In this document: one piece after another, positions 1-64,000 of the stretch | Numbering within the stretch: position 1 is the stretch's first letter | How the letters are laid out: every line of letters begins with the position of its first letter | Assembly (NCBI GenBank): GCA_964349555.1 | Contig: CAYGGK010000002.1 | Location: forward strand, 9,258-73,257 | DNA length: 64,000 bases | Source of the DNA: an uncultured Candidatus Saccharibacteria bacterium | GTDB taxonomy: Bacteria; Patescibacteriota; Minisyncoccia; Phycocordibacterales; Phycocordibacteraceae | Reading direction: 5' to 3' | Position numbers and translations under genes: made by a program | The notes under the pieces: generated by a model | The model's input: the letters and a program-made list of their open reading frames with translations, nothing else | What the model was told of the DNA's origin: nothing | Database searches by the model: none

Positions 1-645
1 CTTGCCTTGCCTTTATTCTTTATAACGGACAATACTGCTTCCCTTCTGTCTTTTATGTGAATGTCCGATACCTCTTTTTTGGTGTCCTTTATACGATCTC
101 TGCCGTCTTGAGACGGTCTGCCGGCGACGGCCGGATTTTTTTCCGGACGCTTTGGAGACGGTTCTCGAGGAGGTACTTTTTTAGCAATCTCAGAGAGCGT
201 TGGGGTGTCTTCTAGAAGAACCCGCGGTTCTTCGTATGCGGCGACTTCTTGAAGCAGTATATGCGCTTCACGAGCAATAAGCTCAACATTCATAGCCGAG
301 AGCAGGCCGCTCGTGCGCGCTATGGAGAGTACGCTGGACAAGGCGAGGAGTTCACGCGAGAGCGCGAGGCGCGCGGTGTTAACCGGCAATATTGCTGCGT
401 CAATAAGCCCTATTGATAAAGCGTCTATGCGGTGTCTTAAAGACGCTGATTCGGTAAGTCCTTGGGCGATAAGGTGGGCGGCTTTCGCGAGCCGTTCGGC
501 CTTTTTGTAAATAAACACTCTCCGTATGTCCTTTTCAAATATATTATTAAATATGCCTCTTTCTAGGACAAAATCTTCAAGACGGCTATCCCTCCCCCTA
601 TTCGCGGTTTGCTGAATTTCAACACCATGTCTCATATCTTGTCCT
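1..645 (-). CDS. hypothetical protein, 3' end truncated by window edge (start ATG = revcomp of 643-645; no stops in frame to position 1)
   Basis: Manual minus-strand translation MRHGVEIQQTANRGRDSRLEDF...; open to window start; not in ORF track because it has no stop in window; no family recognised. Confidence 0.3.
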
Positions 646-754
646 TTTTGCATACGTTATACGACAAGTATATGTCTTATACGCTACAGTGCAAGCCCTC
701 TATCAACGAGCTGTTTACTCTTTCTCCGCCACGCAGTGCTACAATACGCATATC

Positions 755-2992
755 ATGAGTCGTAAAAATGACAATGGTGCCAAGCGCTCTCGGACGCGAG
801 AGAAGACGGTCAGAGAGTACGGTACGCTTATTCGTTATGCCTCTACTATCGTGCTGTTGGCCGTCGGCGTGCTCCTTACGCTTGCCCTCTTCGGCGCGGC
901 CGGCCCGGTGGGTACGGCGGTCTTCGCCGCAAGTTATTCAATAGTTGGTATCGGCGCTTTTCTTCTCCCGGTGGCTTTAATTGTGGGGGGGCTTTATGCG
1001 GGATTCGGTCGCCCGACTCTCGCCCCTCTCACTACCTCGGGCGTTATCATCATTACCGCTTCAGTGCTTGCCTTCGCGGGACTCTTCCCCGACGCGGACT
1101 TCGGCGGGAAGACCGGGACCTTACTCGGTGAAGTGCTTGCCGGATTTTTTGGCTTCTGGGGAGCGTTGGTGCTTCTCATAGCGATTATCGCAGTCGGCAT
1201 CGTCATCCTGAGCGACATGGAGATGCTCTGGGCGCTTGTAAGTGAAAATGTTTCTTCTCTTTGGGAGCGGCTCCGCTCACGCAGTAAAGACGACGAAGAA
1301 CTCCCCGAGGAATTCACGGACGTCGTCGGCGTACCAGAGAACAACGACAGCCCTTACGCGCCTGAGGAGGTGCCAGAATCTTCTCAAACACAGGAGAGCG
1401 ATCCTGCGGTGACTGTTTTCTCCGCCAGAGGCGGACCCTCCTCTGGCGAAAATCGTTCCGGCATCGCGAACTTTGATGCCGAGTATGAGGCTCCTCCCCT
1501 CTCCATTCTCGGCGCGGACCGCGGACGCCCTGGTGTCGGGGACATAAAAGCGAATGCGAACATCATCAAACGCACCTTTCAGAACTTCGGCATTAATTTG
1601 GAGATGGACGAAGTCTCCGTCGGCCCGACCGTCACCCGATACGCGGTGAAGCCTGCTGAGGGCGTGCGCCTCTCAAAAATCGTTTCCCTCGCAAATAATC
1701 TTGAGCTCGCGCTCGCCGCGCATCCGGTGCGCATCGAGGCTCCTATCCCGGGGAAATCGCTCGTCGGCATTGAAGTGCCGAATACGGTGAAAGCGATGGT
1801 TGGTCTCGGCGGAATCCTGAGCGCCTCTGAGTGGTCTGACAGTACGAAACCTCTTCTCGCCGCGCTTGGGCGCGATATCACTGGCACACCGCACTACGTC
1901 AACGTCGCGAAGATGCCACACGCGCTCGTCGCGGGCGCAACCGGCTCCGGCAAAAGTGTCGCTATGCACGCGATTATCACTTCCCTGCTCTACCGAAACG
2001 GCCCCAACCAACTACGCTTTATCATGATTGATCCGAAGCGTGTGGAACTTACCGCGTATAACGGCATTCCGCACCTTCTCACCCCTGTCATCACCGACCC
2101 AAAGAAAGCTATCTATGCGCTTAAGTGGGCGGGTAAGGAGATGGAGCGCCGCTACAACATTCTAGAGACGGAGCGCGTACGCGATATTGATTCATACCAC
2201 TCAACTGTCTTTGAGAGAGCGAAGACAAAACAGGCGTCGGAGATGCCAGAGGCGCTTCCCTTCATCGTTATCGTTATAGACGAGCTCGCCGATATCATGC
2301 ACAGCTACCCGCGAGAACTTGAATCCTCTATTGTCCGCCTCGCACAGATGTCGCGTGCGACCGGTATCCACCTCATACTCTCCACTCAGCGTCCGTCGGT
2401 GAACGTCATCACCGGCCTTATCAAGGCAAACGTGCCGACACGCATGGCGCTCCAGGTCGCCTCCCAGATAGACTCGCGCACAATCCTCGACGGCTCCGGT
2501 GCCGAGACGCTACTCGGCGCCGGCGATATGCTCTATCTTTCAAGCGATATGCAGAAGCCTGTGCGTATTCAAACCGCCTTCATCAGCGAGAGCGAAGTAA
2601 AAAAGGTGGTGAGCTACATCCGTGCCCATAATGCGGGAGATCTTTCCAGCATAGACTTCGGCCTGTCCGGCCAGGGCGGTAATGGAGACTCGTCAGCTGA
2701 CGGCGGCGGTTTCGTAAACGGTGGCTTTGATGACGACGAAGAGATTGATGATGCGCTCTACGAGGACGCGCGTGCGGCGGTAGAAGCCGTCGGCCGCGCC
2801 TCAACCTCCTACCTCCAGCGCAAATTGAAAATCGGTTATTCGCGAGCGGCGCGGCTTATGGATGTGCTTGAAACAAAGGGCATTATCGGTCCCGCCGACG
2901 GATCAAAGCCGCGCGAGGTGCTTACCTCGCGAAATGCCGCAACCCAAAGCAGAACGACAGACATTGACGGAGATGAGGGTGATATTTCTTAA
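755..2992 (+). CDS. ftsK: DNA translocase FtsK/SpoIIIE (N-terminal TM helices, linker, C-terminal motor with Walker A GATGSGKS and gamma wHTH)
   Basis: ORF 689..2992; likely start at MSRKNDN (755); motifs VAGATGSGKSV, IVIDELADIM, SYLQRKLKIGYSRAARLMD (gamma domain). Confidence 0.9.
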   Translation: MSRKNDNGAKRSRTREKTVREYGTLIRYASTIVLLAVGVLLTLALFGAAGPVGTAVFAASYSIVGIGAFLLPVALIVGGLYAGFGRPTLAPLTTSGVIIITASVLAFAGLFPDADFGGKTGTLLGEVLAGFFGFWGALVLLIAIIAVGIVILSDMEMLWALVSENVSSLWERLRSRSKDDEELPEEFTDVVGVPENNDSPYAPEEVPESSQTQESDPAVTVFSARGGPSSGENRSGIANFDAEYEAPPLSILGADRGRPGVGDIKANANIIKRTFQNFGINLEMDEVSVGPTVTRYAVKPAEGVRLSKIVSLANNLELALAAHPVRIEAPIPGKSLVGIEVPNTVKAMVGLGGILSASEWSDSTKPLLAALGRDITGTPHYVNVAKMPHALVAGATGSGKSVAMHAIITSLLYRNGPNQLRFIMIDPKRVELTAYNGIPHLLTPVITDPKKAIYALKWAGKEMERRYNILETERVRDIDSYHSTVFERAKTKQASEMPEALPFIVIVIDELADIMHSYPRELESSIVRLAQMSRATGIHLILSTQRPSVNVITGLIKANVPTRMALQVASQIDSRTILDGSGAETLLGAGDMLYLSSDMQKPVRIQTAFISESEVKKVVSYIRAHNAGDLSSIDFGLSGQGGNGDSSADGGGFVNGGFDDDEEIDDALYEDARAAVEAVGRASTSYLQRKLKIGYSRAARLMDVLETKGIIGPADGSKPREVLTSRNAATQSRTTDIDGDEGDIS

Positions 2993-2998
2993 AGGGCG

Positions 2999-3352
2999 AT
3001 GACTCGGTATCTTATCGGCGCGGCGCTCTTTGTTCTTATTGGCTACGGCCTTATAGAAGCGTGGCCGCTTATCAAAGGCCCTTCTCTCTCTATTACCTCT
3101 CCAGCAGACAACGGTTCTTTCCCAGACGGGACGGTACGGATAGAGGGGAGGGTTAAGAGGGCCGCAACAATCACTCTAAACGGTGTTCCGCTTCTTCACG
3201 ACCAGAACGGAAACTTCTCGTCAACGCTTACATTCCCACGCGGAGGATCTATACTTACCCTTACGGTCACCGACCGCTTCGGTAGGACGGTGACCGAGAC
3301 CCGCTCCATCTTCGTCCCGTTTGAGAGCGACCAGCCGCACACTAATAACTAA
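2999..3352 (+). CDS. small secreted/membrane-anchored hypothetical protein (N-terminal TM helix)
   Basis: ORF; hydrophobic N-terminus [19 protein letters not shown]; no recognisable family. Confidence 0.35.
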
Positions 3353-3356
3353 CACC

Positions 3357-4421
3357 ATGGCTTTCGGAAAACCTAAAAAAGAAAAAGTATTGAAAACAAT
3401 TACGGTGGCGAGTGCCGATAAGAGCGAGAAGCAAAAATCCATTGACCAGGCGTTGAAAGAAATCCGCACGAAGTTTGGCGATGAAGCAATCACCACCTTT
3501 GGCGCGGGGGCTCCGCAGAAAATCCCTGTCGTGCCAACTGGTTCTATCGGGCTTGACGCGGCACTCGGAGTGGGCGGCCTCCCGCGCGGGCGCATCATTG
3601 AAGTATTCGGACCGGAGTCTTCCGGTAAAACGACGCTCGCGCTCCACGCGGTCGCTGAGGCGCAGAAAGCTGGCGGTATTGCGGCATTCGTGGACGCCGA
3701 GCACGCTCTTGACCCGGAGTATGCGCGGCGCATCGGCGTGAAGCTCTCTGAACTGCTCATATCCCAGCCGGACACGGGCGAACAGGCGCTTGATATTGTT
3801 GAATCGCTAGTGCGGAGCGGAAACGTGGACATCATCGTCATAGACAGCGTCGCCGCGCTGACGCCGAAAGACGAGATTGAGGGCGAGATGGGCCAACAGC
3901 ACGTCGGCAAACAAGCACGCCTTATGAGCCAGGCGCTACGCAAACTCACGGCTATCGTTGCGCGAAGCAAGACGATCGTTGTTTTCATTAACCAAATTCG
4001 CATGCAAATAGGAGTGATGTTTGGTAACCCTGAGACGACGCCGGGCGGAAAGGCGCTCAAGTTCTACACCTCTGTACGCCTCGATATCCGGCGCATCGCT
4101 TCTATCAAGAAGGGAGAAGAAGTCGTGGGAGGACGTGTGCGAGTGAAAGTTGTGAAGAATAAGGTCGCCGCGCCTTTTAAAACTACCGAATTTGATCTTC
4201 TGTATAACGAAGGCATCAGCAGAGAGGGCGAGCTTATCGCGCTCGGCGAGAAGTTCGGTATCGTAGCGAAGTCAGGCTCTACTTATAAAATGAGCCTGCC
4301 CGGCCAGGGCGAACAAAAACTCGCCGTCGGATATGACGCGACACGCACTTTCCTCCGCGACAACAAAGACATCGCGAAAGAGCTCCTAAAGCAAATTAAA
4401 TTAAAACTGTCCGAGAGTTAG
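3357..4421 (+). CDS. recA: recombinase RecA
   Basis: ATG at 3357 ([10 protein letters not shown]...), Walker [14 protein letters not shown]2/L1 loop regions, typical RecA length. Confidence 0.95.
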
Positions 4422-4756
4422 AGACGTGTGGGAGTGTAGAGGGAAGAAATCGCTCGGACGGATTCGCGAGCTAGATACACGAAAGACACGAAAGAAAGAA
4501 CCGCAAGCACCTGCACCACAAGGCGCGTATGGCCGAATGCGGCTATAAAGAAGTTCGGTAGGTGTGCGAGATTAGTCGGAGCATTTTGAAATACGCGCGC
4601 GACCCACACCTCCTTTCCTATGCCCCACAGAGCAAGGACCAGGGTTAACACTGCGAGCATCCCTGTTGAAATAACGAGTCCGAACAACCGAGCGAGATGA
4701 ATGCGGCGCATGACGGCGCGCTCGATGTGAGATTGGTCATTCATGGTGCTGTTCAT
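4418..4756 (-). CDS. small membrane protein downstream of ECF sigma factor (possible anti-sigma factor)
   Basis: ORF immediately downstream of and co-oriented with the sigma-70/ECF gene; one or two predicted TM helices; assignment by position only. Confidence 0.3.
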
Positions 4757-4768
4757 AGTTCGACATAC

Positions 4769-5355
4769 TCACGACAAGTCATTCTGCTTATCATAGGCTT
4801 GTTTAAAAAGTTTCTTTGCGCGATGGACGCGCGTCTTTACGGCCGGGACTGAGAGCTTCTCTGCCTCCGCGATCTCTTCTTGACTCTTCCCTTCAATGAA
4901 CTGTAACCGTAGTATCTTCGCCGCGGTTTCAGGTAATTTCGCGAGTGCGGCGAGCACCTCATTCCGTATGGAGAGGTCTTCAATAAACTCTGCCCGCGCG
5001 TCCGGCAGTGACTCGTAGTGCTCCGGCTCAAGCTCTGCTCGCTGTCCACTCTCCTTACGTCGAGTAACATACGCAGTGTACGCGACACGATTCAGAATCG
5101 TGTACGCCCACGAAGAAAAACTTGCACCTTCCTGTACGTGAAATTTGTCCGCGTAGAGATACATTTTAGTGAATGCGTCCTGAACTGCCTCCTCGGCGTC
5201 CTCCGGAGAAAATAAAATCTTTCTCGCCCTGCGAAGCAGGGCCGCTTCATAGCGGCGAACAAGCAGGGCGAAGAGCTCGGGCTCCACACGGGAGCGTGCG
5301 AGCACCTCGGCGTCGGAGAGCGCTTCAGGGTCGTCCGCGGTTGAAAAACTCATTG
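4769..5355 (-). CDS. RNA polymerase sigma-70 family ECF sigma factor
   Basis: Region 2 (AEEAVQDAFTKMYLYADKF...) and region 4 HTH (SQEEIAEAEKLSVPAVKTRVHRAKKLFKQ); ORF track extends to 5458, but the extension is encoded by tandem hairpins, so start at MSFSTADD (5355) preferred. Confidence 0.75.
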
Positions 5356-5409
5356 TATCTGCTAGCATACAGATATTCTCGAAAATGTGTAGGTTTGTGG
5401 GGCACTTTT

Positions 5410-5450
5410 CCCCGACGCTTCGGTCGGGGTCCCGACTTCCTACGTCGGGA
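5410..5450. repeat. tandem pair of related GC-rich hairpins (CCCCGAC-GCTTCG-GTCGGGG / TCCCGAC-TTCCTAC-GTCGGGA) in the divergent sigma-factor/efp intergenic region
   Basis: Seen directly in sequence; REP-doublet-like arrangement. Confidence 0.5.
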
Positions 5451-5556
5451 TATAACATTTATATGGCTGGACTAAGTTACTACCAAGTGAGAGAGCAACA
5501 AGCCTCTGTCTGCAGATGCTTGTTCGAACGAACGCAGGGAGAAAGACAAAACTAGT

Positions 5557-6132
5557 ATGGCTGTTTTGTCTTACAACGAAATCCTCAAGGGTAGCGTCAT
5601 AGATCACAACAACGAACCGTATGAGGTTCTCTCTTCGCACATCTTCCGCATGCAGATGCGTAAGCCGGTGAACCAAACGAAGCTTCGCCATCTCGTCTCT
5701 GGAAAAGTCATTGAAATCTCATTCCATCAAAATGAAACGGTGACTGAAGCGGATATAGACAAAATGCAGGCAACTTATCTCTATACCAACAGAGGCGAGA
5801 GCTGGTTTGCACAAGTCGGCAACGCGAAAAATCGTTTTTCATTCCCTGACAACGTGGTGCACGATAAGGTGCAATGGCTCGCCCCAAACAGTATCGTTGA
5901 AGTGCTTACCTACGAAGAGAAGCCGATGATGATAAAAATACCGGTCAAGGTTGAACTTGAAGTTAAAGACGCCCCGCCGTCAGTGAAAGGAAATACGGTC
6001 TCGGGCGGCACGAAGCTTGTCCTACTCTCCACCGGCGCCAAAGTGGACGTGCCTCTTTTCATAAATGTCGGTGATATCGTCCGCATCAACACCGACACTG
6101 GCCTCTACGCCGAACGCGTGACGAAGTCCTAA
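5557..6132 (+). CDS. efp: elongation factor P
   Basis: MAVLSYNEILKGSVIDHNNEPYEVL... KOW-like N domain and two OB domains; length 191 aa. Confidence 0.9.
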   Translation: MAVLSYNEILKGSVIDHNNEPYEVLSSHIFRMQMRKPVNQTKLRHLVSGKVIEISFHQNETVTEADIDKMQATYLYTNRGESWFAQVGNAKNRFSFPDNVVHDKVQWLAPNSIVEVLTYEEKPMMIKIPVKVELEVKDAPPSVKGNTVSGGTKLVLLSTGAKVDVPLFINVGDIVRINTDTGLYAERVTKS

Positions 6133-6335
6133 GCAGAGACGTAGGGGAGGAGCGCCATAAAGCGAGCGCGCTTAATGGCCTGTGCGATATCGCGCTGTTT
6201 CCCCGCCGGGATGCCAGTGCGCTTTTTTGAGAGCATTTTCGCATGCGGATTGGTAAACAGCTTCAAGTACGCGACATCTTTATAGTCAATACATTTCTTG
6301 ATTTCTATTTCTTCTCTCTCGGCTTGGTATGCCAT
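6129..6335 (-). CDS. rpsR: 30S ribosomal protein S18
   Basis: C-terminal 68 aa of ORF 6129..6575: MAYQAEREEIEIKKCIDYKDVAYLKLFTNPHAKMLSKKRTGIPAGKQRDIAQAIKRARFMALLPY; the ORF track's upstream extension overlaps ssb in another frame and is rejected. Confidence 0.85.
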   Translation of the reverse strand: MAYQAEREEIEIKKCIDYKDVAYLKLFTNPHAKMLSKKRTGIPAGKQRDIAQAIKRARFMALLPYVSA

Positions 6336-6345
6336 ATATAAATAG

Positions 6346-6798
6346 TTAGAATGGGATGTCCTCGGGATTAATCTCCTCGTCTGGATACTTAATCGACTCG
6401 TCATCCCTTCCGCCGGAGGCGGACCCGCCTTCGGCGGGCGGTTCCCCAACTCCTTGTCCGCCCCTCCCGCCATCGGCACCGAATTGGAAATTGTCCACGA
6501 CAATCTCGGTACGGTAATTTTTCTTTCCGCTCTCCTTATCGTCCCACGAGCGCGTCTGGATGCGCCCTTCAACAAAGATCCCGCGACCTTTTTTCATATA
6601 CTGCGCGATAACCTCGGCTGTCTTGCCGAATGCAACAATATTGTGGAACTCGGTCGCCTCTTGTTTTGCACCACTCTTATCCTTATAGGTACGGTTTGTC
6701 GCGATGCCGAAATTCGCGACACTGCCGCCAGACGGGAGCGCCTTCAGCTCCGGATCGCGGGTAAGGTTGCCATAGAGTAATACTTTGTTGAGGTACAT
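6346..6798 (-). CDS. ssb: single-stranded DNA-binding protein with Gly-rich acidic tail (tail carries an inserted palindromic element)
   Basis: MYLNKVLLYGNLTRDPELKALPSGGSVANFGIATNRTYKDKSG... OB fold; C-terminal DEEINPEDIPF tip; rpsF-ssb-rpsR synteny. Confidence 0.9.
   Translation of the reverse strand: MYLNKVLLYGNLTRDPELKALPSGGSVANFGIATNRTYKDKSGAKQEATEFHNIVAFGKTAEVIAQYMKKGRGIFVEGRIQTRSWDDKESGKKNYRTEIVVDNFQFGADGGRGGQGVGEPPAEGGSASGGRDDESIKYPDEEINPEDIPF
6410..6437. repeat. family-1 palindromic element inserted in-frame in the ssb tail (encodes PAEGGSASGGRD)
   Basis: CCGCCGGAGGCGG-AC-CCGCCTTCGGCGG; one arm mismatch. Confidence 0.85.
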
Positions 6799-6806
6799 AG
6801 TGGGTA

Positions 6807-7298
6807 TTATAGAGCTACTTTTTCAAGCACGGCGTCTAGTTCTGCACTCGCGGTCACTTCGGGGTCCTCAAGACGTTTCGGCGTCTTGAGGAAAATTTCG
6901 CGCATCTCGACCGCGTGACGGGCGGCATCCTTCGTCGTGAGAAGGTCTATAAAACGAATAATACGCGTATCCTCTGAGGCCTGTGTCAGTATTTTTGCGT
7001 GGCTAGAGGTGGGCGCTTCGTACACAATCCAGCAAAAATATGCGGAATCAAAGTCGCGGCGACCAGAGGCCTCCTGGCGCGAGATAGTGTAGGCGAGCTG
7101 GATCTTTTGAGGCTCACCCTCCCCAACAATCGTGCCACTGTTTTCAATAAAATCGCGCATTGTCTGATACGCCTTCTTCACCTCCTCTGTCGGGAGTTCT
7201 GGGTCAAGGTGGAAGCCGAGCTCATAGACGCGCGGCCCCGACGAGCCGTCGTCGTCAAGAGTCTCGTCAACGCCCTCTTCTATATCTACCTTCGCCAT
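6807..7298 (-). CDS. rpsF: 30S ribosomal protein S6 (with N- and C-terminal extensions)
   Basis: YELGFHLDPELPTEEVKKAYQTMRDFIENSGTIVGEGEPQKIQLAYTI resembles the S6 core; conserved position upstream of ssb-rpsR. Confidence 0.65.
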   Translation of the reverse strand: MAKVDIEEGVDETLDDDGSSGPRVYELGFHLDPELPTEEVKKAYQTMRDFIENSGTIVGEGEPQKIQLAYTISRQEASGRRDFDSAYFCWIVYEAPTSSHAKILTQASEDTRIIRFIDLLTTKDAARHAVEMREIFLKTPKRLEDPEVTASAELDAVLEKVAL

Positions 7299-7349
7299 AG
7301 TGGCAGAATCCTATCACAGTAGCGCCGGCAGAGCAAACCCTTCAATAGT

Positions 7350-8168
7350 TCAGGGTAACCCATTCGACAAGCTCAGGGTAAATAGGCGCTCCGCGTTCTT
7401 ACAGAGAGTGGCGCGGACGGTTTCGAGGTCGTCGCCTCTTATTTCTGCGATTTTTGCGACGACTTCTACGACGGCGAGAGGGTCGTTCCGAGACCCGCGG
7501 CGACTCGCGGGCGCAACATAGGGTGCATCGGTTTCAGAGAGAATACTCTCGAGCGGTAGAGCCCTTATGACGTCGTCATAGTCGCGCGCGAAGGTGATCA
7601 CTGCGGTAAATGAAAGAGTGAAGTCAAGCGCGATAAGCGCCTGCGCTTCTTCTAGGCCGCCAACAAAGAAGTGTATATCGCCGCGCAACTTGGGAAACTT
7701 GATTTTCGCTTCTTTCAAAATCTCTATCAAATCATGGTATGCATCTTGAGTACCTTTACTCGGGCGAGAATGAATAATGAGCGGTTTATCAAACTCAGCG
7801 GCAAGAATAACTTGGTCATTGAGTATCGCCTCTTGCTTTTGTTTTACCTCGTCATTTATCTGAGCCGGGCGGTAGTAATCGAGCCCGCATTCCCCTATCG
7901 CGACAACCTTCGGGCTCTTTGCTAGTTCTCGGTATTTATCTACTTCATACCACTCATTACTCTCTCTATTGGGATGGAGCCCGACAGAAGCGAAGAGGTG
8001 CTCGTGTTTTTCAGCGAGCGCCACCGCTTTTCTTGAAGACTCCAGGTCAACGCCGACGACAATGCCTGCAACACTCTCTCTACTCATCCGCTCTATGAGC
8101 TCTGCATCATCGGTTTCGTATTGTTCAAACTGTATGTGGCAGTGCGCGTCCACATATTTTATGTTCAT
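7350..8168 (-). CDS. tatD: TatD-family metal-dependent DNase/hydrolase
   Basis: MNIKYVDAHCHIQFEQYE... HxH motif, TIM-barrel amidohydrolase signature; start ATG overlaps metG stop (ATGA). Confidence 0.85.
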   Translation of the reverse strand: MNIKYVDAHCHIQFEQYETDDAELIERMSRESVAGIVVGVDLESSRKAVALAEKHEHLFASVGLHPNRESNEWYEVDKYRELAKSPKVVAIGECGLDYYRPAQINDEVKQKQEAILNDQVILAAEFDKPLIIHSRPSKGTQDAYHDLIEILKEAKIKFPKLRGDIHFFVGGLEEAQALIALDFTLSFTAVITFARDYDDVIRALPLESILSETDAPYVAPASRRGSRNDPLAVVEVVAKIAEIRGDDLETVRATLCKNAERLFTLSLSNGLP

Positions 8169-9610
8169 AATCCTGCCTGCGCAGGCAGGCGCGGGAATAG
8201 GTTGTCCGGCTTTTTGTTTTCAAATACCGCCCTTTTTACCGCCTCGCACGTCGCCGGCATAAATGGGCTGAGGAGTATGGCTATCTGATAGAGCTCGGTA
8301 GCGAGCTCTCTGATGATAATACGTCCTTTTTCTACGTCCTCTTTTACAAGCTTGAAAGGTTCTTCGTGTGTAATGCGTTCATCGAGTCTTTGTATACGAC
8401 TCCAAACAAGATCCATCGCACGATTGAATTCAAACGCATCTATCATGTCCAAGTATTCTCGCGGAAACACGGGCTCTCCCGAGAGGATAACGGGATCTTC
8501 AAGATGAGTTTCGGCGAGCTTCATCACGCGCGCGACAAGGTTACCGAGGCCGTTCGTCAGATTTGCCGTGTACCACTCATCAAGGCGTTCCCAAGTGACG
8601 TCCGAGTCTTCCACCGGGTGGACGTGGCGCAGGAGTATATACCGTGTCGCGTCAGTGCCATATTTCTTCACGAGTTCGTAGGGACTGATAACATTGCCCA
8701 AAGACTTGCTCATCTTCTGCCCGCCACTCGTTATGAATCCGTGGTAAAAGACCGTGTCGGTTGTCTTACTGTCTGCCGACATCAGCATCGCTTGCCACAT
8801 AAGCGACTGAAATCGTACTTGGTCCTTTCCTGCTACCTGAAGCGTTGTTCCCTCTTCCCAAAACTTCTTGAAATCTCCTTGCTCGTCTTCGGGCCAACCG
8901 AGCGTGGAAATATAATTAGTGAGCGCATCAAACCAGACATACATCACCTGCGAATCATCATTCGGGACCGGAATGCCCCATGAGAGCCGTTTTTTCTCGC
9001 GCGAGATGCTGAAATCTTCAAGCCCACCTTTCACAAAGGCAATCGCCTCTTCTTTCCGCCATTCGGGGATGATGACACCGGGACGAGACAGGTATTCGAG
9101 CAGGCGATCATCATATTTCGAGAAGCGGAAGAAATAATTCTCTTCGGTTATCTCCTGAAGTTTCAGATTGGTGTGGGTGGTGCAATGATCGTCCGCTATT
9201 TCTTTCTCGGTTTTGAACGATTCGCATCCTACACAGTACACACCCGTATAGGCTTTCTTGTAGATGTCGCCCGCGATGTCGCACCGCCGCCACATTTCGG
9301 CCGCTGCCGCGTAGTGGCGCCGTTCTGTGGTGCGAATGAAAACATCGTTTGAGAGGTCAAGTGCGGTGCCGAGCTTTCGGAATTCGTCCGCATAGTGATC
9401 GACGTATGCATGCACGTCCTGTCCCGCTTTCTCTGCGGCTTCGTATATTTTCTGGCCGTGCTCGTCGGTACCAATCGAGAAAAAGACATCATTGCCCGCA
9501 AGCCGCCACGCGCGCGCGAGTGCATCTGCCTGAACGAATTCAAGCGCGTGCCCAAGGTGCGGATCCGCGTTCACATACGGGAGCGTCGTGGTGACGTAGC
9601 GCACACTCAT
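8165..9610 (-). CDS. metG: methionyl-tRNA synthetase (class I, no C-terminal tRNA-binding domain)
   Basis: PYVNADPHLGHALEFVQAD (HIGH region), KMSKSLGN, zinc knuckle CVGCESF. Confidence 0.9.
   Translation of the reverse strand: MSVRYVTTTLPYVNADPHLGHALEFVQADALARAWRLAGNDVFFSIGTDEHGQKIYEAAEKAGQDVHAYVDHYADEFRKLGTALDLSNDVFIRTTERRHYAAAAEMWRRCDIAGDIYKKAYTGVYCVGCESFKTEKEIADDHCTTHTNLKLQEITEENYFFRFSKYDDRLLEYLSRPGVIIPEWRKEEAIAFVKGGLEDFSISREKKRLSWGIPVPNDDSQVMYVWFDALTNYISTLGWPEDEQGDFKKFWEEGTTLQVAGKDQVRFQSLMWQAMLMSADSKTTDTVFYHGFITSGGQKMSKSLGNVISPYELVKKYGTDATRYILLRHVHPVEDSDVTWERLDEWYTANLTNGLGNLVARVMKLAETHLEDPVILSGEPVFPREYLDMIDAFEFNRAMDLVWSRIQRLDERITHEEPFKLVKEDVEKGRIIIRELATELYQIAILLSPFMPATCEAVKRAVFENKKPDNLFPRLPAQAGL
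8172..8189. repeat. 18-bp perfect palindrome CCTGCCTGCGCAGGCAGG (family 2) forming the last codons of metG (..LPAQAGL*) next to the tatD start
   Basis: Seen in sequence; identical copy at 62987..63004 in holA. Confidence 0.8.
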
Positions 9611-9612
9611 AC

Positions 9613-10677
9613 TTAGAACTCGGGGGTGGGTACGGCGCGACGCTTCCTCTTATCAAAGTCAGAAACGAATTCCAGTGCGACCGCCGCGACCGGCACCGAG
9701 AGCAGTACGCCGAGGAATCCCGCGAGCGTGTATCCGGCGATAAGCGCCACAATGACCAGGAGCGGCGGAATGCCGATGATCTTCTTCACGATGAGAGGAT
9801 AAATGAGGTTTGATTCAAATTGGTTCACGACAATATAGAGGCCGGCGACGATGGCCGCAATCGCAACACCACCGTAAGAATAGGCGATAGCGACCGCCAC
9901 TACGCCCGACAGGAGAGAACCGAAGATAGGGATGATTTCAATCACCGCGGTGAAGACCGCGAGAAGAAGCGCGTGGGGGACGCCGATAATGAGCAGGCCG
10001 AGATAGACAAGCACGCCGACAATGACCGATAGAAGTATCTGTCCCTGCATCCAGAGTCCTATCTTTTTCTGCGACCGCTTCCAGAGATCAACGGAATATT
10101 CTTCATATTTTATCGGCATGACCATGCGCAGAAAGTCATCAACGCCGGTTTCTTGAAGTGCGAAGTAGAAAGAGAGCACGATGACGAGCGCGAGCGAAAA
10201 AACGCCGCCGAAGAAGGTAGAGAGCAGTTGTAGCACGCCGCCAGAGGCCGCGGTGAATGCCGACTGGAACGAAAGAAGCGTCTCTATGAATGATCCCGGT
10301 TGGCCGATGCTTACACCAGGATTGCTTGCGGAGGTGATGCTTGAGAACGAGCCGGTGAGATTAAACATCTCAAGATACTGCGGCATAACGGAGAGGAAGT
10401 TTGCCGCATCAGCTACAATTGGTGGAAAGAAAAAATAAATGACCGAAAAAACAGAACCGAACACCAGCGCATATACTAGAAGCGCGGCGGCGAAGCGCGG
10501 GATGCGATACCGGATGAAAAACGCGATTCCCGGCTCTATCGCCGAGGCGATAACGATGGCGGTGAGCACCAAGAGCGCGAGGTCGCGCAAGAGCCACAAA
10601 AGGTAAACTCCCGCGACAACACACAGCGCGGCAACGATGGTCCCGGACGTGATGGAAACCCGTATTTCCTTACCCAT
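9613..10677 (-). CDS. AI-2E family (UPF0118/PerM-like) transporter, multi-pass membrane protein
   Basis: Eight or so hydrophobic segments; typical length and pattern of the AI-2E/YhhT family. Confidence 0.6.
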   Translation of the reverse strand: MGKEIRVSITSGTIVAALCVVAGVYLLWLLRDLALLVLTAIVIASAIEPGIAFFIRYRIPRFAAALLVYALVFGSVFSVIYFFFPPIVADAANFLSVMPQYLEMFNLTGSFSSITSASNPGVSIGQPGSFIETLLSFQSAFTAASGGVLQLLSTFFGGVFSLALVIVLSFYFALQETGVDDFLRMVMPIKYEEYSVDLWKRSQKKIGLWMQGQILLSVIVGVLVYLGLLIIGVPHALLLAVFTAVIEIIPIFGSLLSGVVAVAIAYSYGGVAIAAIVAGLYIVVNQFESNLIYPLIVKKIIGIPPLLVIVALIAGYTLAGFLGVLLSVPVAAVALEFVSDFDKRKRRAVPTPEF

Positions 10678-10720
10678 ACAGGAATCCTAACATACCTGTC
10701 TGCCGGTGGGCAGGTTCCTC

Positions 10721-12115
10721 TTATTCAATGGCGGAGCGGATACGGGAGGCGACTTCGGGAATGGAGAGGCGCTCTTGTTCGCCTGAGTCACGGTGGCGGA
10801 GTGTGACGGTATCTTTTCCGCCGGAGGCGGACCCGCCTCCGGCGGGGAGTTCTCCCAACGTTTCAAAGTCTATGGTAATGCAGAAAGGCGTACCGATCTC
10901 GTCTTGGCGGCGGTAGCGTTTGCCGATGTTGCCGTTATCGTCCCATGCGATTGCAGGATGGACTTTCTTGAGCTCGGCGCGCACTTCCCTCGCCTTCGCG
11001 ACCAGCTCGGGCTTATTCTTCAACAAGGGCGAGACCATCGCTTTTATCGGCGCGACCTTAGGCGAGAGCGCGAGATACGTGCGGGTTTCTTCACCCATAG
11101 TGTCTTCGCGATACGCATCAACTAATACGGCGAGAAGCATTCGCCCTACGCCGACTGACGACTCTATCACGTATGGGATAATTCTTTCTTTTGTTTCTTC
11201 ATTAAAATAACTCAAATCCTGTCCGCTCGCTTTTGCGTGATTCGTCAAATCGAAGTCAGTTCTATTATGAGTACCCCAAAGCTCCTTAAAGCCCTGTGGA
11301 AACTTGAAATAAATATCGTGCGCAGCAGAGGCGTAATGGGCGCGTTCGTTCTCTGCATGCTCGTGCCACTGCAGATTCTCCTCGCGTACACCAAGCACAT
11401 CGGTCATAAAATTCCACGCAACGTTCCTCCACGTTTCGTAAGCGACGGTCTGTGTTTCTGAATTGATAAAATACTGCATTTCCATTTGCTCGAGCTCGCG
11501 AACACGAAATATGAAGTCGCGTGGTGCTATTTCATTTCTAAATGCTTTCCCTATCTGCGCGATACCAAACGGCAATGCAGGATGAATTGTATCAATAACA
11601 TTTTTAAAATTCGTAAAAATAGATCCCGCTGTTTCTGGACGCAAATAGGCGACAGAAGAATCGTCCTCAATAGGGCCAACCCACGTCTTCATCATCATAT
11701 TGAACGTGCGTGGTGGTGTAAGTGTTTTTTCACCACAGGTTGGACACGCCGCATCGGTAAGAAGGTTGGTCAATTCAGCGATATTTGTACTGTCAGTTCC
11801 AGCAAGATGGTCGGCACGAAGCCGTGCTCCACAATTCTTACAATCAACAAGAGGGTCGGTAAATCCTGCAACGTGCCCGCTCGCCTCCCACAATTTCGGG
11901 TTCTGAATGATGGCGCCGTCAACACCAAAAATATCGTCTCTCTCTTGCACTATTTTGCGCCACCACAATTGCTTTAGGTTGTTTGCCAATTCGACACCAT
12001 ACGGCCCATAATCCCAAAAGCCTGCTATGCCTCCGTATATTTCACTCGCGGGGAAGACAAACCCGCGGCGCTTGCAAAGCGAGACGATTTTTTCCATCAA
12101 CTGCGAGTCGGCCAT
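10721..12115 (-). CDS. glyQS: glycyl-tRNA synthetase (dimeric class II GlyQS type)
   Basis: MADSQLMEKIVSLCKRRGFVFPASEIYGGIAGFWDYGPYGVELANN... class II motifs; start at internal Met (12115), since the ORF-track extension has no homology and would overlap the upstream gene. Confidence 0.9.
   Translation of the reverse strand: MADSQLMEKIVSLCKRRGFVFPASEIYGGIAGFWDYGPYGVELANNLKQLWWRKIVQERDDIFGVDGAIIQNPKLWEASGHVAGFTDPLVDCKNCGARLRADHLAGTDSTNIAELTNLLTDAACPTCGEKTLTPPRTFNMMMKTWVGPIEDDSSVAYLRPETAGSIFTNFKNVIDTIHPALPFGIAQIGKAFRNEIAPRDFIFRVRELEQMEMQYFINSETQTVAYETWRNVAWNFMTDVLGVREENLQWHEHAENERAHYASAAHDIYFKFPQGFKELWGTHNRTDFDLTNHAKASGQDLSYFNEETKERIIPYVIESSVGVGRMLLAVLVDAYREDTMGEETRTYLALSPKVAPIKAMVSPLLKNKPELVAKAREVRAELKKVHPAIAWDDNGNIGKRYRRQDEIGTPFCITIDFETLGELPAGGGSASGGKDTVTLRHRDSGEQERLSIPEVASRIRSAIE
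10818..10845. repeat. family-1 28-bp palindromic element CCGCCGGAGGCGG-AC-CCGCCTCCGGCGG inserted in-frame in the glyQS C-terminal domain (encodes PAGGGSASGGKD)
   Basis: Perfect 13-bp inverted arms; near-identical copies at 6410, 50082 and 50627. Confidence 0.85.
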
Positions 12116-12125
12116 AAGACTTGGA

Positions 12126-14009
12126 TTATTGCACAATTGCCCTTGCGCTGGTATACCCGGGGTCCCCTTTCGTCTCTGTTGTTGATGGGCTTGCGGATGC
12201 TTGTATCTGCACCCCGGCAAAGCGGTCGTAGCCAGAGAATGAGAGCGCGCCGGTGAGCGTCGGCGTATCGCCTCTCTGAGAAGAAGAAGGGATGAGGGAA
12301 ATCTGAAATACTCCTTTTGCGGTCGCTCCTTGGGCGATATTGCCGACATTCCAAGTCACTGTGCGGGAGGCGCTGTCATACGAGAAAGAGCCGGCGCCAG
12401 CCGTTGCTCCAGTGTATGAGACGTAGCTCGGAAGCGTTGCCGAGACAACGCCGTCGGCAATCGTACTGCCAGTGTTGTGTGCACTCCATTCGACCGTGTA
12501 CGTCGTCGCTTGTCCGGAGCGTGGAGGAACGGGGCCGCTGTTACTCAAAGGTCCAGATGAGTAGAGGGAAGACGCGGAGAGCGCCACTACCGTAGCAACT
12601 TTTACTGTCTTGACTATAGAAGCACTTATCCGCTCCGGTACACTCGTCTGACCAACGCGAGTGCCAGACACGGAGGTGGTGAGCGTTATCGTCGGCGCGA
12701 CTCCGAGAGATCCTGCCGGTAGGGTTGAGAAGGTGAAAGAACCGATACCGGATGTGCCGGGAGCGAGGTTTGCGAGAGAGGGGTCGGTATCTCTGCTAAA
12801 CGTAATCGTACGATCTAGAGAGTGATAGAAGCCGTTTGTTGTTTCAATACTGTCGTAATCAATTGCAGAACCTGAAATGGTGACAACAATCGTGGCGTTC
12901 GTAACACTGGTGGGAAGCGTATTAACGTACGAGACCGTTACATTATGGTGATCCTTTGGAGTGATGGCGACGTTGGCCGCCGTATCGCCGTTGAGAGAGA
13001 GTGTTGTGGCGATGAACGGCGCCGTAATCAGCATTTTCGCCTCTTGAGTCATATATGCAACGACTGATGCTTGGTCGTCGGTCGTTTTTGAGGTCCCAAC
13101 GGTGAAGTGGAAAACGCGCTGTTCCCCGTCCTGTCCTACCAGAATCCCGGTGAGCGTTACTGTTTTACTCGCTCCGGGCGCCAAAGAGCCAAGGGAGAAG
13201 TTTGATCCGCTCATTGGTAAGGATGAGTCGGTTACCGAAAAGCCGAACGGCGAAACATAAGTGAGAACGACATCGTCGAGTGGCACGGTCGCATTTGAGC
13301 GAACGGTGAGCGTGAAGGTAAGTGGTTTCCCCGAGACGGTTTCTGAGAGCGTATTCACCGACACCGAGAGTGGCGCCGAAGAGACCGTAAGCGTATAAGA
13401 AATCTTTTTCACAAAAACGGAGTTGGAACCGGCCGTCTCGAAAGAAACGGACACGGGCAAAAGAAGCGTCTGCCCCGCTTCGCCGAAGACGACGGCTTTT
13501 ATTGACCTGGTTATCGCCTCGCCACTCGCGAGCTGACCCAACTCTTCCGTATAGCGCGGGTAGGCACTGCGCGTATCGTCCGCGTCCAGCGTACCCGGTG
13601 GAAAGCCAATCTCTATGATCGCATTTTCAACAGGGACCGGGTTTCTGTTTGTAATGGTAATGGAAAGCGGGACGGTATCACCAGCGGCAATAGTCGTCGG
13701 GCCCTGTATATCAATGGTAATTTTATCTACGGAGACGGCGTTGCCGCCAAAATAAAAGAAGTAACCGGCGGCGCCCAGCGATATGATAAAGAAAACAAAC
13801 GCGGTGATAAAAAATATGCCAGCGAGACGTACGTGTCGTTTGCCGCGATGCGGAATATCTTCAAGCGAATGATCCTCCCACGCATGCGCCAACTCTCTCT
13901 CATTAGAGTGAACAAGGGAGGAACGTTCGTGTGAAGAATCGTCCGGCTCATACAGCCGTTTGCGTGCCCTCTCGAGTGCCCCGATGTCGTCTTCTGATTT
14001 AGGCGGCAT
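12126..14009 (-). CDS. large membrane-anchored surface protein with repeated Ig-like/DUF11(CARDB)-like Ser/Thr-rich domains
   Basis: N-terminal cytoplasmic segment, single TM (IFFITAFVFFIISLGAAGYFFYF), then about 520 aa of repetitive S/T/V-rich beta-type sequence; typical of envelope proteins in reduced genomes. Confidence 0.45.
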   Translation of the reverse strand: MPPKSEDDIGALERARKRLYEPDDSSHERSSLVHSNERELAHAWEDHSLEDIPHRGKRHVRLAGIFFITAFVFFIISLGAAGYFFYFGGNAVSVDKITIDIQGPTTIAAGDTVPLSITITNRNPVPVENAIIEIGFPPGTLDADDTRSAYPRYTEELGQLASGEAITRSIKAVVFGEAGQTLLLPVSVSFETAGSNSVFVKKISYTLTVSSAPLSVSVNTLSETVSGKPLTFTLTVRSNATVPLDDVVLTYVSPFGFSVTDSSLPMSGSNFSLGSLAPGASKTVTLTGILVGQDGEQRVFHFTVGTSKTTDDQASVVAYMTQEAKMLITAPFIATTLSLNGDTAANVAITPKDHHNVTVSYVNTLPTSVTNATIVVTISGSAIDYDSIETTNGFYHSLDRTITFSRDTDPSLANLAPGTSGIGSFTFSTLPAGSLGVAPTITLTTSVSGTRVGQTSVPERISASIVKTVKVATVVALSASSLYSSGPLSNSGPVPPRSGQATTYTVEWSAHNTGSTIADGVVSATLPSYVSYTGATAGAGSFSYDSASRTVTWNVGNIAQGATAKGVFQISLIPSSSQRGDTPTLTGALSFSGYDRFAGVQIQASASPSTTETKGDPGYTSARAIVQ

Positions 14010-14033
14010 TATACGTATTAGTATACCTCGCCT

Positions 14034-14603
14034 TCAAAGGCCAGAGGCGTCGAGACCGTTATTGATGCGCACGATGTATTTTGTGCGATTTTTTGAAATA
14101 TCGGCAAGCGGCTCCGGAGCGAACATAGACACTCCGCTCGGAATGTCTCCCGCATCAAGTCCGAGCGCTGACAACACGTGAAGCGCGGCGAGCACTTCGG
14201 CGGCCTCATGCGTTTCTTCAGGAAGCGTGGCGAGTGTTTCAAAAAATCCTCTGATGATTTGGGAAAGCGCCGGATCGCGAATTTCGCCGGCAACGAGGCG
14301 GAGCAGGAGACTAGAGATGCGTCCCGCTCGCGTGCGCGACTCGGCACCGCCGAGCCGCATGAACCAGTTTTCTGCGAGAACGGCCCCCGCGACTCTCCAG
14401 CCTTCTTTCCCGCGCACGAGCACGACGTCGCTCTCGGCAAAAGTGGTGAGCGCCGCGGCGAGCTTTGCGCCTGGACGGCGAAGTCCTTGCGCCCGCGCGC
14501 GCACAAGGCCTACATCGACAGTAATGAGTGTAACGAATGCATTCGCCTCTCCGAGCGGTGAACGAGAGAGTACGATGCCGCGTGTCTCGTATTTATGCCG
14601 CAT
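14034..14603 (-). CDS. recO: DNA repair protein RecO-like (short form)
   Basis: N-terminal OB-fold region MRHKYETRGIVLSRSPLGEANAFVTLITVDVGLVRARAQG characteristic of RecO; 189 aa. Confidence 0.6.
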   Translation of the reverse strand: MRHKYETRGIVLSRSPLGEANAFVTLITVDVGLVRARAQGLRRPGAKLAAALTTFAESDVVLVRGKEGWRVAGAVLAENWFMRLGGAESRTRAGRISSLLLRLVAGEIRDPALSQIIRGFFETLATLPEETHEAAEVLAALHVLSALGLDAGDIPSGVSMFAPEPLADISKNRTKYIVRINNGLDASGL

Positions 14604-17600
14604 CAGAAACGAGATTAAACTGCACGGTGCCCGTCGAGAGCGTGGCTGAGTACTTCCCTGCCTGACCGGCGGTCAGGCCCTCCGGCCGAATCTCGACGCG
14701 TACTTTATCTTTCGGCGAGAGCCCTTCCGTTTTACGCGCTTCGGCGACGGCGCGCGCCATCTCGCGCTCATCGCCTTCCTTAATGAGGGAGGGCGTGAGG
14801 ACCGCATCGAGAGCAAGTTCTTCGCCTACAATTATCTTTTTCACATTCACCTCCTCAGCGAGAAGCTGAGCCAGCTCACTACTAAGCGCCCCGATGACAG
14901 TGAGGCTCGCGAGCGGTTGCCGTACTTTAATTCCGGCCTTCTGTCGCAGTTGTAGCGCTTCTGATGCGAGGGCGCGCACGCGGTTCATGTCGGCGACAAC
15001 CTTCCTTTTCTTGCTTCCGCCAAAGAGTTCCCACTTCCCCTGTATCAGAGGCCAATCGGCAAGATGTACGCTTTCCGAGTCACTGGTCTCTCGGACCTCT
15101 TGAAAGATTTCTTCAGCGATGAACGGCATAACGGGCGCCGCCACTTTAGAAAACTCCTTGAGTACCTGCCGCAGAGTAGAGAGCGCATTCGCCTTGTCTC
15201 CATCATCGTCACTTTTCACCCGATCACGAGAGCGGCGTATATACCACGTTGAAAAGTCGTCAATAAATTCGCGCATCGGTCGTGTGGCGTGTGGGACGTC
15301 ATAGCGGTCGAATGCCTCGGTTGTCGTTGCTACAAGTTCTTCGAGTCTGGCGAGAATCCAACTGTCCAGAACATTTTTACTCATAGCATTGGCAGGCCCG
15401 GCATCATCTTTATAGAGCACGTAAAAGGCGAGGATGTTTCGTAGCATGTTTACCACCCGCGCATGTACCTCCTTTATTTCTTCGTCGCGAAAGGTAATAT
15501 CTTCGGCCTGCATCACAACCGACGACATAAGGTAAAAACGGAACGCATCAGCACCGTAACGATCAAAGAGCTCGTATGGATCAGTATAATTCTTCTTACT
15601 CTTTGAGACTTTTGCGCCGTCAGCGGCAAGTATGTTGCCGGTCGTAATAACGTTTCGAAATGCAAGACGACCAAAAACCTCTATTCCTATTGCGTGCAGA
15701 TAGTAAAACCATGCGCGCGTTTGTCCGATATATTCTGAGACGAAGTCTCCTGGCGAACGCTTTTCAAACTCTTTTTTATTCTCGAACGGATAATGGTATT
15801 CGGCGAACGGCATGGAGCCGGACTCCACCCAACAATCAACAACTTCAGGAACGCGCGTGAGCGTATTCCCCTTCTCATCTTCAAGCTGAATTTGGTCAAT
15901 GTACGGCAAGTGGAAATCAAGCTCGTAATCGCGATTGTGCGGAAGCGGTATAAAATCGAGCTTGCGCAGGCTGGCAGTCTTCGCGTAGAGGGGCCAGACG
16001 AGCCTGAGCGACTCTTTCTTGTCAGCGCCGAGCGCGACGGAGCCGAGCGCTTCAAATCCAATACCGTGTGTAACAATCAAGATAGTCTGGTTCGTCTGAC
16101 TTCGCTCAATTTCATACAAGAATTCTCCAAAACGATTCTTAGCGTCCTGATAACTCTCGCCGCCCGGGACGTGGTCGTCAAACTGACGTGCATCCCGGTA
16201 AGCCTGAAACTCCGTCACGGGCCGATTGTTAAGCTCTCCAAATTCAAACTCGCGTAGACGGTCATCATAAATCACCGCCTCTTTGGGGATTTTAAGCTCC
16301 TCAACAATAACTTCGACCGTTTCGCGCGTACGTTGAAGCGGCGAGGCATACACACGCGTAGGGCGCGGCAGGGTGGGCGCTACCGCTTTAACCTCAACCC
16401 TCCCTTTGTCTGTAAGAGGGTTCCCTATTCGACTATTGCTTGCGATCCCTTTTACATTGTTTTCTGATTCGCCGTGGCGCATCACGAAGTACGTGTTGCC
16501 TGATTTCTTCGTGTGTTTCTTAAGTTCTTCAAGAGACCCGACGACCGTTACGTTTCCTTTTTCATCCTTCCAGATAGGGAGCGGACTGGCCCAGAAGCGA
16601 TTACGAGAGATGGTCCAGTCAGGCGCAGTCTCGAGATTGTGTTTGAAGCGGCCCTCTTTAAGGTGTCCCGGAACCCAGTTGATTTTCTCGCTCTCAAGAA
16701 GCATCTTCTCTTTTACATCTTGAATGTTTATGAACCAGCTTGAGACGGCATTGTAGATAAGAAGCGTGCCGCAACGGTAACAGTGCGGATACGAGTGGGT
16801 GTGTGAGGCTTTCGCGAATAACAGACCGCGGCTCTCCAGGTCTTCTTTAATTAAATGTTCTGCTTTTTTAATGTATTGTCCGCGCAAGAATTCCGGCGCA
16901 TCATCGTTGTACGTTGCGTTCGGATTCAAAAGCGGCACCATCGGCAACCCCTCTTTCAACCCAAGATTGTAATCGTCCTCTCCGTAGATGACAGCGGTAT
17001 GCACGATACCTGTTCCTTCCTCGGTGTGTACGAAATCTGCCGGGAGCACCTGCCACTTCTTGCCTGCGTACTCTTTTACTTTTTCCACTGCGTAGAGCGG
17101 TTCGTAGGTGAGGCCAACCAGTTTTCCCCCAGACAGCTTCTGTAAAACTTCGGCACCGGGCAGAATGGCAGACAGCCTCTCTTCTGCAAGCCAGACATCT
17201 CCCTTGTCAGTGTGCGCAAGTACGTACTGGATTTCAGGCCCAACGGCCAAGGCGACATTCCCGGGAAGCGTCCACGGAGTGGTAGTCCACGCGAGGAAAT
17301 ACTCGTTTTCTCTCCCTATAATCTTAAACTTGATCGTTACCGCCTCTTCGGTGATGTCTTTGTAGGTATTGTCCATCGCGATTTCCGCTTTTGCGAGAGG
17401 CGTCTCGCAGTGCGGACAGTACACAAGCACTTTCCTACCCTCATAGAGCCGACCTCTTTTATGAATTTCCTTGAGCGCCCACCACACACTCTCAATGAAC
17501 GAATTGTCCATCGTCTTATATGAATTGTTGAAATCAACCCACCGCCCAACACGCTCAATGTATCGCTTCCAGTCACGCACATATTCGAGGACTAGGGAGC

Positions 17601-17949
17601 GGGCAGTCTCGTTAAATTTTTCTATGCCGAGTGCGAGTATTTCTTTTTTATTCTTCAATCCGAGTCTTTTCTCCACTTCCGACTCTATCGGGAGCCCGTG
17701 AGTGTCCCAGCCCCATCGGCGACGCACATAATAACCGCGCATCGTTTTGTAGCGCGGTATAAGATCTTTCGATACCGAGGAGAGCAGTGAGCCGGAATGT
17801 GGCAGCCCTGTTGCAAATGGCGGGCCGTCATAAAAAGTAAACTCACCTTTCGGGGACTTCTTCGCGAGCGATTTCTCAAAGATGCGTTCTCGATCCCAAA
17901 ATGCGAGTATCGCCTCTTCGCGTTTCGCAACCTCTGATTTCTCTAGCAT
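14593..17949 (-). CDS. ileS: isoleucyl-tRNA synthetase (type 2) containing an inserted histidine-phosphatase (PGM-like) domain
   Basis: PPFATGLPHSGS (HIGH-like), editing-domain WTTTPWTLPGN / GTGIVHTAVIYGEDDY, WTISRNRFWASPLPIW, KVSKS (KMSKS-like), then an insertion at residues ~483-676 with RHGESENN ... SPLQRTRETV ... IVTHGIGF. Confidence 0.9.
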   Translation of the reverse strand: MLEKSEVAKREEAILAFWDRERIFEKSLAKKSPKGEFTFYDGPPFATGLPHSGSLLSSVSKDLIPRYKTMRGYYVRRRWGWDTHGLPIESEVEKRLGLKNKKEILALGIEKFNETARSLVLEYVRDWKRYIERVGRWVDFNNSYKTMDNSFIESVWWALKEIHKRGRLYEGRKVLVYCPHCETPLAKAEIAMDNTYKDITEEAVTIKFKIIGRENEYFLAWTTTPWTLPGNVALAVGPEIQYVLAHTDKGDVWLAEERLSAILPGAEVLQKLSGGKLVGLTYEPLYAVEKVKEYAGKKWQVLPADFVHTEEGTGIVHTAVIYGEDDYNLGLKEGLPMVPLLNPNATYNDDAPEFLRGQYIKKAEHLIKEDLESRGLLFAKASHTHSYPHCYRCGTLLIYNAVSSWFINIQDVKEKMLLESEKINWVPGHLKEGRFKHNLETAPDWTISRNRFWASPLPIWKDEKGNVTVVGSLEELKKHTKKSGNTYFVMRHGESENNVKGIASNSRIGNPLTDKGRVEVKAVAPTLPRPTRVYASPLQRTRETVEVIVEELKIPKEAVIYDDRLREFEFGELNNRPVTEFQAYRDARQFDDHVPGGESYQDAKNRFGEFLYEIERSQTNQTILIVTHGIGFEALGSVALGADKKESLRLVWPLYAKTASLRKLDFIPLPHNRDYELDFHLPYIDQIQLEDEKGNTLTRVPEVVDCWVESGSMPFAEYHYPFENKKEFEKRSPGDFVSEYIGQTRAWFYYLHAIGIEVFGRLAFRNVITTGNILAADGAKVSKSKKNYTDPYELFDRYGADAFRFYLMSSVVMQAEDITFRDEEIKEVHARVVNMLRNILAFYVLYKDDAGPANAMSKNVLDSWILARLEELVATTTEAFDRYDVPHATRPMREFIDDFSTWYIRRSRDRVKSDDDGDKANALSTLRQVLKEFSKVAAPVMPFIAEEIFQEVRETSDSESVHLADWPLIQGKWELFGGSKKRKVVADMNRVRALASEALQLRQKAGIKVRQPLASLTVIGALSSELAQLLAEEVNVKKIIVGEELALDAVLTPSLIKEGDEREMARAVAEARKTEGLSPKDKVRVEIRPEGLTAGQAGKYSATLSTGTVQFNLVSDAA
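14657..14677. repeat. family-2-related palindrome CCTG-CCTGACCGGCGGTCAGG in the ileS C-terminus (encodes GLTAGQAG)
   Basis: Shares the CCTGCCTG arm with the metG/holA elements; centre differs. Confidence 0.5.
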
Positions 17950-18345
17950 AGTTCCTCTATTCTAGCGTTTGCGGCATAAAAAGCGAACGACCGGGGGAGT
18001 AATGCTCCTCCCGGCCGCGTTGTTGCTTAGTGTGCTTGCCGCTCAGTTGCGCATGGGAGCGCCGTGATAAGGAGCAGGCGGCCGCCAGTTACGCCGTTTA
18101 TGCCGACATACGGTAAAGCTGTCTTTTCGTCGCGGTTTATCTGCTACAGCCACTGCCTGACTGGAAGGCTCTTGACGTTCGTCGCTATCAGATTCTGCGA
18201 CTTCATCCATCATTTTCATCATTTCAAGATGGGCTTTAGTTCCGGAACGACTCCTCCTAAAAGACATCTAATCCCCCATTCTGTTTGTGACGGCACGGAA
18301 TGTGCAGTCCGAGGAGAATATAACATCCTATTATTTTTATACAAC

Positions 18346-19986
18346 CTACATTTTCTCCGGTGTGGGGATACCGAGAAGCATGAGACCGTTCGTCATGGTG
18401 GAGACAAAGGCTCGCGCAACGAGAAGATGGTGCCCCTCATGCGCTCCGCCGATAATCCGCTCTTGCGCATAAAAAGAATTCCATTCGCCCGCGAGCTCGG
18501 TGAGATAATTCACGAGCAAGTTCGGGGCGAGCTCGCGCGCGGCTCGCGCGGTAATTTCCGGGAAATGAAGAATAATGCGTTCCAGAACATACGGATTCTC
18601 CTGTACTTCCGCATCTGATGCGTCAGCACGAGCCTGCTGGCTCGCTCTTGCGAGCACGCTTCGTGCCCGAACAAGTGCATATTGCAGATACGGCCCCGAG
18701 TCGCCTTCAAGCGAAAGCGATTTTTCTTCATCAAAGATGATGTCCGAGCCGGGCGCCTGCCGGAGGATCATGTATTTAATAGCTCCGATAGCAACCTGCT
18801 CGGCGATAAGCGGATCTTCATTTTTCTCACTCACCTTCTCAATCACGCTTTGGATAAAGTCAGTGGCGGCAATGACATTCCCTTCGCGCGAAGACATCTT
18901 CTCTCCCGAGGAAAGCTTCAGAAATCCTGTTGCGATAACTTCGGTTTTCGCGGCGAGAAGCGGAGCAACTTCAGAGAGTGCCGCGAGCACAGTCTTGAAG
19001 CGTCCGGTCTGCTCATTGCCGGTCACGACAACGACCTTGCTTGAGGGCCATCGCTCCTCTTTAAGAAATGCGAGGCCGATATCCTTGGCCTCGTAGGTCG
19101 GTGTGTTCTTTGAGGTTATAAAGACCATCGTGTGAACGCCCTTCTTCTCGCCGTTATAAATAACAGCGCCATCGCTCATCTCAAAGATCCCCTTCTCGAG
19201 TCCATCGCGCACCACGCGTAGCCCTGTCTCGGTTGTATCGCTGTCAAAAAATTCAAAATCAAAGCGTGTCCCGAGCAATTTCCAAATGCGACGAAACTCT
19301 GCTACCGACACGTCGCGGCCCTTTCTCCAGAGTTCCATCAGACTCTTGTCCGTACCAGCGTAGATCGCTTGATTAAGTGCGTCTATCTCTTCTCTCACCT
19401 GCGTATCGGTCTCGTACGCGCTTGAGCCCTCTGCGTACGCCTCGCCGACCTCTCGTGCACTTGCGGGCTCGGCGACACCACTCTTCTGCAGACCCCAGAG
19501 CGCCTTCGCAACATTCGGCCCGATATCGCCACCGAAGGTGTCCCGCGCCACGGTCGCTCCCGTATTTTCAATGAGCCGTGCAGCCGACTCGCCGATAACG
19601 GTCCCTACCAAATGTCCGATATGCATCTCTTTAAATACATTTGGATTTGAGTATTCAACCATAACTCTCCTCCCCCTAAACACTTCGTTCTGCGAAGTGT
19701 CGGGCGACCCAGCTTCGCTGGGTTTAGCCTTCCCCCATTCCTCACCTTTCGCATAAGCTTCGGCAATGGCGAGCGTCACCGCCGCGCGCGAGAGCGTAAT
19801 GTTCACGAATCCCTTTCCCGCGACTTCAACTTTCGCCGCGGACTCGCCGAGCTCGCTGCGGATCGCCTGCGCCGCCGACTCTGCCTGTTCCGGCCCAATA
19901 AAAACAGAGTAGTCGCCAAAATCAAGGTGCGGCGGCCGTCGAATAACCACCTCTCTCCCGATCGCTTTTCGTATCCGCTCTTCCAT
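18346..19986 (-). CDS. argS: arginyl-tRNA synthetase
   Basis: N-terminal Arg_tRNA_synt_N domain, EYSNPNVFKEMHIGHLVGT (HIGH), DALR anticodon-binding C-terminus. Confidence 0.9.
   Translation of the reverse strand: MEERIRKAIGREVVIRRPPHLDFGDYSVFIGPEQAESAAQAIRSELGESAAKVEVAGKGFVNITLSRAAVTLAIAEAYAKGEEWGKAKPSEAGSPDTSQNEVFRGRRVMVEYSNPNVFKEMHIGHLVGTVIGESAARLIENTGATVARDTFGGDIGPNVAKALWGLQKSGVAEPASAREVGEAYAEGSSAYETDTQVREEIDALNQAIYAGTDKSLMELWRKGRDVSVAEFRRIWKLLGTRFDFEFFDSDTTETGLRVVRDGLEKGIFEMSDGAVIYNGEKKGVHTMVFITSKNTPTYEAKDIGLAFLKEERWPSSKVVVVTGNEQTGRFKTVLAALSEVAPLLAAKTEVIATGFLKLSSGEKMSSREGNVIAATDFIQSVIEKVSEKNEDPLIAEQVAIGAIKYMILRQAPGSDIIFDEEKSLSLEGDSGPYLQYALVRARSVLARASQQARADASDAEVQENPYVLERIILHFPEITARAARELAPNLLVNYLTELAGEWNSFYAQERIIGGAHEGHHLLVARAFVSTMTNGLMLLGIPTPEKM
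19680..19723. repeat. pair of adjacent hairpins (ACACTTCG-TTCTG-CGAAGTGT and ACCCAGC-TTC-GCTGGGT) inside the argS inter-domain linker (encodes ..KPSEAGSPDTSQNEVF..)
   Basis: Seen in sequence; located in a low-complexity linker between the N-terminal and catalytic domains. Confidence 0.5.
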
Positions 19987-20005
19987 TACAAAAGAGTGTA
20001 GCAGA

Positions 20006-21268
20006 TTATATAAATGACTCGGGGATGGGGTGCGAAAGCGAGAGTTTCTTTATTTCTTGTTTCGCCTCCGCGACCGCCGCGTCGTCGCGCCTCGTCAGCA
20101 CGTCTACCATACTCTCTGCGACCTGCGCGGACTCGGTACGCCCTAGCCCGCGCGTCGTCATCGCGGGCGTGCCGAAGCGGATGCCGGAGGGGTCCATCGG
20201 CCCGCGCGTATCGTCTGCTATCGCATTTTTATTAAGGGTGATGCCGGCGCGATCAAGAAGCAATTCTGCTTCAGCCCCACCGATGCCAAACGATGTCCAC
20301 ACATCAAGCAGAATGAGGTGGTTATCCGAGCCGCCAGTTATCATCCGCGATCCATGTTTCTTAAAAACTGTTTCCATCGCTTTTGTGTTCAAGAGTATTT
20401 GTTTTGCATACGTTTGGAATGCCGGTTGGAGTGCTTCGTTAAATGCTACCGCCTTCGCGGCAATCTGGTGCATGTGCGGACCGCCCTGAAAGCCGGGAAA
20501 CACTGCTTTATCTATCTTCTTCGCGATTTCCTCACTCTCACGCGTAAGTATCATGCCGCCGCGCGGGCCGCGAAGCGTCTTGTGCGTCGTGGTCGTCATG
20601 AGGTCAAAGCCGTAGTCAAAAGGGTTCTTCGCAACGCCCCCTGCGATAAGTCCGGCGATGTGCGCGATGTCCATCACTGCGAGCGCTCCAACCTCACGAG
20701 CGATATCGACAAATTTTGCGTAGTCGAGCTCGCGCGGATACGCCGAGAAGCCCGCGAGCACAATTTTCGGCTTCACTTCTTTGGCGACTCGACGCATTTC
20801 TTCATAGTCAATCTCTCCTGTCTCTACGTCCTTCATCTTATACCGCACGAAGTTGAAGATTTTTGTGAGATACGTCACCGGATGACCGTGAGTCAGGTGC
20901 CCTCCGTGCGAGAGGTCCATGCCGAGCACTGTGTCGCCGGGTTCTAACAAAGCGAAGTACATCGCGATGTTCGCATTCGCGCCGCCGAGCGGCTGTACGT
21001 TCGCGTATGCCGCACCGAAAAGTTTTTTCGCCCGCTCAATAGCAAGCATTTCCACCTTATCCGTGAACTCTTGTCCGCCGTAATAGCGCTTGCCCGGATA
21101 CCCCTCTGAATATTTGTTCGTGAGAGAGGATGCCATTGCTTCCTTCACCGCACGCGATACGTAGTTCTCCGACGGAATAAGCTCCAGTCCTTCCGCCTGC
21201 CGCCGCTCTTCCCCGACGAGGGCGTCATATAGCTCGGGGTCTTCTTTTTCTATAAACGGAAACTCCAT
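20006..21268 (-). CDS. glyA: serine hydroxymethyltransferase
   Basis: LELIPSENYVSRAVKEAMASSLTNKYSEGYPGKRYYGG..., PLP-lysine region TTTTHKTLRGPRGG. Confidence 0.95.
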   Translation of the reverse strand: MEFPFIEKEDPELYDALVGEERRQAEGLELIPSENYVSRAVKEAMASSLTNKYSEGYPGKRYYGGQEFTDKVEMLAIERAKKLFGAAYANVQPLGGANANIAMYFALLEPGDTVLGMDLSHGGHLTHGHPVTYLTKIFNFVRYKMKDVETGEIDYEEMRRVAKEVKPKIVLAGFSAYPRELDYAKFVDIAREVGALAVMDIAHIAGLIAGGVAKNPFDYGFDLMTTTTHKTLRGPRGGMILTRESEEIAKKIDKAVFPGFQGGPHMHQIAAKAVAFNEALQPAFQTYAKQILLNTKAMETVFKKHGSRMITGGSDNHLILLDVWTSFGIGGAEAELLLDRAGITLNKNAIADDTRGPMDPSGIRFGTPAMTTRGLGRTESAQVAESMVDVLTRRDDAAVAEAKQEIKKLSLSHPIPESFI

Positions 21269-21365
21269 GGGGACACTGTATCATGTTTGACTATTCACCC
21301 ATGTTCCGTATGATGCGTAAGGACAACGACTCAACAATGCAGCTCATTACAGGAGAGGTCAGTTC

Positions 21366-22250
21366 ATGGAAAACTCTTATACGTCGCTCTCTGGGCGGAT
21401 GCCGGACACGCAATACCGAGATCGCCTCTCGTACATCCTTGACCGCGGGGAGTTGGTGAAGGACACGCCGCAAGGAGTTGGAGCACGTACCTGCTTCGGA
21501 ACGCTCGCGCCGATGGTCTTCCCTCTTTCTAACGGCGTACCGCTTATTACCGAACGCAAAATTGCTTTCTGGAGAAAAGCCATCGCCGAAATCATTGCCT
21601 TCATCAACGGCGCGCGCACTATTGATGAAATCGAATCGTTTGGTTGCGACTTCTGGAAGGACTACCGCGGGAAAGGTGCGGAGCTTGGATTGGAGCCAAA
21701 CGATATGGGACCAGGCTCGTACGGTTCGGCCTTCCATGATTTCGAAATTCCGGGGGGAGGGGTTCTGAATCAGTTCGCACAACTCATTGAACAGATTCGT
21801 CTCTATCCGACAATGCGAACGCACCTTGTCACGCCATGGAAACCGTATTACACGGCACGCGGTCCAAACAGGAAAGTCATCGTGGCACCCTGTCATGGCT
21901 GGCTCCAGTTTCGCATCATTAATAAGAGTCTCCATATGCGAATGGACCAGCGTTCTGCGGACATGCCCGTCGGGGTGCCCTCAAATATGGTTCAGTATGC
22001 GGCCCTCTTCTTGATGGTGTGCCAGGTAACAGGTTATCGGCCAGGCGATTATGTGCATAGCTTCGCTGATGCACATATCTACGAGAACCAAGCTGATGTG
22101 GTACGGGAGTTGGTCAAACGCGAACCACGACCCTTTCCTATGTTGCGGCTCGACCCGACGGTGAAAGATTTGTTCGACTTCCGGGTTGAACACTTTTCAC
22201 TCGAAGAATACGATCCTCATCCGGCCATGAAAATGCCATACAGCCCGTGA
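21366..22250 (+). CDS. thyA: thymidylate synthase (ThyA type)
   Basis: Catalytic Cys region VIVAPCHGWLQFRI, DQRSADMPVGVPSNMVQYAAL, ..DAHIYENQ. Confidence 0.9.
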   Translation: MENSYTSLSGRMPDTQYRDRLSYILDRGELVKDTPQGVGARTCFGTLAPMVFPLSNGVPLITERKIAFWRKAIAEIIAFINGARTIDEIESFGCDFWKDYRGKGAELGLEPNDMGPGSYGSAFHDFEIPGGGVLNQFAQLIEQIRLYPTMRTHLVTPWKPYYTARGPNRKVIVAPCHGWLQFRIINKSLHMRMDQRSADMPVGVPSNMVQYAALFLMVCQVTGYRPGDYVHSFADAHIYENQADVVRELVKREPRPFPMLRLDPTVKDLFDFRVEHFSLEEYDPHPAMKMPYSP

Positions 22251-22269
22251 CCCACTTGTTGCGAATCAA

Positions 22270-22297
22270 ACTGCTCCCTCGGGAGCAGTTCTTTTTT
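22270..22297 (+). terminator. rho-independent terminator after thyA (AAACTGCTCCC-TCG-GGAGCAGTT + TTTTTT)
   Basis: Perfect 10-bp stem followed by a T-run. Confidence 0.7.
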
Positions 22298-22328
22298 ATA
22301 GCCAGACGTGGTATATCGTTGGTAACCC

Positions 22329-22793
22329 ATGGCCTCAAAGAAACAGCGTGTCGATGCAAAAAATGCGACTATCGTGAAGCGCAGTGATTATACGCGGACA
22401 CTCAACGCAATCATTAGGGGTGGCTTCTGTCCTTTTTGTGAAGAACATCTTTTCAAACATCATCGACGGCCACTTCTAGACAAAACTAGGCACTGGCTCG
22501 TCACTGAAAACGCGTGGCCCTATACGGGATCTCAATTTCACCTCTTGCTCGTCACACGAATACATATCGAAACAATAGAAGAGATGTCACCAGCCGTGTG
22601 GACCGATCTCCACAAACAGTATCAGTCACTGGTAAAGAAGTACCGCATAAAAGGTGCGGCGCTCATGATTCGTTCCGGTGATACGCGCTTCACTGGAGCA
22701 TCCGTCAACCATCTGCACGCTCATCTTGTCGTCGGTACTCAACGAACAAAAAGCGCGAAGCCTATCAAAGCACTAATCGGCTTCAAGAAATAA
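22329..22793 (+). CDS. HIT-family (histidine triad) nucleotide hydrolase/transferase
   Basis: C-terminal HIT motif NHLHAHLVVG; about 150 aa. Confidence 0.65.
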   Translation: MASKKQRVDAKNATIVKRSDYTRTLNAIIRGGFCPFCEEHLFKHHRRPLLDKTRHWLVTENAWPYTGSQFHLLLVTRIHIETIEEMSPAVWTDLHKQYQSLVKKYRIKGAALMIRSGDTRFTGASVNHLHAHLVVGTQRTKSAKPIKALIGFKK

Positions 22794-22799
22794 AAGACT

Positions 22800-22827
22800 C
22801 CCTCGCCCTTTCGGGTCGAGGGAGCTT
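22800..22827. terminator. bidirectional hairpin terminator between the convergent HIT and dCMP deaminase genes (CTCCCTCG...CGAGGGAG; T-run on minus strand)
   Basis: 8-bp stem with a structured loop; TCTTTTATTTCTT follows on the minus strand. Confidence 0.55.
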
Positions 22828-22840
22828 AGCCAGCCGCACG

Positions 22841-23683
22841 TCACATTTCCACACGGATGATTTCTATACCCTTCGCTTGAAGCGTTTCTGCCCCAGCGAC
22901 GAGCGAGTAGCCGTCCGTATAGTAGAGGCGTTTGATGCCAGTAAATGAACAAAGATAGGCGCATGGAGGGCAGGGGAAAGTGGTCACATAGAGGTCGCAC
23001 CCCTCCATAGAGAGCCCACGCCGCGCCGCTTCAGCAACAATTCCGGCTTCGGCGTGGAGAGCGCCTGATACATCAATGCGTTGCCCTGGCTCGAAGTTGC
23101 TTCGTGGATCGCCGTAGAGGTAAGCGCTCTGCTCGCTCGGCACATGCTGGTTGAAAGCAGCGAGTAGGACACTCTTGTTCTCATTGACGAGAAGCGCCCC
23201 TATCTGCCGCCACCAATCAGGGCTTCGGTTTGCGCAAGCAAAGGCAGAGCGCATCAGTTCGCGATCGAGTTCATCGACCGAAACGACACGTTCATTCTCG
23301 GGACGCCGAAACACATTAGTCGCGCCCCAATCCCAACGAAGCCGCCATTGGCCATCGAATGTGACTTTTCTGTCTGCGAAATATTTTTCCGCGAACGCGT
23401 GAGCTACATCTTCATCAGGCATGACGATTGAGTCCTGTTGCACTTCCTCAAGTGCGCTAGATGTCAAAATACGGACATCGGCGAAGATATCGAGAGCCTT
23501 TATCATCGCCTGCGCCTCTTCTGGGCGTACACCCGGCAGATGCCGAGCAAGTGAGGGAAAGGTCTCTATGAACTCACTGCCGAGCACATACAAAATGCCT
23601 CCTTCATATGCCCGGAAGAGTTTCAGATAGCCTTCGTGCGGCGTTGAAACATACGCGATGACGATCTTATCTTTCGAGCTCAT
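22841..23683 (-). CDS. dCMP/cytidine deaminase-fold protein with a roughly 150-aa N-terminal extension (probable dCMP deaminase)
   Basis: Zinc-binding motifs HAEAGIVAEAARRG and PCPPCA in the C-terminal half; adjacent to thyA. Confidence 0.7.
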   Translation of the reverse strand: MSSKDKIVIAYVSTPHEGYLKLFRAYEGGILYVLGSEFIETFPSLARHLPGVRPEEAQAMIKALDIFADVRILTSSALEEVQQDSIVMPDEDVAHAFAEKYFADRKVTFDGQWRLRWDWGATNVFRRPENERVVSVDELDRELMRSAFACANRSPDWWRQIGALLVNENKSVLLAAFNQHVPSEQSAYLYGDPRSNFEPGQRIDVSGALHAEAGIVAEAARRGLSMEGCDLYVTTFPCPPCAYLCSFTGIKRLYYTDGYSLVAGAETLQAKGIEIIRVEM

Positions 23684-24293
23684 CGTGCACCTCCTTTAAG
23701 ACCGAAGCGAGTTTTCGTTCAACATTCAAGAGAACGCCTGCAGCCCCATCAAAAGAAAGCCGACGGATGCGTGATGTTGTGCTCGTATCCGCTTGTGGCG
23801 GAAGGTTCACAATGTGGACGCATTGTTGCTGAATCATCTCAATCTGCGGAAGATCAGTGGTGGACTGTGAGATGATGCGAACGTGATGTTTAACCACCCT
23901 GAAGAGTTGGTCTGCTTCGTGCTGAAGAGTGATAATATCAATCGACCGCAGGTGTCCGAGCATCCGGAGACGCTCATCCTCTGAAACGATTGGTCGATCC
24001 GGGCCTTTACGCTGTTTCGTGAAGGCGTCACTGTCCACGCCGACGACCATAATGATGTGGTCGGCATCCGAGTATAGTTTCGCAACTTCCTCTTTTCCAT
24101 GCTGGATGTACTCGGCATGACCGATGTGGATGAGATCCCACACGCCGGTCGTGAAGCCGATAATGCATCCCATGGAGCGCAAATTCCCAATGAGCTCCGT
24201 AAGGACCTCATGTTCCGGTATGAACCGGTCTTCGAAGGTCGCTGTGCCTTTAATGATACGCAACGCGCGCTCTTGAATAGTACTGCCTGCCAT
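23667..24293 (-). CDS. cytidylyltransferase-like nucleotidyltransferase (HxGH motif; TagD/NadD/CoaD superfamily)
   Basis: GFTTGVWDLIHIGHAEYIQ matches the (T/H)xGH nucleotidyltransferase signature. Confidence 0.55.
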   Translation of the reverse strand: MAGSTIQERALRIIKGTATFEDRFIPEHEVLTELIGNLRSMGCIIGFTTGVWDLIHIGHAEYIQHGKEEVAKLYSDADHIIMVVGVDSDAFTKQRKGPDRPIVSEDERLRMLGHLRSIDIITLQHEADQLFRVVKHHVRIISQSTTDLPQIEMIQQQCVHIVNLPPQADTSTTSRIRRLSFDGAAGVLLNVERKLASVLKEVHDELER

Positions 24294-24358
24294 GGCTTAG
24301 TCCTCCAAAAAATGAACATTTACCCTGGCGAACTGTACACACGAGAGCGATAAAAAGC

Positions 24359-24392
24359 AAACCGCCCCGACAGCTCCGCTGTCGGGGCGGTT
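24359..24392 (-). terminator. strong hairpin terminator downstream of rplK (AAACCGCCCCGACAGC-TCCG-GCTGTCGGGGCGGTTT flanked by A/T runs)
   Basis: 16-bp perfect stem with flanking A- and T-runs (bidirectional potential). Confidence 0.7.
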
Positions 24393-24403
24393 TCTGTATA
24401 AAA

Positions 24404-24823
24404 CTATTTAACGTCAATCCCCATACTCCGCGCCGTACCCGCAATAAGACGCGCGGCGGCCTCGGGGCTGTTCGCATTCAAGTCCGGCATCTTCTCTTCA
24501 ACAATCGTTGCTATCTGCGCCTTCGTGATAGTGCCAGCCTTCTGCTCGCGCGCCTTGCTCGAACCTTTCTCTATGCCAAGCGCCTTGAGGATAAGGCGCG
24601 AGGCGGGCGGATTCTTCATAATGAAGGTGAAGGAGCGGTCGTCGTAGACCGAGAGTTCTACCGGGATGATGGTCCCTTTCTTGTCAGCCGTCGCGGCGTT
24701 GAACTGGGTCACGAACTGCCCGATATTCACGCCAGCGGGGCCAAGCGCGGTGCCCACTGGAGGCGCGGGCGTCGCCGCCCCTCCGGGAATTTGCAATTTA
24801 ATCTTTTTAACTACGGTGGCCAT
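24404..24823 (-). CDS. rplK: 50S ribosomal protein L11
   Basis: [30 protein letters not shown]... canonical L11. Confidence 0.95.
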
Positions 24824-24840
24824 GGTGCTGTGACTCTACT

Positions 24841-25509
24841 CTAAAGTTTCCGTATTTGCAAAAAGTCGAGTTCGACCGGTGTTTCGCGCCCGAACATGGA
24901 GACCATTACCTTCACCTTCCCGCGATCCTCGTCTATCTCTCCCACCTTGCCTTCCAAATCCTTGAACGGGCCGTCTGCAATCACCACGGGGTCGTCCTTC
25001 ACGAGGTCAATACGATGTTTTGGCGCCTCGGCGGTCATACGCTTCATAAGCGTCGCGACCTCGGACGCTTCCATCGGGACCGGCGTGTTGCCGCTCCCGA
25101 CGAAGCCAGTAACGCGCGGCGTGTTGCGCACCACGAACCACGAATCGTCGTCAACAATCATGCGCACGAGGATGTAGCCCGGATAAATCTTCTCCTCCTC
25201 CACAATGCGCTTCCCGCCCTTCACGCGAATCTTCTTTTCAGTTGGAACGATGACCTCAAATATTTTCCCTTCCATGCCGAGCGACTCTATGCGCTGTTTT
25301 AAGTTGCGTTCAACCGCGTTTTCGTAGCCGGCGTAGGTGTGGATAGTGTACCAATGAGCGTCCTTCTCATTTGGTACCGTCTCGTCACGAATCTCTTTAC
25401 GTACTGACGGCGCAATGTCTGCCATGCCGATTTCCTCTTCAGGCAAATCTACTTCCTCCGTCAGCACCTTCGGCATTTCGCCGCTGTTTTGATTTTGGGT
25501 ATCGTCCAT
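24841..25509 (-). CDS. nusG: transcription termination/antitermination factor NusG (with N-terminal extension)
   Basis: NGN domain WYTIHTYAGYENAV..., KOW domain GPFKDLEGKVGEIDEDRGKVKVMV; nusG-rplK synteny. Confidence 0.9.
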   Translation of the reverse strand: MDDTQNQNSGEMPKVLTEEVDLPEEEIGMADIAPSVRKEIRDETVPNEKDAHWYTIHTYAGYENAVERNLKQRIESLGMEGKIFEVIVPTEKKIRVKGGKRIVEEEKIYPGYILVRMIVDDDSWFVVRNTPRVTGFVGSGNTPVPMEASEVATLMKRMTAEAPKHRIDLVKDDPVVIADGPFKDLEGKVGEIDEDRGKVKVMVSMFGRETPVELDFLQIRKL

Positions 25510-25518
25510 AGGAAAGAA

Positions 25519-25704
25519 TTATCCGCCGATGATGCGGCTTGTTATCGAGCTGAAGACGTAATCAAAGAATCCGACAGCAATCGCAATCGCGAGCGCGATG
25601 CCGATGACAACGAGCGTATGCGCGAGCGCCGTCCTGTTGCTCGGCCACACAATATGCGTGAATTCTTCACGAACGTGCCTCAGATAAGTGAATAATGAAG
25701 TCAT
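25519..25704 (-). CDS. secE: preprotein translocase subunit SecE
   Basis: 61 aa, single C-terminal TM; conserved EFTHIVWPSN motif region; secE-nusG synteny. Confidence 0.8.
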   Translation of the reverse strand: MTSLFTYLRHVREEFTHIVWPSNRTALAHTLVVIGIALAIAIAVGFFDYVFSSITSRIIGG

Positions 25705-25723
25705 AGTGAAATAGTCAGGTTAA

Positions 25724-25762
25724 CCCAGCACCTAATTTTTGTTGCAAAAATTAGGTGCTGGG
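25724..25762. repeat. long perfect hairpin (18-bp stem CCCAGCACCTAATTTTTG / CAAAAATTAGGTGCTGGG, 3-nt loop) upstream of secE
   Basis: Seen in sequence; intergenic. Confidence 0.6.
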
Positions 25763-25786
25763 TGAAATAAAAAAGCCCTGCGGGCT
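25763..25786 (-). terminator. rho-independent terminator for the SIMPL-domain gene (GCCC-GCA-GGGC + TTTTTTATTT on minus strand)
   Basis: Short GC stem followed by a T-run on the minus strand. Confidence 0.5.
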
Positions 25787-25831
25787 CTCGATAATGAGAG
25801 CATACTATGACCCCTCAAACACGTCAACCGT

Positions 25832-26635
25832 CTAGCGGATTTCGTAGGTGATGGAGACGGAGGCGTTGTAGGTGTTCTCGCCGGTCGGGATGTTCGGCGC
25901 CTCGGCTTTAGAGAGTACGGCGTCACCACCCATGCCGTACATCATCGGATACGGATACCCGCCCGAAGATTCACTGAAGTTCACGATCTTGCCGAGACGA
26001 ACGCCAAGTTGTTTGGCGAGAAGTTTTGCCTGCTTCTTCGCCTTGTCGATAGCGTCTGCGCGTGCCGCGTTATACCCGGCGGTTGAGTCGTCAAGAGCAA
26101 GGGCCGGGCCATTCACATTCTGCACCTCGAGAGAACCGAGGCCGCCGAGGAGCTCTCCTGTCTTCGACAAGTCGCGCATCGTCACCTGTATCGTCTGCGC
26201 AACATGATAGCCCGTTATCTTCGGCGTACCGCTATAGGTCGGGCAGAGCGCGCCAGGCGAACATGGGTTCGGATACGAGTACTGCGGAGAGATGTTGTAG
26301 GAGAGAGTCTTCACATCTTTGTCGTCAATGCCCTGCTCCTTCACATACTCGATGGCGGCGTTGGCCTGCTTAGTGGTAGCCGCCTGTGCCTCACTGACGG
26401 TCGCCGACGTGTTCTCAACCGTGAAGGAAATGCGCGCGACGTCCGGGGGCAGTGTCGCTTGGCCGTTGCCCTGCACGGTAATCGTGTCGGTCGCTGGCAT
26501 ACCCGAGCGGCCGAAGTTCGTCGCCGTATGTATCGTCTCTGCGAGAAGGAAGAGTGCGAGAATGGAGAGCGCGCCGATAAGCGCGATGCGCACGCCTCCG
26601 TTGTCAAATATTTCGTAGAGTGAATTGCTGTTCAT
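25832..26635 (-). CDS. SIMPL-domain (DUF541/BP26-OMP28-like) periplasmic/secreted protein
   Basis: N-terminal signal anchor, typical SIMPL length; VQGNGQATLPPDVARISF..TVEN pattern. Confidence 0.65.
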   Translation of the reverse strand: MNSNSLYEIFDNGGVRIALIGALSILALFLLAETIHTATNFGRSGMPATDTITVQGNGQATLPPDVARISFTVENTSATVSEAQAATTKQANAAIEYVKEQGIDDKDVKTLSYNISPQYSYPNPCSPGALCPTYSGTPKITGYHVAQTIQVTMRDLSKTGELLGGLGSLEVQNVNGPALALDDSTAGYNAARADAIDKAKKQAKLLAKQLGVRLGKIVNFSESSGGYPYPMMYGMGGDAVLSKAEAPNIPTGENTYNASVSITYEIR

Positions 26636-26856
26636 GGTATTTGATGATTAGTTGCTTACCCCCTAGTATACAACATTCGGGGCGACGTCGTAGAGGATGT
26701 TAAAATAATCAGTAGGAATAGTATAGATGATTGATGATTATCGTTTGAGCGAATCGAGAGATTGTTGCTTATCATAAATAATAGCGTAGGATACTCTCGG
26801 AAACGGATACAGGTATCCGAGGCCTTTTCAATCAACTACAAACGGGAGGAAAACCC

Positions 26857-28287
26857 ATGCGCTATATATCAACACGAGGTGGAGGCAGTCCGCTTTCATT
26901 CAATGATGTCTTGCTGGCCGGACTCGCGCCGGATGGCGGACTCTACGTTCCAGAGGAATATCCGCAACTGAGCTGGCGGGATATTCAGCAGATGAAGGAC
27001 TGGAGTTACAATCGCATTGCACTCCAAGTCCTCAGGATGTTCATCGGTAACGATATCGATGACGACAATCTGCGCCAGATCATCGACAAAGCATACACCC
27101 CGCGACTTTTTGGCAGTATCGACATTACGCCGATTCAACCGATAGCAAATCGGGTCGGCCTTCTGAAACTCTCCAATGGACCGACGTTGGCATTCAAGGA
27201 TGTTGCTCTGCAACTACTGGCAAACTTGATGGATCATGTCCTTCTGGAACGCGATGAGCGCCTAAACATCCTCGGGGCCACTTCTGGTGACACTGGATCG
27301 GCGGCAGAGTGGGCGGTGCGCGGCCGGGAACGGCTCCGCATCTTTATGCTCTCCCCACACGGTCGCATGACTCGGTTCCAAGAGATGCAGATGTATCGGA
27401 TCCATGATCCGGCTGTCTTCAATCTGGTGCCTGACGGCAACTTCGATGACTGCCAGGCGGCGGTGAAGCTGGTTAACAGCGACGCCGACTTCAAGAGGCG
27501 GCACTCGATCGGTGCGGTCAACTCGATCAACTGGGCACGTATCGTTGCTCAGGTCGTCTATTACATTTACGGGTATACCCGCGTGATGGATGATCAGAGC
27601 GAGATCATGAACGTCGCTGTGCCGTCGGGCAACTTCGGCAACGCATTGGCCGCCTACGTGGCTGCCAAGATGGGGCTTAGGATGCATATCATAGTCGCCA
27701 CCAACGACAACGACGTGCTTCACGAGTTCTTTCAGACCGGCGTGTATCGTGTCCGCAAGGGTGACGAAGTCAAGAAGACGCACAGTCCTTCGATGGACAT
27801 CGCGTCGGCCTCGAACTTCGAACGGTTCATGTTTGACTACGTTGACCGCGATCCTGCTCGGCTTCGGGCACTGTGGGAGCAGATCGCCACAACCGGCGAG
27901 TTCAAGTTCCCACATGACTTCCGTCGCTCGAACGGTGGTGTGTCGATCTCGTCTGGCATGGCGACCGACACGGAGGTAATTGATTGGATCAAACTGGTCT
28001 ACAACACCTACGGCGGAATCATTATCGATCCTCACACTGCCGTCGCCTTCAAGGTCGGTCTCGACAACTACACTGGCAACGGACTCGGTCCACTGTTGAT
28101 CACTGAGACTGCTCAACCTGCGAAGTTCGATGACGCAATCAGGCAGGCGATTGGTCTCGAGATGGGCTTTCCCCCCTCGTGTAGTCATCTCAAGAGCTGT
28201 CAGGACAAGATCACACGCATCGAAGAAACTGATCCGGCCGCTATTGCGGATGCGGTGAAGATCTTCATCAAGGCGAACGTGGCCTGA
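26857..28287 (+). CDS. thrC: threonine synthase (long/eukaryote-like form)
   Basis: MRYISTRGGG.. N-terminus, PLP-binding region FKDVALQ, about 476 aa. Confidence 0.8.
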   Translation: MRYISTRGGGSPLSFNDVLLAGLAPDGGLYVPEEYPQLSWRDIQQMKDWSYNRIALQVLRMFIGNDIDDDNLRQIIDKAYTPRLFGSIDITPIQPIANRVGLLKLSNGPTLAFKDVALQLLANLMDHVLLERDERLNILGATSGDTGSAAEWAVRGRERLRIFMLSPHGRMTRFQEMQMYRIHDPAVFNLVPDGNFDDCQAAVKLVNSDADFKRRHSIGAVNSINWARIVAQVVYYIYGYTRVMDDQSEIMNVAVPSGNFGNALAAYVAAKMGLRMHIIVATNDNDVLHEFFQTGVYRVRKGDEVKKTHSPSMDIASASNFERFMFDYVDRDPARLRALWEQIATTGEFKFPHDFRRSNGGVSISSGMATDTEVIDWIKLVYNTYGGIIIDPHTAVAFKVGLDNYTGNGLGPLLITETAQPAKFDDAIRQAIGLEMGFPPSCSHLKSCQDKITRIEETDPAAIADAVKIFIKANVA

Positions 28288-28310
28288 AACTCTCCAGAGC
28301 GAAAAGATTG

Positions 28311-28341
28311 GCCCGCCAGCCGTTGTGTTGGCGGGTCTTTT
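28311..28341 (+). terminator. rho-independent terminator after thrC (CCCGCCAGC-CGTTGTG-TTGGCGGG + TCTTTT)
   Basis: Hairpin plus T-run directly after the stop. Confidence 0.6.
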
Positions 28342-28428
28342 CATATCAAAAGTTCGATTCCCGTTACTATGACGATTTTGTATTCAAAAATATTGAGCGA
28401 AACAAAGCTATTTTGAGCTGTTAACGTT

Positions 28429-28501
28429 GGGCGACTAGAGAGAATCGAACTCTCGATACCTGCTCCACAAGCAGGAGTTTTACCACTAAACTATAGTCGC
28501 C
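28429..28501 (-). tRNA. tRNA-His (anticodon GTG)
   Basis: Manual fold: acceptor GGCGACT/AGTCGCC, anticodon loop CTTGTGGA, T-loop TTCGATT, discriminator C; no encoded G-1 or CCA. Confidence 0.8.
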
Positions 28502-28569
28502 ACGTGCCCTTCGTAGCTTTAGCGAAGAAGGGTGCCTGATTTTTATAACACAGATGCTTCATTTGCGCT

Positions 28570-29103
28570 TTAATACCGAGGGGTTTCTTCGGCGACACCA
28601 TTGATGTGGTTGGCGAGGCGCGCGAGCGCGAAGAGGAGCGAGGAGAGGCGATTCATATACGCGACTGTTTCTGCAGATAGGTCGCGCAGACGCGCCTCGC
28701 CAACCGCGGTAAGACGCCGCTCGGCGCGCCGCGCGAGCGTCCGCGCGACGTCGAGGAGCGCGGAGAGCTCCGTCCCGCCAGCGACGGAGAATCCCTTCAA
28801 GGGAGGTATTTCTTTCTCTATCTCATTCACTATTTTTTCAATATGCGGCACAGCGTCCTTCCCTATTCTTTTATCCGCGCCGGCGACCTCCGCCTGGACG
28901 ATGAAAAGTGTCTCTTGTATGTCGCGCAGTGTGCTTGCGATGCGCGGCTCGCCGGCGCATCGCATCTTCACAAACCCAATATAGGAGTTCAGCTCATCGA
29001 GCGCGCCGAGCGCTTCAGGCAACTCTGACGACTTTGATATCCGCTGTTGGTTACAGCCGAATGCGGTCGTCGTCCCCGTGTCCCCCTTGCCGGTATAAAG
29101 CAT
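28570..29103 (-). CDS. PduO-type ATP:cob(I)alamin adenosyltransferase-like protein (MMAB family)
   Basis: MLYTGKGDTGTT N-terminus and overall helical-bundle pattern typical of the PduO/DUF80 family. Confidence 0.65.
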   Translation of the reverse strand: MLYTGKGDTGTTTAFGCNQQRISKSSELPEALGALDELNSYIGFVKMRCAGEPRIASTLRDIQETLFIVQAEVAGADKRIGKDAVPHIEKIVNEIEKEIPPLKGFSVAGGTELSALLDVARTLARRAERRLTAVGEARLRDLSAETVAYMNRLSSLLFALARLANHINGVAEETPRY

Positions 29104-29113
29104 TATGCGGGAA

Positions 29114-29878
29114 TTATACAGGGCTTACGGCGAGTAACGCCATGGTGCCGATACCCGCCAACATCCAGGCCAGTTGTATGCCTGCTCGCCGCGTGTTTGG
29201 TTCTTTGTGTAATTCTGGAATGAGGTCAGACATGGCGATATAAATGAAGCTCGCCGCGCCCAACCCCAACAAGACTACGAGCGCCTCCTCAAGGTCTCTC
29301 GCGAGAGTTAACACGACAACCGCCCCCGCGATAGCGGTGGTGGCGGAAAAGAAATTGTACAACAATGCCTTTTTTCTACTCCATCCTCCATGGATGAGTA
29401 CGGCGAACTGTCCGATTTCTTGAGGAACCTCGTGGAAAATAATCGCGGTGGCTGTCGCTATCCCGACAGGAATACTGACCAAGAAGCTTGTCGCGATAAT
29501 GATGCCGTCGAGGAAGTTGTGCAACACGTCTCCAATAATGGTGAGGTGCACCATAGAGTGCACGCGCTCCTCGTGAGCGGTGTGCGACTGGTGCCACAAC
29601 AACACGCGCTCTAAAACGAAAAAAATCATAATGCCGGCGAGCACGGAGGCGCCGGCGAGCACGGAGGAGTCTCCCTGCATAATTTCTGGAAGGATGTGGA
29701 TGAACACGTCGCCGAGGAGCGCTCCCGCAGAAAAGCTAATGAGATAAAAAAGAATGCGCCGCAATCGTTCTTGTGTAATCCCCAGCGTAAAAACTCCTAC
29801 CAGAGAAATGAGACTGATAAGTATGACGCTCGCGAGCGTGTATATCCAAACTTCAATCATACTGACGTAGTTGAACAA
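29114..29878 (-). CDS. ZIP-family divalent metal transporter (ZupT-like)
   Basis: Multi-TM; HEVPQEIGQFAVL.. and His-rich loop HQSHTAHEERVH. Confidence 0.75.
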   Translation of the reverse strand: MFNYVSMIEVWIYTLASVILISLISLVGVFTLGITQERLRRILFYLISFSAGALLGDVFIHILPEIMQGDSSVLAGASVLAGIMIFFVLERVLLWHQSHTAHEERVHSMVHLTIIGDVLHNFLDGIIIATSFLVSIPVGIATATAIIFHEVPQEIGQFAVLIHGGWSRKKALLYNFFSATTAIAGAVVVLTLARDLEEALVVLLGLGAASFIYIAMSDLIPELHKEPNTRRAGIQLAWMLAGIGTMALLAVSPV

Positions 29879-29928
29879 TACCTAAAAAAATTGACTCGGA
29901 CAAGGGTTCTCGGCTATCGTGAGGGAGT

Positions 29929-30504
29929 ATGAAAAAACAAACCAAGTTAGTAGTGGGTGTTTCGGGAGCAAAAGGCAGCTTTTCTGAAGAAGCCGCCCTT
30001 AACTACGTTGCGAAGTCGCGTATAAAATCCTATTCAATACAGTACCTTGTCTCGGTAGAAAATGTTCTCCAGGCCCTTGAGCGAGGAGAGATAGCCGAGG
30101 GCATCTTCCCTATTGAGAACTCAAACGGCGGTGTCGTTATTGAGACCGTCTACGCCATGGCCAAACACACATTTCATATCAAGAAAATGTTTGAGATAGA
30201 CGTTCATCACAATTTGCTCGTGAAGAGGGGGGTTACGAGAGCCGAGATTAAAAAAATAGTTTCCCACGACCAGGCCCTCAAACAGTGTCGGATGTACCTC
30301 AAACGTGCGTGGCCGAAGGTGAAGGTGGCTGAATACAAAGACACAGCGCTCGCCGCCAAGGACCTTGCCAGCGGGAAACTGCCCGCCTCAACGGCCGTCA
30401 TCGCTTCAGGAGTAGCGGCAGATTTATATAAACTAAAAATTCTTGAGAAATCAATTCAGGATTTAAAGTTCAATTACACTAGTTTTATCGTCGCAAAAAA
30501 ATAA
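29929..30504 (+). CDS. prephenate dehydratase catalytic (PDT) domain protein, no ACT domain
   Basis: KLVVGVSGAKGSFSEEAALNY... PDT-domain N-terminus; about 190 aa. Confidence 0.65.
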   Translation: MKKQTKLVVGVSGAKGSFSEEAALNYVAKSRIKSYSIQYLVSVENVLQALERGEIAEGIFPIENSNGGVVIETVYAMAKHTFHIKKMFEIDVHHNLLVKRGVTRAEIKKIVSHDQALKQCRMYLKRAWPKVKVAEYKDTALAAKDLASGKLPASTAVIASGVAADLYKLKILEKSIQDLKFNYTSFIVAKK

Positions 30505-30506
30505 AA

Positions 30507-30752
30507 TTAGTCGGAGTAAAAATGTTTCCGCAATTCCGACTCTGGGATATACCGCGAGGCTTGCCGATAAAGCGATACGGCCGTGCCTCGGTCGAGTTCC
30601 TTATGGTTAGGCACGGTAAGCGTCTCACGCGTGCCGTCCTCGGCAGTTCGCCGTAGCTTGATATGGCTTCCTCTCTGGTCTGCTATAGAAAATCCGAAAC
30701 TCTCAAAAATATGAACAACATCTTGTCCGTTCAAGACCCGCGGCTTAGACAT
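30507..30752 (-). CDS. hicA: type II toxin HicA (mRNA interferase)
   Basis: MSKPRVLNGQDVVHIFESFGFSIADQRGSHIKLRR.. classic HicA; start at internal Met of ORF 30507..30812. Confidence 0.8.
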   Translation of the reverse strand: MSKPRVLNGQDVVHIFESFGFSIADQRGSHIKLRRTAEDGTRETLTVPNHKELDRGTAVSLYRQASRYIPESELRKHFYSD

Positions 30753-30975
30753 GCGCGAGCGCGCGAGGCAACTCAAAGTTGACGAGCACGGAGGACGAGG
30801 GTGCGAGGCCAAAATCCGCCGGATCCTCTCCGTTAAGGCAGAGTTCCGTGGCTTCCTGGATATTCTTCGCGAGTTCGTCGAGGGTCTTACCCTGGGTTAC
30901 TACCGGCAAATCCAAACCCTCAGCGACGTAGTAAGTGTCACCCTTGAAGATGCGGTATTGGATGATGGTCTTCAT
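30745..30975 (-). CDS. hicB: HicB-family antitoxin (UPF0150 fold)
   Basis: 76 aa; overlaps hicA start by 8 nt; YYVAEGLDLPVVTQGKTLDELAKNIQEA typical of the HicB N-domain. Confidence 0.65.
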   Translation of the reverse strand: MKTIIQYRIFKGDTYYVAEGLDLPVVTQGKTLDELAKNIQEATELCLNGEDPADFGLAPSSSVLVNFELPRALAHV

Positions 30976-31000
30976 ACTCGCTATTATACCATAGACGAAT

Positions 31001-32668
31001 TTAAGTAGGAAACTCTACAATAAAAGTCGAGCCCTTGCCCGCGCCCTCGGATTCGGCGCGGATGGTGCCACCATGCGCCTCCACAATCTGCTTCGCGATG
31101 TAGAGGCCGTAGCCGGTGGAGTGGACGTTCACCTTCTGCGACTCCTTACCGTGACCACCCTCGGTGAAGAGCAGTTTCTTATCTTCATCGGTTATGCCGA
31201 CGCCAGTATCTTTTACTTTGAAAACAAAAACATCCTTGTTGAGCGATTTATCCCGAGTCTTTTCGAGGGAAACCGCTACCGAGCCAGTCGGTGTGTAGTT
31301 AATAGAGTTGTCTATCAGGTTGCGTAGCACGTGGTCGCCGATTTGAGCTCTGTCTCCGGTCATCTCATACGACCCCTCATCGGTGGTAAAGGAGAGATTG
31401 AGCCCTTTCTGCTCGGCAGAGGACTTCGCCTTCTCTACCGCCTCTCCCACAAGAGCCTTGAGATCAAAGGTCGCTTTCGTGTAGGTCACGGTCCCCTTCT
31501 TCAAGTTCGCGGCCTTAAGGATATTCTCCACTGCACCAGCGCTCTGGCGTGACTCGGTGAGCGCATGCTCAACAAACGGCTTGAGCGTGTCGGGCAACAC
31601 TCCAAAGTCGCCCTCAGCGAGCGCGGCGAACGCTCCTGCATCCTTGGTCAACGACCCCTTCACCTCATGCCCGATGAAATGTATAAGCGTCTCCTGTCTC
31701 TCGTTGGTCTTCGCGAGCTCCCCCGCGAGTTCTTCAATATGCTCTCGCTGCTCAATCTCCCGTTTGACGCTTCGGACAAGGAACCAGCCGAAAATTATTG
31801 CAGAAAACAGTGTAATCCCAGTTAACACATAACTGACCGGATTTGTTACGAAGAGGAATTCCGCTGCCACTAGGATGACAAGGGAGACAACAAGTGCCTG
31901 GGTTGCAACGAGCTTTATATTAAACGCATGATATCGAGTCGTCGCATACGCAAGAATCCCAACAAAAATTGTCATGGCTGCCATGCCATATTGTGAAAGT
32001 CCGAAATCTGGTATATATCCCTGGTCAACAAGATAGCTCGCTACGACTCCTGTAACTAGAAAAGAGAAGGTAAAAAGTTCCGCGCCAGCAAAAATAACGA
32101 CTCGTGCAGATCGAATTTGGTAATCAGCGACATTCTTTTTGCGAAGCCCTTGGAACGCAGAAACCGCCATTAAGACCATGGCAAGTATGCCGAGACCGTA
32201 ATAATAGTTGGTAAACCAAGTCCCTTCGATTGCGATACAGTCTCTGATGTTATACCCGATGAGATTCGCAGTGGTAGGGGTGAAGATGAGTATGGGAAGA
32301 AATGCCACAGTCCAAACTGTAGCCATCCAAGCTGGCAATGGACGCTCAGTAATAGATACATGCACGAACCAATTTGTGAAAAAGAAAAGTAGCACCGAGA
32401 GCAGTCCGAGTTCTGCCCATGAAGACATGATGAATGTATTGTCTTCAATATAAATCCATTGCAATAAATCAAGCGTTGAATAGATTGAGAAAATAACAGC
32501 AATAACGGCAAGTAAGACACTTGCAAGATCCCTGCGTTTTAACAATACATAGCCACCGAAAAGAAGGGACGCCACGATTGCTGGTATATGGGTGTAATAG
32601 AGCAATCCTTGAGAATCCAAAAAAAACTGGTAGCAGTATTGAAGATTGTTCAAGAGATTGTATTCCAT
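31001..32668 (-). CDS. sensor histidine kinase with a roughly 7-TM N-terminal sensor domain
   Basis: HisKA H-box IHFIGHEVKGSL, HATPase_c N/G boxes (NLIDNSINYT, DTGVGI, GYGLYIAKQIV); no response regulator seen in window. Confidence 0.8.
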   Translation of the reverse strand: MEYNLLNNLQYCYQFFLDSQGLLYYTHIPAIVASLLFGGYVLLKRRDLASVLLAVIAVIFSIYSTLDLLQWIYIEDNTFIMSSWAELGLLSVLLFFFTNWFVHVSITERPLPAWMATVWTVAFLPILIFTPTTANLIGYNIRDCIAIEGTWFTNYYYGLGILAMVLMAVSAFQGLRKKNVADYQIRSARVVIFAGAELFTFSFLVTGVVASYLVDQGYIPDFGLSQYGMAAMTIFVGILAYATTRYHAFNIKLVATQALVVSLVILVAAEFLFVTNPVSYVLTGITLFSAIIFGWFLVRSVKREIEQREHIEELAGELAKTNERQETLIHFIGHEVKGSLTKDAGAFAALAEGDFGVLPDTLKPFVEHALTESRQSAGAVENILKAANLKKGTVTYTKATFDLKALVGEAVEKAKSSAEQKGLNLSFTTDEGSYEMTGDRAQIGDHVLRNLIDNSINYTPTGSVAVSLEKTRDKSLNKDVFVFKVKDTGVGITDEDKKLLFTEGGHGKESQKVNVHSTGYGLYIAKQIVEAHGGTIRAESEGAGKGSTFIVEFPT

Positions 32669-32674
32669 GTGGCT

Positions 32675-33442
32675 CTAGACGAATTGCCGCACCTTTTCTG
32701 GATAATAACACCCGAGCGGGCCATCATCAGTTTCCATAGGTTCAATGGGGACAATAAGCGGTTGTAAACCAAAAACTTCTTTCAGTTTCCGGAATGCCGG
32801 AAGCACTTTGATATTAGTAAAAAATGATTCTCGTTTTTCTGTTGTAAAATTACCGAACAAAATTGCATCTGATATGAACAACCCCAGGTATCGAAGATAC
32901 GGTAATTCGGGCGCAAAAGAATATCCTTTGCGGAACCAATCAGAGAAGTCGTATATTTCAATATTCACGCCTGGCAAACATTCCGAGAAAAGGCGGTGGT
33001 GGAAATCAATAAAATTTTCACCTTTTATGGTCTTGATTTCATTCATCGGCTTTCCTTGATCTTTTTCAAAATCGATAATACGTATCGACTCAGTAATCTT
33101 CTTGTTCCCTAAGAAGTTCTCTCGAAAGAATGTCAGCTCGCCTAAGCAGTGTTTTACATAATTTAAGTGGACAAACTTATCCTTTCTAAATTCATAGAAA
33201 ATAGGTCTGATTGGTAGATTTTTAGAAACATCCAGAAAATAGTTAAGTTCAAGGTTTGGACTTACAAGCGTAGGGGACATTACCGCTCGTGGCTCTAACA
33301 TTAATTCAGGAGGGCATGGGTGCGAAGAGAAGTAAGCATCCACCCTCTTCCTCAATTCCCTATCACCTCGGCGACGCTTAAGTTCTTCCAGCGCTTTCGT
33401 CAATGGTGTATAAAGTTCTGCGATTTCAGAATAGGAGGACAT
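32675..33442 (-). CDS. hypothetical protein (low-GC island; operonic with kinase)
   Basis: ORF only; 6-nt gaps to neighbours; no family recognised. Confidence 0.3.
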   Translation of the reverse strand: MSSYSEIAELYTPLTKALEELKRRRGDRELRKRVDAYFSSHPCPPELMLEPRAVMSPTLVSPNLELNYFLDVSKNLPIRPIFYEFRKDKFVHLNYVKHCLGELTFFRENFLGNKKITESIRIIDFEKDQGKPMNEIKTIKGENFIDFHHRLFSECLPGVNIEIYDFSDWFRKGYSFAPELPYLRYLGLFISDAILFGNFTTEKRESFFTNIKVLPAFRKLKEVFGLQPLIVPIEPMETDDGPLGCYYPEKVRQFV

Positions 33443-33448
33443 GAGACG

Positions 33449-33787
33449 TTATTGATTTGTGGTTATGGGACCATAGCATGTATTTTCTTCGCCTGATTCA
33501 CAATATTGAACTGTACAGCTTGAATCATCCTCCACACAACTCAACTCCGGACACTGGCCTGCCCACCCGTCACAGATAGGTATTGTGTTAGCTCTCTTTG
33601 TAATCTCTGCGTAATATTGTGGCGCATTTTCTCCGTCTCCAATAAAACAGGAATGCTGGGTTGGATCGCATGATACGTTTGCAAAAACGAGATAATCACG
33701 AACAATATAGAATTTATAAAATGCCGCACTCGCCGACACTAGCGACACCAGGACGATAATCCAGATGAGAATCCGAGTCCCCTTCAT
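33449..33787 (-). CDS. small secreted Cys-rich protein (signal peptide plus about 10 Cys)
   Basis: MKGTRILIWIIVLVSLVSASA signal; C-rich mature region; start at internal Met of ORF 33449..33898. Confidence 0.4.
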   Translation of the reverse strand: MKGTRILIWIIVLVSLVSASAAFYKFYIVRDYLVFANVSCDPTQHSCFIGDGENAPQYYAEITKRANTIPICDGWAGQCPELSCVEDDSSCTVQYCESGEENTCYGPITTNQ

Positions 33788-33848
33788 GGTTATTATTTTA
33801 ACACAAAAAAAGAAAATCGGCGGCATGCGTTGTGCGCATTGCCGCCGA

Positions 33849-34382
33849 TCAAGTGAGACCGAACCAGTTGAAGATGAAGCGGAGGCCCTCGACGGCAAGG
33901 GTTACAACACCTGTCCACCAGAGGTTGGCCACCAGAACACTGCCCCAGAAGATTCTCCAGTCCCGAGACGAGAGGCCGTTGTACGCTTCCGCGCCATGCC
34001 GCATGTACACGGTCGTCACGAACGGATCCGTGAAGCAGGACAAGGCGAGGAATGCGAGCCAGTCACCCTTGCGGGTGGCCCATTGGATAAGGCGCGCCAC
34101 GCGCCCTTGCTTCTCTTCCCCATCTCGCACTCCCTTGAGGAGTTCGAGACCGAGCCAGTCTTGCTTAGACCAGTCGTAGAAGAGGAGGTAGAGCCAGCAG
34201 ATGAGAGCTGAGAATACGGTCATGACGAGACCGCCGGAAATTGCCCCCAACCACGCTATGACCGCAGGGTAGAAGGTGTAGTCAAACACAAACTCCTCCG
34301 CCTGCTTGAAGCCATGGCCGACAGCCATGATACCGATTCGCTCTTTCCAGCGAATCGGTTGATTCGCTGATTTGAGCGCCAT
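33849..34382 (-). CDS. polytopic membrane protein (about 4 TM), function unknown
   Basis: ORF with hydrophobic segments; first gene of the putative four-gene minus-strand operon. Confidence 0.35.
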   Translation of the reverse strand: MALKSANQPIRWKERIGIMAVGHGFKQAEEFVFDYTFYPAVIAWLGAISGGLVMTVFSALICWLYLLFYDWSKQDWLGLELLKGVRDGEEKQGRVARLIQWATRKGDWLAFLALSCFTDPFVTTVYMRHGAEAYNGLSSRDWRIFWGSVLVANLWWTGVVTLAVEGLRFIFNWFGLT

Positions 34383-34600
34383 TTGGCATCTCCCTTGTTT
34401 GTTACGTTAATGTTCAGGCATTCGACTCCCGACGCACTGTCGTGCTGTCGAGTACAAATACCGCTACTTATATTAAAGCACGACTATCTAAAATGTACAA
34501 GTGTTTGACAATTTATAGATTTAGTAATACGATTTACTCGTGAGTCGTAATTGTGCTACTCGCCTTGGCCTACGCGCCATGAATGTAGAAAGAGAAAACA

Positions 34601-34987
34601 ATGCTTGCTCAAGTTCTTATAAACGAAGACGGGATAAACGCTCGCGCGATCTCCCAGCAGGTTTCTCTCCCTGAGTTCGACACCCACGTTCTTAAGCGGG
34701 TGTTAAGGGAAGAATCAAACTTGCATGACCCTCGCCCCCTAACCGACGCACAGATCGACGCCGACGTTGATGCCTACCTGGAATTCCTTCGCGAACGAAA
34801 GCTGAACCACGGTGTCAACATCGTGCCCGTGGTCCAGGTCGATCGGGTCTGGCACATTCACATCATTCAGACCGAGCAGTACGCCCAGGTCTGCAACGAC
34901 TACTTCGGCTACTTCCTTCATCATGCATCTTTCATCTGCGGCATGGGCGACGGTAAGAAGATGGTCCCCTGGCATACTCGTCAGTAG
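34601..34987 (+). CDS. hypothetical protein (possible DUF1399/GRDP-like WHxH motif)
   Basis: VDRVWHIHIIQTEQYAQVCNDYFG resembles the conserved core of DUF1399; weak. Confidence 0.3.
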   Translation: MLAQVLINEDGINARAISQQVSLPEFDTHVLKRVLREESNLHDPRPLTDAQIDADVDAYLEFLRERKLNHGVNIVPVVQVDRVWHIHIIQTEQYAQVCNDYFGYFLHHASFICGMGDGKKMVPWHTRQ

Positions 34988-35118
34988 TACCACCATTTGA
35001 GCCGAACCCAGTCCTCAAGCCTGCTTTCCTCTATCTCTAAGGGAAAGCAGGCTTTTGAATTGTCGTGCGAGACAAGGCTGAGTTGCGGAACAGGCAAGAT
35101 GCTCGTACAATTTTCTCA

Positions 35119-36762
35119 ATGGAAAAAATGCCTTCTAAGGAGAACGGCGGAAAAGAATTGCTACTGCCAGTTAATAGTCACACAGAGCTTTTCAGGGAAT
35201 TTCCCCCAGTGCCACAAAACCTTACTACTCTAGACACTCCTTTTTTGAGTCCTTACAAAAGTGCAAAAGAAAAGTTGGATTACGAGCGCCGTTTGCCCAT
35301 AGAAATCTTGCCATTTGTGCGCACTTATTTTGCGCAGCATAAGGATGAGATGTTGAAATTGTGTGAGAACGAACCTATTTCAGAGTATCTTTCGCATATC
35401 AAGGAAGCATGGCAAAAACACATAGGGGCTAACGAGGCGATTGACTGTTTTTTGAACTACGAGACTAAGAATGTTTTTGGAGACTGGTCTCAGAAGGAAT
35501 GGGGAATGGCAAAGAGGCTTATAGTTGCGGCTTTCGAGACTGATCATCAGAAAACAATGTATTCGGGGGGAATTAAACATAAATTAGAGATAGAACGCAT
35601 AAGGCTTGGAGAAAAATACCGGACCAGCGGAATTCAGGATTTTGACACACTACTTATTTCACCCGCTGGCCTCACCTTTTACGAAGGCCGTGAACACAAT
35701 AATAAGAAGTTACATCTATCCATACTCAAGGGAGAACCTGATTTTGAATTGAAGAACGAAATAGTAAATCGCTATAATGGGGGTGACCAAAAATTGTTCG
35801 AGGAACGATTCAAGACTTTCAAGTTCTCATCGGATATTGAGAAGTTGGAGTCAGAGATACAGGTAATTGAAGAAAGGGTTCGTTCTCGGTCAGTGAAGAA
35901 GAATTATGCGTTAGTGGAGAGGCAGGAGCTAAAAGATTTTGATTCTCTGCTTTTCTTCGACAACACAACGGAGTACGAATATACATACTCACTTAAAGGA
36001 CTGCAAGATTTGTTTCTTCGCGAAGAACTTCTCAAGCGATTAAAGAGTTTTGGGCAGTTCCCTGCAGATACGTCGGTATATTCCTTATCAAAAGAAGATT
36101 TTGTATCAGCCATAGACGATAGATTATCTAGCATAGCTAGACACTCTTCGATTCGTCTGCGTCCATACCTTCAAACAATGGATACGTGCGGAACAGCGTG
36201 TATTATGTCCATCCTTAATCGAAAAGGCATACCGCTTACCAGAGATGAGGAAATGGCAATTTGGGAACGCGTAGGAAAGCCTTATAATTTTCCTGGTGGA
36301 CTTGCGACCGTTCTCCTCGAGCATGGTTTCCATGTTAAATACATCCAAAATCACCTGACACTTCTTCAAGCTGACAGCCTGGAATTTGAGTCAAAAGATC
36401 CAAACCTCTTAAGGGCCGCTCGGGAATATGTGGTTCTTCATGAAAAGGCAATCAAAAAGGGTTTGAATTATTCTATAGAAAGTTGGGACTTTGAAAAAGT
36501 GAAGGTCGAGATAAGTAGGGGCAACCCCTGCATTCTGTATATATATGTTTCTGAGACATATACCCATTGTGTCATTGCTCGAGGTATCAAGAACAACAGG
36601 CTAGAGATAATCGACCCTCTTGGAAATATTAAGTATATGAATGAGGAGCAATTGAACAAAAGAATCGATACCCCGATGGGACGAAGAATGTTAGTTGTCG
36701 AGAAACTACCAGATGACTTTTTTGAGAAATTGGATAAAGACCTTCAGGTTATTGGTTATTAA
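35119..36762 (+). CDS. large hypothetical protein with C-terminal papain-like C39_2-type cysteine peptidase domain
   Basis: DTCGTACIMSILNRKGIP (catalytic Cys) ... YTHCVIARG (His) in the C-terminal 180 aa; N-terminal about 370 aa unknown; low GC. Confidence 0.45.
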   Translation: MEKMPSKENGGKELLLPVNSHTELFREFPPVPQNLTTLDTPFLSPYKSAKEKLDYERRLPIEILPFVRTYFAQHKDEMLKLCENEPISEYLSHIKEAWQKHIGANEAIDCFLNYETKNVFGDWSQKEWGMAKRLIVAAFETDHQKTMYSGGIKHKLEIERIRLGEKYRTSGIQDFDTLLISPAGLTFYEGREHNNKKLHLSILKGEPDFELKNEIVNRYNGGDQKLFEERFKTFKFSSDIEKLESEIQVIEERVRSRSVKKNYALVERQELKDFDSLLFFDNTTEYEYTYSLKGLQDLFLREELLKRLKSFGQFPADTSVYSLSKEDFVSAIDDRLSSIARHSSIRLRPYLQTMDTCGTACIMSILNRKGIPLTRDEEMAIWERVGKPYNFPGGLATVLLEHGFHVKYIQNHLTLLQADSLEFESKDPNLLRAAREYVVLHEKAIKKGLNYSIESWDFEKVKVEISRGNPCILYIYVSETYTHCVIARGIKNNRLEIIDPLGNIKYMNEEQLNKRIDTPMGRRMLVVEKLPDDFFEKLDKDLQVIGY

Positions 36763-36775
36763 ATAATCGTACACA

Positions 36776-37462
36776 TCATTCAATCTCCTTGAGCGCTTCC
36801 ATTGTTACGTGGACTAACTCGATCACCTCCTCATCCTTTTTCGGAGAATGCCCCATCCCTTCTATTAAATGAAGCTTAGAATTCGAAAGCATGGTGTTGA
36901 GCGTTTCTGAATTTTCAATTGATACAGCATCATCACTCGTCCCATGCACTATATGAACGGGAATATCGATTTCTCGCAAGAAATTCTTTCCAAGGGTAAT
37001 TGATAGAAGTGGGTCAATATCAGAAAATGGCTTGGACTTCATCTCATTAAAGTTTCCTTCATCAGTTTCCGAAAATCCAATCGCAGGAGCCCACAATATC
37101 AATATATTAATACGTTTATCGTTTGCGGCAAGTAGCATCCCGCCGCCAAAACTTTTACCAATGCCGTATATGTCAGTATACCCCATCTCCAAAAGGGAGG
37201 ACACTGATTCATGTATTCTTTCAACTATTTTAGCGATACACATTTCTCCTAGATCAGTACTAGCGTTCCACACCTTAAGGCACTCAGAGTGAATACCTCC
37301 TTTATTTAACTGATCTTTTAGCATTTCATAGAGTGGTAACTGCTTTTCTGCATTTATGCCTGGAACGAAAAGAACTGCGCGGGTTTTTTTCTGCTTTGGT
37401 TTGGAGCTGGAAATAAATTTTGTATCTTCTAGTTTCATATTTCTAATTTTATCACTTTTCAA
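36776..37462 (-). CDS. alpha/beta hydrolase (dienelactone hydrolase-like)
   Basis: GxSxG nucleophile elbow GIGKSFGG, C-terminal His GMGHSP. Confidence 0.6.
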   Translation of the reverse strand: MKSDKIRNMKLEDTKFISSSKPKQKKTRAVLFVPGINAEKQLPLYEMLKDQLNKGGIHSECLKVWNASTDLGEMCIAKIVERIHESVSSLLEMGYTDIYGIGKSFGGGMLLAANDKRINILILWAPAIGFSETDEGNFNEMKSKPFSDIDPLLSITLGKNFLREIDIPVHIVHGTSDDAVSIENSETLNTMLSNSKLHLIEGMGHSPKKDEEVIELVHVTMEALKEIE

Positions 37463-37500
37463 CGAGCTATCGAGACGCTGTGTTTTCTTTGTTCGGGATG

Positions 37501-38218
37501 AATGGGGTCAGCCACCATTCTTTGGTCTACCAACTCTCCGTAGAGTTTGTTCCAACCCATGCTTCTTCACGATAGCATCCTGCCAGCGATCGGAACCGAA
37601 CGGGATACTCTTCGCTATCGAACGTTCGAGAGCCTTTTCTTCTGTTTGTACCTGCGGCTGATTCAGCCATGAGATGTAGTCATGTGGTACTGGAACTGGC
37701 CAAGAAGTGAGGAGTTTCTTTTGCTGTGGTGTTCCATGTTCCCGGCGCCACACACTCGACCAGCGCCATTGCTCTGCCTTTTTAACTAGGTTCGCTTTCT
37801 TCGCGTTTCGCTCGACATAGCGGACAAGGGTAAGGAAGTGTTTGTCTGTCTGACAGAGAAAGGATTTGTATCTGCCTTGGTAGAGGTGGCCCTGGCCAAC
37901 AGTATCTTTTGCAACGTGCCAACGTCTCGTATGTGTATTGGTGATCCAACCCATGAATAGGGAGAGGTCACCATCATTCCTGGGATAGAGGACTAGATGC
38001 CAGTGATTAGGCATGAGGCAGTACGCAAGGATGCGCATAGCAAATTTCTTTTCCGCTTCTTCAAGAATTTGCTCGAAGAGCGGGTAGTCTTTATCGGTAT
38101 CAAATATTTGGACGCGGGCATTTGCGCGGTTCAGGACGTGGTATACATGATCACCAACATCAGTGCGCTCAATGCGGGGCATGCATACAGAATATCATAA
38201 ATGGTGGCTGACCCCATT
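37501..38218. mobile_element. 718-bp IS200-like/REP-associated tyrosine transposase (RAYT) unit bounded by perfect 19-bp inverted REP-like repeats AATGGGGTCAGCCACCATT
   Basis: Left IR 37501..37519, right IR 38200..38218 (exact reverse complement); each IR is itself hairpin-forming (AATGG..CCATT). Confidence 0.75.
37508..38182 (-). CDS. REP-associated tyrosine transposase (Y1 transposase, PF01797-like)
   Basis: YHVLNRANARVQIF.., HxH motif CLMPNHWHLVL, catalytic-Tyr region LYQGRYKSF / YVERNAKKANLV...WRWSS. Confidence 0.75.
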   Translation of the reverse strand: MPRIERTDVGDHVYHVLNRANARVQIFDTDKDYPLFEQILEEAEKKFAMRILAYCLMPNHWHLVLYPRNDGDLSLFMGWITNTHTRRWHVAKDTVGQGHLYQGRYKSFLCQTDKHFLTLVRYVERNAKKANLVKKAEQWRWSSVWRREHGTPQQKKLLTSWPVPVPHDYISWLNQPQVQTEEKALERSIAKSIPFGSDRWQDAIVKKHGLEQTLRRVGRPKNGG

Positions 38219-38302
38219 ACATAATTACATTCATCTTGTGGAGATTTTGCTTCATGTATTCGCAAAATCCCTCACAAGGTCTTCGAGTCCTCTTCTGGCC
38301 AT

Positions 38303-38328
38303 TTAAAAACCGGCCTAAGCCGGTTTTC
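38303..38328 (-). terminator. hairpin terminator downstream of tRNA-Leu (AAAACCGGC-TTAG-GCCGGTTTT + T-run)
   Basis: Perfect 9-bp stem flanked by A/T runs. Confidence 0.6.
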
Positions 38329-38333
38329 TCATG

Positions 38334-38417
38334 TGCCCAGGAGAGGACTCGAACCTCCAAGCCCTTGCGGGCGCTACCACCTCAAGGTAGTACGTCTACC
38401 AATTTCGCCACCTGGGC
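38334..38417 (-). tRNA. tRNA-Leu (anticodon GAG), type II with long variable arm
   Basis: Manual fold: acceptor GCCCAGG/CCTGGGC, D-loop GAAATTGGTAGAC, anticodon loop TTGAGGT, T-loop TTCGAGT. Confidence 0.8.
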
Positions 38418-38426
38418 AAGAAAACA

Positions 38427-38948
38427 CTATACTACAACTTCTTCTTTTTTCTCTTCTGCCGTTTCTTCTTCTACAATCGGCTCTGTTTCTCCTACCTCGG
38501 CCTCTGGAATTATTTCCGCCTCCCCCGCAGGAGCGACTTCCTCGTCACTTTTCACATTCATCATACGCGCGTTACGCAACTGGCGGCGGACAGCCTTAGC
38601 CGCCTTCTCGCGGATGAAGTAGAGCTTCGCCCTGCGCACCGCAGAGCGCTTCACGATCTCAATAGAGTCGATGACCGGGGAGTAGAGCGGAAAGGTCTTC
38701 TCGACACCGACGCCGGAGAGCGTCGCACGCACGGTGAAGGTCCCTCCAGCCTCCCTCCCATGCTTAACCGCTAGGACTAATCCCTCGAAGGTCTGCTTTC
38801 GCGTGTTCTTAATTGTCTTCTCCTTCTTGTCGGTACCGCGACCTTTTTTAAGCTCAACGATGTTCTGTACGACGCGCACCGTGTCTCCCGGGCGTATCCC
38901 AAGCTTCGCGCGTCCTTCTATATTGACCGGAGTAATGACTCTCTGCAT
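38427..38948 (-). CDS. rplS: 50S ribosomal protein L19 with acidic C-terminal extension
   Basis: MQRVITPVNIEGRAKLGIRPGDTVRV... canonical L19 core; about 55-aa E-rich tail. Confidence 0.9.
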   Translation of the reverse strand: MQRVITPVNIEGRAKLGIRPGDTVRVVQNIVELKKGRGTDKKEKTIKNTRKQTFEGLVLAVKHGREAGGTFTVRATLSGVGVEKTFPLYSPVIDSIEIVKRSAVRRAKLYFIREKAAKAVRRQLRNARMMNVKSDEEVAPAGEAEIIPEAEVGETEPIVEEETAEEKKEEVVV

Positions 38949-38972
38949 GTACCGCGCACTCTAGCATATCGC

Positions 38973-39734
38973 TTACTTCGTAGCAATATTCTCGTCGGTA
39001 TCTGGGAAATGCCGGCATGCCTTTGTGAAGTCCTCTGGAAGTGGCGCGGCGAAGGTACGGCGCTCGCCGGAGGGGAGATTGAGAGTGAGCGAGAGCGCAT
39101 GAAGCGCAGTGCGAGAAAAGCCGAGGAGACACGGGCGACCTTTAGCATAGAGCGGATCACAGACAACCGGATGATTGATGTGCTTAAGGTGTACCCGTAT
39201 CTGATGAGTACGTCCGGTTTTCGGCTGTACTCCAAGATAGGTCACCTTTTCGCCAGTAGCGGGGTCGATACCTCGTGAGAGAGTGCGCCACTCGGTTACG
39301 GCGGAGCGATGTTTCTTCTCTTCGCCCTCGCGCGCGACGCCCCAACGCGGCGGCGTCGCGCGAATACGAACGATCTCGGCCTCGATACTCCCCTGCTGTG
39401 CTTTGGTATGTCCGTACACAAAAGCGCGATAGATTTTCTCTGTACTGCGCTCTTGAAATTGCTGTTTGAGAAACGCATATCCTTCTTGAGTTTTCGCGAG
39501 GATAAGAGCACCCGACGTGTCGCGATCAAGCCTGTGCACGATGCCCGGACGCGCGATGACCTCACCCTGCGGCGATGTCCACGGCTCCCCTACCCCCGCA
39601 AGCTCTGGATAGTGAGCAAGAACCCACTCTGCAACTGACGGCTCGTCCGTCCGCCCGTCGGAATGCACGATGAGCCCAGCCGGTTTATTGACGACAAGCA
39701 CCTCAGCATCTTCGTAGAGAATGGGGAGCTCCAT
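38973..39734 (-). CDS. RluA-family pseudouridine synthase (RluD-like, no S4 domain)
   Basis: Catalytic motif HRLDRDTSGALILAKT. Confidence 0.85.
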   Translation of the reverse strand: MELPILYEDAEVLVVNKPAGLIVHSDGRTDEPSVAEWVLAHYPELAGVGEPWTSPQGEVIARPGIVHRLDRDTSGALILAKTQEGYAFLKQQFQERSTEKIYRAFVYGHTKAQQGSIEAEIVRIRATPPRWGVAREGEEKKHRSAVTEWRTLSRGIDPATGEKVTYLGVQPKTGRTHQIRVHLKHINHPVVCDPLYAKGRPCLLGFSRTALHALSLTLNLPSGERRTFAAPLPEDFTKACRHFPDTDENIATK

Positions 39735-39761
39735 GCATTTACCCTAGCACCTTTCTATACA

Positions 39762-40817
39762 TTACCGCGATGCGGCGACCATGTCCGGAACGAGAGATGT
39801 TGTAACTTGTTCCAACACTTTTTTAGTCGCCGGTGCCAGTTCAGTGTGCGAGAGCGCTTCGACTGCCTCCCTTTTGTAACGTGCGGCATAATCCGCAAGT
39901 ATTTTCTGTGCATCTGTTTTTGAAAAAAAGTCGAGAACTTCTGCGACCATTGCTTCGTCTAGATTATCGTTGTCATACAACTCCTCAAGGCGCTTTTTAT
40001 CTGACGAATTGAGATGCATATATGCATGTATGACGGGAAGTGTCTTCTTGCGTTCATAAATATCCCCCGCGCGCCTCTTGCCTGTTTTCTCTGGTACACC
40101 CCAAATCCCTTGCCAGTCATCGTAGAGTTGGTACGCCATCCCGAGCTTCCCGCCAAAGTCACCAAGTGCCGTGACCTTTTCTTCGGCTAACCCCGCAAGA
40201 ATGGCGGTCGTTTCAGTTGCCGCACGGATGAGTTTCGACGTCTTCTTTTCAGTCATCAAGAGATACGCCTCTTCCGTTACTGACGGGGCATTAAGTTTCG
40301 CGGCCGTAAGGGTAAAATCGAGATACTGCCCTTCAATGACCTCAAGATATCTGTCGAGAAGACGTGTGCGCAGTGCGGTGGTACGACTATGCGGTATACG
40401 CATCAACTCCGACTTCTCAAGCGCGCGAAGCGCAAGTATAAGTTGCGCATCTCCCGTGTTAATCGCGTGGTCAACTCCCCAGAGCTTCCATACTGTCGGA
40501 CGGCCGCGGCGCAGTTCATCATGATCGACAATATCATCGTGAATGAGCGTGAAGTTATGGAAAAGTTCGATCGAGAGAGCGGCTGGGATCGCTTCTTCGA
40601 GAAGACCATAGCTGTCGGCGATAAGGAGCATAAGGCCGGGTCGCATACGCTTACCGGCCGCGCGAGAACTTACGTTTAAGTGTTCGTCAGTGTACCCCAT
40701 GAAGTAACGCATCATGCCGTAGAGTGCGTAGTCATTTCGCGTGAGAAACTCCACCGCAGACGCATCAATACGAGAGCCGTAGGTACCGACCACTTCGAGT
40801 GGGTCAATCTTTTTCAT
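39762..40817 (-). CDS. trans-polyprenyl diphosphate synthase (IspA/GGPPS family)
   Basis: FARM LIHDDIVDHDELRRGRPT and SARM YQLYDDWQGIWG. Confidence 0.85.
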   Translation of the reverse strand: MKKIDPLEVVGTYGSRIDASAVEFLTRNDYALYGMMRYFMGYTDEHLNVSSRAAGKRMRPGLMLLIADSYGLLEEAIPAALSIELFHNFTLIHDDIVDHDELRRGRPTVWKLWGVDHAINTGDAQLILALRALEKSELMRIPHSRTTALRTRLLDRYLEVIEGQYLDFTLTAAKLNAPSVTEEAYLLMTEKKTSKLIRAATETTAILAGLAEEKVTALGDFGGKLGMAYQLYDDWQGIWGVPEKTGKRRAGDIYERKKTLPVIHAYMHLNSSDKKRLEELYDNDNLDEAMVAEVLDFFSKTDAQKILADYAARYKREAVEALSHTELAPATKKVLEQVTTSLVPDMVAASR

Positions 40818-41518
40818 ACGCCAAAGTTCCTTTTGCGAGCACGGTATTCGTCCAGAATCAGATTAAACTCTTCTTTTGTAAAAGCTGGCCAGAAAGGGTC
40901 CGTAAAGAACAATTCGCTATAAATCGACTGCCATGGGAGAAATCCTGAGAGACGCTTCTCGCCGCCGGTACGAATGATGATGTCGGGGTCTGGCATAGGA
41001 TGTGACCAGAGTTTCTGCGCAAAGGTATCCTCGGTAATAGTGGGCGTCCCCTCCGCTAACAATGTATTCACCGTCGTAACAATCTCTGCGCGACCGCCAT
41101 ACGACATCAGGAGATGAAGCGTGATGTTGTACGAAACTGCCGTTGCTCTCTCTGCTTTCGCCATCATCTTTTGTATATCTTCGCTGAAGCGTAACCTGTC
41201 GCCAACAAATCGCACACGGACACGTTCGTCGACCATCTTTTCTGTTTCGTTCTCGAGGACAGAATGGAGTAGTTTCATCAAGTATCCAACCTCCTCTTCG
41301 GAGCGCTTCCAATTTTCTGTAGAAAATGCATACGCAACTACGTGTGTAATGCCAGCTTCGCGCGACCAACGTATGAATTCTTGGAGTTTCTTATATCCTT
41401 CACGGTGCCCTTCAAACTTAGGCACCCCGTGCTCTTTCGCCCAGCGACGGTTGCCGTCCATAATAATGCCGACGCAGGTAACACCAGGTGCGTCGTTTGT
41501 CCCTCTATGTTCGTTCAT
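40814..41518 (-). CDS. uppS: undecaprenyl diphosphate synthase (cis-prenyltransferase)
   Basis: IIMDGNRRWAKEHG, ..AYAFSTENWKRS..; overlaps upstream gene stop. Confidence 0.9.
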   Translation of the reverse strand: MNEHRGTNDAPGVTCVGIIMDGNRRWAKEHGVPKFEGHREGYKKLQEFIRWSREAGITHVVAYAFSTENWKRSEEEVGYLMKLLHSVLENETEKMVDERVRVRFVGDRLRFSEDIQKMMAKAERATAVSYNITLHLLMSYGGRAEIVTTVNTLLAEGTPTITEDTFAQKLWSHPMPDPDIIIRTGGEKRLSGFLPWQSIYSELFFTDPFWPAFTKEEFNLILDEYRARKRNFGV

Positions 41519-41656
41519 AGTCGTACCAACCTTTATATCACGATAGGTGGTTTCAAGTATTTCTAAGGAAGGAAAATTATTTGTTTGACTTTAAACACTG
41601 GCTCGAATACTGTACCTGAGGAAGTTGTCAATCATTACGCGCCATTAGGGGGTGAT

Positions 41657-42214
41657 ATGAAAAAAATAGAGAAAGTCGTAGTTGTGACCAAAAGTCCCAA
41701 CGAGGTTCGCGCCGTTGAGAAGGCGCTCCAGAAGCTCTGCGTTGATGAGGTGATGGTGGTTGGATGCGAGACCGAATCAGAGTCAGGCGTTCCTGTACAA
41801 CTACAGGACGGGCTGATGATGATCCAAAGTGCAGCTAGTCGCGCCAAACATGCGCGCCAACTTCACCCTGGTGCCGACATATACGTCGGTATCGAAAAAA
41901 GATTGGAGAAAGTAGTCGATTGTCAGTACGACTTCATATGTGTCGTCGCTCTCGACGGCGATGGCGACACACGACACGAGTCACTCGGCACGTACCTTTA
42001 TATCCCTAATTTTTCTATCCCTTGGCGGGTAGTGAAAAGAATTATGGCTCAAAGTAACGTTCTTGGTAAAATCATCCAGGAACTCGCCGATGACGAAAGA
42101 AATCCAATAAAACGACTCTCGGAAGAAGCCGCCTCTCGTTTAGAGAGTCTTGTGCTAATTGTCGAGCGTGCCCTCGAGCCAATTGTTTTCCCCGAGCGCT
42201 ACGCGGAACAGTAA
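41657..42214 (+). CDS. YjjX/DUF84-like non-canonical purine NTP phosphatase (ITPase/XTPase)
   Basis: VVVVTKSPNEVRAVEKAL.., ESGVPVQ, ADIYVGIE resemble the E. coli YjjX blocks; start at internal Met of ORF 41585..42214. Confidence 0.45.
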   Translation: MKKIEKVVVVTKSPNEVRAVEKALQKLCVDEVMVVGCETESESGVPVQLQDGLMMIQSAASRAKHARQLHPGADIYVGIEKRLEKVVDCQYDFICVVALDGDGDTRHESLGTYLYIPNFSIPWRVVKRIMAQSNVLGKIIQELADDERNPIKRLSEEAASRLESLVLIVERALEPIVFPERYAEQ

Positions 42215-42257
42215 AACATCAGCCCACTGGAGCGGAAAATCTGCTTCGGTGGGTTTT

Positions 42258-42295
42258 CTGTTAACTTTTGGTGCGCGGTGAGGGACTTGAACCCC
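42258..42295 (-). other. tRNA 3' fragment (T-arm + acceptor 3' strand + CCA: GGGGGTTCAAGTCCCTCACCGCGCACCA); no matching 5' half
   Basis: Revcomp reads as a canonical T-loop/acceptor/CCA, but no D-arm or anticodon arm can be folded upstream; overlaps the 3' end of ORF 42261..42950. Confidence 0.45.
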
Positions 42296-42950
42296 CGAGT
42301 TCAGCTAATTTTTCAATCCACCCTTTTATAGTGAGAAAGATGATGGTGTCACACACGTATATTTGAAACGTACCGTACGGCAACGAATCTTTTTTTCCTT
42401 TACTCGCAGTGCTTGGCTTCGAATAGGTCTTATAAAACTGCCGGCGAGGTATCCCTGAAATTTGAGACCAATACTGTTCTGCTTTTTCTGCGTTCAAATG
42501 CGAAAAAGTATGCACATGTCCGCGGAATTTATTCGACGGGACATTAAACACTTCACGAAAGAACAACATCATGAATCGGATGACTTTGGGATCACTGTTT
42601 GAAATTCTAGCCATTCCGGTTTTTGTTTTTCCTCCCTCGCCCCAATACAAAGCAGATCCTACTAGGAGCAAATCCTGTTTAGATAGTGTCGGGATTTTTT
42701 CTTTTGCTGCGTCGATTACTATCCGATGCCGCTGAAGCGTTCCTTTTATCCTGCTTTTTCTCCTTCTCTCTATAGACTCAACACTGCGACCGTGTGTGCT
42801 TAGTTTTTTCCTCTGCTGTTCCGATAACTCTATATCACGAACCCATAAACTAACACTTGCTTTAGAAACACCTAACTCACGTACTATCTCATTGAGCGAC
42901 ATACCTTTCCCCCGAAGGAGCCTGGCTCGTTCTTGTTCTTCTTTTTTCAT
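42261..42950 (-). CDS. HTH-domain protein of unknown function (low GC; weak LAGLIDADG-like motif)
   Basis: N-terminal HTH GMSLNEIVRELGVSKASVSLWVRD; LLLVGSALYWGEGGK faintly resembles a LAGLIDADG block; sits between a tRNA 3' fragment and a tRNA cluster. Confidence 0.35.
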   Translation of the reverse strand: MKKEEQERARLLRGKGMSLNEIVRELGVSKASVSLWVRDIELSEQQRKKLSTHGRSVESIERRRKSRIKGTLQRHRIVIDAAKEKIPTLSKQDLLLVGSALYWGEGGKTKTGMARISNSDPKVIRFMMLFFREVFNVPSNKFRGHVHTFSHLNAEKAEQYWSQISGIPRRQFYKTYSKPSTASKGKKDSLPYGTFQIYVCDTIIFLTIKGWIEKLAELGGSSPSPRTKS

Positions 42951-43045
42951 ATCTAGTATATCATAGGTATACTCTGTATATGTATATTATATCAGTTCGC
43001 TTATTTAGCAATCCTCGATATTGGTGGTATTGTGGAAAAGTTCTT

Positions 43046-43118
43046 GGGCGATTAGCTCAGTTGGTAGAGCAATGTCCTTACACGACAAAGGTCGCAGGTT
43101 CGAGCCCTGCATCGCCCA
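43046..43118 (+). tRNA. tRNA-Val (anticodon TAC)
   Basis: Manual fold: GGGCGAT acceptor, D-loop AGTTGGTA, anticodon loop CTTACAC, T-loop TTCGAGC. Confidence 0.8.
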
Positions 43119-43181
43119 CACAAGTAGCAGAACGGCTCATATACGCCGTATATGAGCCGTTCTGCTGATATAATTCCCGAG

Positions 43182-43265
43182 TGCCGCGGGGGAGACTCGA
43201 ACTCCCAATCCCTTGCGGGAACTAGCTCCTGAAGCTAGCGTGTCTACCAATTTCACCACCACGGC
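43182..43265 (-). tRNA. tRNA-Leu (anticodon CAG), type II
   Basis: Manual fold: acceptor GCCGTGG/CCGCGGC, anticodon loop TTCAGGA, long variable arm, T-loop TTCGAGT. Confidence 0.75.
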
Positions 43266-43300
43266 AATCTTACACGTAAACTCATCCTAACAGAAACTTG

Positions 43301-43395
43301 TGCCCTCGGACGGAATCGAACCTAGCACGGTGAGACCCCACAAGGGTTCCTTGGCGACTTTCAATACATCAGACTAAGGCCTCTCGGTCCGGGCT
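43301..43395 (-). other. tRNA-like sequence (GGTTCGATTCC T-loop motif) that does not fold into a canonical cloverleaf; possible degenerate tRNA/att remnant
   Basis: Revcomp ends ..GCTAGGTTCGATTCCGTCCGAGGGCA, but acceptor/T-stem pairing fails on inspection. Confidence 0.25.
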
Positions 43396-43473
43396 CAACT
43401 CTCAAAGTGGAACAAATTTGACCTTCTTAATAGCCACTATACCGAGCGGCCATTTTAGGGCACACTGTAAGAA

Positions 43474-46101
43474 ATGAGGCTTTCAATCATCATTCCGTGC
43501 TACAACGAGAGTCGGACGTTGGAGGAACTATTAGATAAAGTTATTGTGGCACCACTTCCGCAAGGGTGGAACAAAGAGATTATCGTCGTTGATGACGGAT
43601 CTAATCAAGAAACAAAAAATACACTTTCACGTTTGCAGCCTGGACTCTTCTCTTTAGTTCACAGAAAACACAACGGAGGGAAGGGAGCCGCTCTTAAGGA
43701 TGGTTTTGCTAAAGCGTCTGGAGACTACCTTTTAATACAAGACGCAGATCTTGAGTACGATCCGGCGGATTATCTTGCACTCCTTTCGCCCATTGACCAA
43801 AAGAAGGCCCAAATAGTATTTGGATCTCGACGCACGAAGAGAGAAAACGCATCCGGGAATATTCTCTATGCTTGGGGAGGAGTACTCGTCACCAAGATAT
43901 TTAATGTACTATTCAAAACCAACCTCACTGACATAGCGACGTGCTACAAGGTTTTCCCCAAGTATCTCGTACCAGAGCTTTTGAAATGCAAAAATCAAAG
44001 TTTCATTTTTGATATGGTCGATTTGACCCATGTTCTTGCGACCCATGAAAAGATCATAGAAGTACCGATTTCATATAGAGCACGAACGAAACAAAACGGA
44101 AAAAAACTCAAATGGACAGATGGAATACGGGCGGTGACAAGAATGTTCGCCCTCAAATTTTCCTCTGGTGAGAATCTTTTGAAACTTGCCGTTTTTGGAC
44201 TTCTTCTGCTTTTTTATGGCTCACTGTTGATTCATCAGATTGATTTCTCCGCGGGAGATGATCTTCCGCGCCACATTAAAAACGGCGAGATGATACTCAA
44301 TGGCAATTTTGAAATCCTGTACCAAAATACGTACTCATATACAGAATCCAATGAGACCTTTGTTAATCATCATTGGTTGTCTGGCGTTGTTTTTTACCTG
44401 CTTAATGTCGCTTTTGGTTGGAATGGATTCATTATCTTCAAGGCGATTCTTTTGCTCACTTCCTTTTCCCTGCTGTTCTTCACCGCATTGCGGAAATCCT
44501 CCTTTTGGCTTGCCGCGATACTTTCTGTCCCGGCAATTCTTATACTCGCGGAACGTACAACCCTGCGCCCCGAGATATTCAGCTATTTCTTTATCGCAAC
44601 TTTTCTTTACATCTTAACAGTTGGCGAAAAAAATCAGAATACAAGAAAAATATACCTACTTATTCCGCTCCAACTACTCTGGGTTAATCTCCACATCTTT
44701 TTTCCCATCGGCATCGTACTCGTCGGCGCTTTTTTCTTAGAAAAAGTGGTTGAATACAGAAAATCCTTGACGGGAAACTCTTATATCCGCAGGTTAATTA
44801 CTGTGCTGTGTGCCGTCGTTTTTGTCTCATTCCTCAACCCTAACGGCATTGCCGGAGTACTTGAACCAGTCCGCATTTCCAATGACATTGGCATTGAGGT
44901 AAGCGAGACACAGTCAATACTCACGGTCATGAGGACAGAGCCGCTTAAAGATGTCATACCCATTTTCACCTTCGTTGCGATGCTGCCGTTTCTAGTCCTT
45001 AGTTTCGTTCTTGCTGGAAAAAAGAGGCCGATACCATTTTATGCCGTCGCAGCATTATTCACAGTAGCCGCAGGACTGTTAATGAGACGAAATATACCCC
45101 TTACCGGCTTGATTTTTCTTCCTGCGGTAGCGGCAAACATGCACGCATACTTCGCAGCTCAACGTATACAAAAGTCGAAGCTAAGCCCATACGTTGCTGC
45201 GTGGATAATTGGCACTTTGCTGGTGATTCTAATCTCGCTAGGTTTGAACGGGGGAATTACCGTATATAACAGACCAGGACTGGGGCTGACACCCCGCTCT
45301 CAAGACGCAGCTCTCTTTCTGAAAGAACATTCACTGCGAGGGCCTATATTCAACAACTTTGATAGTGGTAGTTATCTGATTTACCACTTGTTTCCAAAAG
45401 AAAAGGTATTCGTAGACAACAGACCTGAAGCTTATTCCAGATCCTTTTTTGAGCATGAGTATCTTGAGCCCATGCAAAATGAAACCGCGTGGGAACAACT
45501 ACTCACAAAATATAATTTTAACATGGTGTTCCTTTCCACGTATGACCAAAGTTGGTATTTCCACCAGTTTGCTTTTAACCGAATCCGCGATCCGGCATGG
45601 GCACTCGTATATGCCGATACGTATCATCTCATTTTTTTGAGGCGCGTCTCCAACAATGAAGAGATCATTCGGCGTTTTGAGATTTCACCCGTAAATGCAG
45701 AAGAAAAATTACGCCCCTTAGCGAACTCGTTGTATTTTGAAGACAAAGTTGCAGCAGCGGATATTTTCAACCTTTTGGGAATGGAAAGTCTCGCAGCCGA
45801 AACCCACTTACGTATCGTGACGCAATGGCCTGATAAGGCAAAAATATGGATGGTAATGGGCATCTGGGAGCTTATCGGCACTAGAGCAGACATGGATCCG
45901 AGAAGGGGCGTCGAGTATCTCAAAAAAGCTATTGATTTTGGGCAAAAGACTGCGGGGGCATACTATTTCCTCAGCTTCGGTTATTACAAGATCGGCGACT
46001 TTGAGAAAGCGAAAGTAGCAATCAAGCACTCTTTGGATATTAACCCCTCCTATCAAGCCTCCCTTGACCTCCAAAAGCTACTGCTCAATAAATCAAACTA
46101 A
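43474..46101 (+). CDS. fusion protein: N-terminal family-2 glycosyltransferase (DPM1-like), central about 11-TM domain, C-terminal TPR repeats
   Basis: SIIIPCYNE.., VVDDGSNQET, LIQDADLEYDP (DxD), then long polytopic region, then TPR-like C-terminus (..AYYFLSFGYYKIGDFEKAKVAIKHSLDINP). Confidence 0.7.
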   Translation: MRLSIIIPCYNESRTLEELLDKVIVAPLPQGWNKEIIVVDDGSNQETKNTLSRLQPGLFSLVHRKHNGGKGAALKDGFAKASGDYLLIQDADLEYDPADYLALLSPIDQKKAQIVFGSRRTKRENASGNILYAWGGVLVTKIFNVLFKTNLTDIATCYKVFPKYLVPELLKCKNQSFIFDMVDLTHVLATHEKIIEVPISYRARTKQNGKKLKWTDGIRAVTRMFALKFSSGENLLKLAVFGLLLLFYGSLLIHQIDFSAGDDLPRHIKNGEMILNGNFEILYQNTYSYTESNETFVNHHWLSGVVFYLLNVAFGWNGFIIFKAILLLTSFSLLFFTALRKSSFWLAAILSVPAILILAERTTLRPEIFSYFFIATFLYILTVGEKNQNTRKIYLLIPLQLLWVNLHIFFPIGIVLVGAFFLEKVVEYRKSLTGNSYIRRLITVLCAVVFVSFLNPNGIAGVLEPVRISNDIGIEVSETQSILTVMRTEPLKDVIPIFTFVAMLPFLVLSFVLAGKKRPIPFYAVAALFTVAAGLLMRRNIPLTGLIFLPAVAANMHAYFAAQRIQKSKLSPYVAAWIIGTLLVILISLGLNGGITVYNRPGLGLTPRSQDAALFLKEHSLRGPIFNNFDSGSYLIYHLFPKEKVFVDNRPEAYSRSFFEHEYLEPMQNETAWEQLLTKYNFNMVFLSTYDQSWYFHQFAFNRIRDPAWALVYADTYHLIFLRRVSNNEEIIRRFEISPVNAEEKLRPLANSLYFEDKVAAADIFNLLGMESLAAETHLRIVTQWPDKAKIWMVMGIWELIGTRADMDPRRGVEYLKKAIDFGQKTAGAYYFLSFGYYKIGDFEKAKVAIKHSLDINPSYQASLDLQKLLLNKSN

Positions 46102-46401
46102 TTTGGTGCTATAATTTTTGAAGACTTACTAACAAATCTTAATTATCTTAATTACTAAACCATGAGAAAAATATTCCTCTTCAGTATGTTACTAATCTCC
46201 GCATACTTACCACTCACTGCCAAAGCAGCATTTAGTGTCCCCCAAGGTTGAACCGGGCTATCGACGATACCAACCGGGTCTCTTCTCATAGGGAATGGAA
46301 CAAACCCGCTCCAAACTACATATGCCCCGAGTTTTGAGTTTCTCAACTCCACAAGTACCATAGCGACGTCTACCTTCAGTGGGAACCTTTCGATTGGAGG
46401 A

Positions 46402-46983
46402 TTGTTTAATTTCGCTTCGGGTTGGATAAACAATCTCTCATTCGGTATTTCTAACTCAGAAAACATAATCTCAACAAGAGATAGTACAGATGTACCAGAC
46501 GCACTCACCATAAAGACTGGAGATGCTACAGGACAGGCTGGATCGGTTCCAGACTTGCTTATACGAGGAGGGGATCTTCTTAATGGAGACGGAGAAGGCG
46601 GGGGAGGCCAAGTGGGCCTTATGGGAGGGAGCTCATTAGGAAATGGGAGAGGAGGTGATGTTGGACTAGAAGCAGGTAGCGGAGGTTCGTCGGGCGGCAA
46701 CGGTGGGGATGTAAACCTGCTTTCGGGATATGCTAATGGTGGTGATTTTAGAGGTGGTGACGTTAATCTTCAGGTAGGTCCGGGCAGTGGAGCAGGGAGG
46801 AACGGGATCATCAGACTAACGTCAGTGGTGGTTATGGGCACAACAACGATAGAGTTTGGCCTAGTAGACGCAGGGGCCACAGGTCACCATGTATGCTACA
46901 ACACCAAAAATACGGCAGGAGAGGCTATCTCCTTCTATTTTGTCGGAACGACGATGGTTGTAGAAAGTAATTTGTGTAAATAA
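46402..46983 (+). CDS. Gly-rich repeat protein (GGDV/GGN repeats); in frame with an upstream signal peptide (46162..46248) but separated by TGA
   Basis: ORF track (alternative TTG start); repeats GGDVGLEAG / GGNGGDVNLLSG / GGDFRGGDVNLQVG; see finding. Confidence 0.4.
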   Translation: MFNFASGWINNLSFGISNSENIISTRDSTDVPDALTIKTGDATGQAGSVPDLLIRGGDLLNGDGEGGGGQVGLMGGSSLGNGRGGDVGLEAGSGGSSGGNGGDVNLLSGYANGGDFRGGDVNLQVGPGSGAGRNGIIRLTSVVVMGTTTIEFGLVDAGATGHHVCYNTKNTAGEAISFYFVGTTMVVESNLCK

Positions 46984-47058
46984 AATTCCACAATCTTAGC
47001 GTCGGTCCCATTGCTCGGTCACTTGAATTAGCACTGGCTGGTGCCCCCAGCTGGAATC

Positions 47059-47133
47059 GAACCAACATCGACGGCTTAGAAGTCCGCTACTTTATCCATT
47101 AAGCTATGGGGGCAATACTCCCCTACCTTATCG
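47059..47133 (-). tRNA. tRNA-Arg (anticodon TCT), CCA encoded
   Basis: Manual fold: acceptor GCCCCCA/TGGGGGC, anticodon loop CTTCTAA, T-loop TTCGATT, 3' ACCA. Confidence 0.7.
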
Positions 47134-47143
47134 CACCTAAGCG

Positions 47144-47449
47144 TTATTGCGAAGGGTCGGTGTAGTGGTAGACCCCTGTCGCATATTTCGCCTCTTCGGC
47201 GGCACGTTTTTCAAAAATGGCGCGGATAGTGTCGAGTGAGGAACTCGTGAAGACTGGCGTGCTGGTCGCGCTCACTCCGATAACGCCTCCACGAGCAACC
47301 GTGTTAAACGCCCACACATTCCACACGACAATGCTCACAAACGCCAGCAGTGAAAGCGCCAGTAGTGCCAACCAGTCGCGCACCGGGTCTTGATGCGCGC
47401 GGAGGCGCAACCGACTGAAAGAAGAATTGGTAAAGTTAAAAATATTCAT
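47144..47449 (-). CDS. small membrane protein downstream of pilMNO (possible PilP-like/unknown)
   Basis: ORF, single TM LALLALSLLAFVSIVVW; position only. Confidence 0.3.
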   Translation of the reverse strand: MNIFNFTNSSFSRLRLRAHQDPVRDWLALLALSLLAFVSIVVWNVWAFNTVARGGVIGVSATSTPVFTSSSLDTIRAIFEKRAAEEAKYATGVYHYTDPSQ

Positions 47450-47964
47450 ATAGGATTCGTCGATACCGAGCCGACGAGAATCTTCAGATTAGCAGTCCAA
47501 AGATTTTTTTCCTCCTTCCCCAGCGAAAGGTTAGAAATGGAAAGATTGTAAGGGGAATGTTCGATCACTCCAACGGTACGCATAACCGCATCAAACGTCC
47601 CGTTAATCGAAAGCACGAGCGTTAGTGTCGGTTGATTTTTCAAATTGTCGGTGGAAACTGAGAGAACCTTTACCACAGTCTCAAGCGCGCGCCCACGACT
47701 TTCGAGATTATTGATGAAGGAGACCACTTCAGATTCAGGAACGAAATATTTTCTGACCGCCGACTCATCGCCGGCTATTCCGACAAGCGCGGTGCGTGCG
47801 GAGGCGATGCGTGCGGCAGACTCGACCTTCGCGTCAATCTGGCTCTGTAGATTCACCGCCTCCGTACTCTTCTGAGCGATGACGGCATACCAAAGTCTCT
47901 GGCCGGCAAGGGCCGCACTACAGATGACAACCCAGATGATGAGATGAGAGAGTGGCGACTTCAT
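47446..47964 (-). CDS. pilO: type IV pilus assembly protein PilO-like
   Basis: N-terminal TM then coiled-coil plus ferredoxin-like pattern; translationally coupled to pilN/pilM. Confidence 0.45.
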   Translation of the reverse strand: MKSPLSHLIIWVVICSAALAGQRLWYAVIAQKSTEAVNLQSQIDAKVESAARIASARTALVGIAGDESAVRKYFVPESEVVSFINNLESRGRALETVVKVLSVSTDNLKNQPTLTLVLSINGTFDAVMRTVGVIEHSPYNLSISNLSLGKEEKNLWTANLKILVGSVSTNPI

Positions 47965-48515
47965 GGCGCGAGAGTTATGGTAACGCTAAACGTGATATCA
48001 GTATCTTTCGCATACGAAGAAACCGGTACTACCGCGGAGAGAACGCCCGGGGCTCTTTGGAGCGCGAGCTGATAGTTGTTTAACGCAACGCGCGTCGCTG
48101 ACACACCGGAAACAGTCATCGTTTTAGCGCTTTTGCCGACAGAAGGCGCGTAGGTGAGATCTAAAAGCGTAATGCCCGGTCGCGAGGTCGTGAGTATGTC
48201 GCGAATAATCGTACTGACGGAGGAGGTGTTTGAGAGCTCAACAATAGACGCGGTATCGGTTGAAAGCGTGGCGAGACGCGCGGAAAGTGCGGCCTCCTCT
48301 GCGGAAGAAACACTCGACTCAATATGCGCGAGACGCTCTTTTTTAGCTCGAGTGCTTTCGGTAAGAAACACGTAGGTTGGCACGAGCAGTACCGCCGCCG
48401 CGAGCGTCAGCATTGTCACCATCACGACGACTACGACGCCGACGCGAAAAACATATTCTCGAGAGAGCGCTCGCCCGCGCTCAAGAGGAAGGAGGTTGGT
48501 GAGTTCAGTACGCAT
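47961..48515 (-). CDS. pilN: type IV pilus assembly protein PilN-like
   Basis: Short cytoplasmic N-terminus with LLP motif (NLLPLERG), single TM, periplasmic domain. Confidence 0.5.
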   Translation of the reverse strand: MRTELTNLLPLERGRALSREYVFRVGVVVVVMVTMLTLAAAVLLVPTYVFLTESTRAKKERLAHIESSVSSAEEAALSARLATLSTDTASIVELSNTSSVSTIIRDILTTSRPGITLLDLTYAPSVGKSAKTMTVSGVSATRVALNNYQLALQRAPGVLSAVVPVSSYAKDTDITFSVTITLAP

Positions 48516-49641
48516 ATGTCTGAAGAGAGTCGCGAAGCGCGAGACCGATCACTGCCGCGTAAGCGAGCGATTCGGTGTAGTCAAGCGAGGGGAGCTGAGT
48601 GTCGCGCGACGCGAGGTTGGTGAAAACATCGCCGGCGACAACCGGGACTCTTAACGTACCTTCCAGGTATTCTGGAAAGCCGCGCACCGACGCGTTGCCG
48701 CCGACGAGGATAGCGTGCGACACAGGAGTGTGGGCTCCAGAGAGAGTCATCTTCTCTTGCCAATACTCAAGTCGGCGAGAAATCTCGTCGCGAATAACGG
48801 AAACCGTTGAAAGCATCGCCGCGAGGTAGTCTTCGTTCCCTGGTGCCGACACAATGCCTCGCTCTTCCTTTATCCGGCGCGCTTCGGCCTCTGTCACGCC
48901 GAAATGTTTCTGCACCGCGAGCGTGAGGGCGTGGCCGCCGATGCCAATAGTCGTCGCGAATCGCGGGATTCTGTTCGCGACGATGGATATTTTTGTCGTT
49001 GATCTGCCGACGTCAATAATAAGAGCGGTGGACTCGTCTCCGTGGGGGAGAAGCGCGCGAGCAGAGGCGAACGTCTCTCCTTCAAGAGCTCGCACGCGAA
49101 TATGCGCCTCGTCAAACACGGAGAGCGTCTCGTCAACAATGCGCCGCGCGAACCCGATGCCCGCGACAAGCGTGTCGCCCCGCTCCCCCTGCCCCACGGG
49201 GACGATGTCGAATACCGTCTCTGCTGGCGGTAACGGCACGAGCTCATCGAGGCGTTGCTCAACCGCCGTGCGCCATTCAGTAGTCCGAGTGCCCGAAACA
49301 GTTGCTTCAAAAAGATACGACTTTGACTCTGGCAATGCCACATTGGCTGAAGAAATACCGGCTGTTTTAGCAACCACGGAGAGCACGCGAACCACTGCGG
49401 TGCGGTCAACTATCTCACCGTCCACATATGCTCCGGAAGGAAAGCGCGCCTCGGCATATCCCGCGAGCGTTAACCCGTGCATCCCTTCATGTAAACGCAC
49501 GGCCTTGGCCCCGCTGGTAGAAAGGTCTATACCGGAAAAAGGCGGTGCAAGGTAGCGCGGCGGCGCGAAAGCGGCACGGATACGTTCATGAAAAACAAAG
49601 GACATGGTGTATAGAGTATAGCGCGCTCCGATCGACCACAC
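48505..49641 (-). CDS. pilM: type IV pilus assembly protein PilM (actin-like ATPase fold)
   Basis: GIDLSTSGAKAVRL.. ASKHA-fold N-terminus, IIDVGRSTTKISIV second phosphate motif. Confidence 0.65.
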   Translation of the reverse strand: MWSIGARYTLYTMSFVFHERIRAAFAPPRYLAPPFSGIDLSTSGAKAVRLHEGMHGLTLAGYAEARFPSGAYVDGEIVDRTAVVRVLSVVAKTAGISSANVALPESKSYLFEATVSGTRTTEWRTAVEQRLDELVPLPPAETVFDIVPVGQGERGDTLVAGIGFARRIVDETLSVFDEAHIRVRALEGETFASARALLPHGDESTALIIDVGRSTTKISIVANRIPRFATTIGIGGHALTLAVQKHFGVTEAEARRIKEERGIVSAPGNEDYLAAMLSTVSVIRDEISRRLEYWQEKMTLSGAHTPVSHAILVGGNASVRGFPEYLEGTLRVPVVAGDVFTNLASRDTQLPSLDYTESLAYAAVIGLALRDSLQTYAY

Positions 49642-49644
49642 TCG

Positions 49645-49986
49645 CTAGTGTGCCCCTGTTCCAGGCGGCACCTCCCTATCAGGAGTCAGGAATGCGAATG
49701 ATTCTCCCGCACCGACGGCGAAGAGCATGCCGTTGCTCTCGAGCCCGCGTATGGTGCGTGGCTCGAGATTCGTCACGAATGCAAGTTGCCGACCGACAAG
49801 GGCCTCTGGCTCTGGTACATAGGGAGCGATGCCGGAAATAATCTGGCGTGGACCCGTTGTTTCGTTAAAATCAACCACGAGCCGCAGAAGTTTGTCGGTC
49901 TCGGGAACGCGCTCGGCAGAACGTACCGTTCCGACCTGCACTTCTATCTTAGAAAAATCCTCAATTGATATTCGTGGTTTACTCAT
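49645..49986 (-). CDS. CsaA/Trbp111-like tRNA-binding domain protein
   Basis: FSKIEVQVGTVRSAERVPETDKLLRLVVDF..GIAPYV.. = Myf/tRNA_bind OB domain; 113 aa from internal Met of ORF 49645..50271. Confidence 0.7.
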   Translation of the reverse strand: MSKPRISIEDFSKIEVQVGTVRSAERVPETDKLLRLVVDFNETTGPRQIISGIAPYVPEPEALVGRQLAFVTNLEPRTIRGLESNGMLFAVGAGESFAFLTPDREVPPGTGAH

Positions 49987-50422
49987 GGGCAATACGTGAA
50001 AGGTAACTGGTAAGAATAAGCGCGGCGGCAGAGGCATCGACGGCCTCGCGCCTTTTGGGCGCGCGTGTCTTTCTCTCTTTTCCACCGAAGGCGGACCCGC
50101 CCTCGGCGGTTGCAGGCGCGCGACGCGCCTGCGCACTCGTGAGCCCTTCCCACTCATAGAAGACTGGGACGCCGCACCGAGCCGCGACTTCTTCTCCGAG
50201 CTGTTTTGCCCCTTTCGCGGCAGGGTTTTCCTTTCCCGCATAATCAAGCGAGTTGCCGACCACAAGGGCACGCACGTCCTCTTTCGCTATAATTGCGCAA
50301 ATGTGTTCAACTGCCTTGGGAGTGTTCGGGACGACCAAGTGAGGAAACCCCATCGTGCCCGTCTCATCAGAGAGCGCGAGACCAATCTTCTTGGTGCCGT
50401 AGTCAATGCCAAGATGTCGCAT
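49979..50422 (-). CDS. ruvX: YqgF/RuvX-like Holliday-junction resolvase / pre-16S rRNA nuclease
   Basis: MRHLGIDYGTKKIGLALSDETG.. RNase H-like N-terminus; carries the family-1 insert PATAEGGSAFGGKE. Confidence 0.8.
   Translation of the reverse strand: MRHLGIDYGTKKIGLALSDETGTMGFPHLVVPNTPKAVEHICAIIAKEDVRALVVGNSLDYAGKENPAAKGAKQLGEEVAARCGVPVFYEWEGLTSAQARRAPATAEGGSAFGGKERKTRAPKRREAVDASAAALILTSYLSRIAHE
50082..50109. repeat. family-1 palindromic element (degenerate copy CCACCGAAGGCGG-AC-CCGCCCTCGGCGG) in-frame in ruvX
   Basis: Two arm mismatches relative to a perfect palindrome. Confidence 0.7.
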
Positions 50423-50514
50423 ATAAAGAGAAGTGTATGATATAACCTGGTTCTGTGCACGACAGGACAGGGATGGGTGAAAATTTTAGATCTTTGAAAA
50501 ATTCTACACGGAGC

Positions 50515-50601
50515 GGAGGGGTCGCATAGTTGGTCTAGTGCGGTGGACTTGAAATCCACTGTGCCGTAAGGCACCGCGAGTTCGAATCTCGCCCCCTCCG
50601 C
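50515..50601 (+). tRNA. tRNA-Ser (anticodon TGA), type II
   Basis: Manual fold: acceptor GGAGGGG/CCCCTCC, anticodon loop CTTGAAA, long variable arm TGTGCCGTAAGGCAC, T-loop TTCGAAT. Confidence 0.8.
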
Positions 50602-50605
50602 TCCG

Positions 50606-50712
50606 TCGCGGAATCTAGAGCTTTGCCCGCCAGAGGCGGGTCCGCCTCTGGCGGAAAAACTAGCGGGCCAAAAGCCCTTGTGGGTTCGAGTCCCACCCCT
50701 TCCGCAGATGAT
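50606..50712 (+). other. tRNA-like element (5' GCGGAAT..., 3' GTGGGTTCGAGTCCCAC-CCCTTCCGCA) disrupted by or containing a family-1 palindrome at 50627..50654
   Basis: Good T-arm and 3' acceptor-like strand, but no canonical D/anticodon arms; the palindrome plus flanking CTAG..CTAG occupies the central region. Confidence 0.4.
50627..50654. repeat. family-1 palindromic element, perfect copy CCGCCAGAGGCGG-GT-CCGCCTCTGGCGG inside the tRNA-like locus
   Basis: 13-bp perfect arms; central dinucleotide GT (reverse orientation relative to plus-strand copies at 6410/10818/50082). Confidence 0.85.
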
Positions 50713-50728
50713 GCGCTACTATGGAGCA

Positions 50729-51466
50729 ATGACAAAAGTCTTAGGAATTCTTCCCGCGCGCCTCGGCTCCACCCGCCTCCCACGCAAGATGCTCGCCGAC
50801 ATTGACGGGAAGCCTCTTATTTACCACAGCTGGAGCCAAGCAAAGAAAGCAAAACTCCTTGATGACGTTATTATCGCTACCGACGCGGAGGAAATTTCCG
50901 ATGCTGTAACTCCGTACGGAGCAGAAACCATGATGACGCCAGTGGAGATAGCTTCTGGAAGCGACCGTGTCGCATACGCCGCCGCGCACTACACGAAGTT
51001 TCAGCCGGATATTGTCGTAAACATCCAAGGGGATGAGCCTCTTATGCCGCCCGAGGCCATTGATGCCTGCGTGCAGGCGCTGATAGACGACTAGAGCGCA
51101 GTCGTAGCGACGCCTTCAACAAGGTTCATCCGCGAGGGCGATATACATTCTCCTAACTTCGTAAAAGTAGTAACGGATACGAACGGAAACGCGCTTTACT
51201 TTTCGCGTTCGCTCATTCCCTTCCCTCGCGATGAATACAAGACATTTTGGAAACACCTCGGCTTGTATGCGTTCAGAAGAGATTTTCTTGCTACCTATGT
51301 CACACTACCTCAGACGCCCCTAGAGCTTGCAGAGAAATTGGAACAGCTTCGCATCCTCGAGAATGGGTATAAAATTAAAGTCGTGCAAGGAGTATTCAAT
51401 ACGCTTGAGGTGAACACAGCAGAAGAGCTTGAAAGCGTACGGCAGATTGTCGCTACAAGAAAATAG
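50729..51466 (+). pseudogene. kdsB: 3-deoxy-manno-octulosonate cytidylyltransferase (CMP-KDO synthetase) interrupted by a single in-frame TAG at 51092..51094
   Basis: ORFs 50678..51094 and 51263..51466 are in the same frame. The 56 codons between them translate without stops to KdsB-like sequence (..NFVKVVTDTNGNALYFSRSLIPFPRDEY..FWKHLGLYAFRRDFL). Confidence 0.7.
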
Positions 51467-51527
51467 ACCTCTCTCCACTAGGTGCATAAACAACGAGTCG
51501 CACGTGGCGCTCTGATATAATTCTCAT

Positions 51528-52001
51528 ATGCCCGACAGCGCTATTTTAGAATGGGAGGGGAAAGAATACGACTATAATCCGAAGGATGCCGACTGGTACT
51601 GGGTGCTCAGCATTATCGCTATTGCGAGTATTATTGCGTCCATACTCTTCGGCAATTACCTGCTGACCGCTCTTATCGTCATAGCGGCGGTGGCCCTCGC
51701 CCTTCATGCCTCCAAAGAGCCGCCGCTTCACCGCTTCCGCCTCGTCGAGAGAGGCATCGTCATCGGCGACGACTTGCACCCCTTTGAGCACATGCTCTCT
51801 TTTTCCGTTCTTGAAGACGTCAAGGGCGAACTCCCTCCCATGCTCTCTATCAAGACGGAGAGCTGGCTCTCTCCGCACCTAATCATCCCGCTTGAGGGCG
51901 TTGATGCCGATGTGGTCTATACCTATTTCCTTGAACGGGTCGATGAGGACGAGCACAAGCATACTTTCTCAGACGTAGTGGCGGCTTGGCTTGGATTCTG
52001 A
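51528..52001 (+). CDS. hypothetical membrane protein (2 TM)
   Basis: ORF with hydrophobic segment WYWVLSIIAIASIIASILFGNYLLTALIVIAAVALAL. Confidence 0.3.
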   Translation: MPDSAILEWEGKEYDYNPKDADWYWVLSIIAIASIIASILFGNYLLTALIVIAAVALALHASKEPPLHRFRLVERGIVIGDDLHPFEHMLSFSVLEDVKGELPPMLSIKTESWLSPHLIIPLEGVDADVVYTYFLERVDEDEHKHTFSDVVAAWLGF

Positions 52002-52019
52002 TATACATTCACTACGGCC

Positions 52020-52094
52020 GCTCCCGTCGTTCAATGGATAGGACATCTCCTTGCGGAGGAGACGATGTCAGTTCGATTCTGGCCGGGAGCACCA
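52020..52094 (+). tRNA. tRNA-Arg (anticodon GCG), CCA encoded
   Basis: Manual fold: acceptor GCTCCCG/CGGGAGC, anticodon stem TCTCC/GGAGA, loop TTGCGGA, T-loop TTCGATT. Confidence 0.7.
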
Positions 52095-52107
52095 ACAGTA
52101 TTGGTGT

Positions 52108-52353
52108 CTAAAGAAGGACGGTGACCTGATTGTGCGAAACTTCTGCAATTCCTCCTCGGGGCAAGGAAATGGTATGAACCTGATTGTCTGGGGAGATAAT
52201 AGTCGTTTCTCCATTTTTCAGCTCGGCAATGAACGCCTCGTGGTGCGCCAATACTTGAAACACTCCTTCAGTCCCAGGAAACGAGGCGGAAACCGCTTCC
52301 CCATTGAAAAGATTTTGGCCTACTTTTGCAACAGTGAGATGAAAGGTTTTCAT
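52108..52353 (-). CDS. atpC: F1 ATP synthase epsilon subunit (beta-sandwich domain only)
   Basis: MKTFHLTVAKVGQNLFNGEAVSASFPGTEGVFQVLAHHEAFIAELKNGE..; operon position after atpD. Confidence 0.8.
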   Translation of the reverse strand: MKTFHLTVAKVGQNLFNGEAVSASFPGTEGVFQVLAHHEAFIAELKNGETTIISPDNQVHTISLPRGGIAEVSHNQVTVLL

Positions 52354-52366
52354 AGGGAATCGATGC

Positions 52367-54659
<2,293 letters not shown>

Positions 54660-54661
54660 AC

Positions 54662-56209
54662 TTATATCGAATGGCTCACGAATGTATCGAACGCCGCCCG
54701 AAGCTCTTTCTCTATATCTTCATCTATATGCTTTTCATTTCGAATTTTAGTAAGGGTTTCGGACGCCTCGCGTACTAGATAGTCTTGGAGCTTGCCCTCA
54801 GCGGCACTTACGTTCTCAGGCGAAAATGAGTCGAAATAGCCGTTTGTCGCTGCAAAAATAACTGCGGCTTCCATTTCGAAAGAAATCGGTGCCCCACGGT
54901 TCTGCTTCAACACTTCAGTCATACGGCGACCTGAGTCAATCGCCTTCTTCGTATCCGCATCAAGGTCGGAAGAAAATTGCATGAATGCCTCAAGCTCGCG
55001 AAACTGCGCGAGCTCTAGCTTAATCTTCCCGGCAACCTTTTTCATCGCTTTAGTCTGTGCGGCAGAACCGACACGAGAGACCGAGATACCGACGTTAATG
55101 GCCGGACGCTGGCCTTTATTGAAAAGATCGCTTTCAAGAAATATCTGTCCATCAGTGATAGAAATTACGTTGGTCGGGATATATGCCGAGACGTCATTCT
55201 CTTGAGTCTCGATAATCGGAAGTGCCGTGAGAGAACCGCCACCCTTCTCTTTCGAGAGTTTCGCTGATCGCTCAAGAAGACGTGAATGCAGGTAGAAGAT
55301 GTCTCCAGGATACGCTTCACGGCCCGGCGGACGGCGCAAGAGAAGCGACATTTGCCGGTATGCGACTGCCTGTTTGGAGAGGTCGTCATAGACGACAAGC
55401 GCATCCTTCCCCGCCTTCATGAAGTGTTCGCCGATAGTTGCACCCGCAAACGGCGCGAGAAACTGAAGAGCCGCAGGCGCAGAAGCTGGTGCCGTCACAA
55501 TAATCGTATAGTCCATCGCACCCTTCTCTGACAGTTCAGCGACAAGCTTCGCCGTCTTCGATTCTTTTTGACCGATAGCAACATATATGCAGATGGGGCG
55601 CGTCTCTGTCGGTTCATTTTTCTGGTTCAAGATCGTATCTATCGCTATGGTGGTTTTGCCGGTACCGCGATCGCCGATAATAAGCTCGCGCTGTCCGCGA
55701 CCGATGGGTATCATGGTGTCGATCGCCTTGATGCCCGTATGAAGAGGTGTGTTTACCGGTGCACGATCAATCACTCCATATGCTTCATTCTCAATAGGAC
55801 TGTCGATAGTGTTCTCCACCGGGCCCTTGCCATCAACCGGTTCGCCAAGTGGGTTAACCACGCGCCCCACAAGCTCATCCCCGACAGGTATGGAAAGAAG
55901 TCGCTTGAGACGACGTACGAGCATTCCCTCATAAATTCGCGCCGTATCGCCGAGAATCACCGCGCGCACTCCGTCTTCTTCTAGATTGAGAACGAGGCCG
56001 TATATCGGCGAAACATCCTTGAGCGCTTCTTCGAGCGTACGGTCAAATGTGGGGTCAAAGAGCACCATCTCATTCATTATCGCGTTCGTGAGTCCGTCAA
56101 TTTCTGCGATGCCGTCGCCTGTCGCGCGAACAACGCCGACCTCTTCAGTGCCTCCCTTCGGGCTCCACGCCGCTATCTCTGCTTCTATTTTTTTAATGAC
56201 GGATTCCAT
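54662..56209 (-). CDS. atpA: F1 ATP synthase alpha subunit
   Basis: Walker A GDRGTGKT; start taken at MESVIKK (56209). Confidence 0.95.
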   Translation of the reverse strand: MESVIKKIEAEIAAWSPKGGTEEVGVVRATGDGIAEIDGLTNAIMNEMVLFDPTFDRTLEEALKDVSPIYGLVLNLEEDGVRAVILGDTARIYEGMLVRRLKRLLSIPVGDELVGRVVNPLGEPVDGKGPVENTIDSPIENEAYGVIDRAPVNTPLHTGIKAIDTMIPIGRGQRELIIGDRGTGKTTIAIDTILNQKNEPTETRPICIYVAIGQKESKTAKLVAELSEKGAMDYTIIVTAPASAPAALQFLAPFAGATIGEHFMKAGKDALVVYDDLSKQAVAYRQMSLLLRRPPGREAYPGDIFYLHSRLLERSAKLSKEKGGGSLTALPIIETQENDVSAYIPTNVISITDGQIFLESDLFNKGQRPAINVGISVSRVGSAAQTKAMKKVAGKIKLELAQFRELEAFMQFSSDLDADTKKAIDSGRRMTEVLKQNRGAPISFEMEAAVIFAATNGYFDSFSPENVSAAEGKLQDYLVREASETLTKIRNEKHIDEDIEKELRAAFDTFVSHSI

Positions 56210-56210
56210 A

Positions 56211-56456
56211 TCAAGCGATGATGTTCTTATAAATGTCCAGGAGTGCACGCTTCCCGGTGTGGTCGGTGAGTACGCCGTTTTCTATCGTGCGCCACCCTGA
56301 GATAAGCGATGGGTTTTCCTCCACCGTTTCTACTTTAGAACTGAACTTCTTCGCCCGCACTTCTTCCAGGTGGAGTTCACGGAGTACGCGAGGAAGGAGC
56401 TTTAGGCGCCCCGTACGCCTCAAGTGTTCAACAAATGTGTCGTAGTTCTTGATCAT
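56211..56456 (-). CDS. atpH: ATP synthase delta (OSCP) subunit, truncated form (C-terminal region only, 81 aa)
   Basis: Operon position between atpF and atpA; SLISGWRTIENGVLTDHTGKRALLDI resembles the delta C-terminal block. Confidence 0.5.
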   Translation of the reverse strand: MIKNYDTFVEHLRRTGRLKLLPRVLRELHLEEVRAKKFSSKVETVEENPSLISGWRTIENGVLTDHTGKRALLDIYKNIIA

Positions 56457-56893
56457 TTTTTCATTATTTTTTCTGCGGCGAGAACGGCGAGACGCGCTAC
56501 CTCTCTTTCACTCTCTCGCATAGATCGTACGGCAGTTTCTTTAGCGCGCGCGTCCGCATCGCGCGCAATCGCGAGCGCGCGCGCTTCAGCTTCCTTGAGC
56601 AGTTTTGCTCTCTCATCGAGAGCGGCCCGACGCGCCTGCTCCACAATATCGCTTGCTTCAACTTCTGCGGCATGCGTACGCGCTTGTATCTCAACCCCCG
56701 TCTCTGTAAGACGTTTTGCGGATTCTTCCGCGTCGTTAACGCCTTTTGTAATGATCCGTTCACGCTCCTTCACCATATTCAACACCGGCTTGTACAGAAG
56801 CCAGGTAAGCAAGGCGGCAAGAATGCCGAAGTTAATCGTTTGTGCGATTAACAAATGCCAATCAATGCCGAAGGTGGTAAACAGCGCTCCCAT
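56453..56893 (-). CDS. atpF: Fo ATP synthase subunit b
   Basis: N-terminal TM plus long Ala/Glu/Arg-rich coiled coil. Confidence 0.85.
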   Translation of the reverse strand: MGALFTTFGIDWHLLIAQTINFGILAALLTWLLYKPVLNMVKERERIITKGVNDAEESAKRLTETGVEIQARTHAAEVEASDIVEQARRAALDERAKLLKEAEARALAIARDADARAKETAVRSMRESEREVARLAVLAAEKIMKK

Positions 56894-56898
56894 GGTTC

Positions 56899-57132
<234 letters not shown>

Positions 57133-57137
57133 TTATG

Positions 57138-57920
57138 TTAAGTTGCTAAACGCACGCCCGCTCCCCGCTCATCTCTCTCGTGTTCTTCATGTAGCTGAAT
57201 TGCGATCTTCGTAAAGAAGAGGGTAAGAAGCGCAAAAATAGCAGCCTGTATAAACCCGACAAACACCTCAAACGCCACAAACGGCACGGGAAGAACGTAG
57301 GGTACAAAAGACAGTACCACAAGAATCAATACTTTTCCTGCAAAAATATTCCCAAACAGACGGAATGAGAAAGAAATAAGACGGGCGATTTCTGACATCA
57401 GTTCAATAAGGCCGACGGCAAAAGCCATTGGAGACTTGAACGAAATAAATTTTGAGCCGTAAGTAAAAGCGCCAAGTACCACAATACCTGCGATTTCTAT
57501 AGTAAAAAAAGCGATGAAAGAAAGTGCGAGCGTTAGGTTCAGGTCAGTTGCTCCCGGATAAAAAAAAGGAATGAGCTCGTCTCCATGCATGACCCCTATA
57601 GAAGCTACAAACGGAAGGAGCCCAAACCAATTTATACAGAGTACAAAAAGGAATAGTGTCATGATAATAGGAAACACTTTGTCCGCAACAGAATCATTCT
57701 CTAAAGTATCGCGTACTAGATTATATGGATACATAATCAAAAGTTCTACTACCGTTTGGAACCTGCGCGGTTTCAATGTAAGCGAGCGTCCAACCACATA
57801 CGCAAATACGATAAGAAGAAGTGCCACCACGACCGCGGTAAGCAACGTATTCGTCACCGGGATACCGCCGATATGAAAAAGCGCCAGAGGCGCCAGGTGA
57901 ATTGCTATTTCTCCGTGCAT
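57138..57920 (-). CDS. atpB: Fo ATP synthase subunit a
   Basis: 5-6 TM; conserved Arg region ..ISFSFRLFGNIFAGKVLIL. Confidence 0.85.
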   Translation of the reverse strand: MHGEIAIHLAPLALFHIGGIPVTNTLLTAVVVALLLIVFAYVVGRSLTLKPRRFQTVVELLIMYPYNLVRDTLENDSVADKVFPIIMTLFLFVLCINWFGLLPFVASIGVMHGDELIPFFYPGATDLNLTLALSFIAFFTIEIAGIVVLGAFTYGSKFISFKSPMAFAVGLIELMSEIARLISFSFRLFGNIFAGKVLILVVLSFVPYVLPVPFVAFEVFVGFIQAAIFALLTLFFTKIAIQLHEEHERDERGAGVRLAT

Positions 57921-57976
57921 ATATACATCCTAGCAGAAGACCGTTTTGTATTCACGCTCAGTATGAACTGCTATTT

Positions 57977-58492
57977 TTAGCGGTAGACGGCGATACTTTG
58001 CCGTATGACCACTTGGTCGCGTGACTTGAGGTACTCGCCGAGATAATCAAACCAGACTTTGAGAAAATCCTCTCGTTTTAATTTTCGCATGCCACCGATT
58101 TCGGGGTCCTGGAGATAGATATACTTCTTATCCAGTCCGACTGCTATGGAGTAGTGTCCGTCGGCAGTAAACCAGTCAGGGTCGTCGCTCCTGCCCTTGG
58201 TGAACCAATCAACGACAACCGGTATGTCTTTTTTAAGATACTTTTCTATGTCCTTAAACGTAGAGTAGTTTTTAACTTTGGCTTTTAGACCGAAGTGTTT
58301 GAGGCCTTTAACAAAATCCTCGACCGTCGTGCCAGTTTTCTCGGTGGTCCCCAGGAGGCGTGCCAGCTCTTTCTCTGATTTTTCAATACCGTAGTATTGC
58401 AGGAGCATTTTAAGTGTTGCCGGAGCGCAATAACTTTTATAGAGCGTTTCCTGAAAAGGTTTGACGGCAAGCAGTGCGCTCTTTTTACTCAC
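57977..58492 (-). CDS. C39_2-like papain-fold cysteine peptidase (paralogue of the C-terminal domain of 35119..36762)
   Basis: YCAPATLKMLLQYYG (Cys) ... DGHYSIAVG (His). Confidence 0.5.
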   Translation of the reverse strand: MSKKSALLAVKPFQETLYKSYCAPATLKMLLQYYGIEKSEKELARLLGTTEKTGTTVEDFVKGLKHFGLKAKVKNYSTFKDIEKYLKKDIPVVVDWFTKGRSDDPDWFTADGHYSIAVGLDKKYIYLQDPEIGGMRKLKREDFLKVWFDYLGEYLKSRDQVVIRQSIAVYR

Positions 58493-58503
58493 GATGAGGT
58501 TAT

Positions 58504-58770
58504 TTATGCGCGGGCGCGCTTGAGGGCGCGCGCGAGGCGGGATTTTTTACGGGCGGCCGTGTTCTTCTTAATAACGCCGCGCTTCATCGCCTTGTCTATC
58601 GCTTGGTACGCCAATGGGAGGAGTTTCTCTGCTCCGGCGACGTCATTTTTAGAGAGGGCCTTCAGGAGCGACTTCGCCACATCGTGGAGCGCCTCCTTAC
58701 GACGTACGTTGAAGATGTGCTTCTTCGCAGAAGAGCGAATCGCTTTTTTTGCCGAGCTGGTAATAGCCAT
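58504..58770 (-). CDS. rpsT: 30S ribosomal protein S20
   Basis: MAITSSAKKAIRSSAKKHIFNVRRK.. canonical S20. Confidence 0.9.
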   Translation of the reverse strand: MAITSSAKKAIRSSAKKHIFNVRRKEALHDVAKSLLKALSKNDVAGAEKLLPLAYQAIDKAMKRGVIKKNTAARKKSRLARALKRARA

Positions 58771-58828
58771 AGATACTTCATATATACGCTATCTCCCGTT
58801 CTATGGCAAATGGTAGTACGATACAAGA

Positions 58829-59374
58829 ATGATTCGGCAGATTCGTGGGAAGGTGCTCCATGTGGGGCTCGTAAGCGCCGTTATAGAGGTCGCTGGTTTC
58901 GGCGTAGAAGTGCGGATGAGCTCTCCGCAGGCGCTGGTTGTCGGAGGGGAAGCAAACCTTGCGACACATCTGGCGCTGAAGCAAGACGGCCTTGAGCTCT
59001 ACGGATTCTCTGACGCGGCCGACCGCGACTTCTTTGAGCTCATTCTCTCGGTCTCCGGGGTAGGGCCAAAGACCGCACTTTCGGTACTGCGCCGCGCGCC
59101 GCGCGCGGCGCTTGAGGGCGCTATCGGGACACGCGATCTTGCATACCTCACCAAGGTCGTCGGGCTCGGCAAAAAGAGTGCGGAAAAGATGTTGGTGGAG
59201 CTCGCGGATAAAGTGGGGCCGCAGTCTCACTCTCGTGAAGACGGAGAGGTCTTTGATACGCTCGTCGCGCTCGGCTATACCGAGCGCGAGGCGCGAAAGG
59301 CTCTTCAAACTATCCCCGCCGACGCCATCGGCAAAGAAGAGCGACTCAAGGCGGCGCTCTCTTCTCACGCATGA
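58829..59374 (+). CDS. ruvA: Holliday junction DNA helicase RuvA
   Basis: MIRQIRGKVLHVGLVSAVIEVAGFGVEV.. OB domain I, HhH domain II (GVGPKTALSVL), domain III. Confidence 0.9.
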   Translation: MIRQIRGKVLHVGLVSAVIEVAGFGVEVRMSSPQALVVGGEANLATHLALKQDGLELYGFSDAADRDFFELILSVSGVGPKTALSVLRRAPRAALEGAIGTRDLAYLTKVVGLGKKSAEKMLVELADKVGPQSHSREDGEVFDTLVALGYTEREARKALQTIPADAIGKEERLKAALSSHA

Positions 59375-60600
59375 CACGCCTGCGACGACGACTGCTCGCG
59401 CCTTATCACTATGCGTGGGCGCTCTTCTCGGCATTTTGGTACGGCTTCCCCGCGAGGCGGCTGGTAGTCATCGGCGTGACCGGTACAAAGGGTAAGTCGT
59501 CAGTCGCGGAAATGCTCTACGCGATATTCACCGCGGCCGGGCACAGAACGGCTCTCGCGGGAACGATTCGGTTTGCAGTGGGAGAAGAATCACGCCCGAA
59601 CCTCTTTAAGATGACATTGCCGGGGCGGGGATTTATTCAAAAATTCCTCGCAGAGGCACTCACGAAAAAGTGCACGCACGTCGTTATCGAGATTACCAGC
59701 GAAGCGACGCTCCAGTACCGGCACCTGTACCTTAACCTTGATGGACTTATCGTAACGAACATACGGCCCGAACACATTGAAAGCCATGGTTCATTTAAAA
59801 AATACGTAGAAGCGAAACGCTCTATTGTTGATGCACTCGTTCGTTCTCCAAAACATTCGAAAATACTCGTTGCTAATTCTGATATTGCAGAAACTCGTGA
59901 GTTTTTGTCGGCCCCTGTCTCTCGAACAATTGGATTTAGCGCAAATGAGCTCAAAAACATTTCCGGGGACGAGCGGAGTATGCGTTTTGAATACAAGGAA
60001 ACGCCATTTTCTCTCCCTCTCCCGGGCGTCTTCAATGCGATGAACGCTCTCTCTGCCATTAAGCTTGGCGAGGCACTGGGGATTCCCCTCTCCACGGCCT
60101 CGAGAGCGCTCGCCGCGCTCACGCCGATTCGAGGAAGGGTTGAACATGTTGACGCAGGACAGGACTTCCTTGTCGTCGTTGATTATGCCCACACGCCCGA
60201 CTCGCTTCGAGCACTCTACGACGCATTTCCACACCATCGAAAAATTTGTGTCCTTGGTAACACCGGCGGCGGACGCGATAAAGGGAAGCGTCCGTTAATG
60301 GGGGCCATCGCGGACGAGCTATGTGAGAAGGTTATTCTCACAAACGAGGACCCTTACGACGAAGATCCGCGAGGCATCGTGGAGATGATGGCACGCGATA
60401 TGAAGCGCGCGCCGGAGATCATCATGGACCGACGTTCCGCGATTCGCTCCGCGATTCGCTCCGCACGACCCGGAGACGCCGTCCTTATCTCTGGCAAAGG
60501 AACCGATCCCTATATCATGGGTCCGAGAGGCTCTAAAGAACCGTGGAGCGACGCTGTTGTCGTTCGTGAGGAGCTCGAGAGACTTCTTGCGGAAATTTGA
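59371..60600 (+). CDS. Mur ligase family protein lacking N-terminal domain (MurE/MurF-like)
   Basis: P-loop VIGVTGTKGKSS, DYAHTPDSL motif, C-terminal domain; 409 aa. Confidence 0.7.
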   Translation: MTRLRRRLLAPYHYAWALFSAFWYGFPARRLVVIGVTGTKGKSSVAEMLYAIFTAAGHRTALAGTIRFAVGEESRPNLFKMTLPGRGFIQKFLAEALTKKCTHVVIEITSEATLQYRHLYLNLDGLIVTNIRPEHIESHGSFKKYVEAKRSIVDALVRSPKHSKILVANSDIAETREFLSAPVSRTIGFSANELKNISGDERSMRFEYKETPFSLPLPGVFNAMNALSAIKLGEALGIPLSTASRALAALTPIRGRVEHVDAGQDFLVVVDYAHTPDSLRALYDAFPHHRKICVLGNTGGGRDKGKRPLMGAIADELCEKVILTNEDPYDEDPRGIVEMMARDMKRAPEIIMDRRSAIRSAIRSARPGDAVLISGKGTDPYIMGPRGSKEPWSDAVVVREELERLLAEI

Positions 60601-60612
60601 TATTATGCTCTC

Positions 60613-61572
60613 ATGAAAATGAACGACGCGTGGTTTTTCGTTGGCGTTTTAGTCTTTATATTCATCATTTGGATCGCGGTGGGCGGCCCGCTCCGCACGC
60701 CTTCCCTTTCTGTTCCAACCGTTAAGCAAGGCGCGCTCGGCGGCGAAACGTATATACGGCTCCCGCGCGCGCCGTACGACATAGGCAACTCAAGCACCGT
60801 CCTTGTCGGCTCGTCGGACGGTGGAAGCTACTACGGTAGCTCAGGCGACTCAGGCCCTCTTCCCGTCTCTCTCGAGGGAGTTTTGATTGGCACGCCGTCT
60901 CCTTATCGCGGCGCCGTTTCAATGAGTCATTATGTGATAAATGCCAGTTCATCAAACTTTGGCACTGAATATGTACAATTAGCAGTCGCGCAGAACGCCG
61001 GAGCGCCCGTGGACATCACCGGGTGGAGGCTCGTGAGCGAAGTGACCGGCAAGGCGGCCATAGTACCGAGGGGTACCGTAGTCCCAACCTCGGGCATCGT
61101 GAACCAGGTGCAAAACATTGTTCTTCTCCCGGGCGAACGCGCGTTCATCGTTTCTGGCCTCTCTCCTGTCGGCACATCCTTCCGCGAAAATAAGTGTGTC
61201 GGATACTTAAGCACCTTCCAGCAATTTTCTCCATCCTTGCCACAAAATTGCCCGGTACCGCGAGACGAGCTCGCGGCATTCTATGGGGCCTATTACGTCC
61301 GCGATTCAACCTGCGTAGAATATGTGAACACGCTCCCGCGATGCGAAACAGTGCTTTTCCCTCCAAAAACTCTTTCAAAAGAGTGTAGAAACTTCACGAC
61401 CCAGCACTTCAATTACAACGCCTGCGTCTCTGCACACAGAAACGATACTAACTTTAACGGCACCGTGTGGCACCTCTATCTCGGCCGAGACAAACATATG
61501 TGGCGCGCCAAGTACGAGATCGTGAAGCTCCTCGACGCGAGCGGCAAAACGGTAGACGCGTTTAGCTACTGA
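60613..61572 (+). CDS. secreted/membrane-anchored hypothetical protein
   Basis: N-terminal TM WFFVGVLVFIFIIWIAVGG; Cys pairs in the C-terminal half; no family. Confidence 0.35.
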   Translation: MKMNDAWFFVGVLVFIFIIWIAVGGPLRTPSLSVPTVKQGALGGETYIRLPRAPYDIGNSSTVLVGSSDGGSYYGSSGDSGPLPVSLEGVLIGTPSPYRGAVSMSHYVINASSSNFGTEYVQLAVAQNAGAPVDITGWRLVSEVTGKAAIVPRGTVVPTSGIVNQVQNIVLLPGERAFIVSGLSPVGTSFRENKCVGYLSTFQQFSPSLPQNCPVPRDELAAFYGAYYVRDSTCVEYVNTLPRCETVLFPPKTLSKECRNFTTQHFNYNACVSAHRNDTNFNGTVWHLYLGRDKHMWRAKYEIVKLLDASGKTVDAFSY

Positions 61573-61694
61573 ATATAGATTGTGGATGCAAGGTGTAAGT
61601 GGTAGAAATATACATACGCGCCCGTATGGAGTACCATACTGTGCGCTCGCTCGGAGTGAGAGAATATGAGTAAACTCAATCCTCTCATCCTCGC

Positions 61695-61767
61695 TCGCGC
61701 CCGTAGCTCAGTCGGTAGAGCAGGTCCCTTTTAAGGACAAGGTCGTTGGTTCGATCCCAACCGGGCG
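61695..61767 (+). tRNA. tRNA-Lys (anticodon TTT)
   Basis: Manual fold: acceptor GCGCCCG/CGGGCGC, D-loop AGTCGGTA, anticodon loop CTTTTAA, T-loop TTCGATC. Confidence 0.8.
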
Positions 61768-61920
61768 CACAAATTTATTCTCTCCAGATTTTTATAACGC
61801 ACATAGGTAGTGGACAGATATAGAGCGCTTTGTTCACGCGATCATAGTACGCGCCTATCCAAAAATCGTACCAGAGAAAGTTGAGTTTTATTTTTAGTTT
61901 CTTCTGGCTTGGCATACAAC

Positions 61921-62688
61921 TTATTCCACCTCAATCAAGAGCGGGGAGTGGTCTGAGACTTCATCAGGTAGCACTTTAAAATCTTTGAGATGTACACCAC
62001 TACTGATGAAGGCGTAATCTGCAAACTTTTGCGGCTTTGTATAAAAGCTCGTTCTGGTCGAGGTCACTTCAAACTCCCTAATGAGATTCCGCAGTCCAGC
62101 CTCTTCGAGTTCCCGTATGCTCTTTGTATCGGGGAGCAAATTAAAGTCTCCGCACAAGACATAGTCTCCATCAAGTTTTTTAGTAAAGGTAAGAATGTTT
62201 TTTGACTGCTGGATTCTATCTTCCGTGTCCGTCTTGCCCTTACCGTTCCATAGGCCATGAAAATTTATTACGGTAACTGGTCGGCCATTTAAGGTGATTG
62301 TAACGTATTGAATATTACGAGCATGGTTGCCCATATCATCATCTGAAACGTATCCCTTCTCTTTATACACAAAAACTTCTCCTTCGCTAATCACGTTATG
62401 TTCCTTCTTTACAAGCATAAGCAATCCATAATTGTCGCCTAGTAGTGGACGAAAAAATGCTGTGTGACTCGGGAGTGCTTCAGATATTTCTCGCAAAGCA
62501 TGCACCATAATCTGTGTGTTATGTAAGGGAATGCCGCCAGCTAAACGGCCTTCTAGGTGCTCATAGGGCGCAGACCATACCTCCTGCAAACAAAAAATAT
62601 CCGTCGTGTCTGCATGCATTTCAAAAAAATCAAGAAGTTTTTTCTTCCCCGCTCTCCCGCCCCACGTGTTGAGAGAAATAATTCGCAT
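61921..62688 (-). CDS. endonuclease/exonuclease/phosphatase (EEP) family protein
   Basis: MRIISLNTWGG.. FCLQEV N-terminal motif; C-terminal SDHSPL. Confidence 0.75.
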   Translation of the reverse strand: MRIISLNTWGGRAGKKKLLDFFEMHADTTDIFCLQEVWSAPYEHLEGRLAGGIPLHNTQIMVHALREISEALPSHTAFFRPLLGDNYGLLMLVKKEHNVISEGEVFVYKEKGYVSDDDMGNHARNIQYVTITLNGRPVTVINFHGLWNGKGKTDTEDRIQQSKNILTFTKKLDGDYVLCGDFNLLPDTKSIRELEEAGLRNLIREFEVTSTRTSFYTKPQKFADYAFISSGVHLKDFKVLPDEVSDHSPLLIEVE

Positions 62689-62697
62689 ACTCCCGGA

Positions 62698-63366
62698 TTA
62701 TATTGAAAGAGCGAAACGCTCGAGGGAAAGGGAGAGGTCGAGGTCGCCACGGCGAGAGGACTGGAGGAGAGAAATAAGAGAGAGAGAAAGCGCGCGAGAT
62801 TCATTCGGCTTCCAGGCGCGACTTCCTTTTTCCATCAGGTCGCGTGCCTTCCAGTGGAGGAGGCCGTGGAGCATCTCGGGCGCGTCACCCTCCCGAAGCG
62901 CGCGGTTGATTTCAAGCCAGAGTTTCTCGCGTGAACGGTTCGCGAGTGCATTTACAAGATTGGCGTTGAATCCTCTTTCGGTTGTCCCTGCCTGCGCAGG
63001 CAGGTCGTATTTGTATTCAACTTTTGCCTTCGCGGCGAGCTTCTTCGCCTTCGCCAGCGCAAGCTTAGGAGCAAGAATAATGATCGCATTGTCAGACGCG
63101 GCGAGAGTGTCAAGATGTTCTTCAAGAATACTTTTCGTTTCTTCGTCCTCCTCATTTTTTTGAAACGGGTCGTCAATAAGTATAAGGAGCCGTTTAACGA
63201 AGAGCCCACCTGAGAGCGCCGCGTCTTCAAACGCGGCGCTCGACAACTCCTCGCGCGCGAGACGCACGTAGGCGAGGTTTGGCTCTTTCGCGCGCGCGCT
63301 CGCGACCCACTCAAATGCTTTCGCTCGTGTCTTTGAGACATCGGAGCCGTGAAATAAGTAGATCAT
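62698..63366 (-). CDS. holA: DNA polymerase III delta subunit (HolA), short form
   Basis: MIYLFHGSDVSKTRAKAF.. typical HolA N-terminus; carries a family-2 palindrome (DLPAQAGT). Confidence 0.65.
   Translation of the reverse strand: MIYLFHGSDVSKTRAKAFEWVASARAKEPNLAYVRLAREELSSAAFEDAALSGGLFVKRLLILIDDPFQKNEEDEETKSILEEHLDTLAASDNAIIILAPKLALAKAKKLAAKAKVEYKYDLPAQAGTTERGFNANLVNALANRSREKLWLEINRALREGDAPEMLHGLLHWKARDLMEKGSRAWKPNESRALSLSLISLLQSSRRGDLDLSLSLERFALSI
62987..63004. repeat. family-2 18-bp perfect palindrome CCTGCCTGCGCAGGCAGG in-frame in holA
   Basis: Identical to 8172..8189. Confidence 0.8.
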
Positions 63367-64000
63367 AATGACAGCATAGCGCCCCAGTTTGGGCCGGTTT
63401 TTACCGTCGCGATAATAGGCACGCCGCGCGCCTCCTCGCTCGACAGAACGGACTCCATAATCTCTTTTATTTCCGCGCCGAGCGAGGAGGCGCGCTCCGT
63501 ACGTATTTCATATACGAGCTCGTCATGCACTTGGAGCAGGAGGTATGCGTCTTCCACGGCCTTTTCTTTTTCAATCATCTGATCTACGCGCACCATGGCG
63601 AGCTTTATGATGTCCGCCTGCGTCCCCTGTATCGGCGCATTGATGGCCATGCGCTCCGCCTGCGCCCGCACATATGGCAGAGAGGACTTCATCTCCGGGA
63701 ACTGGCGGCGTCGGCCAAAAAAAGTCTCCGTATAACCGTTTTTACGCGCGAATCCCTTCACGCTCTCCAGATAGTCAGAAAGAGTTTTAAACGTGCTGAA
63801 GTAATCTTCTAGATACTGATGTGCTTCGGCAGTCGTGCTCCCGAGTTGCGCGCGAAGAGCGTTAACACCCATACCGTAGAGGATGCCGAAGTTAATAATC
63901 TTCGCTCGCCGACGCATCTCGGCGTCAACGCGTTCCGCCGGAACGTGGAATACCTGCGAAGCGACTTCTTGGTGCACATCTCTTTCCGTTTTAAAAATGC
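63363..64000 (-). CDS. polA: DNA polymerase I, C-terminal polymerase domain (5' part of gene beyond window)
   Basis: Motif B RRRAKIINFGILYGMG, motif C LLQVHDELVYE; ORF open to the window edge. Confidence 0.85.
   Translation of the reverse strand, partial: IFKTERDVHQEVASQVFHVPAERVDAEMRRRAKIINFGILYGMGVNALRAQLGSTTAEAHQYLEDYFSTFKTLSDYLESVKGFARKNGYTETFFGRRRQFPEMKSSLPYVRAQAERMAINAPIQGTQADIIKLAMVRVDQMIEKEKAVEDAYLLLQVHDELVYEIRTERASSLGAEIKEIMESVLSSEEARGVPIIATVKTGPNWGAMLSL

Follow-up and report, generated by a model that had tools for sequence, protein, structure and literature searches.

What kind of unit is a transposase-like gene that lies between two perfect, inverted copies of one 19-bp sequence in a patescibacterial genome, and could these copies be the DNA on which its product acts? 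The locus occupies positions 37501–38218 (minus strand, 718 bp) of the 64,000-nucleotide (64-kb) stretch of DNA that was analyzed, hereafter the window. On the forward strand, AATGGGGTCAGCCACCATT lies at 37501–37519 and its exact reverse complement, AATGGTGGCTGACCCCATT, at 38200–38218, and a repeat search of the window recovered the pair as 19 nt at 100% identity, which bears out the perfect inverted repeats that the first-pass annotation had placed around a 224-aa open reading frame. We consider it probable that the region is a TIRtron, that is, a TIRYT gene bounded by two inverted copies of its own predicted 19-bp recognition sequence.

The locus, its enzyme and the TIRYT class

Read along the gene strand, the upstream (5′) arm (38200–38218) has the sequence AATGGGGTCAGCCACCATT and contains GGGGTCAG. 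It is followed by a 17-nt spacer (38183–38199) that begins with TATGATAT, a −10-like box, and then by the TIRYT gene (37508–38182). The downstream (3′) arm (37501–37519) reads AATGGTGGCTGACCCCATT on the gene strand and overlaps the final codons and the stop of the gene, its first 12 nt encoding N-G-G-stop. The core GGGGTCAG stands at 37504–37511, with its reverse complement at 38208–38215, and the upstream arm spans −36 to −18 relative to the ATG, as it does in relatives. With up to three mismatches allowed, the 19-mer has only these two copies in the window, and none of 100 dinucleotide shuffles gave two or more matches. Homologous loci are built alike: of 85 unique loci with usable flanks and 50–79% amino acid identity, 72 have an inverted repeat (counted at a score of at least 12) at equivalent offsets, and the repeat in the window is therefore not a product of chance.

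The unit sits between tRNA-Leu(GAG) (38333–38417) and a stretch of 39–42% GC (0.39–0.42 across about 35000–37500, compared with 0.50–0.58 past 38250), in agreement with its earlier placement at the edge of a low-GC island beside a tRNA-Leu. The neighbors are this tRNA, L19, an alpha/beta hydrolase, a C39-peptidase-like protein and a pseudouridine synthase; there is no TnpB-like gene among them and no paralogue of the TIRYT within the window. An Rfam search over 37200–38500 returned the tRNA only, with no family matching the arms, and a simple promoter and terminator scan called no promoter for the TIRYT gene itself. We rejected the idea that the element splits a tRNA gene, as there is only a 20-nt fragment resembling a tRNA 3′ end, with no matching 5′ half opposite. 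Contigs with the exact neighboring proteins (hydrolase, L19) all show the same arrangement or break in the tRNA.

The 224-aa protein matches Pfam Y1_Tnp (E 2.6e-17) and consists of a Y1/HUH domain (residues 11–126) and a helical C-terminal extension of ~80 aa. The HxH motif and catalytic tyrosine recognized at first pass were both recovered: H60-W61-H62 (codons at 37997–38005) and Y122 (codon at 37817–37819) correspond, in an alignment with E. coli TnpA_REP (4ER8, the sole solved relative by sequence), to its HUH motif and catalytic Tyr, and H60, H62 and Y122 are invariant in a 44-sequence alignment of relatives. An AF2 model built on these 44 relatives (pLDDT 87.7, pTM 0.86) had 4ER8 as its top PDB match (E 4.9e-8), followed by the ISDra2, IS200 and IS608 transposases; in the model, residues of about 140–214 are predicted to form the helical extension, which is unmatched by the 165-residue E. 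coli enzyme. The C-terminus carries an invariant Gly-Arg-Pro with basic residues on its flanks in the same alignment (close relatives share ...GRPK(K)NGG), which we take to resemble an AT-hook core, and Pfam gave no HTH family in the tail even at E up to 1.

The best model for the protein was NCBIfam REP_Tyr_transpos (NF047646) at 66.6 bits, under its curated cut-off of 80. The NCBIfam IS200 model (NF033573) reached 15.9 bits against a cut-off of 55, and BLASTP against E. coli RayT gave E 7.3, i.e., no similarity. The TIRYT belongs among the Y1/HUH enzymes of the RAYT-like (Y...N) branch and not with IS200. The label "RAYT-type" given to it at first pass consequently holds in its broad sense, as a RAYT-like Y1/HUH enzyme with cognate inverted repeats, but not in the sense of a canonical RAYT, to which the TIRYTs are a sister class.

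This class has been known since 2013 and is little studied. The paper by Di Nocera, De Gregorio and Rocco (2013, BMC Genomics 14:522; PMC3733652) describes RAYT-like genes flanked by terminal inverted repeats (TIRs) and not by GTAG REPs, names the units TIRtrons and the enzymes TIRYTs (TIR-associated tyrosine transposases), and reports that many TIRs lie at similar distances from the gene and have a common motif, GGGGWSAS, which the majority of the listed TIRs carry. In some genomes, according to the same paper, TIR families are moderately abundant and occur as singles, dimers or clusters. The reference proteins were taken from the alignment in Additional file 5 of that paper, and the closest TIRYTs listed there are Rhodopirellula baltica RB2408 (46% identity over the full length, E 4e-76), G. 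bemidjiensis Gbem_2474 (42%, E 1e-63) and D. audaxviator Daud_2153.

The window protein is homologous to these listed TIRYTs rather than to RAYTs. It shares the unusual NHWH and YVERNA motifs with RB2408, and more generally the TIRYT motifs YHVLNRAN, CLMPNHWH, GHLYQGRYKSF, RYVERNA, PFG..W and a C-terminal GRPK/R. Its terminal inverted repeats match at 19 of 19 positions, have no GTAG foot, stand at a fixed distance from the gene and bear GGGGWSAS, to which GGGGTCAG fits; as in TIRtrons, extra repeat copies are single, dimeric or clustered in some genomes, although the window has no further TIR member and the source genome is absent among the matches listed in our genome scan. Full-length homology to listed TIRYTs, combined with GGGGWSAS arms, places the protein in the TIRYT class. 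The member from the candidate phyla radiation is new: the host here is of a Patescibacteria/CPR lineage, which is unmentioned in the 2013 text and alignment consulted. The unit differs from the 2013 TIRtrons also in that its downstream arm overlaps the stop codon, in the identity of its 19-mer between relatives that are saturated at synonymous sites, and in the arm-bounded miniatures and sharp half-arms documented below, neither of which was found in the consulted parts of the 2013 paper.

Quentin, Siguier, Chandler and Fichant (2018; PMC6006769) placed most TIRYTs in TnpA_Y1 subclass 2.1, which is Bertels group 1 in their table. The window protein has in common with this subclass its length class (the subclass median is 238 aa), an HuH motif of the NH-aromatic-H type, a W.WSS motif in the proximal tail, a C-terminal extension that is conserved, a low number of copies and the lack of a canonical REP. 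On the other hand, its Y motif is YVERNA rather than YIELNP or Y[IV]HLNP and its HuH center is W; its NHWH, YQ and YVERNA follow a similar pattern to the subclass motifs (NHVH or NH[YF]H, W[EQ] or FQ, and the Y motifs just named) with no exact match; Pfam found no Bac_DnaA_C, HTH_23 or HTH_28 in its tail; and no REP-like structures were reported for the subclass (PMC6006769), whereas the arms here are short imperfect palindromes. A literature text search for the 19-mer returned no relevant paper, and a search on Patescibacteria with Y1 or MITE found nothing specific.

Conservation and dispersal of the arms

More than 7950 relatives of the TIRYT were found, the closest being 69–79% identical and about 224–226 aa long and, where a source is named, mostly labelled Patescibacteria. 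The arms change with the clade: AATGGGGTCAGCCACCATT accompanies the closest relatives, AAAAGGTGTCAGGAACCTTTT the clade of 50–58% identity and AAACGGGGACAGCCACCGTTT others, and the core G(T/A)CAG is kept in the arms of all clades. The arms also stay with the gene where its surroundings do not, as AAATGGGGTCAGCCAC(C/T)ATT flanks it at the same offsets in two unrelated contexts, one by grpE/dnaK (locus L005) and the other by ychF (L010).

How strongly is the 19-mer itself constrained? In 10 relatives found by protein alone (68–77% amino acid identity), four-fold degenerate sites were only 22–39% identical, and synonymous sites are therefore saturated. At least 6 of these 10 nevertheless carry this 19-mer on both sides of the gene, departing from it by no more than one mismatch in a single arm. 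Because the 19-mer is kept despite saturated synonymous sites, the arms are under strong selection on their primary sequence, and because the upstream arm is non-coding, this conservation is not a coding constraint. Judged by this pattern of sequence, the arms are functional. The protein itself, at 70–79% amino acid identity with saturated synonymous sites, has been under long-term purifying selection; for a mostly single-copy gene, this resembles domestication more closely than it does a selfish insertion sequence.

The spacer next to the upstream arm resembles a promoter. Four other close relatives (L018, L110, L126 and L156) likewise have TATGATAT after the arm, and in the clade of 50–55% identity, a TTGACA box comes immediately after the upstream arm, at the position of the spacer. 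If the putative promoter function of TATGATAT and TTGACA is right, the arm is positioned at the promoter or upstream of it and would therefore be a DNA element and not part of the mRNA.

The 19-mer is not confined to TIRYT loci. A scan for AATGGGGTCAGCCACYATT with one genome per species gave at least 119 blocks of up to 8 kb with the exact 19-mer, mostly from Patescibacteria. By record title, 93 of the 119 blocks listed belong to lineages of Patescibacteria (Saccharibacteria, Kaiserbacteria, Paceibacterota and others); the other blocks among the matches listed comprise 9 from Elusimicrobia, 4 from Omnitrophota and a few with other labels (these may be binning errors). Among the matches listed, we classed 198 arm copies with at most two mismatches: 44 were arms of a full gene, 26 lay beside a gene fragment, 35 were gene-less with a partner copy, 40 were true solos (at least 900 nt from the block edge, with no gene), and 53 were too near a block edge to be decided. 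The arms in these matches thus occur around genes, as solos, as tandem copies in the same orientation and as gene-less doublets. Inverted doublets measure 43–392 bp between their outer ends, and some keep pieces of the gene. The first-pass annotation had suggested that the 19-mer be counted as a possible REPIN-type repeat; the window holds no extra copy and no REPIN population, but extragenic copies do exist in many other genomes.

Some of these copies appear to have moved. In one Liptonbacteria MAG, an identical 179-bp arm-bounded element is present on two contigs (L098 and L203) with unrelated flanks, and the identity between the two copies stops within about 3 nt of the outer arm ends, the pattern expected of a mobilized miniature derivative. 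Similarly, two contigs of one Elusimicrobia MAG (L116 and L166) have a gene-less arm-bounded cargo in common. Around the gene, in 55 loci found by protein similarity, extra arms were present near it in 21 and exactly two arms in 34, and the genomic context of the gene varies among relatives. A scan of viral contigs for the 19-mer gave no matches, and therefore no sign of a phage vector. These signs of mobility come from other genomes; for the window copy, no second copy or empty site was found. It is intact but solitary, and may be quiescent or retained for a host-level role.

It had also been hypothesized at first pass that this or a sister enzyme mobilizes the palindromes found within genes of the window. 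These palindromes, CCGCC[GA]GAGGCGGACCCGCCTC[CT]GGCGG at 1417, 6405, 10813, 50077 and 50622, do exist, four of the five within open reading frames of at least 100 aa. The link to the enzyme was not sustained: the CCGCCGGAGGCGGACCCGCCTCCGGCGG family has no sequence in common with the arms, and the repeat that goes with the gene is a relative of the GTCAG-core 19-mer in the 72 loci counted above.

Half-arms, the hairpin and a proposed mechanism

Could the dispersed arms retain traces of where the DNA is cut? Among the matches listed, partial, same-orientation copies of the arm are over-represented in the flanks outside arms and solos, typically beginning 12–16 nt before the full arm. Of 174 outer flanks, 44 contained GGGGTCA and not one its reverse complement. 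Of 48 extra upstream copies, 13 were complete arms, 30 stopped exactly after GGGGTCA or GGGGTCAG, and just 5 ended in between. Both arms in the window are without this stutter. The bimodal ends of the half-arms point to breaking and joining at one discrete position within the arm, in its predicted loop. Either the enzyme would cut in the loop, or the loop of an arm already in place would be a favored target for the insertion of elements.

The hairpin in which this loop would lie is foldable, as had been claimed for each repeat at first pass, but weak: each arm can form a 5+2 bp bulged hairpin with a DNA folding energy of −3.7 to −5.8 kcal/mol (z-scores between −0.9 and −3.4). We scored the stem in 117 aligned arms (columns 4–10 with 18–24) and found 80.0% of stem cells paired, compared with 74.7% in shuffles, none of 500 shuffles reaching the observed value. 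One stem position covaries (T-A 36, A-T 29, C-G 7, G-C 4), and this pair is mismatched in 39 of the 117 arms. These counts give modest support for an arm hairpin, and the self-complementarity of the arm could equally reflect a symmetric double-stranded binding site.

Taken as a mechanism, the enzyme would recognize the arm through its conserved asymmetric core GGGGTCAG, and the short complementary A/T-rich segments AATGG and CCATT that flank the core may fold single-stranded DNA into the small hairpin. Tyr122 and the HUH-bound metal would serve to nick the DNA, possibly after GGGGTCA/G, and then to rejoin it, and arm-bounded segments, be they the gene unit, gene-less miniatures or single arms, would in this way be moved or copied. 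Since the upstream arm abuts the promoter, binding to the arm probably also represses or damps the TIRYT gene. The best-supported part of this proposal is that the arms are the recognition sites of the enzyme and the ends of the mobile unit.

Rep-type HUH proteins cut in the hairpin loop, and IS608 TnpA and TnpA_REP cut beside the hairpin. In the present element, GTCAG is read from one strand at one end and from the other strand at the other end, a poor fit to one-strand excision of the IS608 kind without extra assumptions. A bolder version of the proposal is that the 19-mer and its enzyme constitute an active multi-phylum replicator, comparable to REPIN/RAYT, in the tiny genomes of Patescibacteria, with the cut placed inside the hairpin loop after GGGGTCA/G in the style of Rep-type HUH proteins and the half-arms as footprints of the cut. 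We put this forward tentatively, and think it rather more doubtful than probable.

Competing explanations and significance

Could the gene instead be domesticated and immobile, the arms being operators or binding sites for autoregulation or host DNA processing and the dispersed copies its decay products? The identical 179-bp element at two unrelated sites of one genome is difficult to reconcile with such a gene, as are the cargo common to L116 and L166, the 40 solos far from any gene among the matches listed, and the change of context between relatives. We therefore consider this explanation unlikely, even though the gene is single-copy in the window and under strong purifying selection, its synonymous sites being saturated, its upstream arm has promoter elements (TTGACA or TATGATAT) immediately next to its inner edge, and exactly two arms flank it at 34 of the 55 unbiased loci. 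A canonical RAYT or REPtron, i.e., a domesticated TnpA_REP whose flanking REPs spread as REPINs through the source genome, is improbable, having already failed on the defining features. The REP_Tyr_transpos score, although from the best model, remains below the equivalog cut-off; BLASTP detects no similarity to E. coli RayT, which also lacks the C-terminal extension; AATGGGGTCAGCCACCATT has no GT[AG]G foot, which defines REPs; and the Y motif is YVERNA and not Y...NP. What the window element does have in common with the E. coli system is the fold of 4ER8, its best structural match, with aligned catalytic HUH and Tyr, and inverted, hairpin-capable repeats that bracket the gene and recur elsewhere in genomes, including the extra copies and close inverted doublets beside 21 of 55 relatives. 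Compared with an E. coli REP, however, the hairpin is much shorter and weaker, and compared with REPINs, there is no high-copy population in the window, which has zero extra arms in 64 kb.

An ordinary IS200/IS605 insertion sequence, in which a TnpA acts on subterminal hairpins, is suggested by the Pfam family name, "Transposase IS200 like", by the significant fold matches to the IS608 and ISDra2 TnpA structures, and by the general idea of hairpin-defined ends and of non-autonomous derivatives mobilized in trans, which these systems share with the present one along with the HUH/Y1 fold. It failed on the curated model and on the motif tests, with the IS200 equivalog score far below its cut-off and a Y motif that ends in N (YVERN) rather than Q. 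Furthermore, the protein has the ~80-aa C-terminal extension, the ends are identical inverted repeats instead of distinct left and right hairpins on one strand, and the gene is single-copy, strongly conserved and without a paralogue in the window. The TnpB-accompanied IS200 identity that the first-pass annotation had held out against its own reading was likewise not encountered, there being no TnpB neighbor, and we regard an origin of this kind as extremely improbable. Hardly any probability attaches either to a role for the arms in RNA, where the 5′ end of the mRNA would pair with its 3′ end over 19 bp and so govern stability or translation. Complementarity between the arms is perfect and the coding sequence lies between them, yet the TTGACA −35 box at the inner edge of the upstream arm in the 50–55% clade would put that arm upstream of the transcription start, and on this promoter placement in relatives we rejected mRNA end-pairing. 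Solo and tandem same-orientation arms without any gene, conservation of the primary sequence and not of pairing alone, and the lack of any Rfam match are also at odds with it.

The reading we prefer, a TIRtron whose arms are the recognition sites and ends of a mobile unit, bears on a large family. A search of 1.84 billion cluster representatives with the TIRYT gave 588 clusters with E values of 1e-30 or below, and 9591 when the limit was raised to 1e-10, and in the literature searched, we found no experimental or biochemical study of any TIRYT-type Y1 enzyme. The present clade offers an unusually clean substrate, with one invariant 19-mer, a 224-aa enzyme, natural miniatures and a candidate break point, and the recognition and cleavage rules of this HUH branch are therefore directly testable. 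For the organisms themselves, the finding means that the streamlined genomes of Patescibacteria carry a conserved transposase-plus-repeat element.

Miniature elements and partial arms

A miniature element of 179 bp occurs twice, with 100% identity, in the Candidatus Liptonbacteria MAG MHLB01, at 6814-6992 of locus L098 and at 5988-6166 of locus L203, which lie on different contigs. Both copies carry the two arms at their ends and retain only the last ~48 codons of the gene, and the sequences that flank them are unrelated between the two contigs.

We also surveyed the outer flanks of arms and of solos (single arm copies without the gene) in the loci L097-L215, for example in L176, L141, L203, and L187. 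Truncated left half-arms, AAATGGGGTCA(G), were found in the same orientation as the full arm and 12-16 nt before it. The extra copies on these outer flanks ended exactly after GGGGTCA or GGGGTCAG in 30 of 48 cases, and the flanks often contained degenerate AATGG/CCATT stutters as well.

Other palindromes in the window

The window also contains a G+C-rich palindrome family, CCGCC[GA]GAGGCGGACCCGCCTC[CT]GGCGG, with copies at 1417-1452, 6405-6440, 10813-10848, 50077-50112, and 50622-50657. Four of the five lie within ORFs of at least 100 aa (e.g., 689-2992 and 10721-12349), and their sequences are unrelated to those of the element arms. A perfect 20-bp palindrome, AGCAGAACGGCTCATATACG / CGTATATGAGCCGTTCTGCT, whose arms are separated by 1 nt, occupies 43126-43166 between tRNA-Val (43046-43119) and tRNA-Leu(CAG) (43181-43265). 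The perfect 18-bp palindrome CCTGCCTGCGCAGGCAGG occurs at 8172-8189 and again 55 kb away, at 62987-63004.

Surroundings of the element and tRNA-Leu(GAG)

On the side of the downstream arm, the element adjoins a stretch (~35000-37500) with a GC content of 0.39-0.42 compared with 0.50-0.58 in the surroundings. This stretch codes for a 565-aa protein with a Peptidase_C39-like C-terminal region and for a 220-aa alpha/beta hydrolase. It may constitute an island beside tRNA-Leu, but neither an integrase nor a direct repeat of the tRNA end was detected.

On the opposite side, a 20-nt inverted copy of the tRNA-Leu(GAG) 3' end, with 2 mismatches, is present on the plus strand at 38282-38301. Its counterpart is the minus-strand 3' end of the tRNA at 38334-38353, and the gap of 32 nt between the tRNA gene and the fragment contains a G+C-rich, terminator-like hairpin, AAAACCGGCCTAAGCCGGTTTT (38305-38326). 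No tRNA 5' half accompanies the fragment, and ARAGORN made no call there. The fragment may have been left behind when DNA integrated or was rearranged at the tRNA. Between it and the upstream arm, an imperfect hairpin of 16-17 bp, CTTGTGGAGATTTTGC ... GCAAAATCCCTCACAAG, with an 11-nt loop, could be read directly from the sequence (38235-38278).

Contig ends at tRNA-Leu and at arms

The contigs L001, L002, and L004, which represent the same organism in other samples, come from three independent assemblies, and each ends inside tRNA-Leu, ~180 nt upstream of the element's TIRYT gene. Several contigs from the genome scan terminate within arms, with overlaps of k-mer length (L152/L182, L163/L180, and L160/L190). 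The contig ends in tRNA-Leu and in the arms are consistent with assembly breaks induced by repeats.

Follow-up and report, generated by a model that had tools for sequence, protein, structure and literature searches.

Downstream of the tRNA-Ser(TGA) gene located at 50515-50601 of the window, the whole 64-kb stretch of DNA analysed here, a locus (50606-50712) shows parts of a tRNA gene around a palindrome, and the question it raises is whether this sequence is a tRNA gene, a new RNA gene or the remnant of a disrupted one. From 5' to 3' the locus contains GCGGAAT, CTAG, the palindrome CCGCCAGAGGCGG-GT-CCGCCTCTGGCGG (50627-50654), a second CTAG, GGGCCAAAAGCCC, the T arm GTGGG-TTCGAGT-CCCAC and CCCTTCCGCA, and its neighbours in the window are ruvX, a gene encoding a tRNA-binding protein, pilM, a kdsB-like gene and atpCD. 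An earlier note on this DNA had described these features, which are all present where it placed them, and had proposed either a tRNA gene invaded and inactivated by the palindrome or the remnant of an att site. According to the evidence presented below, the segment 50608-50705 is very probably the dead right-hand relic of a tRNA-Ser(UGA) gene, which was split in its anticodon loop by a mobile cassette containing a nuclease gene and a tRNA gene.

Identity of the sequence downstream of tRNA-Ser(UGA)

The last part of the locus (50656-50705, plus strand) corresponds to the 3' half of a tRNA-Ser(UGA) gene, from nt 36 to the 3' end, and is identical at 50 of 50 positions to the intact tRNA-Ser(tga) genes of L011, L015 and L055, and at 47-49 of 50 to those of five others; this identity confirms the former tRNA gene that the earlier note had recognised. 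The half contains the loop nucleotides A36-A38 and ACTAG, the anticodon-stem 3' strand; these are followed by GGGCCAAAAGCCC as the variable arm, by the T arm, by CCCTTCC as the 3' strand of the acceptor stem, and by G73 with a single additional C. A 25-mer taken from it matches intact tRNA-Ser(tga) genes in eight Patescibacteria, and also three loci with the architecture of the window. Alignment to canonical tRNA-Ser shows that the two CTAG motifs flanking the palindrome are the old anticodon stem, and that GGGCCAAAAGCCC is a class-II variable arm. Upstream of the 3' half there is a 30-bp palindromic insert (50626-50655, plus strand), formed by C, CCGCCAGAGGCGG-GT-CCGCCTCTGGCGG and A, which is located between anticodon-loop nt 35 and 36, at a position where canonical genes show an uninterrupted CTTG|AAAAC. 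The palindrome is therefore placed within the anticodon loop and does not stand in place of the D and anticodon arms, as had been suggested. Upstream of the insert, only about 18 decayed nucleotides of the old D-stem and anticodon-stem strand are left in the window (50608-50625, plus strand), and they were recognised by alignment to the canonical ...AAGGAACTAGTCTTG and also to the corresponding fragments at five orthologous loci, to which they are 50-58% identical. In this piece, GCGGAAT corresponds to the 3' strand of the D stem together with nt 26, CTAG (50615-50618) to the anticodon-stem 5' strand and ...TTTG to loop nt 32-35. GCGGAAT had been taken for the 5' acceptor strand; besides its alignment to the D stem, its pairing with TTCCGC is absent at the orthologous loci. 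The linker TCCGTC (50602-50607, plus strand), which is AGT or ACT at other loci, separates the relic from the tRNA gene upstream.

The locus is inactive, as the earlier note had held: over 50602-50712 neither ARAGORN nor Rfam called a tRNA, and the covariance models gave no tRNA match spanning the region. The top match was tRNA-Sec, with 17.8 bits, a threshold of 47 and E = 0.54, and at E <= 10 Rfam returned only sub-threshold noise (this tRNA-Sec match, Y RNA and a tymovirus tRNA-like structure). The cloverleaf is incomplete, since the D arm and the acceptor 5' strand are absent and the anticodon loop is interrupted by 30 bp. The idea that the palindrome alone inactivated the gene does not hold, because the 5' strand of the acceptor stem is also gone, as is most of the D arm, and excision of the insert restores nothing: a tRNA is still not called in the window minus the 30-bp insert, and none of 6021 single excisions (6-79 nt, across 50602-50725) gives a tRNA call with ARAGORN. 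The intron, low-threshold, mitochondrial and tmRNA settings of the same program produced only spurious calls of low score. A tRNA-Ser 5' half, sought across the 64-kb window with a split tRNA in mind, was not found, and the sole match to a second T arm in the window (42280) is an unrelated site. Group I or other introns were absent at the Rfam gathering threshold in the window, at E <= 10 in 50450-50800, and at E <= 1 in the complete cassette of L042 (3950-4600). As for structure, the RNA fold of 50606-50712 shows z = -3.9 and the DNA hairpin z = -5.0, both beyond what chance would give. Pair counts over six loci rule out a conserved cloverleaf-like fold; the four-way-junction fold of the window is likewise not conserved, its acceptor-like helix being 64.5% paired and its CUAG helix being found in the window only.

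The cassette at orthologous loci

A tRNA-Ser(UGA) is present at this position in relatives. Through their RuvX homologues, L001, L003 and L010 seemed at first to have no tRNA there, and their tRNA-Ser was then found beyond a DUF5652 gene. The orthologous loci and the window have a common neighbourhood (ruvX ... 157-aa gene ... tRNA-Arg(GCG)), and in the relatives the full order is as follows: the 5' half of a tRNA-Ser(UGA), a palindrome, an ORF encoding an 86-aa GIY-YIG protein, an intact tRNA-Ser(UGA), a short fragment, a second palindrome, and the 3' half. This cassette is complete in L016, L028, L042 and L059 and partly deleted in L058 and L060. In the four complete loci, the displaced 5' half, once joined with the 3' half, gives a sequence which ARAGORN calls as tRNA-Ser(tga). 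The truncation point of the short fragment (CCGC-AGT-GGA(A)C...) is common to the six loci, and an insert of the same kind as that of the window is located at the same place in L016, L028, L042, L058 and L059 (87-97% identity). L016, L028, L042 and L058 were retrieved by exact match to conserved sequence, which introduces an ascertainment bias; L058 was the one additional locus given by a metagenome scan with the junction pattern. Two loci were found independently: L059, in which the 3' half is perfect, and L060, in which it is decayed.

Compared with the full cassette, the 5' half and the first palindrome are missing from the window, and only the tail of the ORF is left; the intact tRNA (50515-50601, plus strand) and the right junction have been kept. 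This tRNA (ARAGORN; Rfam RF00005 tRNA, 58.8 bits) is orthologous to the one located 3-10 nt past the GIY-YIG ORF in L016, L028, L042, L058, L059 and L060; it is the replacement, or cassette, copy, and presumably the functional gene. The ORF tail is a relic of about the last 15 codons (50464-50514, plus strand) in which an open reading frame no longer remains. These 50 nt preceding the tRNA show 57-76% nucleotide identity with the ORF 3' ends of L016, L028, L042, L058 and L059; a tblastn comparison of 50464-50505 with the nuclease gives 9 of 14 amino acids, which is not significant alone, and the position is syntenic.

The loci also differ from each other in their junctions. Both palindromes of one locus carry the same private variants (GAAGG in L016, CTAC in L059), and a CCGA-type fragment is combined with a CTAG-type 3' half in L016, L042 and L059. 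The 5' and 3' halves are not always complementary, with acceptor and anticodon stems mismatched in L016 and L028. Since halves are mismatched in several loci, their history includes either two or more events or an exchange by recombination between different variants of tRNA-Ser.

The cassette ORF matches the Pfam GIY-YIG family with E values of 2e-8 to 9e-10 and scores of 34.8-39.2 bits (curated cutoff 22.6). Y5, Y16, G18, R27, H31, N32 and E63, which we take to be the catalytic residues, are invariant across 17 homologues. The proteins of this family have 82-99 aa and show no NCBIfam, PHROG or single-sequence PDB match; the UPF0213 structures 1ywl and 1zg2 were reached by the homologue profile only. 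The 64-kb window contains no intact gene of this family, only the relic of about 50 nt. Every one of the homologue contexts examined adjoins a tRNA gene or tRNA fragment: L061 shows a tRNA-Ser(CGA) 5' half plus palindrome, and a truncated Phage_integrase ORF adjoining the GIY-YIG gene; L064 shows fragment, palindrome and 3' half; L067 has another insert, a 62-nt hairpin, at the same 35/36 position; L062/63 show palindrome, ORF and tRNA-Ser, and L065/66 a duplication of the tRNA 3' end. In L016, L028, L042, L059 and L062 a palindrome is always located 6-11 nt upstream of the ORF start.

The 30-bp palindrome, proposed spread of the cassette and other explanations

The 13-mer arm of the palindrome shows seven copies in the window with at most one mismatch, against 0.07 expected, and 30-bp inserts are located in frame in the SSB gene (6409-6438, minus strand, encoding PAEGGSASGG), in the glycyl-tRNA synthetase (GlyRS) gene (10817-10846, minus strand, PAGGGSASGG) and, as degenerate copies, in ruvX (50081-50110, minus strand, ...TAEGGSAFGG...) and in an FtsK-like gene (1421-1450, plus strand, SARGGPSSGE). 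Within the window, the perfect copy of the relic, assigned by the earlier note to its family 1, is indeed unique among the copies, both in having the GT centre on the plus strand and in its RNA-gene context. Its proposed agreement in orientation, relative to transcription, with three coding-sequence copies is correct for SSB and GlyRS and wrong for the degenerate FtsK copy, which is in the opposite orientation. The ruvX copy, a fourth one that had not been listed, agrees with the palindrome of the window in orientation relative to transcription. The palindrome is also present in the D loop of the 5' fragments of L058 and L060. In ruvX the insert is an exact indel of 30 bp, filled in the window, L008 and L058 (n = 3) and empty in L001, L002, L003, L010, L059 and L060 (n = 6); these filled and empty sites give the same insert size as the tRNA relic, and their distribution is patchy relative to RuvX relatedness. 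The unit is one whole palindrome, with A/G-rich 3' flanks (AAAA, AAAG, AGGG, GAAA) and no unambiguous target-site duplication visible. The GIY-YIG protein is the only enzyme candidate associated with it, and the palindrome probably represents a mobilisable module or a recombination joint of the element family. As a terminator it was rejected: there is no plus-strand hairpin with a T tract, and a weak minus-strand match lies on the variable-arm hairpin only.

Because the palindrome inserts alone into ruvX, SSB, GlyRS and FtsK, occurs in the D loops of L058 and L060 mentioned above, and is found in a window without a GIY-YIG gene, it could be thought that a complete second tRNA gene beside tRNA-Ser was struck by the palindrome alone and decayed in situ, the GIY-YIG gene of the relatives being an unrelated neighbour. 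This explanation, which we regard as very unlikely, is already contradicted by the shared architecture: the relic, which starts 6 nt past the neighbouring tRNA, is about 20 nt short at its 5' end, L016, L028, L042, L058, L059 and L060 show the same truncation point and the missing 5' half across the GIY-YIG ORF and the intact tRNA, the ORF tail still lies upstream of the tRNA in the window, and GIY-YIG homologues of 44-57% identity again adjoin palindrome-split pieces of tRNA-Ser. The att remnant of the earlier note stands insofar as the relic is a junction of a mobile element. Duplicated tRNA 3' parts at island ends are a classical signature of islands, anticodon loops are known crossover points, and a truncated Phage_integrase ORF adjoins the GIY-YIG gene in L061, all of which would suit an attR/attL-type remnant of a tyrosine-integrase island or prophage attached at the tRNA-Ser gene. 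In this integrase form the proposal is extremely improbable, given that integrase and phage genes are absent around the window locus and in L016, L028, L042, L059 and L060, that the direct repeats are separated by only about 400 bp (the ORF and the tRNA), that the 3' half of the adjacent intact tRNA differs and so is not the repeat partner, and that a scan of 2.9 million viral contigs for the palindrome found none.

A relic left by a mobile cassette agrees with several comparisons between strains and loci. L008 and L009 have identical RuvX, and L008 shows an uninterrupted tRNA-Ser where L009 has the 5' half plus palindrome. In this single pair, with L009 cut at the palindrome, 1 of 43 nt differs in the upstream flank versus about 8 of 21 in the D arm beside the insertion, a clustering which looks like a co-conversion tract. 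Third-codon identity in pairs among L016, L042, L059 and L060 is 56-78% for the GIY-YIG gene; the same pairs show 40-53% in ruvX and 45-63% in the 157-aa gene. In L028 the third-codon divergence is not discordant with the host genes. The private variants common to both palindromes of L016 and of L059 also favour mobility. Strain presence and absence, a cassette less diverged than host genes and the patchy 30-bp insert of ruvX all support a cassette that would be mobile. From its architecture and divergence patterns we infer a selfish homing-type element of the 'disrupt and replace' kind. In such a process, the GIY-YIG nuclease would break a resident tRNA-Ser gene in or close to its anticodon loop, and repair off a cassette-bearing donor would copy the cassette into the broken gene; because the target gene is essential, the cassette would bring its own tRNA-Ser(UGA) and so keep the host alive, and the displaced tRNA halves would then be free for decay or deletion, as in the window. 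Against homing counts the size of the 86-aa protein, which is approximately a bare catalytic domain and whose recognition of a site is unexplained.

The conservation of the right junction raises another explanation, in which the hairpin and the tRNA 3' half are not junk and constitute a selected functional cis or RNA element, possibly a homology arm or recognition module for invading canonical tRNA-Ser(UGA) genes, an operator of the nuclease, or a structured 3' trailer for processing of the replacement tRNA. Over six loci, identity is 94-100% in the 3' half and 87-97% in the insert, and about 50-70% in the adjacent fragment and the downstream flank, although four of these loci carry ascertainment bias, having been found by an exact match to the conserved sequence itself; conservation falls sharply at the CTTG|insert boundary, and the third-codon positions of ruvX are saturated in those loci (34-53%). 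The unit of fragment, hairpin and 3' half is also found beside the GIY-YIG homologues of 44-57% identity, with a different hairpin sequence in L067, and the constant palindrome before the ORF start would likewise fit a function. Nevertheless, such a function is unlikely. The remnant of L060 is heavily decayed, and therefore the unit is dispensable for that host; uncompensated palindrome mismatches are present in L028, L058 and L059, the only double change being in the window; the plus-strand terminator signature is absent and, as shown above, the four-way-junction fold is not shared. The half could also be kept 'fresh' by repeated homing into native genes that are conserved, or by gene conversion. 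The dead 3' half (94-100%) is, however, better conserved than the live replacement tRNA (70-99%), which a plain decaying relic does not predict. More tentatively, and as something that we consider possible but not probable, the cassette could be a natural 'cleave-and-rescue' selfish element, whose minimal UPF0213-type nuclease would destroy the resident tRNA-Ser(UGA) gene at the anticodon loop and which would provide a divergent tRNA-Ser(UGA) of its own; the conserved hairpin and 3' half would act as a targeting or homology module, conceivably as RNA, the in-frame palindromes being by-products of this machinery. This would explain how a dead half-gene can be 100% identical to its canonical target across saturated divergence.

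Since 50608-50705 is most probably the relic of a split tRNA-Ser(UGA), it would be best annotated as a pseudogene fragment, neither a tRNA nor a new RNA gene, and the adjoining tRNA-Ser as a replacement copy. The element itself consists of a very small nuclease gene and a spare essential tRNA, with the resident copy split in the anticodon loop. Its joints are marked by the 30-bp palindrome that also forms a 10-codon insert in the core genes ruvX, SSB, GlyRS and FtsK. If the proposed mechanism is correct, the element would represent a compact natural case of breaking an essential gene and bringing the rescue, the uncharacterised UPF0213 / small GIY-YIG family would gain a concrete function, and part of the odd insertions and tRNA-gene fragments in the reduced genomes of Patescibacteria would be accounted for. 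In practice the locus also calls for caution, as contigs of Logan assemblies break off here: those of the same species stop in the T arm of the relic in L005 and L006, and where the replacement tRNA ends in L007. The L009 contig stops inside the palindrome.

Comparison with known systems

A literature search found no description of the cassette or of the 30-bp element, and each of the systems with which they can be compared shares only some of their features. Among the Archaea, Nanoarchaeum has split tRNAs, and tRNA introns with a bulge-helix-bulge motif are known. Like the archaeal split tRNAs, the halves of the cassette are flanked by complementary GC-rich sequence, and the palindrome copies of L042 could in principle pair. 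Unlike the archaeal tRNAs, the insertion is located at nt 35/36 and not at 37/38, the bulge-helix-bulge geometry is absent, the host is bacterial and several halves are mismatched; moreover, an intact tRNA with the same anticodon is always present at the cassette loci, and a 5' half is wholly absent from the window.

With regard to the palindrome, the Rickettsia palindromic elements (RPEs), of about 100-150 bp, are located in frame in genes (PMC1779305), and the prokaryotic MITEs have been reviewed (PMC10969869). The 30-bp unit resembles both in being a short, GC-rich, palindromic and discrete insert, present or absent in housekeeping ORFs with the frame kept, and it is found in an RNA gene as well. 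It differs from them in its size of only 30 bp, in showing neither separate terminal inverted repeats nor a clear target-site duplication, and in its link to a GIY-YIG cassette and not to a transposase. The GC clusters of yeast mitochondria are further small palindromic elements of this sort.

Group I introns occur in the anticodon loops of bacterial tRNAs, and some of them contain homing endonuclease genes (PMC3984707). The cassette is similar to them as intervening DNA of an anticodon loop with an endonuclease ORF and presence/absence polymorphism, but it shows no ribozyme in the Rfam searches, and rescue would depend on a second intact tRNA inside the insert and not on splicing. The element of the Allomyces mitochondrial atp6 gene, reportedly described by Paquin, Laforest and Lang in 1994, is said to contain an endonuclease ORF and a replacement of the C-terminal segment, the resident part being left as a downstream pseudogene. 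As in this element, the endonuclease ORF of the cassette brings a working substitute and the displaced resident segment stays as a relic; the Allomyces element differs in affecting a mitochondrial protein gene, in replacing a C-terminal segment only and in carrying no tRNA, and it is not known to have palindromic junctions at its ends.

Finally, SegB of phage T4 is a GIY-YIG protein which has about 220 aa and includes a DNA-binding part; it is encoded by a free-standing gene among tRNA genes, and its spread has been demonstrated: it cleaves the homologous region of a genome without the gene, and the flanking tRNA sequence is co-converted (PMC2330249). The small GIY-YIG gene of the cassette is likewise located among tRNA genes and not inside an intron, and the L008/L009 differences beside the insertion resemble such a co-conversion tract, although the spread of the cassette is deduced from comparison of loci. 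In contrast with SegB and its phage host, the cassette protein is a UPF0213-like predicted nuclease of 82-99 aa, encoded in the chromosome of Patescibacteria, its target is split within the anticodon loop, the nuclease gene appears to travel together with a complete replacement tRNA, and a 30-bp palindrome is located at both junctions.

The remnant of a tRNA-Ser(UGA) gene

The tRNA-Ser(TGA) gene at 50515-50601 (+; ARAGORN, and 58.8 bits with the Rfam tRNA model) is followed on its 3' side by six bases, GCGGAAT, CTAG, a palindrome, a second CTAG, a small hairpin (GGGC-CAAAA-GCCC), a T arm of textbook form (GTGGG-TTCGAGT-CCCAC) and CCCTTCCGCA. The palindrome, CCGCCAGAGGCGG-GT-CCGCCTCTGGCGG, is perfect and spans 50627-50654. 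These sequence features are as the earlier note described them and exceed chance level: the palindrome arm, with at most one mismatch, shows seven copies in the window versus 0.07 expected, and the RNA fold of the tRNA-like stretch is a four-way junction (z = -3.9). Neither ARAGORN nor the Rfam tRNA model reports a tRNA in this stretch (50608-50705, hereafter the relic), where the top Rfam match is tRNA-Sec (17.8 bits, E = 0.54), and none of the 6021 variants obtained by removing in silico every single block of 6-79 nt gives an ARAGORN tRNA. The tRNA-like locus is a pseudogene fragment.

A 25-mer from the T-arm region, searched for as an exact match in bacterial genomes (one for each species), gave 47 loci; the sequence matched in eight Patescibacteria belongs to the 3' part of a normal tRNA-Ser(UGA), GGAAGGGTGCTCCGAATGGTTAAGGAACTAGTCTTGAAAACTAGCGGGCCAAAAGCCCTTGTGGGTTCGAGTCCCACCCCTTCCGC. 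Positions 50656-50705 are identical (50/50) to canonical tRNA-Ser(UGA) from A36 of the anticodon loop to the end; the long class-II variable arm of the tRNA is GGGCCAAAAGCCC in the relic and the anticodon stem strands are its two CTAGs. Comparison of the canonical loop, uninterrupted at CTTG|AAA, with the ...TTTG|30 bp|AAA of the window therefore places the palindrome, as an insert of 30 bp (50626-50655), between nucleotides 35 and 36.

Other explanations of the locus were considered. GCGGAAT, previously taken for the 5' acceptor strand, corresponds in the alignment to the 3' strand of the D stem plus nucleotide 26 (...AAGGAAC...), which makes that resemblance illusory. The T arm and the variable arm are invariant over six orthologous loci, as expected of inherited tRNA sequence. 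A conserved cloverleaf-like structure was rejected: only 64.5% of cells are paired in the acceptor-like helix over these loci and the CUAG helix is seen in the window only, thus the cloverleaf-like fold is leftover plus coincidence. The earlier note gave an att-site remnant as its second possibility; the locus is not an integrase att site, because both a nearby integrase and a matching repeat are absent, nor is it a group I tRNA intron, Rfam searches having found no ribozyme; an archaeal-type split or BHB-intron tRNA was also rejected.

Downstream of the relic, 50738-51466 (+) contains a gene encoding a KdsB-like cytidylyltransferase (Pfam CTP_transf_3) in a continuous frame with a single in-frame TAG (51092-51094); either the gene has recently become a pseudogene, or the stop reflects recoding or a sequencing problem. 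At this position relatives show a DUF5652 gene or nothing. Elsewhere in the window, 42261-42950 (-) is an ORF of 229 aa with a match to a resolvase-type HTH at the N terminus (Pfam HTH_7, 22.6 bits, slightly under the 23.8-bit cutoff), close to tRNA-Val (43046) and tRNA-Leu (43181). Its end overlaps a sequence resembling a tRNA 3' end, GGGGGTTCAAGTCCCTC-ACCGCGC-A-CCA (42270-42300, -), in which ARAGORN finds no tRNA or tmRNA and Rfam only a tmRNA 3' end (10.7 bits); this could be another tRNA fragment beside a mobile ORF.

A nuclease and replacement tRNA cassette in relatives

The arrangement and neighbourhood of the window (ruvX, tRNA-Ser(UGA), the relic, the gene of a 157-aa protein and tRNA-Arg(GCG)) are also present in three of the 47 loci (L016, L028 and L042) and in the metagenome contig L058. 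In L042, the left part contains the tRNA-Ser(UGA) 5' half to CTTG, the 30-bp palindrome, AAAAC and an 86-codon ORF, and the right part an intact tRNA-Ser(UGA) 3 nt past the ORF, AGT, a decayed 12-nt copy of the anticodon-stem strand to CTTG, the palindrome and the 3' half. L016, L028 and L059 show the same build, and in each of these four complete loci ARAGORN calls a tRNA-Ser(tga) once the displaced 5' half is joined directly to the 3' half. The ORF of this cassette encodes a GIY-YIG nuclease domain (Pfam PF01541, 34.8-39.2 bits, cutoff 22.6), and a profile of its homologues matches the UPF0213 structures 1ywl and 1zg2. Residues Y5, Y16, G18, R27, H31, N32 and E63 are invariant in 17 GIY-YIG homologues and, from general knowledge of the superfamily, we take them to be catalytic.

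Internal deletions are found in L058 and L060, and the largest is that of the window: it removed the 5' half together with the first palindrome, and of the ORF it left only about 50 nt, a tail (50464-50514) that ruvX now abuts. From this upstream tail and the syntenic cassette order in relatives, tRNA-Ser 50515-50601 is therefore the replacement copy of the cassette, and the relic is its right-hand junction plus the displaced 3' half. The earlier note was right about an inactivated tRNA gene bearing the palindrome; the lesion itself is a cassette insertion plus a deletion, not the palindrome alone.

In the acceptor and anticodon stems, some 5' halves are mismatched to the 3' half; recombination among variants of tRNA-Ser, or more than one hit, is therefore part of the history. 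The contig L001 contains an uninterrupted tRNA-Ser(UGA) (2588-2676, -) whose 5' half is the same as the displaced one of L042 (GGAAGGG...) but whose 3' acceptor strand is CCCCTCC; the resulting A4-C69 mismatch suggests that this gene arose by recombination between tRNA-Ser variants.

The split of the tRNA gene lies in its anticodon loop, and movement of the cassette is supported by its presence or absence at the site and by a divergence discordant with that of the hosts. The contigs L008 and L009, from separate samples, have identical RuvX; the site is an uninterrupted tRNA-Ser(UGA) in L008 and a 5' half followed by the palindrome, where the contig ends, in L009. They differ at 1/43 nt in the upstream flank and at about 8/21 positions in the D arm beside the insertion, as would be seen with a co-conversion tract. 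Third-codon identity among L016, L042, L059 and L060 is 56-78% for the GIY-YIG gene and, for the same pairs of genomes, 40-53% for ruvX and 45-63% for the 157-aa protein gene; by this measure the cassette is younger than its hosts. Private, even asymmetric, variants are common to both palindromes of one locus (GAAGG in L016, CTAC in L059), and the nuclease ORF is always accompanied by an intact tRNA of the same anticodon. We propose that the cassette nuclease would break the resident tRNA-Ser gene and the cassette would be copied in during repair from a cassette-bearing donor, its own tRNA keeping the cell alive, while the displaced halves would afterwards decay or be deleted.

The contigs of L005 and L006, independent Logan assemblies of the same species, stop at one and the same base of the relic T arm (...CCCACCC). 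The L007 contig stops at the replacement tRNA-Ser 3' end, and that of L009 within the palindrome. In metagenomes, assembly breaks at the palindrome and at the shared tRNA half.

The 30-bp palindromic unit and the dead 3' half

The 30-bp unit is also a discrete insert in ruvX, filled in the window, L008 and L058, while in six other genomes precisely this point is empty, with a distribution that does not track RuvX similarity; this supports movement of the unit itself. This clean presence or absence in nine genomes explains the 137-aa and 147-aa length classes of RuvX. The window shows in-frame inserts in ruvX (50081-50110) and in the genes encoding GlyRS (10817-10846), SSB (6409-6438) and FtsK (1421-1450), which encode ...GGSASGGK-like decapeptides (...GGSASGG... 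in one orientation). In L058 (~1621-1655) and L060 (~2375-2425), the displaced 5' fragment has a further copy in its D loop, which reads GGCAGAGTGGTCT|CCCGCCAGAG..., again directly before AA; insertion of the unit into tRNA is therefore not confined to a single loop. The palindrome could serve as a recombination joint, as an operator located 6-11 nt before the ORF or as a mobilisable module.

Identity among six loci is 94-100% in the dead 3' half, 87-97% in the insert, 70-99% in the live replacement tRNA, 50-93% in the adjacent fragment and about 50% in the downstream flank, with ruvX third-codon positions saturated. This conservation is partly ascertainment, because four loci were found via the same sequence; L059 and L060, found independently, have a perfect and a badly decayed 3' half, respectively. 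The conservation could also reflect selection on the element as such, gene conversion, or repeated homing into a native gene that is itself highly conserved, and we consider it improbable that the hairpin and 3' half form a functional element.

Distant homologues and known systems

More distant GIY-YIG homologues (44-57% identity; L061-L067) again adjoin tRNA pieces. L061 shows a tRNA-Ser(CGA) 5' half, a palindrome and an intact tRNA-Ser(CGA); L062 and L063 show a palindrome, the ORF and tRNA-Ser(UGA); L064 shows an intact tRNA-Ser, the ORF and then a fragment, a palindrome and a 3' half; and in L065 and L066 the ORF is flanked by duplicated tRNA 3' ends. Downstream of its split tRNA-Ser relic, L064 also contains a T-loop fragment (~2870-2930), GGTTCG|CCTGCCTGCCGGCAGGCAGG|AATCC, interrupted at TCG^AA by a different, perfect 20-bp palindrome. 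L067 (1-520) is a GC-rich IMG/VR contig classed as viral, in which a 44% identical ORF has on both sides a unit made up of a different, 62-nt GC hairpin at anticodon-loop position 35/36, the 3' half of a tRNA-Ser(UGA) and some 20 nt more; the contig end cuts the left unit. In L015, a small GIY-YIG ORF (1245-1478, -; 35% identical) is directly upstream of tRNA-Arg(TCT) (1159-1231, -), which suggests that the association of the family with tRNA genes is wider than tRNA-Ser.

No description of the cassette or of a family of 30-bp in-frame palindromic inserts was found in the literature searched; as a lead, the locus exposes such a family and a compact element that joins a nuclease to a rescue tRNA. 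Among the closest analogues of the cassette is the element of Allomyces atp6, in which an endonuclease element reportedly brings a substitute for the gene part that it displaces. Another of the closest working analogues is the T4 SegB type, a free-standing GIY-YIG homing endonuclease in a tRNA cluster (PMC2330249), and the closest analogues of the 30-bp unit are palindromic in-frame inserts such as the Rickettsia palindromic elements (PMC1779305).

What the first reader, a model, noticed from the sequence alone, without database searches (positions are those of the whole stretch)
51092..51094. kdsB (CMP-KDO synthetase) split by a single in-frame TAG with conserved sequence on both sides
ORFs 50678..51094 and 51263..51466 are in the same frame. 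The 168 nt between them translate without further stops into sequence that aligns with the KdsB core (..NFVKVVTDTNGNALYFSRSLIPFPRDEY..). A lone amber codon in an otherwise intact gene is either a very recent pseudogenisation, a sequencing error, or programmed readthrough/suppression. A KDO-pathway gene is also unexpected if this is a monoderm CPR-type organism.
Basis: seen in the sequence. Interest (0 to 1): 0.5.

Follow-up and report, generated by a model that had tools for sequence, protein, structure and literature searches.

The report
Recently broken sugar-activating gene (kdsB)
A gene for activating the sugar Kdo in a tiny uncultured bacterium (Kaiserbacteria-like, CPR) is cut in half by one genuine stop codon, most likely an ordinary and very recent knockout mutation rather than a special way of reading the genetic code.

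Summary
TAG at 51092-51094 lies in frame inside a full-length kdsB-like gene (ATG 50729 to natural TAG 51464-66). With the stop masked, the 245-aa product matches KdsB models end to end.

The stop is not a one-off assembly error. The same TAG, in 100% identical DNA, occurs in six contigs from two ENA assemblies and four separately assembled runs.

It is not recoding. TAG ends RecA, ArgRS, L11, a SIMPL protein and a tRNA-binding protein at their natural C-termini in this window. None of the 8 tRNAs has a CUA anticodon. All 39 homologues carry a sense codon at that variable column, mostly Lys. No RNA structure follows the stop, and its context matches natural stops.

The half after the stop shows no decay: 47 of 47 conserved positions are kept. 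No start codon would let it be made separately.

This copy is an orphan, inserted beside tRNA-Ser where Kaiserbacteria relatives have no kdsB. The five closest intact homologues examined sit in Wzx/Wzy surface-polysaccharide clusters. KdsB is therefore not unexpected in CPR bacteria.

Best reading: a real, very recent nonsense allele, that is a pseudogene (about 0.8). Low-level readthrough (about 0.08) and a read-level artefact (about 0.04) cannot be excluded. This is ordinary.

The parts
50729..51466 (+). kdsB-like CMP-Kdo synthetase gene, 245 codons including the internal TAG. Full-length but interrupted, so a probable pseudogene. Alternative upstream starts are ATG 50708 and 50711.
   Evidence: NCBIfam NF003952 at 292 bits, end to end. 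Pfam CTP_transf_3. 51-66% identity to 39 uninterrupted homologues. Best solved relative is the capsule-type CMP-Kdo synthetase 1GQ9.
51092..51094 (+). In-frame TAG (codon 122) at a variable surface column. Homologues have K(12), R, P, E, D, S, I, A, T or Q there.
   Evidence: The same codon is present in L001-L009 from 6 contigs.
50729..51091 (+). N-terminal 121 codons: the CTP-binding half, with the PARLGSTRLPRK loop and the NIQGDEP motif. This is the only product expected if TAG terminates.
   Evidence: Domain roles are taken from PMC3149649.
51095..51463 (+). C-terminal 123 codons: the Kdo-binding and dimerisation domain plus the C-terminal return to the N-domain. They are stop-free and undegraded, but have no in-frame ATG/GTG/TTG before 51263.
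   Evidence: 47 of 47 columns that are at least 80% conserved are retained, and identity to homologues is 60.2% after the stop against 60.1% before it. The ORF list gives the start-codon gap.
50717..50722 (+). TACTAT, a -10-like hexamer 6 nt upstream of ATG 50729. It may be the promoter of a leaderless kdsB mRNA. This is an inference.
   Evidence: Read directly from the sequence. The 157-aa gene has the same geometry (TGATATAAT, then 6 nt, then ATG 51528), as do its orthologues in L179 and L180. The consensus promoter scan did not flag it.
50515..50601 (+). Intact tRNA-Ser(TGA), of the type found in relative L179.
   Evidence: ARAGORN. Rfam tRNA at 58.8 bits. 89.7% identical to the L179 tRNA-Ser.
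50627..50654 (.). 28-bp perfect palindrome, CCGCCAGAGGCGG-GT-CCGCCTCTGGCGG. It is one of four copies of this element in the window.
50679..50705 (+). 27-nt remnant (T-arm plus 3' acceptor strand) of a second tRNA-Ser. It is 100% identical to the 3' end of the tRNA-Ser(TGA) of relatives L180 and L181. It has no anticodon arm and no 5' acceptor strand, so it is not a tRNA gene.
   Evidence: blastn, alignment and a partial tRNA-Sec model hit of 17.8 bits that covers only the variable arm, T-arm and acceptor. ARAGORN and the Rfam tRNA model do not detect it.
51528..52001 (+). Conserved 157-aa membrane protein of Kaiserbacteria/Paceibacteria. It anchors the synteny comparison.
   Evidence: 707 homologues, with the listed top hits 72-82% identical and several named Candidatus Kaiserbacteria.
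52020..52094 (+). tRNA-Arg(GCG). It lies just downstream of the 157-aa gene here, as in the relatives.

Best explanation
The TAG is a real single-base nonsense mutation, most simply AAG (Lys), GAG (Glu) or CAG (Gln) changed to TAG. It sits in a kdsB-like CMP-Kdo synthetase gene of a Kaiserbacteria-like CPR bacterium.

Translation stops after residue 121. That leaves only the CTP-binding half. The Kdo-binding and dimerisation domain and the C-terminal catalytic segment are not made, so the enzyme is inactive and the gene is a pseudogene.

The mutation is very recent on the scale of sequence evolution, because nothing downstream has decayed.

The copy is dispensable in this genome. It is an orphan inserted at a rearrangement-prone site next to tRNA-Ser, away from the surface-polysaccharide gene clusters where its intact relatives work.

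Shown: the stop itself, its presence in several assemblies, the use of TAG as a normal terminator, the orphan context and the absence of decay. Inferred: loss of function, dispensability and the ancestral codon.
For: - The stop interrupts an otherwise end-to-end KdsB match.
- The TAG lies in 100% identical DNA in six contigs: ENA ERZ27247830 and ERZ27247817, and Logan ERR3094293-96. No intact allele appears among the 5.8 billion clustered proteins; the best hit is 66% identical.
- All 39 aligned homologues are uninterrupted. The column is variable, with K most common, so one base change explains the stop.
- TAG terminates five conserved proteins exactly at the ends of their domain models: RecA (RecA_C 56/57), ArgRS (DALR 117/117), L11 (69/69), SIMPL (205/205) and the tRNA_bind protein (95/96). 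About 10 credible genes in the window end in TAG (14 of 66 ORFs in a crude longest-ORF set).
- There is no tRNA-CUA among the 8 tRNAs.
- There is no in-frame start codon for 56 codons after the stop.
- In the A. aeolicus enzyme, residues 100-210 (the C-terminal domain) carry Kdo binding and dimer formation, and D219 is one of the two Asp shown at the Mg sites (PMC3149649). All of this lies after the stop.
- Relatives L179 and L180 have RuvX - DUF5652 - tRNA-Ser - 157-aa gene with no kdsB (tblastn negative). L181 has different genes in the same slot. The window carries a 27-nt remnant of a second tRNA-Ser at the junction.
- The five intact close homologues examined sit in clusters with GT4, GT8, Wzx and Wzy genes, two of them also next to a SIS+CBS gene. 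No kdsA, kdsD, waaA, Wzx or Wzy gene was found in the 64-kb window.
Against: - The half after the stop is perfectly preserved: 47 of 47 conserved columns, with identity equal to the upstream half. That is also what continued selection on a read-through product would give.
- GC and GC3 of the gene are typical of the genome. A plausible -10 element and the start codon are intact. So nothing but the TAG marks the gene as dead.
- All contigs come from one set of runs and are clonal, so persistence of the allele over time or across populations is unknown.
- Only 64 kb of the genome could be checked for suppressor tRNAs and for other interrupted genes.
Confidence: 0.8

Rival explanations
1. The gene is still functional because the TAG is partly read through. 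The mechanism would be near-cognate decoding or a suppressor tRNA encoded elsewhere in the genome, giving a low level of full-length KdsB.
For: The downstream half is fully intact. The stop is at a column that tolerates at least ten different residues in homologues, so any inserted amino acid should give an active enzyme. Promoter-like and start signals are intact.
Against: - The window has no CUA tRNA.
- The neighbouring tRNA-like element lacks an anticodon arm.
- TAG is the natural terminator of RecA, ArgRS, L11 and others, so efficient suppression would extend essential proteins.
- No stimulatory structure is present (z = +0.15).
- TAG-AGC is the same context as the natural stop of the 255-aa gene at 32675, and TAG-A follows five of ten natural stops.
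- No homologue shares the stop.
- According to the Codetta screen, all known stop-codon reassignments in bacteria affect UGA, not UAG (PMC8629427).
Confidence: 0.08
2. The TAG is an artefact or a consensus of a mixed population. It would come from a systematic sequencing error, an amplification error shared by the libraries, or a majority allele that hides an intact minority allele.
For: All contigs derive from one series of runs (ERR3094293-96) and the associated ENA assemblies, which may share DNA extracts. Reads could not be inspected.
Against: The base is identical in four separately assembled runs and with two different assemblers, in perfectly identical flanks. No homopolymer or simple repeat lies at the site. 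No intact near-identical protein exists in the 15-billion-protein collection.
Confidence: 0.04
3. The truncated 121-aa N-terminal product, alone or with a separately translated C-terminal piece, is a functional split or shortened protein.
For: Gene callers predict a 127-138-aa product with a CTP_transf_3 hit. A 67-aa ORF begins at TTG 51263.
Against: No homologue is split or this short among the 120 best hits; the shortest is 199 aa. No in-frame start lies between 51095 and 51262, so 56 codons of the conserved Kdo-binding domain could not be made. In solved CMP-Kdo synthetases the C-terminal domain provides Kdo binding and the dimer interface (PMC3149649).
Confidence: 0.03
4. The organism has reassigned TAG to an amino acid genome-wide, or uses pyrrolysine.
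For: None beyond the single codon.
Against: TAG sits exactly at the natural C-termini of five conserved proteins in the same 64 kb. Stop use in a crude set of 66 longest ORFs is TAA 32, TGA 20, TAG 14, of which about 10 TAG-ending ORFs are credible genes. No other conserved gene in the window is interrupted by TAG.
Confidence: 0.01

Closest known systems
CMP-Kdo synthetase: KdsB (LPS type) and KpsU (capsule type, PDB 1GQ9) of E. coli
   Same: Same fold family by sequence: 167 bits to 1GQ9 over residues 3-242, and above the NCBIfam and TIGRFAM kdsB cutoffs. It shares the PAR..STR.P.K CTP loop, the QGDEP motif and the LEQLR motif.
   Different: It is interrupted by a stop at codon 122. It belongs to a Parcubacterial clade in which the C-terminal VDT motif reads EVNT. 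It comes from a CPR bacterium, and the window holds no LPS or Kdo-pathway genes.
Intact kdsB homologues in Parcubacteria/Patescibacteria surface-polysaccharide clusters (for example P0001, P0002, P0003, P0007, P0018)
   Same: 64-66% (P0018: 62%) identical, with the same length and motifs.
   Different: Those genes are uninterrupted and embedded among GT4 and GT8 glycosyltransferases, methyltransferases, a Wzx flippase, a Wzy_C-TPR protein and, in two loci, a KdsD-like SIS+CBS gene. The window copy stands alone between tRNA genes and a conserved 157-aa gene.
Ordinary bacterial pseudogenes created by a single nonsense mutation
   Same: There is one premature stop relative to all homologues, no compensating start, and the position is not conserved.
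   Different: Nothing substantive. It is notable only for being so young that no second lesion or relaxed substitution is visible, and for occurring in a small CPR genome.
Amber suppression and UAG recoding systems: suppressor tRNA-CUA, pyrrolysine, and TAG-recoded phages
   Same: Only the presence of an in-frame UAG in a conserved gene.
   Different: There is no tRNA-CUA, no second in-frame TAG and no conservation of the stop, and TAG is used as a terminator throughout the window.

Membership tests
KdsB / CMP-Kdo synthetase (Pfam CTP_transf_3, NCBIfam NF003952, TIGR00466) | Whole-length match to the family profile above the curated cutoff | tested here: met
   NF003952 at 292.2 bits (cutoff 193), covering residues 3-244 and profile positions 2-248 of 250. 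TIGR00466 at 201.8 bits (cutoff 155.2).
KdsB / CMP-Kdo synthetase (Pfam CTP_transf_3, NCBIfam NF003952, TIGR00466) | CTP-binding loop (P-A-R-x-x-S-x-R-x-P-x-K) and the first catalytic Asp in QGDEP | tested here: met
   PARLGSTRLPRK and NIQGDEP are present. P9, R11, S14, R16, K20, Q100, G101, D102, E103 and P104 are invariant across 40 sequences.
KdsB / CMP-Kdo synthetase (Pfam CTP_transf_3, NCBIfam NF003952, TIGR00466) | Second metal-binding Asp near the C-terminus (D219 in A. aeolicus, in the VDT motif) | tested here: inconclusive
   The window and its Parcubacterial relatives read E-V-N-T where 1GQ9 and the more distant homologues read V-D-T. That this is the D219 position named in PMC3149649 is my inference from the alignment, not a direct test.
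KdsB / CMP-Kdo synthetase (Pfam CTP_transf_3, NCBIfam NF003952, TIGR00466) | Uninterrupted reading frame giving both domains in one chain | tested here: not met
   TAG at codon 122.
KdsB / CMP-Kdo synthetase (Pfam CTP_transf_3, NCBIfam NF003952, TIGR00466) | CTP:Kdo cytidylyltransferase activity, with Kdo as substrate rather than another ulosonic acid | not testable with these tools
   Only context is available: a KdsD-like SIS+CBS gene lies next to the orthologue in L011 and L012.
Programmed UAG readthrough or recoding (suppressor tRNA, pyrrolysine, code change) | A tRNA able to read UAG (CUA anticodon) | tested here: not met
   The window has 8 tRNAs and none is CUA. The tRNA-like element at 50606-50707 has no anticodon arm. 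The rest of the genome could not be tested.
Programmed UAG readthrough or recoding (suppressor tRNA, pyrrolysine, code change) | TAG avoided as a terminator, or further in-frame TAGs in conserved genes | tested here: not met
   TAG ends RecA, ArgRS, L11, SIMPL and the tRNA_bind protein at the ends of their profiles. No other interrupted conserved gene was found in the window.
Programmed UAG readthrough or recoding (suppressor tRNA, pyrrolysine, code change) | The in-frame stop is conserved in orthologues | tested here: not met
   None of 39 homologues has it; the column holds K, R, P, E, D, S, I, A, T or Q.
Programmed UAG readthrough or recoding (suppressor tRNA, pyrrolysine, code change) | A special stop context or a downstream stimulatory RNA structure | tested here: not met
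   The fold of 51062-51180 has z = +0.15 against shuffles. The TAG-AGC context equals that of natural stops.
Nonsense-mutation pseudogene | Premature stop relative to full-length homologues, real in the DNA | tested here: met
   The same TAG is in six contigs from four runs and two assemblers. Read-level confirmation could not be done.
Nonsense-mutation pseudogene | No way to express the downstream part separately | tested here: met
   There is no ATG, GTG or TTG in frame from 51095 to 51262.
Nonsense-mutation pseudogene | Relaxed selection or further lesions downstream of the stop | tested here: not met
   47 of 47 conserved columns are kept, and the ratio of downstream to upstream identity is 1.00, within the range of intact homologues (0.79-1.04). 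This limits the age of the lesion. By my rough estimate it corresponds to less than about 3% neutral divergence.

The most novel reading that the evidence does not exclude
The amber codon is decoded at a useful rate in this CPR bacterium. That could happen through a suppressor or unusual tRNA encoded outside the window, or through weak RF1 termination. The orphan kdsB would then be a translationally throttled but living gene, which would explain why its second half is perfectly preserved.
Probability: 0.06. Interest if true: 0.6.

Novelty: already known. Interest (0 to 1): 0.12.

Why it matters
There is little general significance. The case shows a very young gene loss in a reduced CPR genome. 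It also illustrates that Kdo-activating enzymes in Parcubacteria belong to surface-polysaccharide clusters rather than to LPS synthesis.

In practice the locus should be annotated as a pseudogene. It should not be taken as evidence for an alternative genetic code. The Codetta authors warn about exactly this confusion: in-frame stops in pseudogenes can mimic reassignment (PMC8629427).

It would matter only if the TAG were shown to be read through.

Tried and rejected
- **Adjacent suppressor tRNA.** The tRNA-like cloverleaf at 50606-50707 (fold z = -5.2) contains two CTAG motifs. I rejected it as a suppressor tRNA. ARAGORN and the Rfam tRNA model miss it. The tRNA-Sec model aligns only the variable arm, T-arm and acceptor (17.8 bits). 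Alignment to relatives shows a 27-nt 3' remnant of a second tRNA-Ser plus a palindrome.
- **A second TAG-interrupted gene at 32675.** A 255-aa ORF, a TAG and a 555-aa histidine kinase share a frame. I rejected this from the sequence: the kinase starts with its own Met and transmembrane segments two codons after the stop. I did not test it with a homologue search.
- **Strain variants in L007 and L008**, suggested by different gene calls. Rejected, because the DNA is 100% identical to the window.
- **Scans of genome contigs and metagenome contigs** for closer relatives or an intact allele.
- **The 157-aa neighbour as a remnant of the polysaccharide cluster.** No similarity to the small ORF after Wzy in L177.
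- **Foreign composition of kdsB.** GC 0.505 and GC3 0.545 against window means of 0.520 ± 0.048 and 0.575 ± 0.079. It is not foreign.
- **Run accessions in the literature.** No paper was found.
- **Viral contig scan for the tRNA remnant.** No match.

Full report
**1. Observation**

Window 50400-51700 was read and translated. In one frame the sequence runs ..MTKVLGILPARLGSTRLPRK...CVQALIDD, then TAG (51092-51094), then SAVVATPSTRF...NFVKVVTDTNGNALYFSRSLIPFPRDEY...VRQIVATRK, and ends at TAG (51464-66).

With the stop masked, the 245-aa product matches NCBIfam NF003952 (KdsB) at 292 bits over profile positions 2-248 of 250. It passes the TIGR00466 kdsB cutoff and Pfam CTP_transf_3. The best solved relative is the capsule-type CMP-Kdo synthetase 1GQ9.

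**2. Is the stop real?**

I used two neighbouring proteins as exact-match probes. They recovered six public contigs covering the site:
- ENA assemblies ERZ27247830 and ERZ27247817.
- Logan assemblies of runs ERR3094293, -94, -95 and -96.

All six are 100% identical to the window and all carry TAG. A seventh contig does not reach the site. Their gene callers predict a truncated product of 127-138 aa.

No intact near-identical protein is among the 5.8 billion clustered proteins; the best hit is 66% identical. A one-off assembly error is therefore excluded. Read-level allele frequencies could not be checked.

**3. Is TAG a sense codon here?**

No.
- In a crude set of 66 longest non-overlapping ORFs, stop use is TAA 32, TGA 20 and TAG 14. 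About 10 of the TAG-ending ORFs are credible genes.
- TAG ends five conserved proteins exactly where their domain models end: RecA, ArgRS, ribosomal protein L11, a SIMPL protein and a tRNA-binding-domain protein.
- The window's eight tRNAs include no CUA anticodon.
- No other conserved gene in the 64 kb is interrupted. The one suspicious same-frame pair, at 32675, looks like two separate genes.
- The RNA around and after the stop folds no better than shuffled sequence (z = +0.15).
- The context TAG-AGC equals that of natural terminators in the window.
- The Codetta screen of more than 250,000 genomes states that all known bacterial stop-codon reassignments affect UGA. It also warns that in-frame stops in pseudogenes can mimic reassignment (PMC8629427).

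**4. What homologues show**

Thirty-nine homologues (51-66% identity, Parcubacteria/Patescibacteria first) are all uninterrupted and 241-279 aa long. At the stop column they have K (12), R (6), P (5), E (4), D, S, I, A, T or Q. The position is variable, and AAG, GAG or CAG to TAG is a single-base change.

Downstream of the stop the window sequence keeps all 47 columns that are at least 80% conserved. Its identity to the homologues is 60.2% after the stop and 60.1% before it. That ratio of 1.00 lies inside the range of intact homologues, 0.79-1.04. There is thus no detectable decay.

As a rough inference, zero hits in 47 constrained codons limits the neutral divergence since the mutation to below about 3%.

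**5. Consequence of the stop**

There is no in-frame ATG, GTG or TTG between 51095 and 51262, so the downstream part cannot be made on its own.

In solved CMP-Kdo synthetases the N-terminal domain binds CTP. The C-terminal domain (residues 100-210 in the A. aeolicus enzyme) provides Kdo binding and the dimer interface. D219, shown with D95 at the Mg sites, lies near the C-terminus (PMC3149649).

A 121-residue product would lack all of the C-terminal functions. Loss of activity is inferred, not measured.

**6. Genomic context**

The 157-aa gene just downstream (51528-52001) is a conserved protein of Kaiserbacteria/Paceibacteria, with the listed top hits 72-82% identical. That places the organism.

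- In relatives L179 and L180 the order is PilM - (tRNA_bind) - RuvX - DUF5652 - tRNA-Ser(TGA) - 157-aa gene - tRNA-Arg(GCG). There is no kdsB, and tblastn is negative.
- In L181 the same slot holds about 4.3 kb of unrelated genes.
- In the window the slot holds four things in order: an intact tRNA-Ser (50515-50601, L179 type), a 28-bp palindrome, a 27-nt piece identical to the 3' end of the L180/L181-type tRNA-Ser (50679-50705), and then kdsB.

This copy is therefore a lineage-specific orphan at a rearrangement-prone tRNA site. Its composition is ordinary, so it is not a fresh foreign import.

By contrast, the five intact close homologues whose loci I examined lie in surface-polysaccharide clusters. 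These hold GT4 and GT8 glycosyltransferases, methyltransferases, a Wzx flippase and a Wzy_C-TPR protein, and in two loci a KdsD-like SIS+CBS gene next to kdsB. No such genes, and no kdsA or waaA, are in the window.

Two conclusions follow. KdsB homologues are normal in this part of the CPR, where they probably feed a Kdo-type sugar into a surface glycan rather than LPS. And the window's copy has lost that context.

**7. Verdict**

The simplest account of all results is a real, very recent nonsense mutation in a dispensable orphan kdsB, that is a young pseudogene (confidence about 0.8).

| Alternative | Confidence | Main point |
|---|---|---|
| Low-level readthrough keeps the gene alive | about 0.08 | The intact second half is equally compatible with it, but nothing else supports it |
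| Read-level artefact or mixed population | about 0.04 | Same base in four runs and two assemblers |
| Functional truncated or split protein | about 0.03 | No start codon for the conserved C-terminal domain |
| Genome-wide TAG recoding | about 0.01 | TAG is a normal terminator throughout the window |

The finding is real but ordinary.

**8. Things seen in passing**

- The 28-bp palindrome next to kdsB has three more copies, all in frame inside housekeeping genes. In GlyRS it accounts for a 12-residue insertion (LPAGGGSASGGK) relative to a solved GlyRS.
- IleRS carries an internal histidine-phosphatase domain.
- The Parcubacterial KdsB clade reads EVNT where other KdsB read VDT.
- Several genes here and in relatives have a -10 box 6-8 nt before the ATG, which suggests leaderless mRNAs.

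Noticed in passing
window 1422-1449, 6410-6437, 10818-10845, 50627-50654: A 28-bp near-perfect palindrome, CCGCC(A/G)GAGGCGG-NN-CCGCCTC(T/C)GGCGG, occurs four times: 13 arm matches against 1.85 expected. Three copies lie in frame inside housekeeping genes. These are the FtsK linker (SARGGPSSGEN), the SSB tail (PPAEGGSASGGRD) and the GlyRS anticodon-binding domain. In GlyRS it corresponds exactly to a 12-aa insertion, LPAGGGSASGGK, absent from solved GlyRS 8u2q. It resembles in-frame palindromic elements such as the Rickettsia RPEs, but is much shorter.
   Followed up: partly
window 50606-50707: A cloverleaf-like fold (z = -5.2) lies directly upstream of kdsB. It is a composite of the palindrome and a 27-nt 3' remnant of a second tRNA-Ser allele, which is 100% identical to the tRNA-Ser of relatives L180 and L181. 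Three Logan contigs start at 50669-50677 and one ENA contig starts at 50516, the first bases of the intact tRNA-Ser, so assemblies tend to break across this tRNA region. The site downstream of tRNA-Ser(TGA) is a variable slot among Kaiserbacteria.
   Followed up: yes
window 14593-17949 (-): The IleRS is 1118 aa long and carries a complete histidine-phosphatase domain (His_Phos_1, residues 488-665, E = 1.6e-32) inserted between two stretches of the class-I catalytic domain.
   Followed up: no
window 51404-51415 (EVNT), alignment A1: In the window and its roughly 35 closest Parcubacterial KdsB homologues, the C-terminal motif that reads V-D-T in E. coli KpsU and in more distant homologues is E-V-N-T, with E227, V228, N229 and T230 nearly invariant. 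That position probably corresponds to the second metal-binding Asp. The clade may therefore use a different metal ligand or a different sugar substrate.
   Followed up: partly
window 51513-51530 and 50717-50731; L179 around 4980-5003; L180 around 4985-5003: A -10-like hexamer (TGATATAAT, TACTAT, TATCAT or TATACT) ends 6-8 nt before the ATG of the 157-aa gene, of kdsB and of the orthologues. No Shine-Dalgarno sequence lies at a usual distance. This suggests leaderless transcripts in this lineage.
   Followed up: no
window 32000-38200 and 42000-46100: Two stretches have lower GC (0.43-0.47) than the roughly 0.52 of the rest. They hold an IS200-like Y1 transposase (37508-38182), proteins with no family match, a C39-like peptidase and an 875-aa GT2-TPR protein. 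These may be acquired regions.
   Followed up: no
L011 versus L012 (JGI 3300072490 and 3300072492): The same Parcubacterial polysaccharide cluster appears in both. L012 has intact genes. In L011 many genes are fragmented: the GT4 genes, Asn synthase and a 487-aa protein are each split into pieces. This looks like assembly or indel error in one dataset. It is a reminder that split genes in such data are often artefacts.
   Followed up: no
window 10721-12349 (-) and 12126-14009 (-): The longest-ORF versions of GlyRS and the upstream DUF11 protein overlap by 224 nt. GlyRS homology starts only at about residue 75-82. The true GlyRS start is therefore probably internal, and the overlap is an artefact of the ORF rule.
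   Followed up: partly
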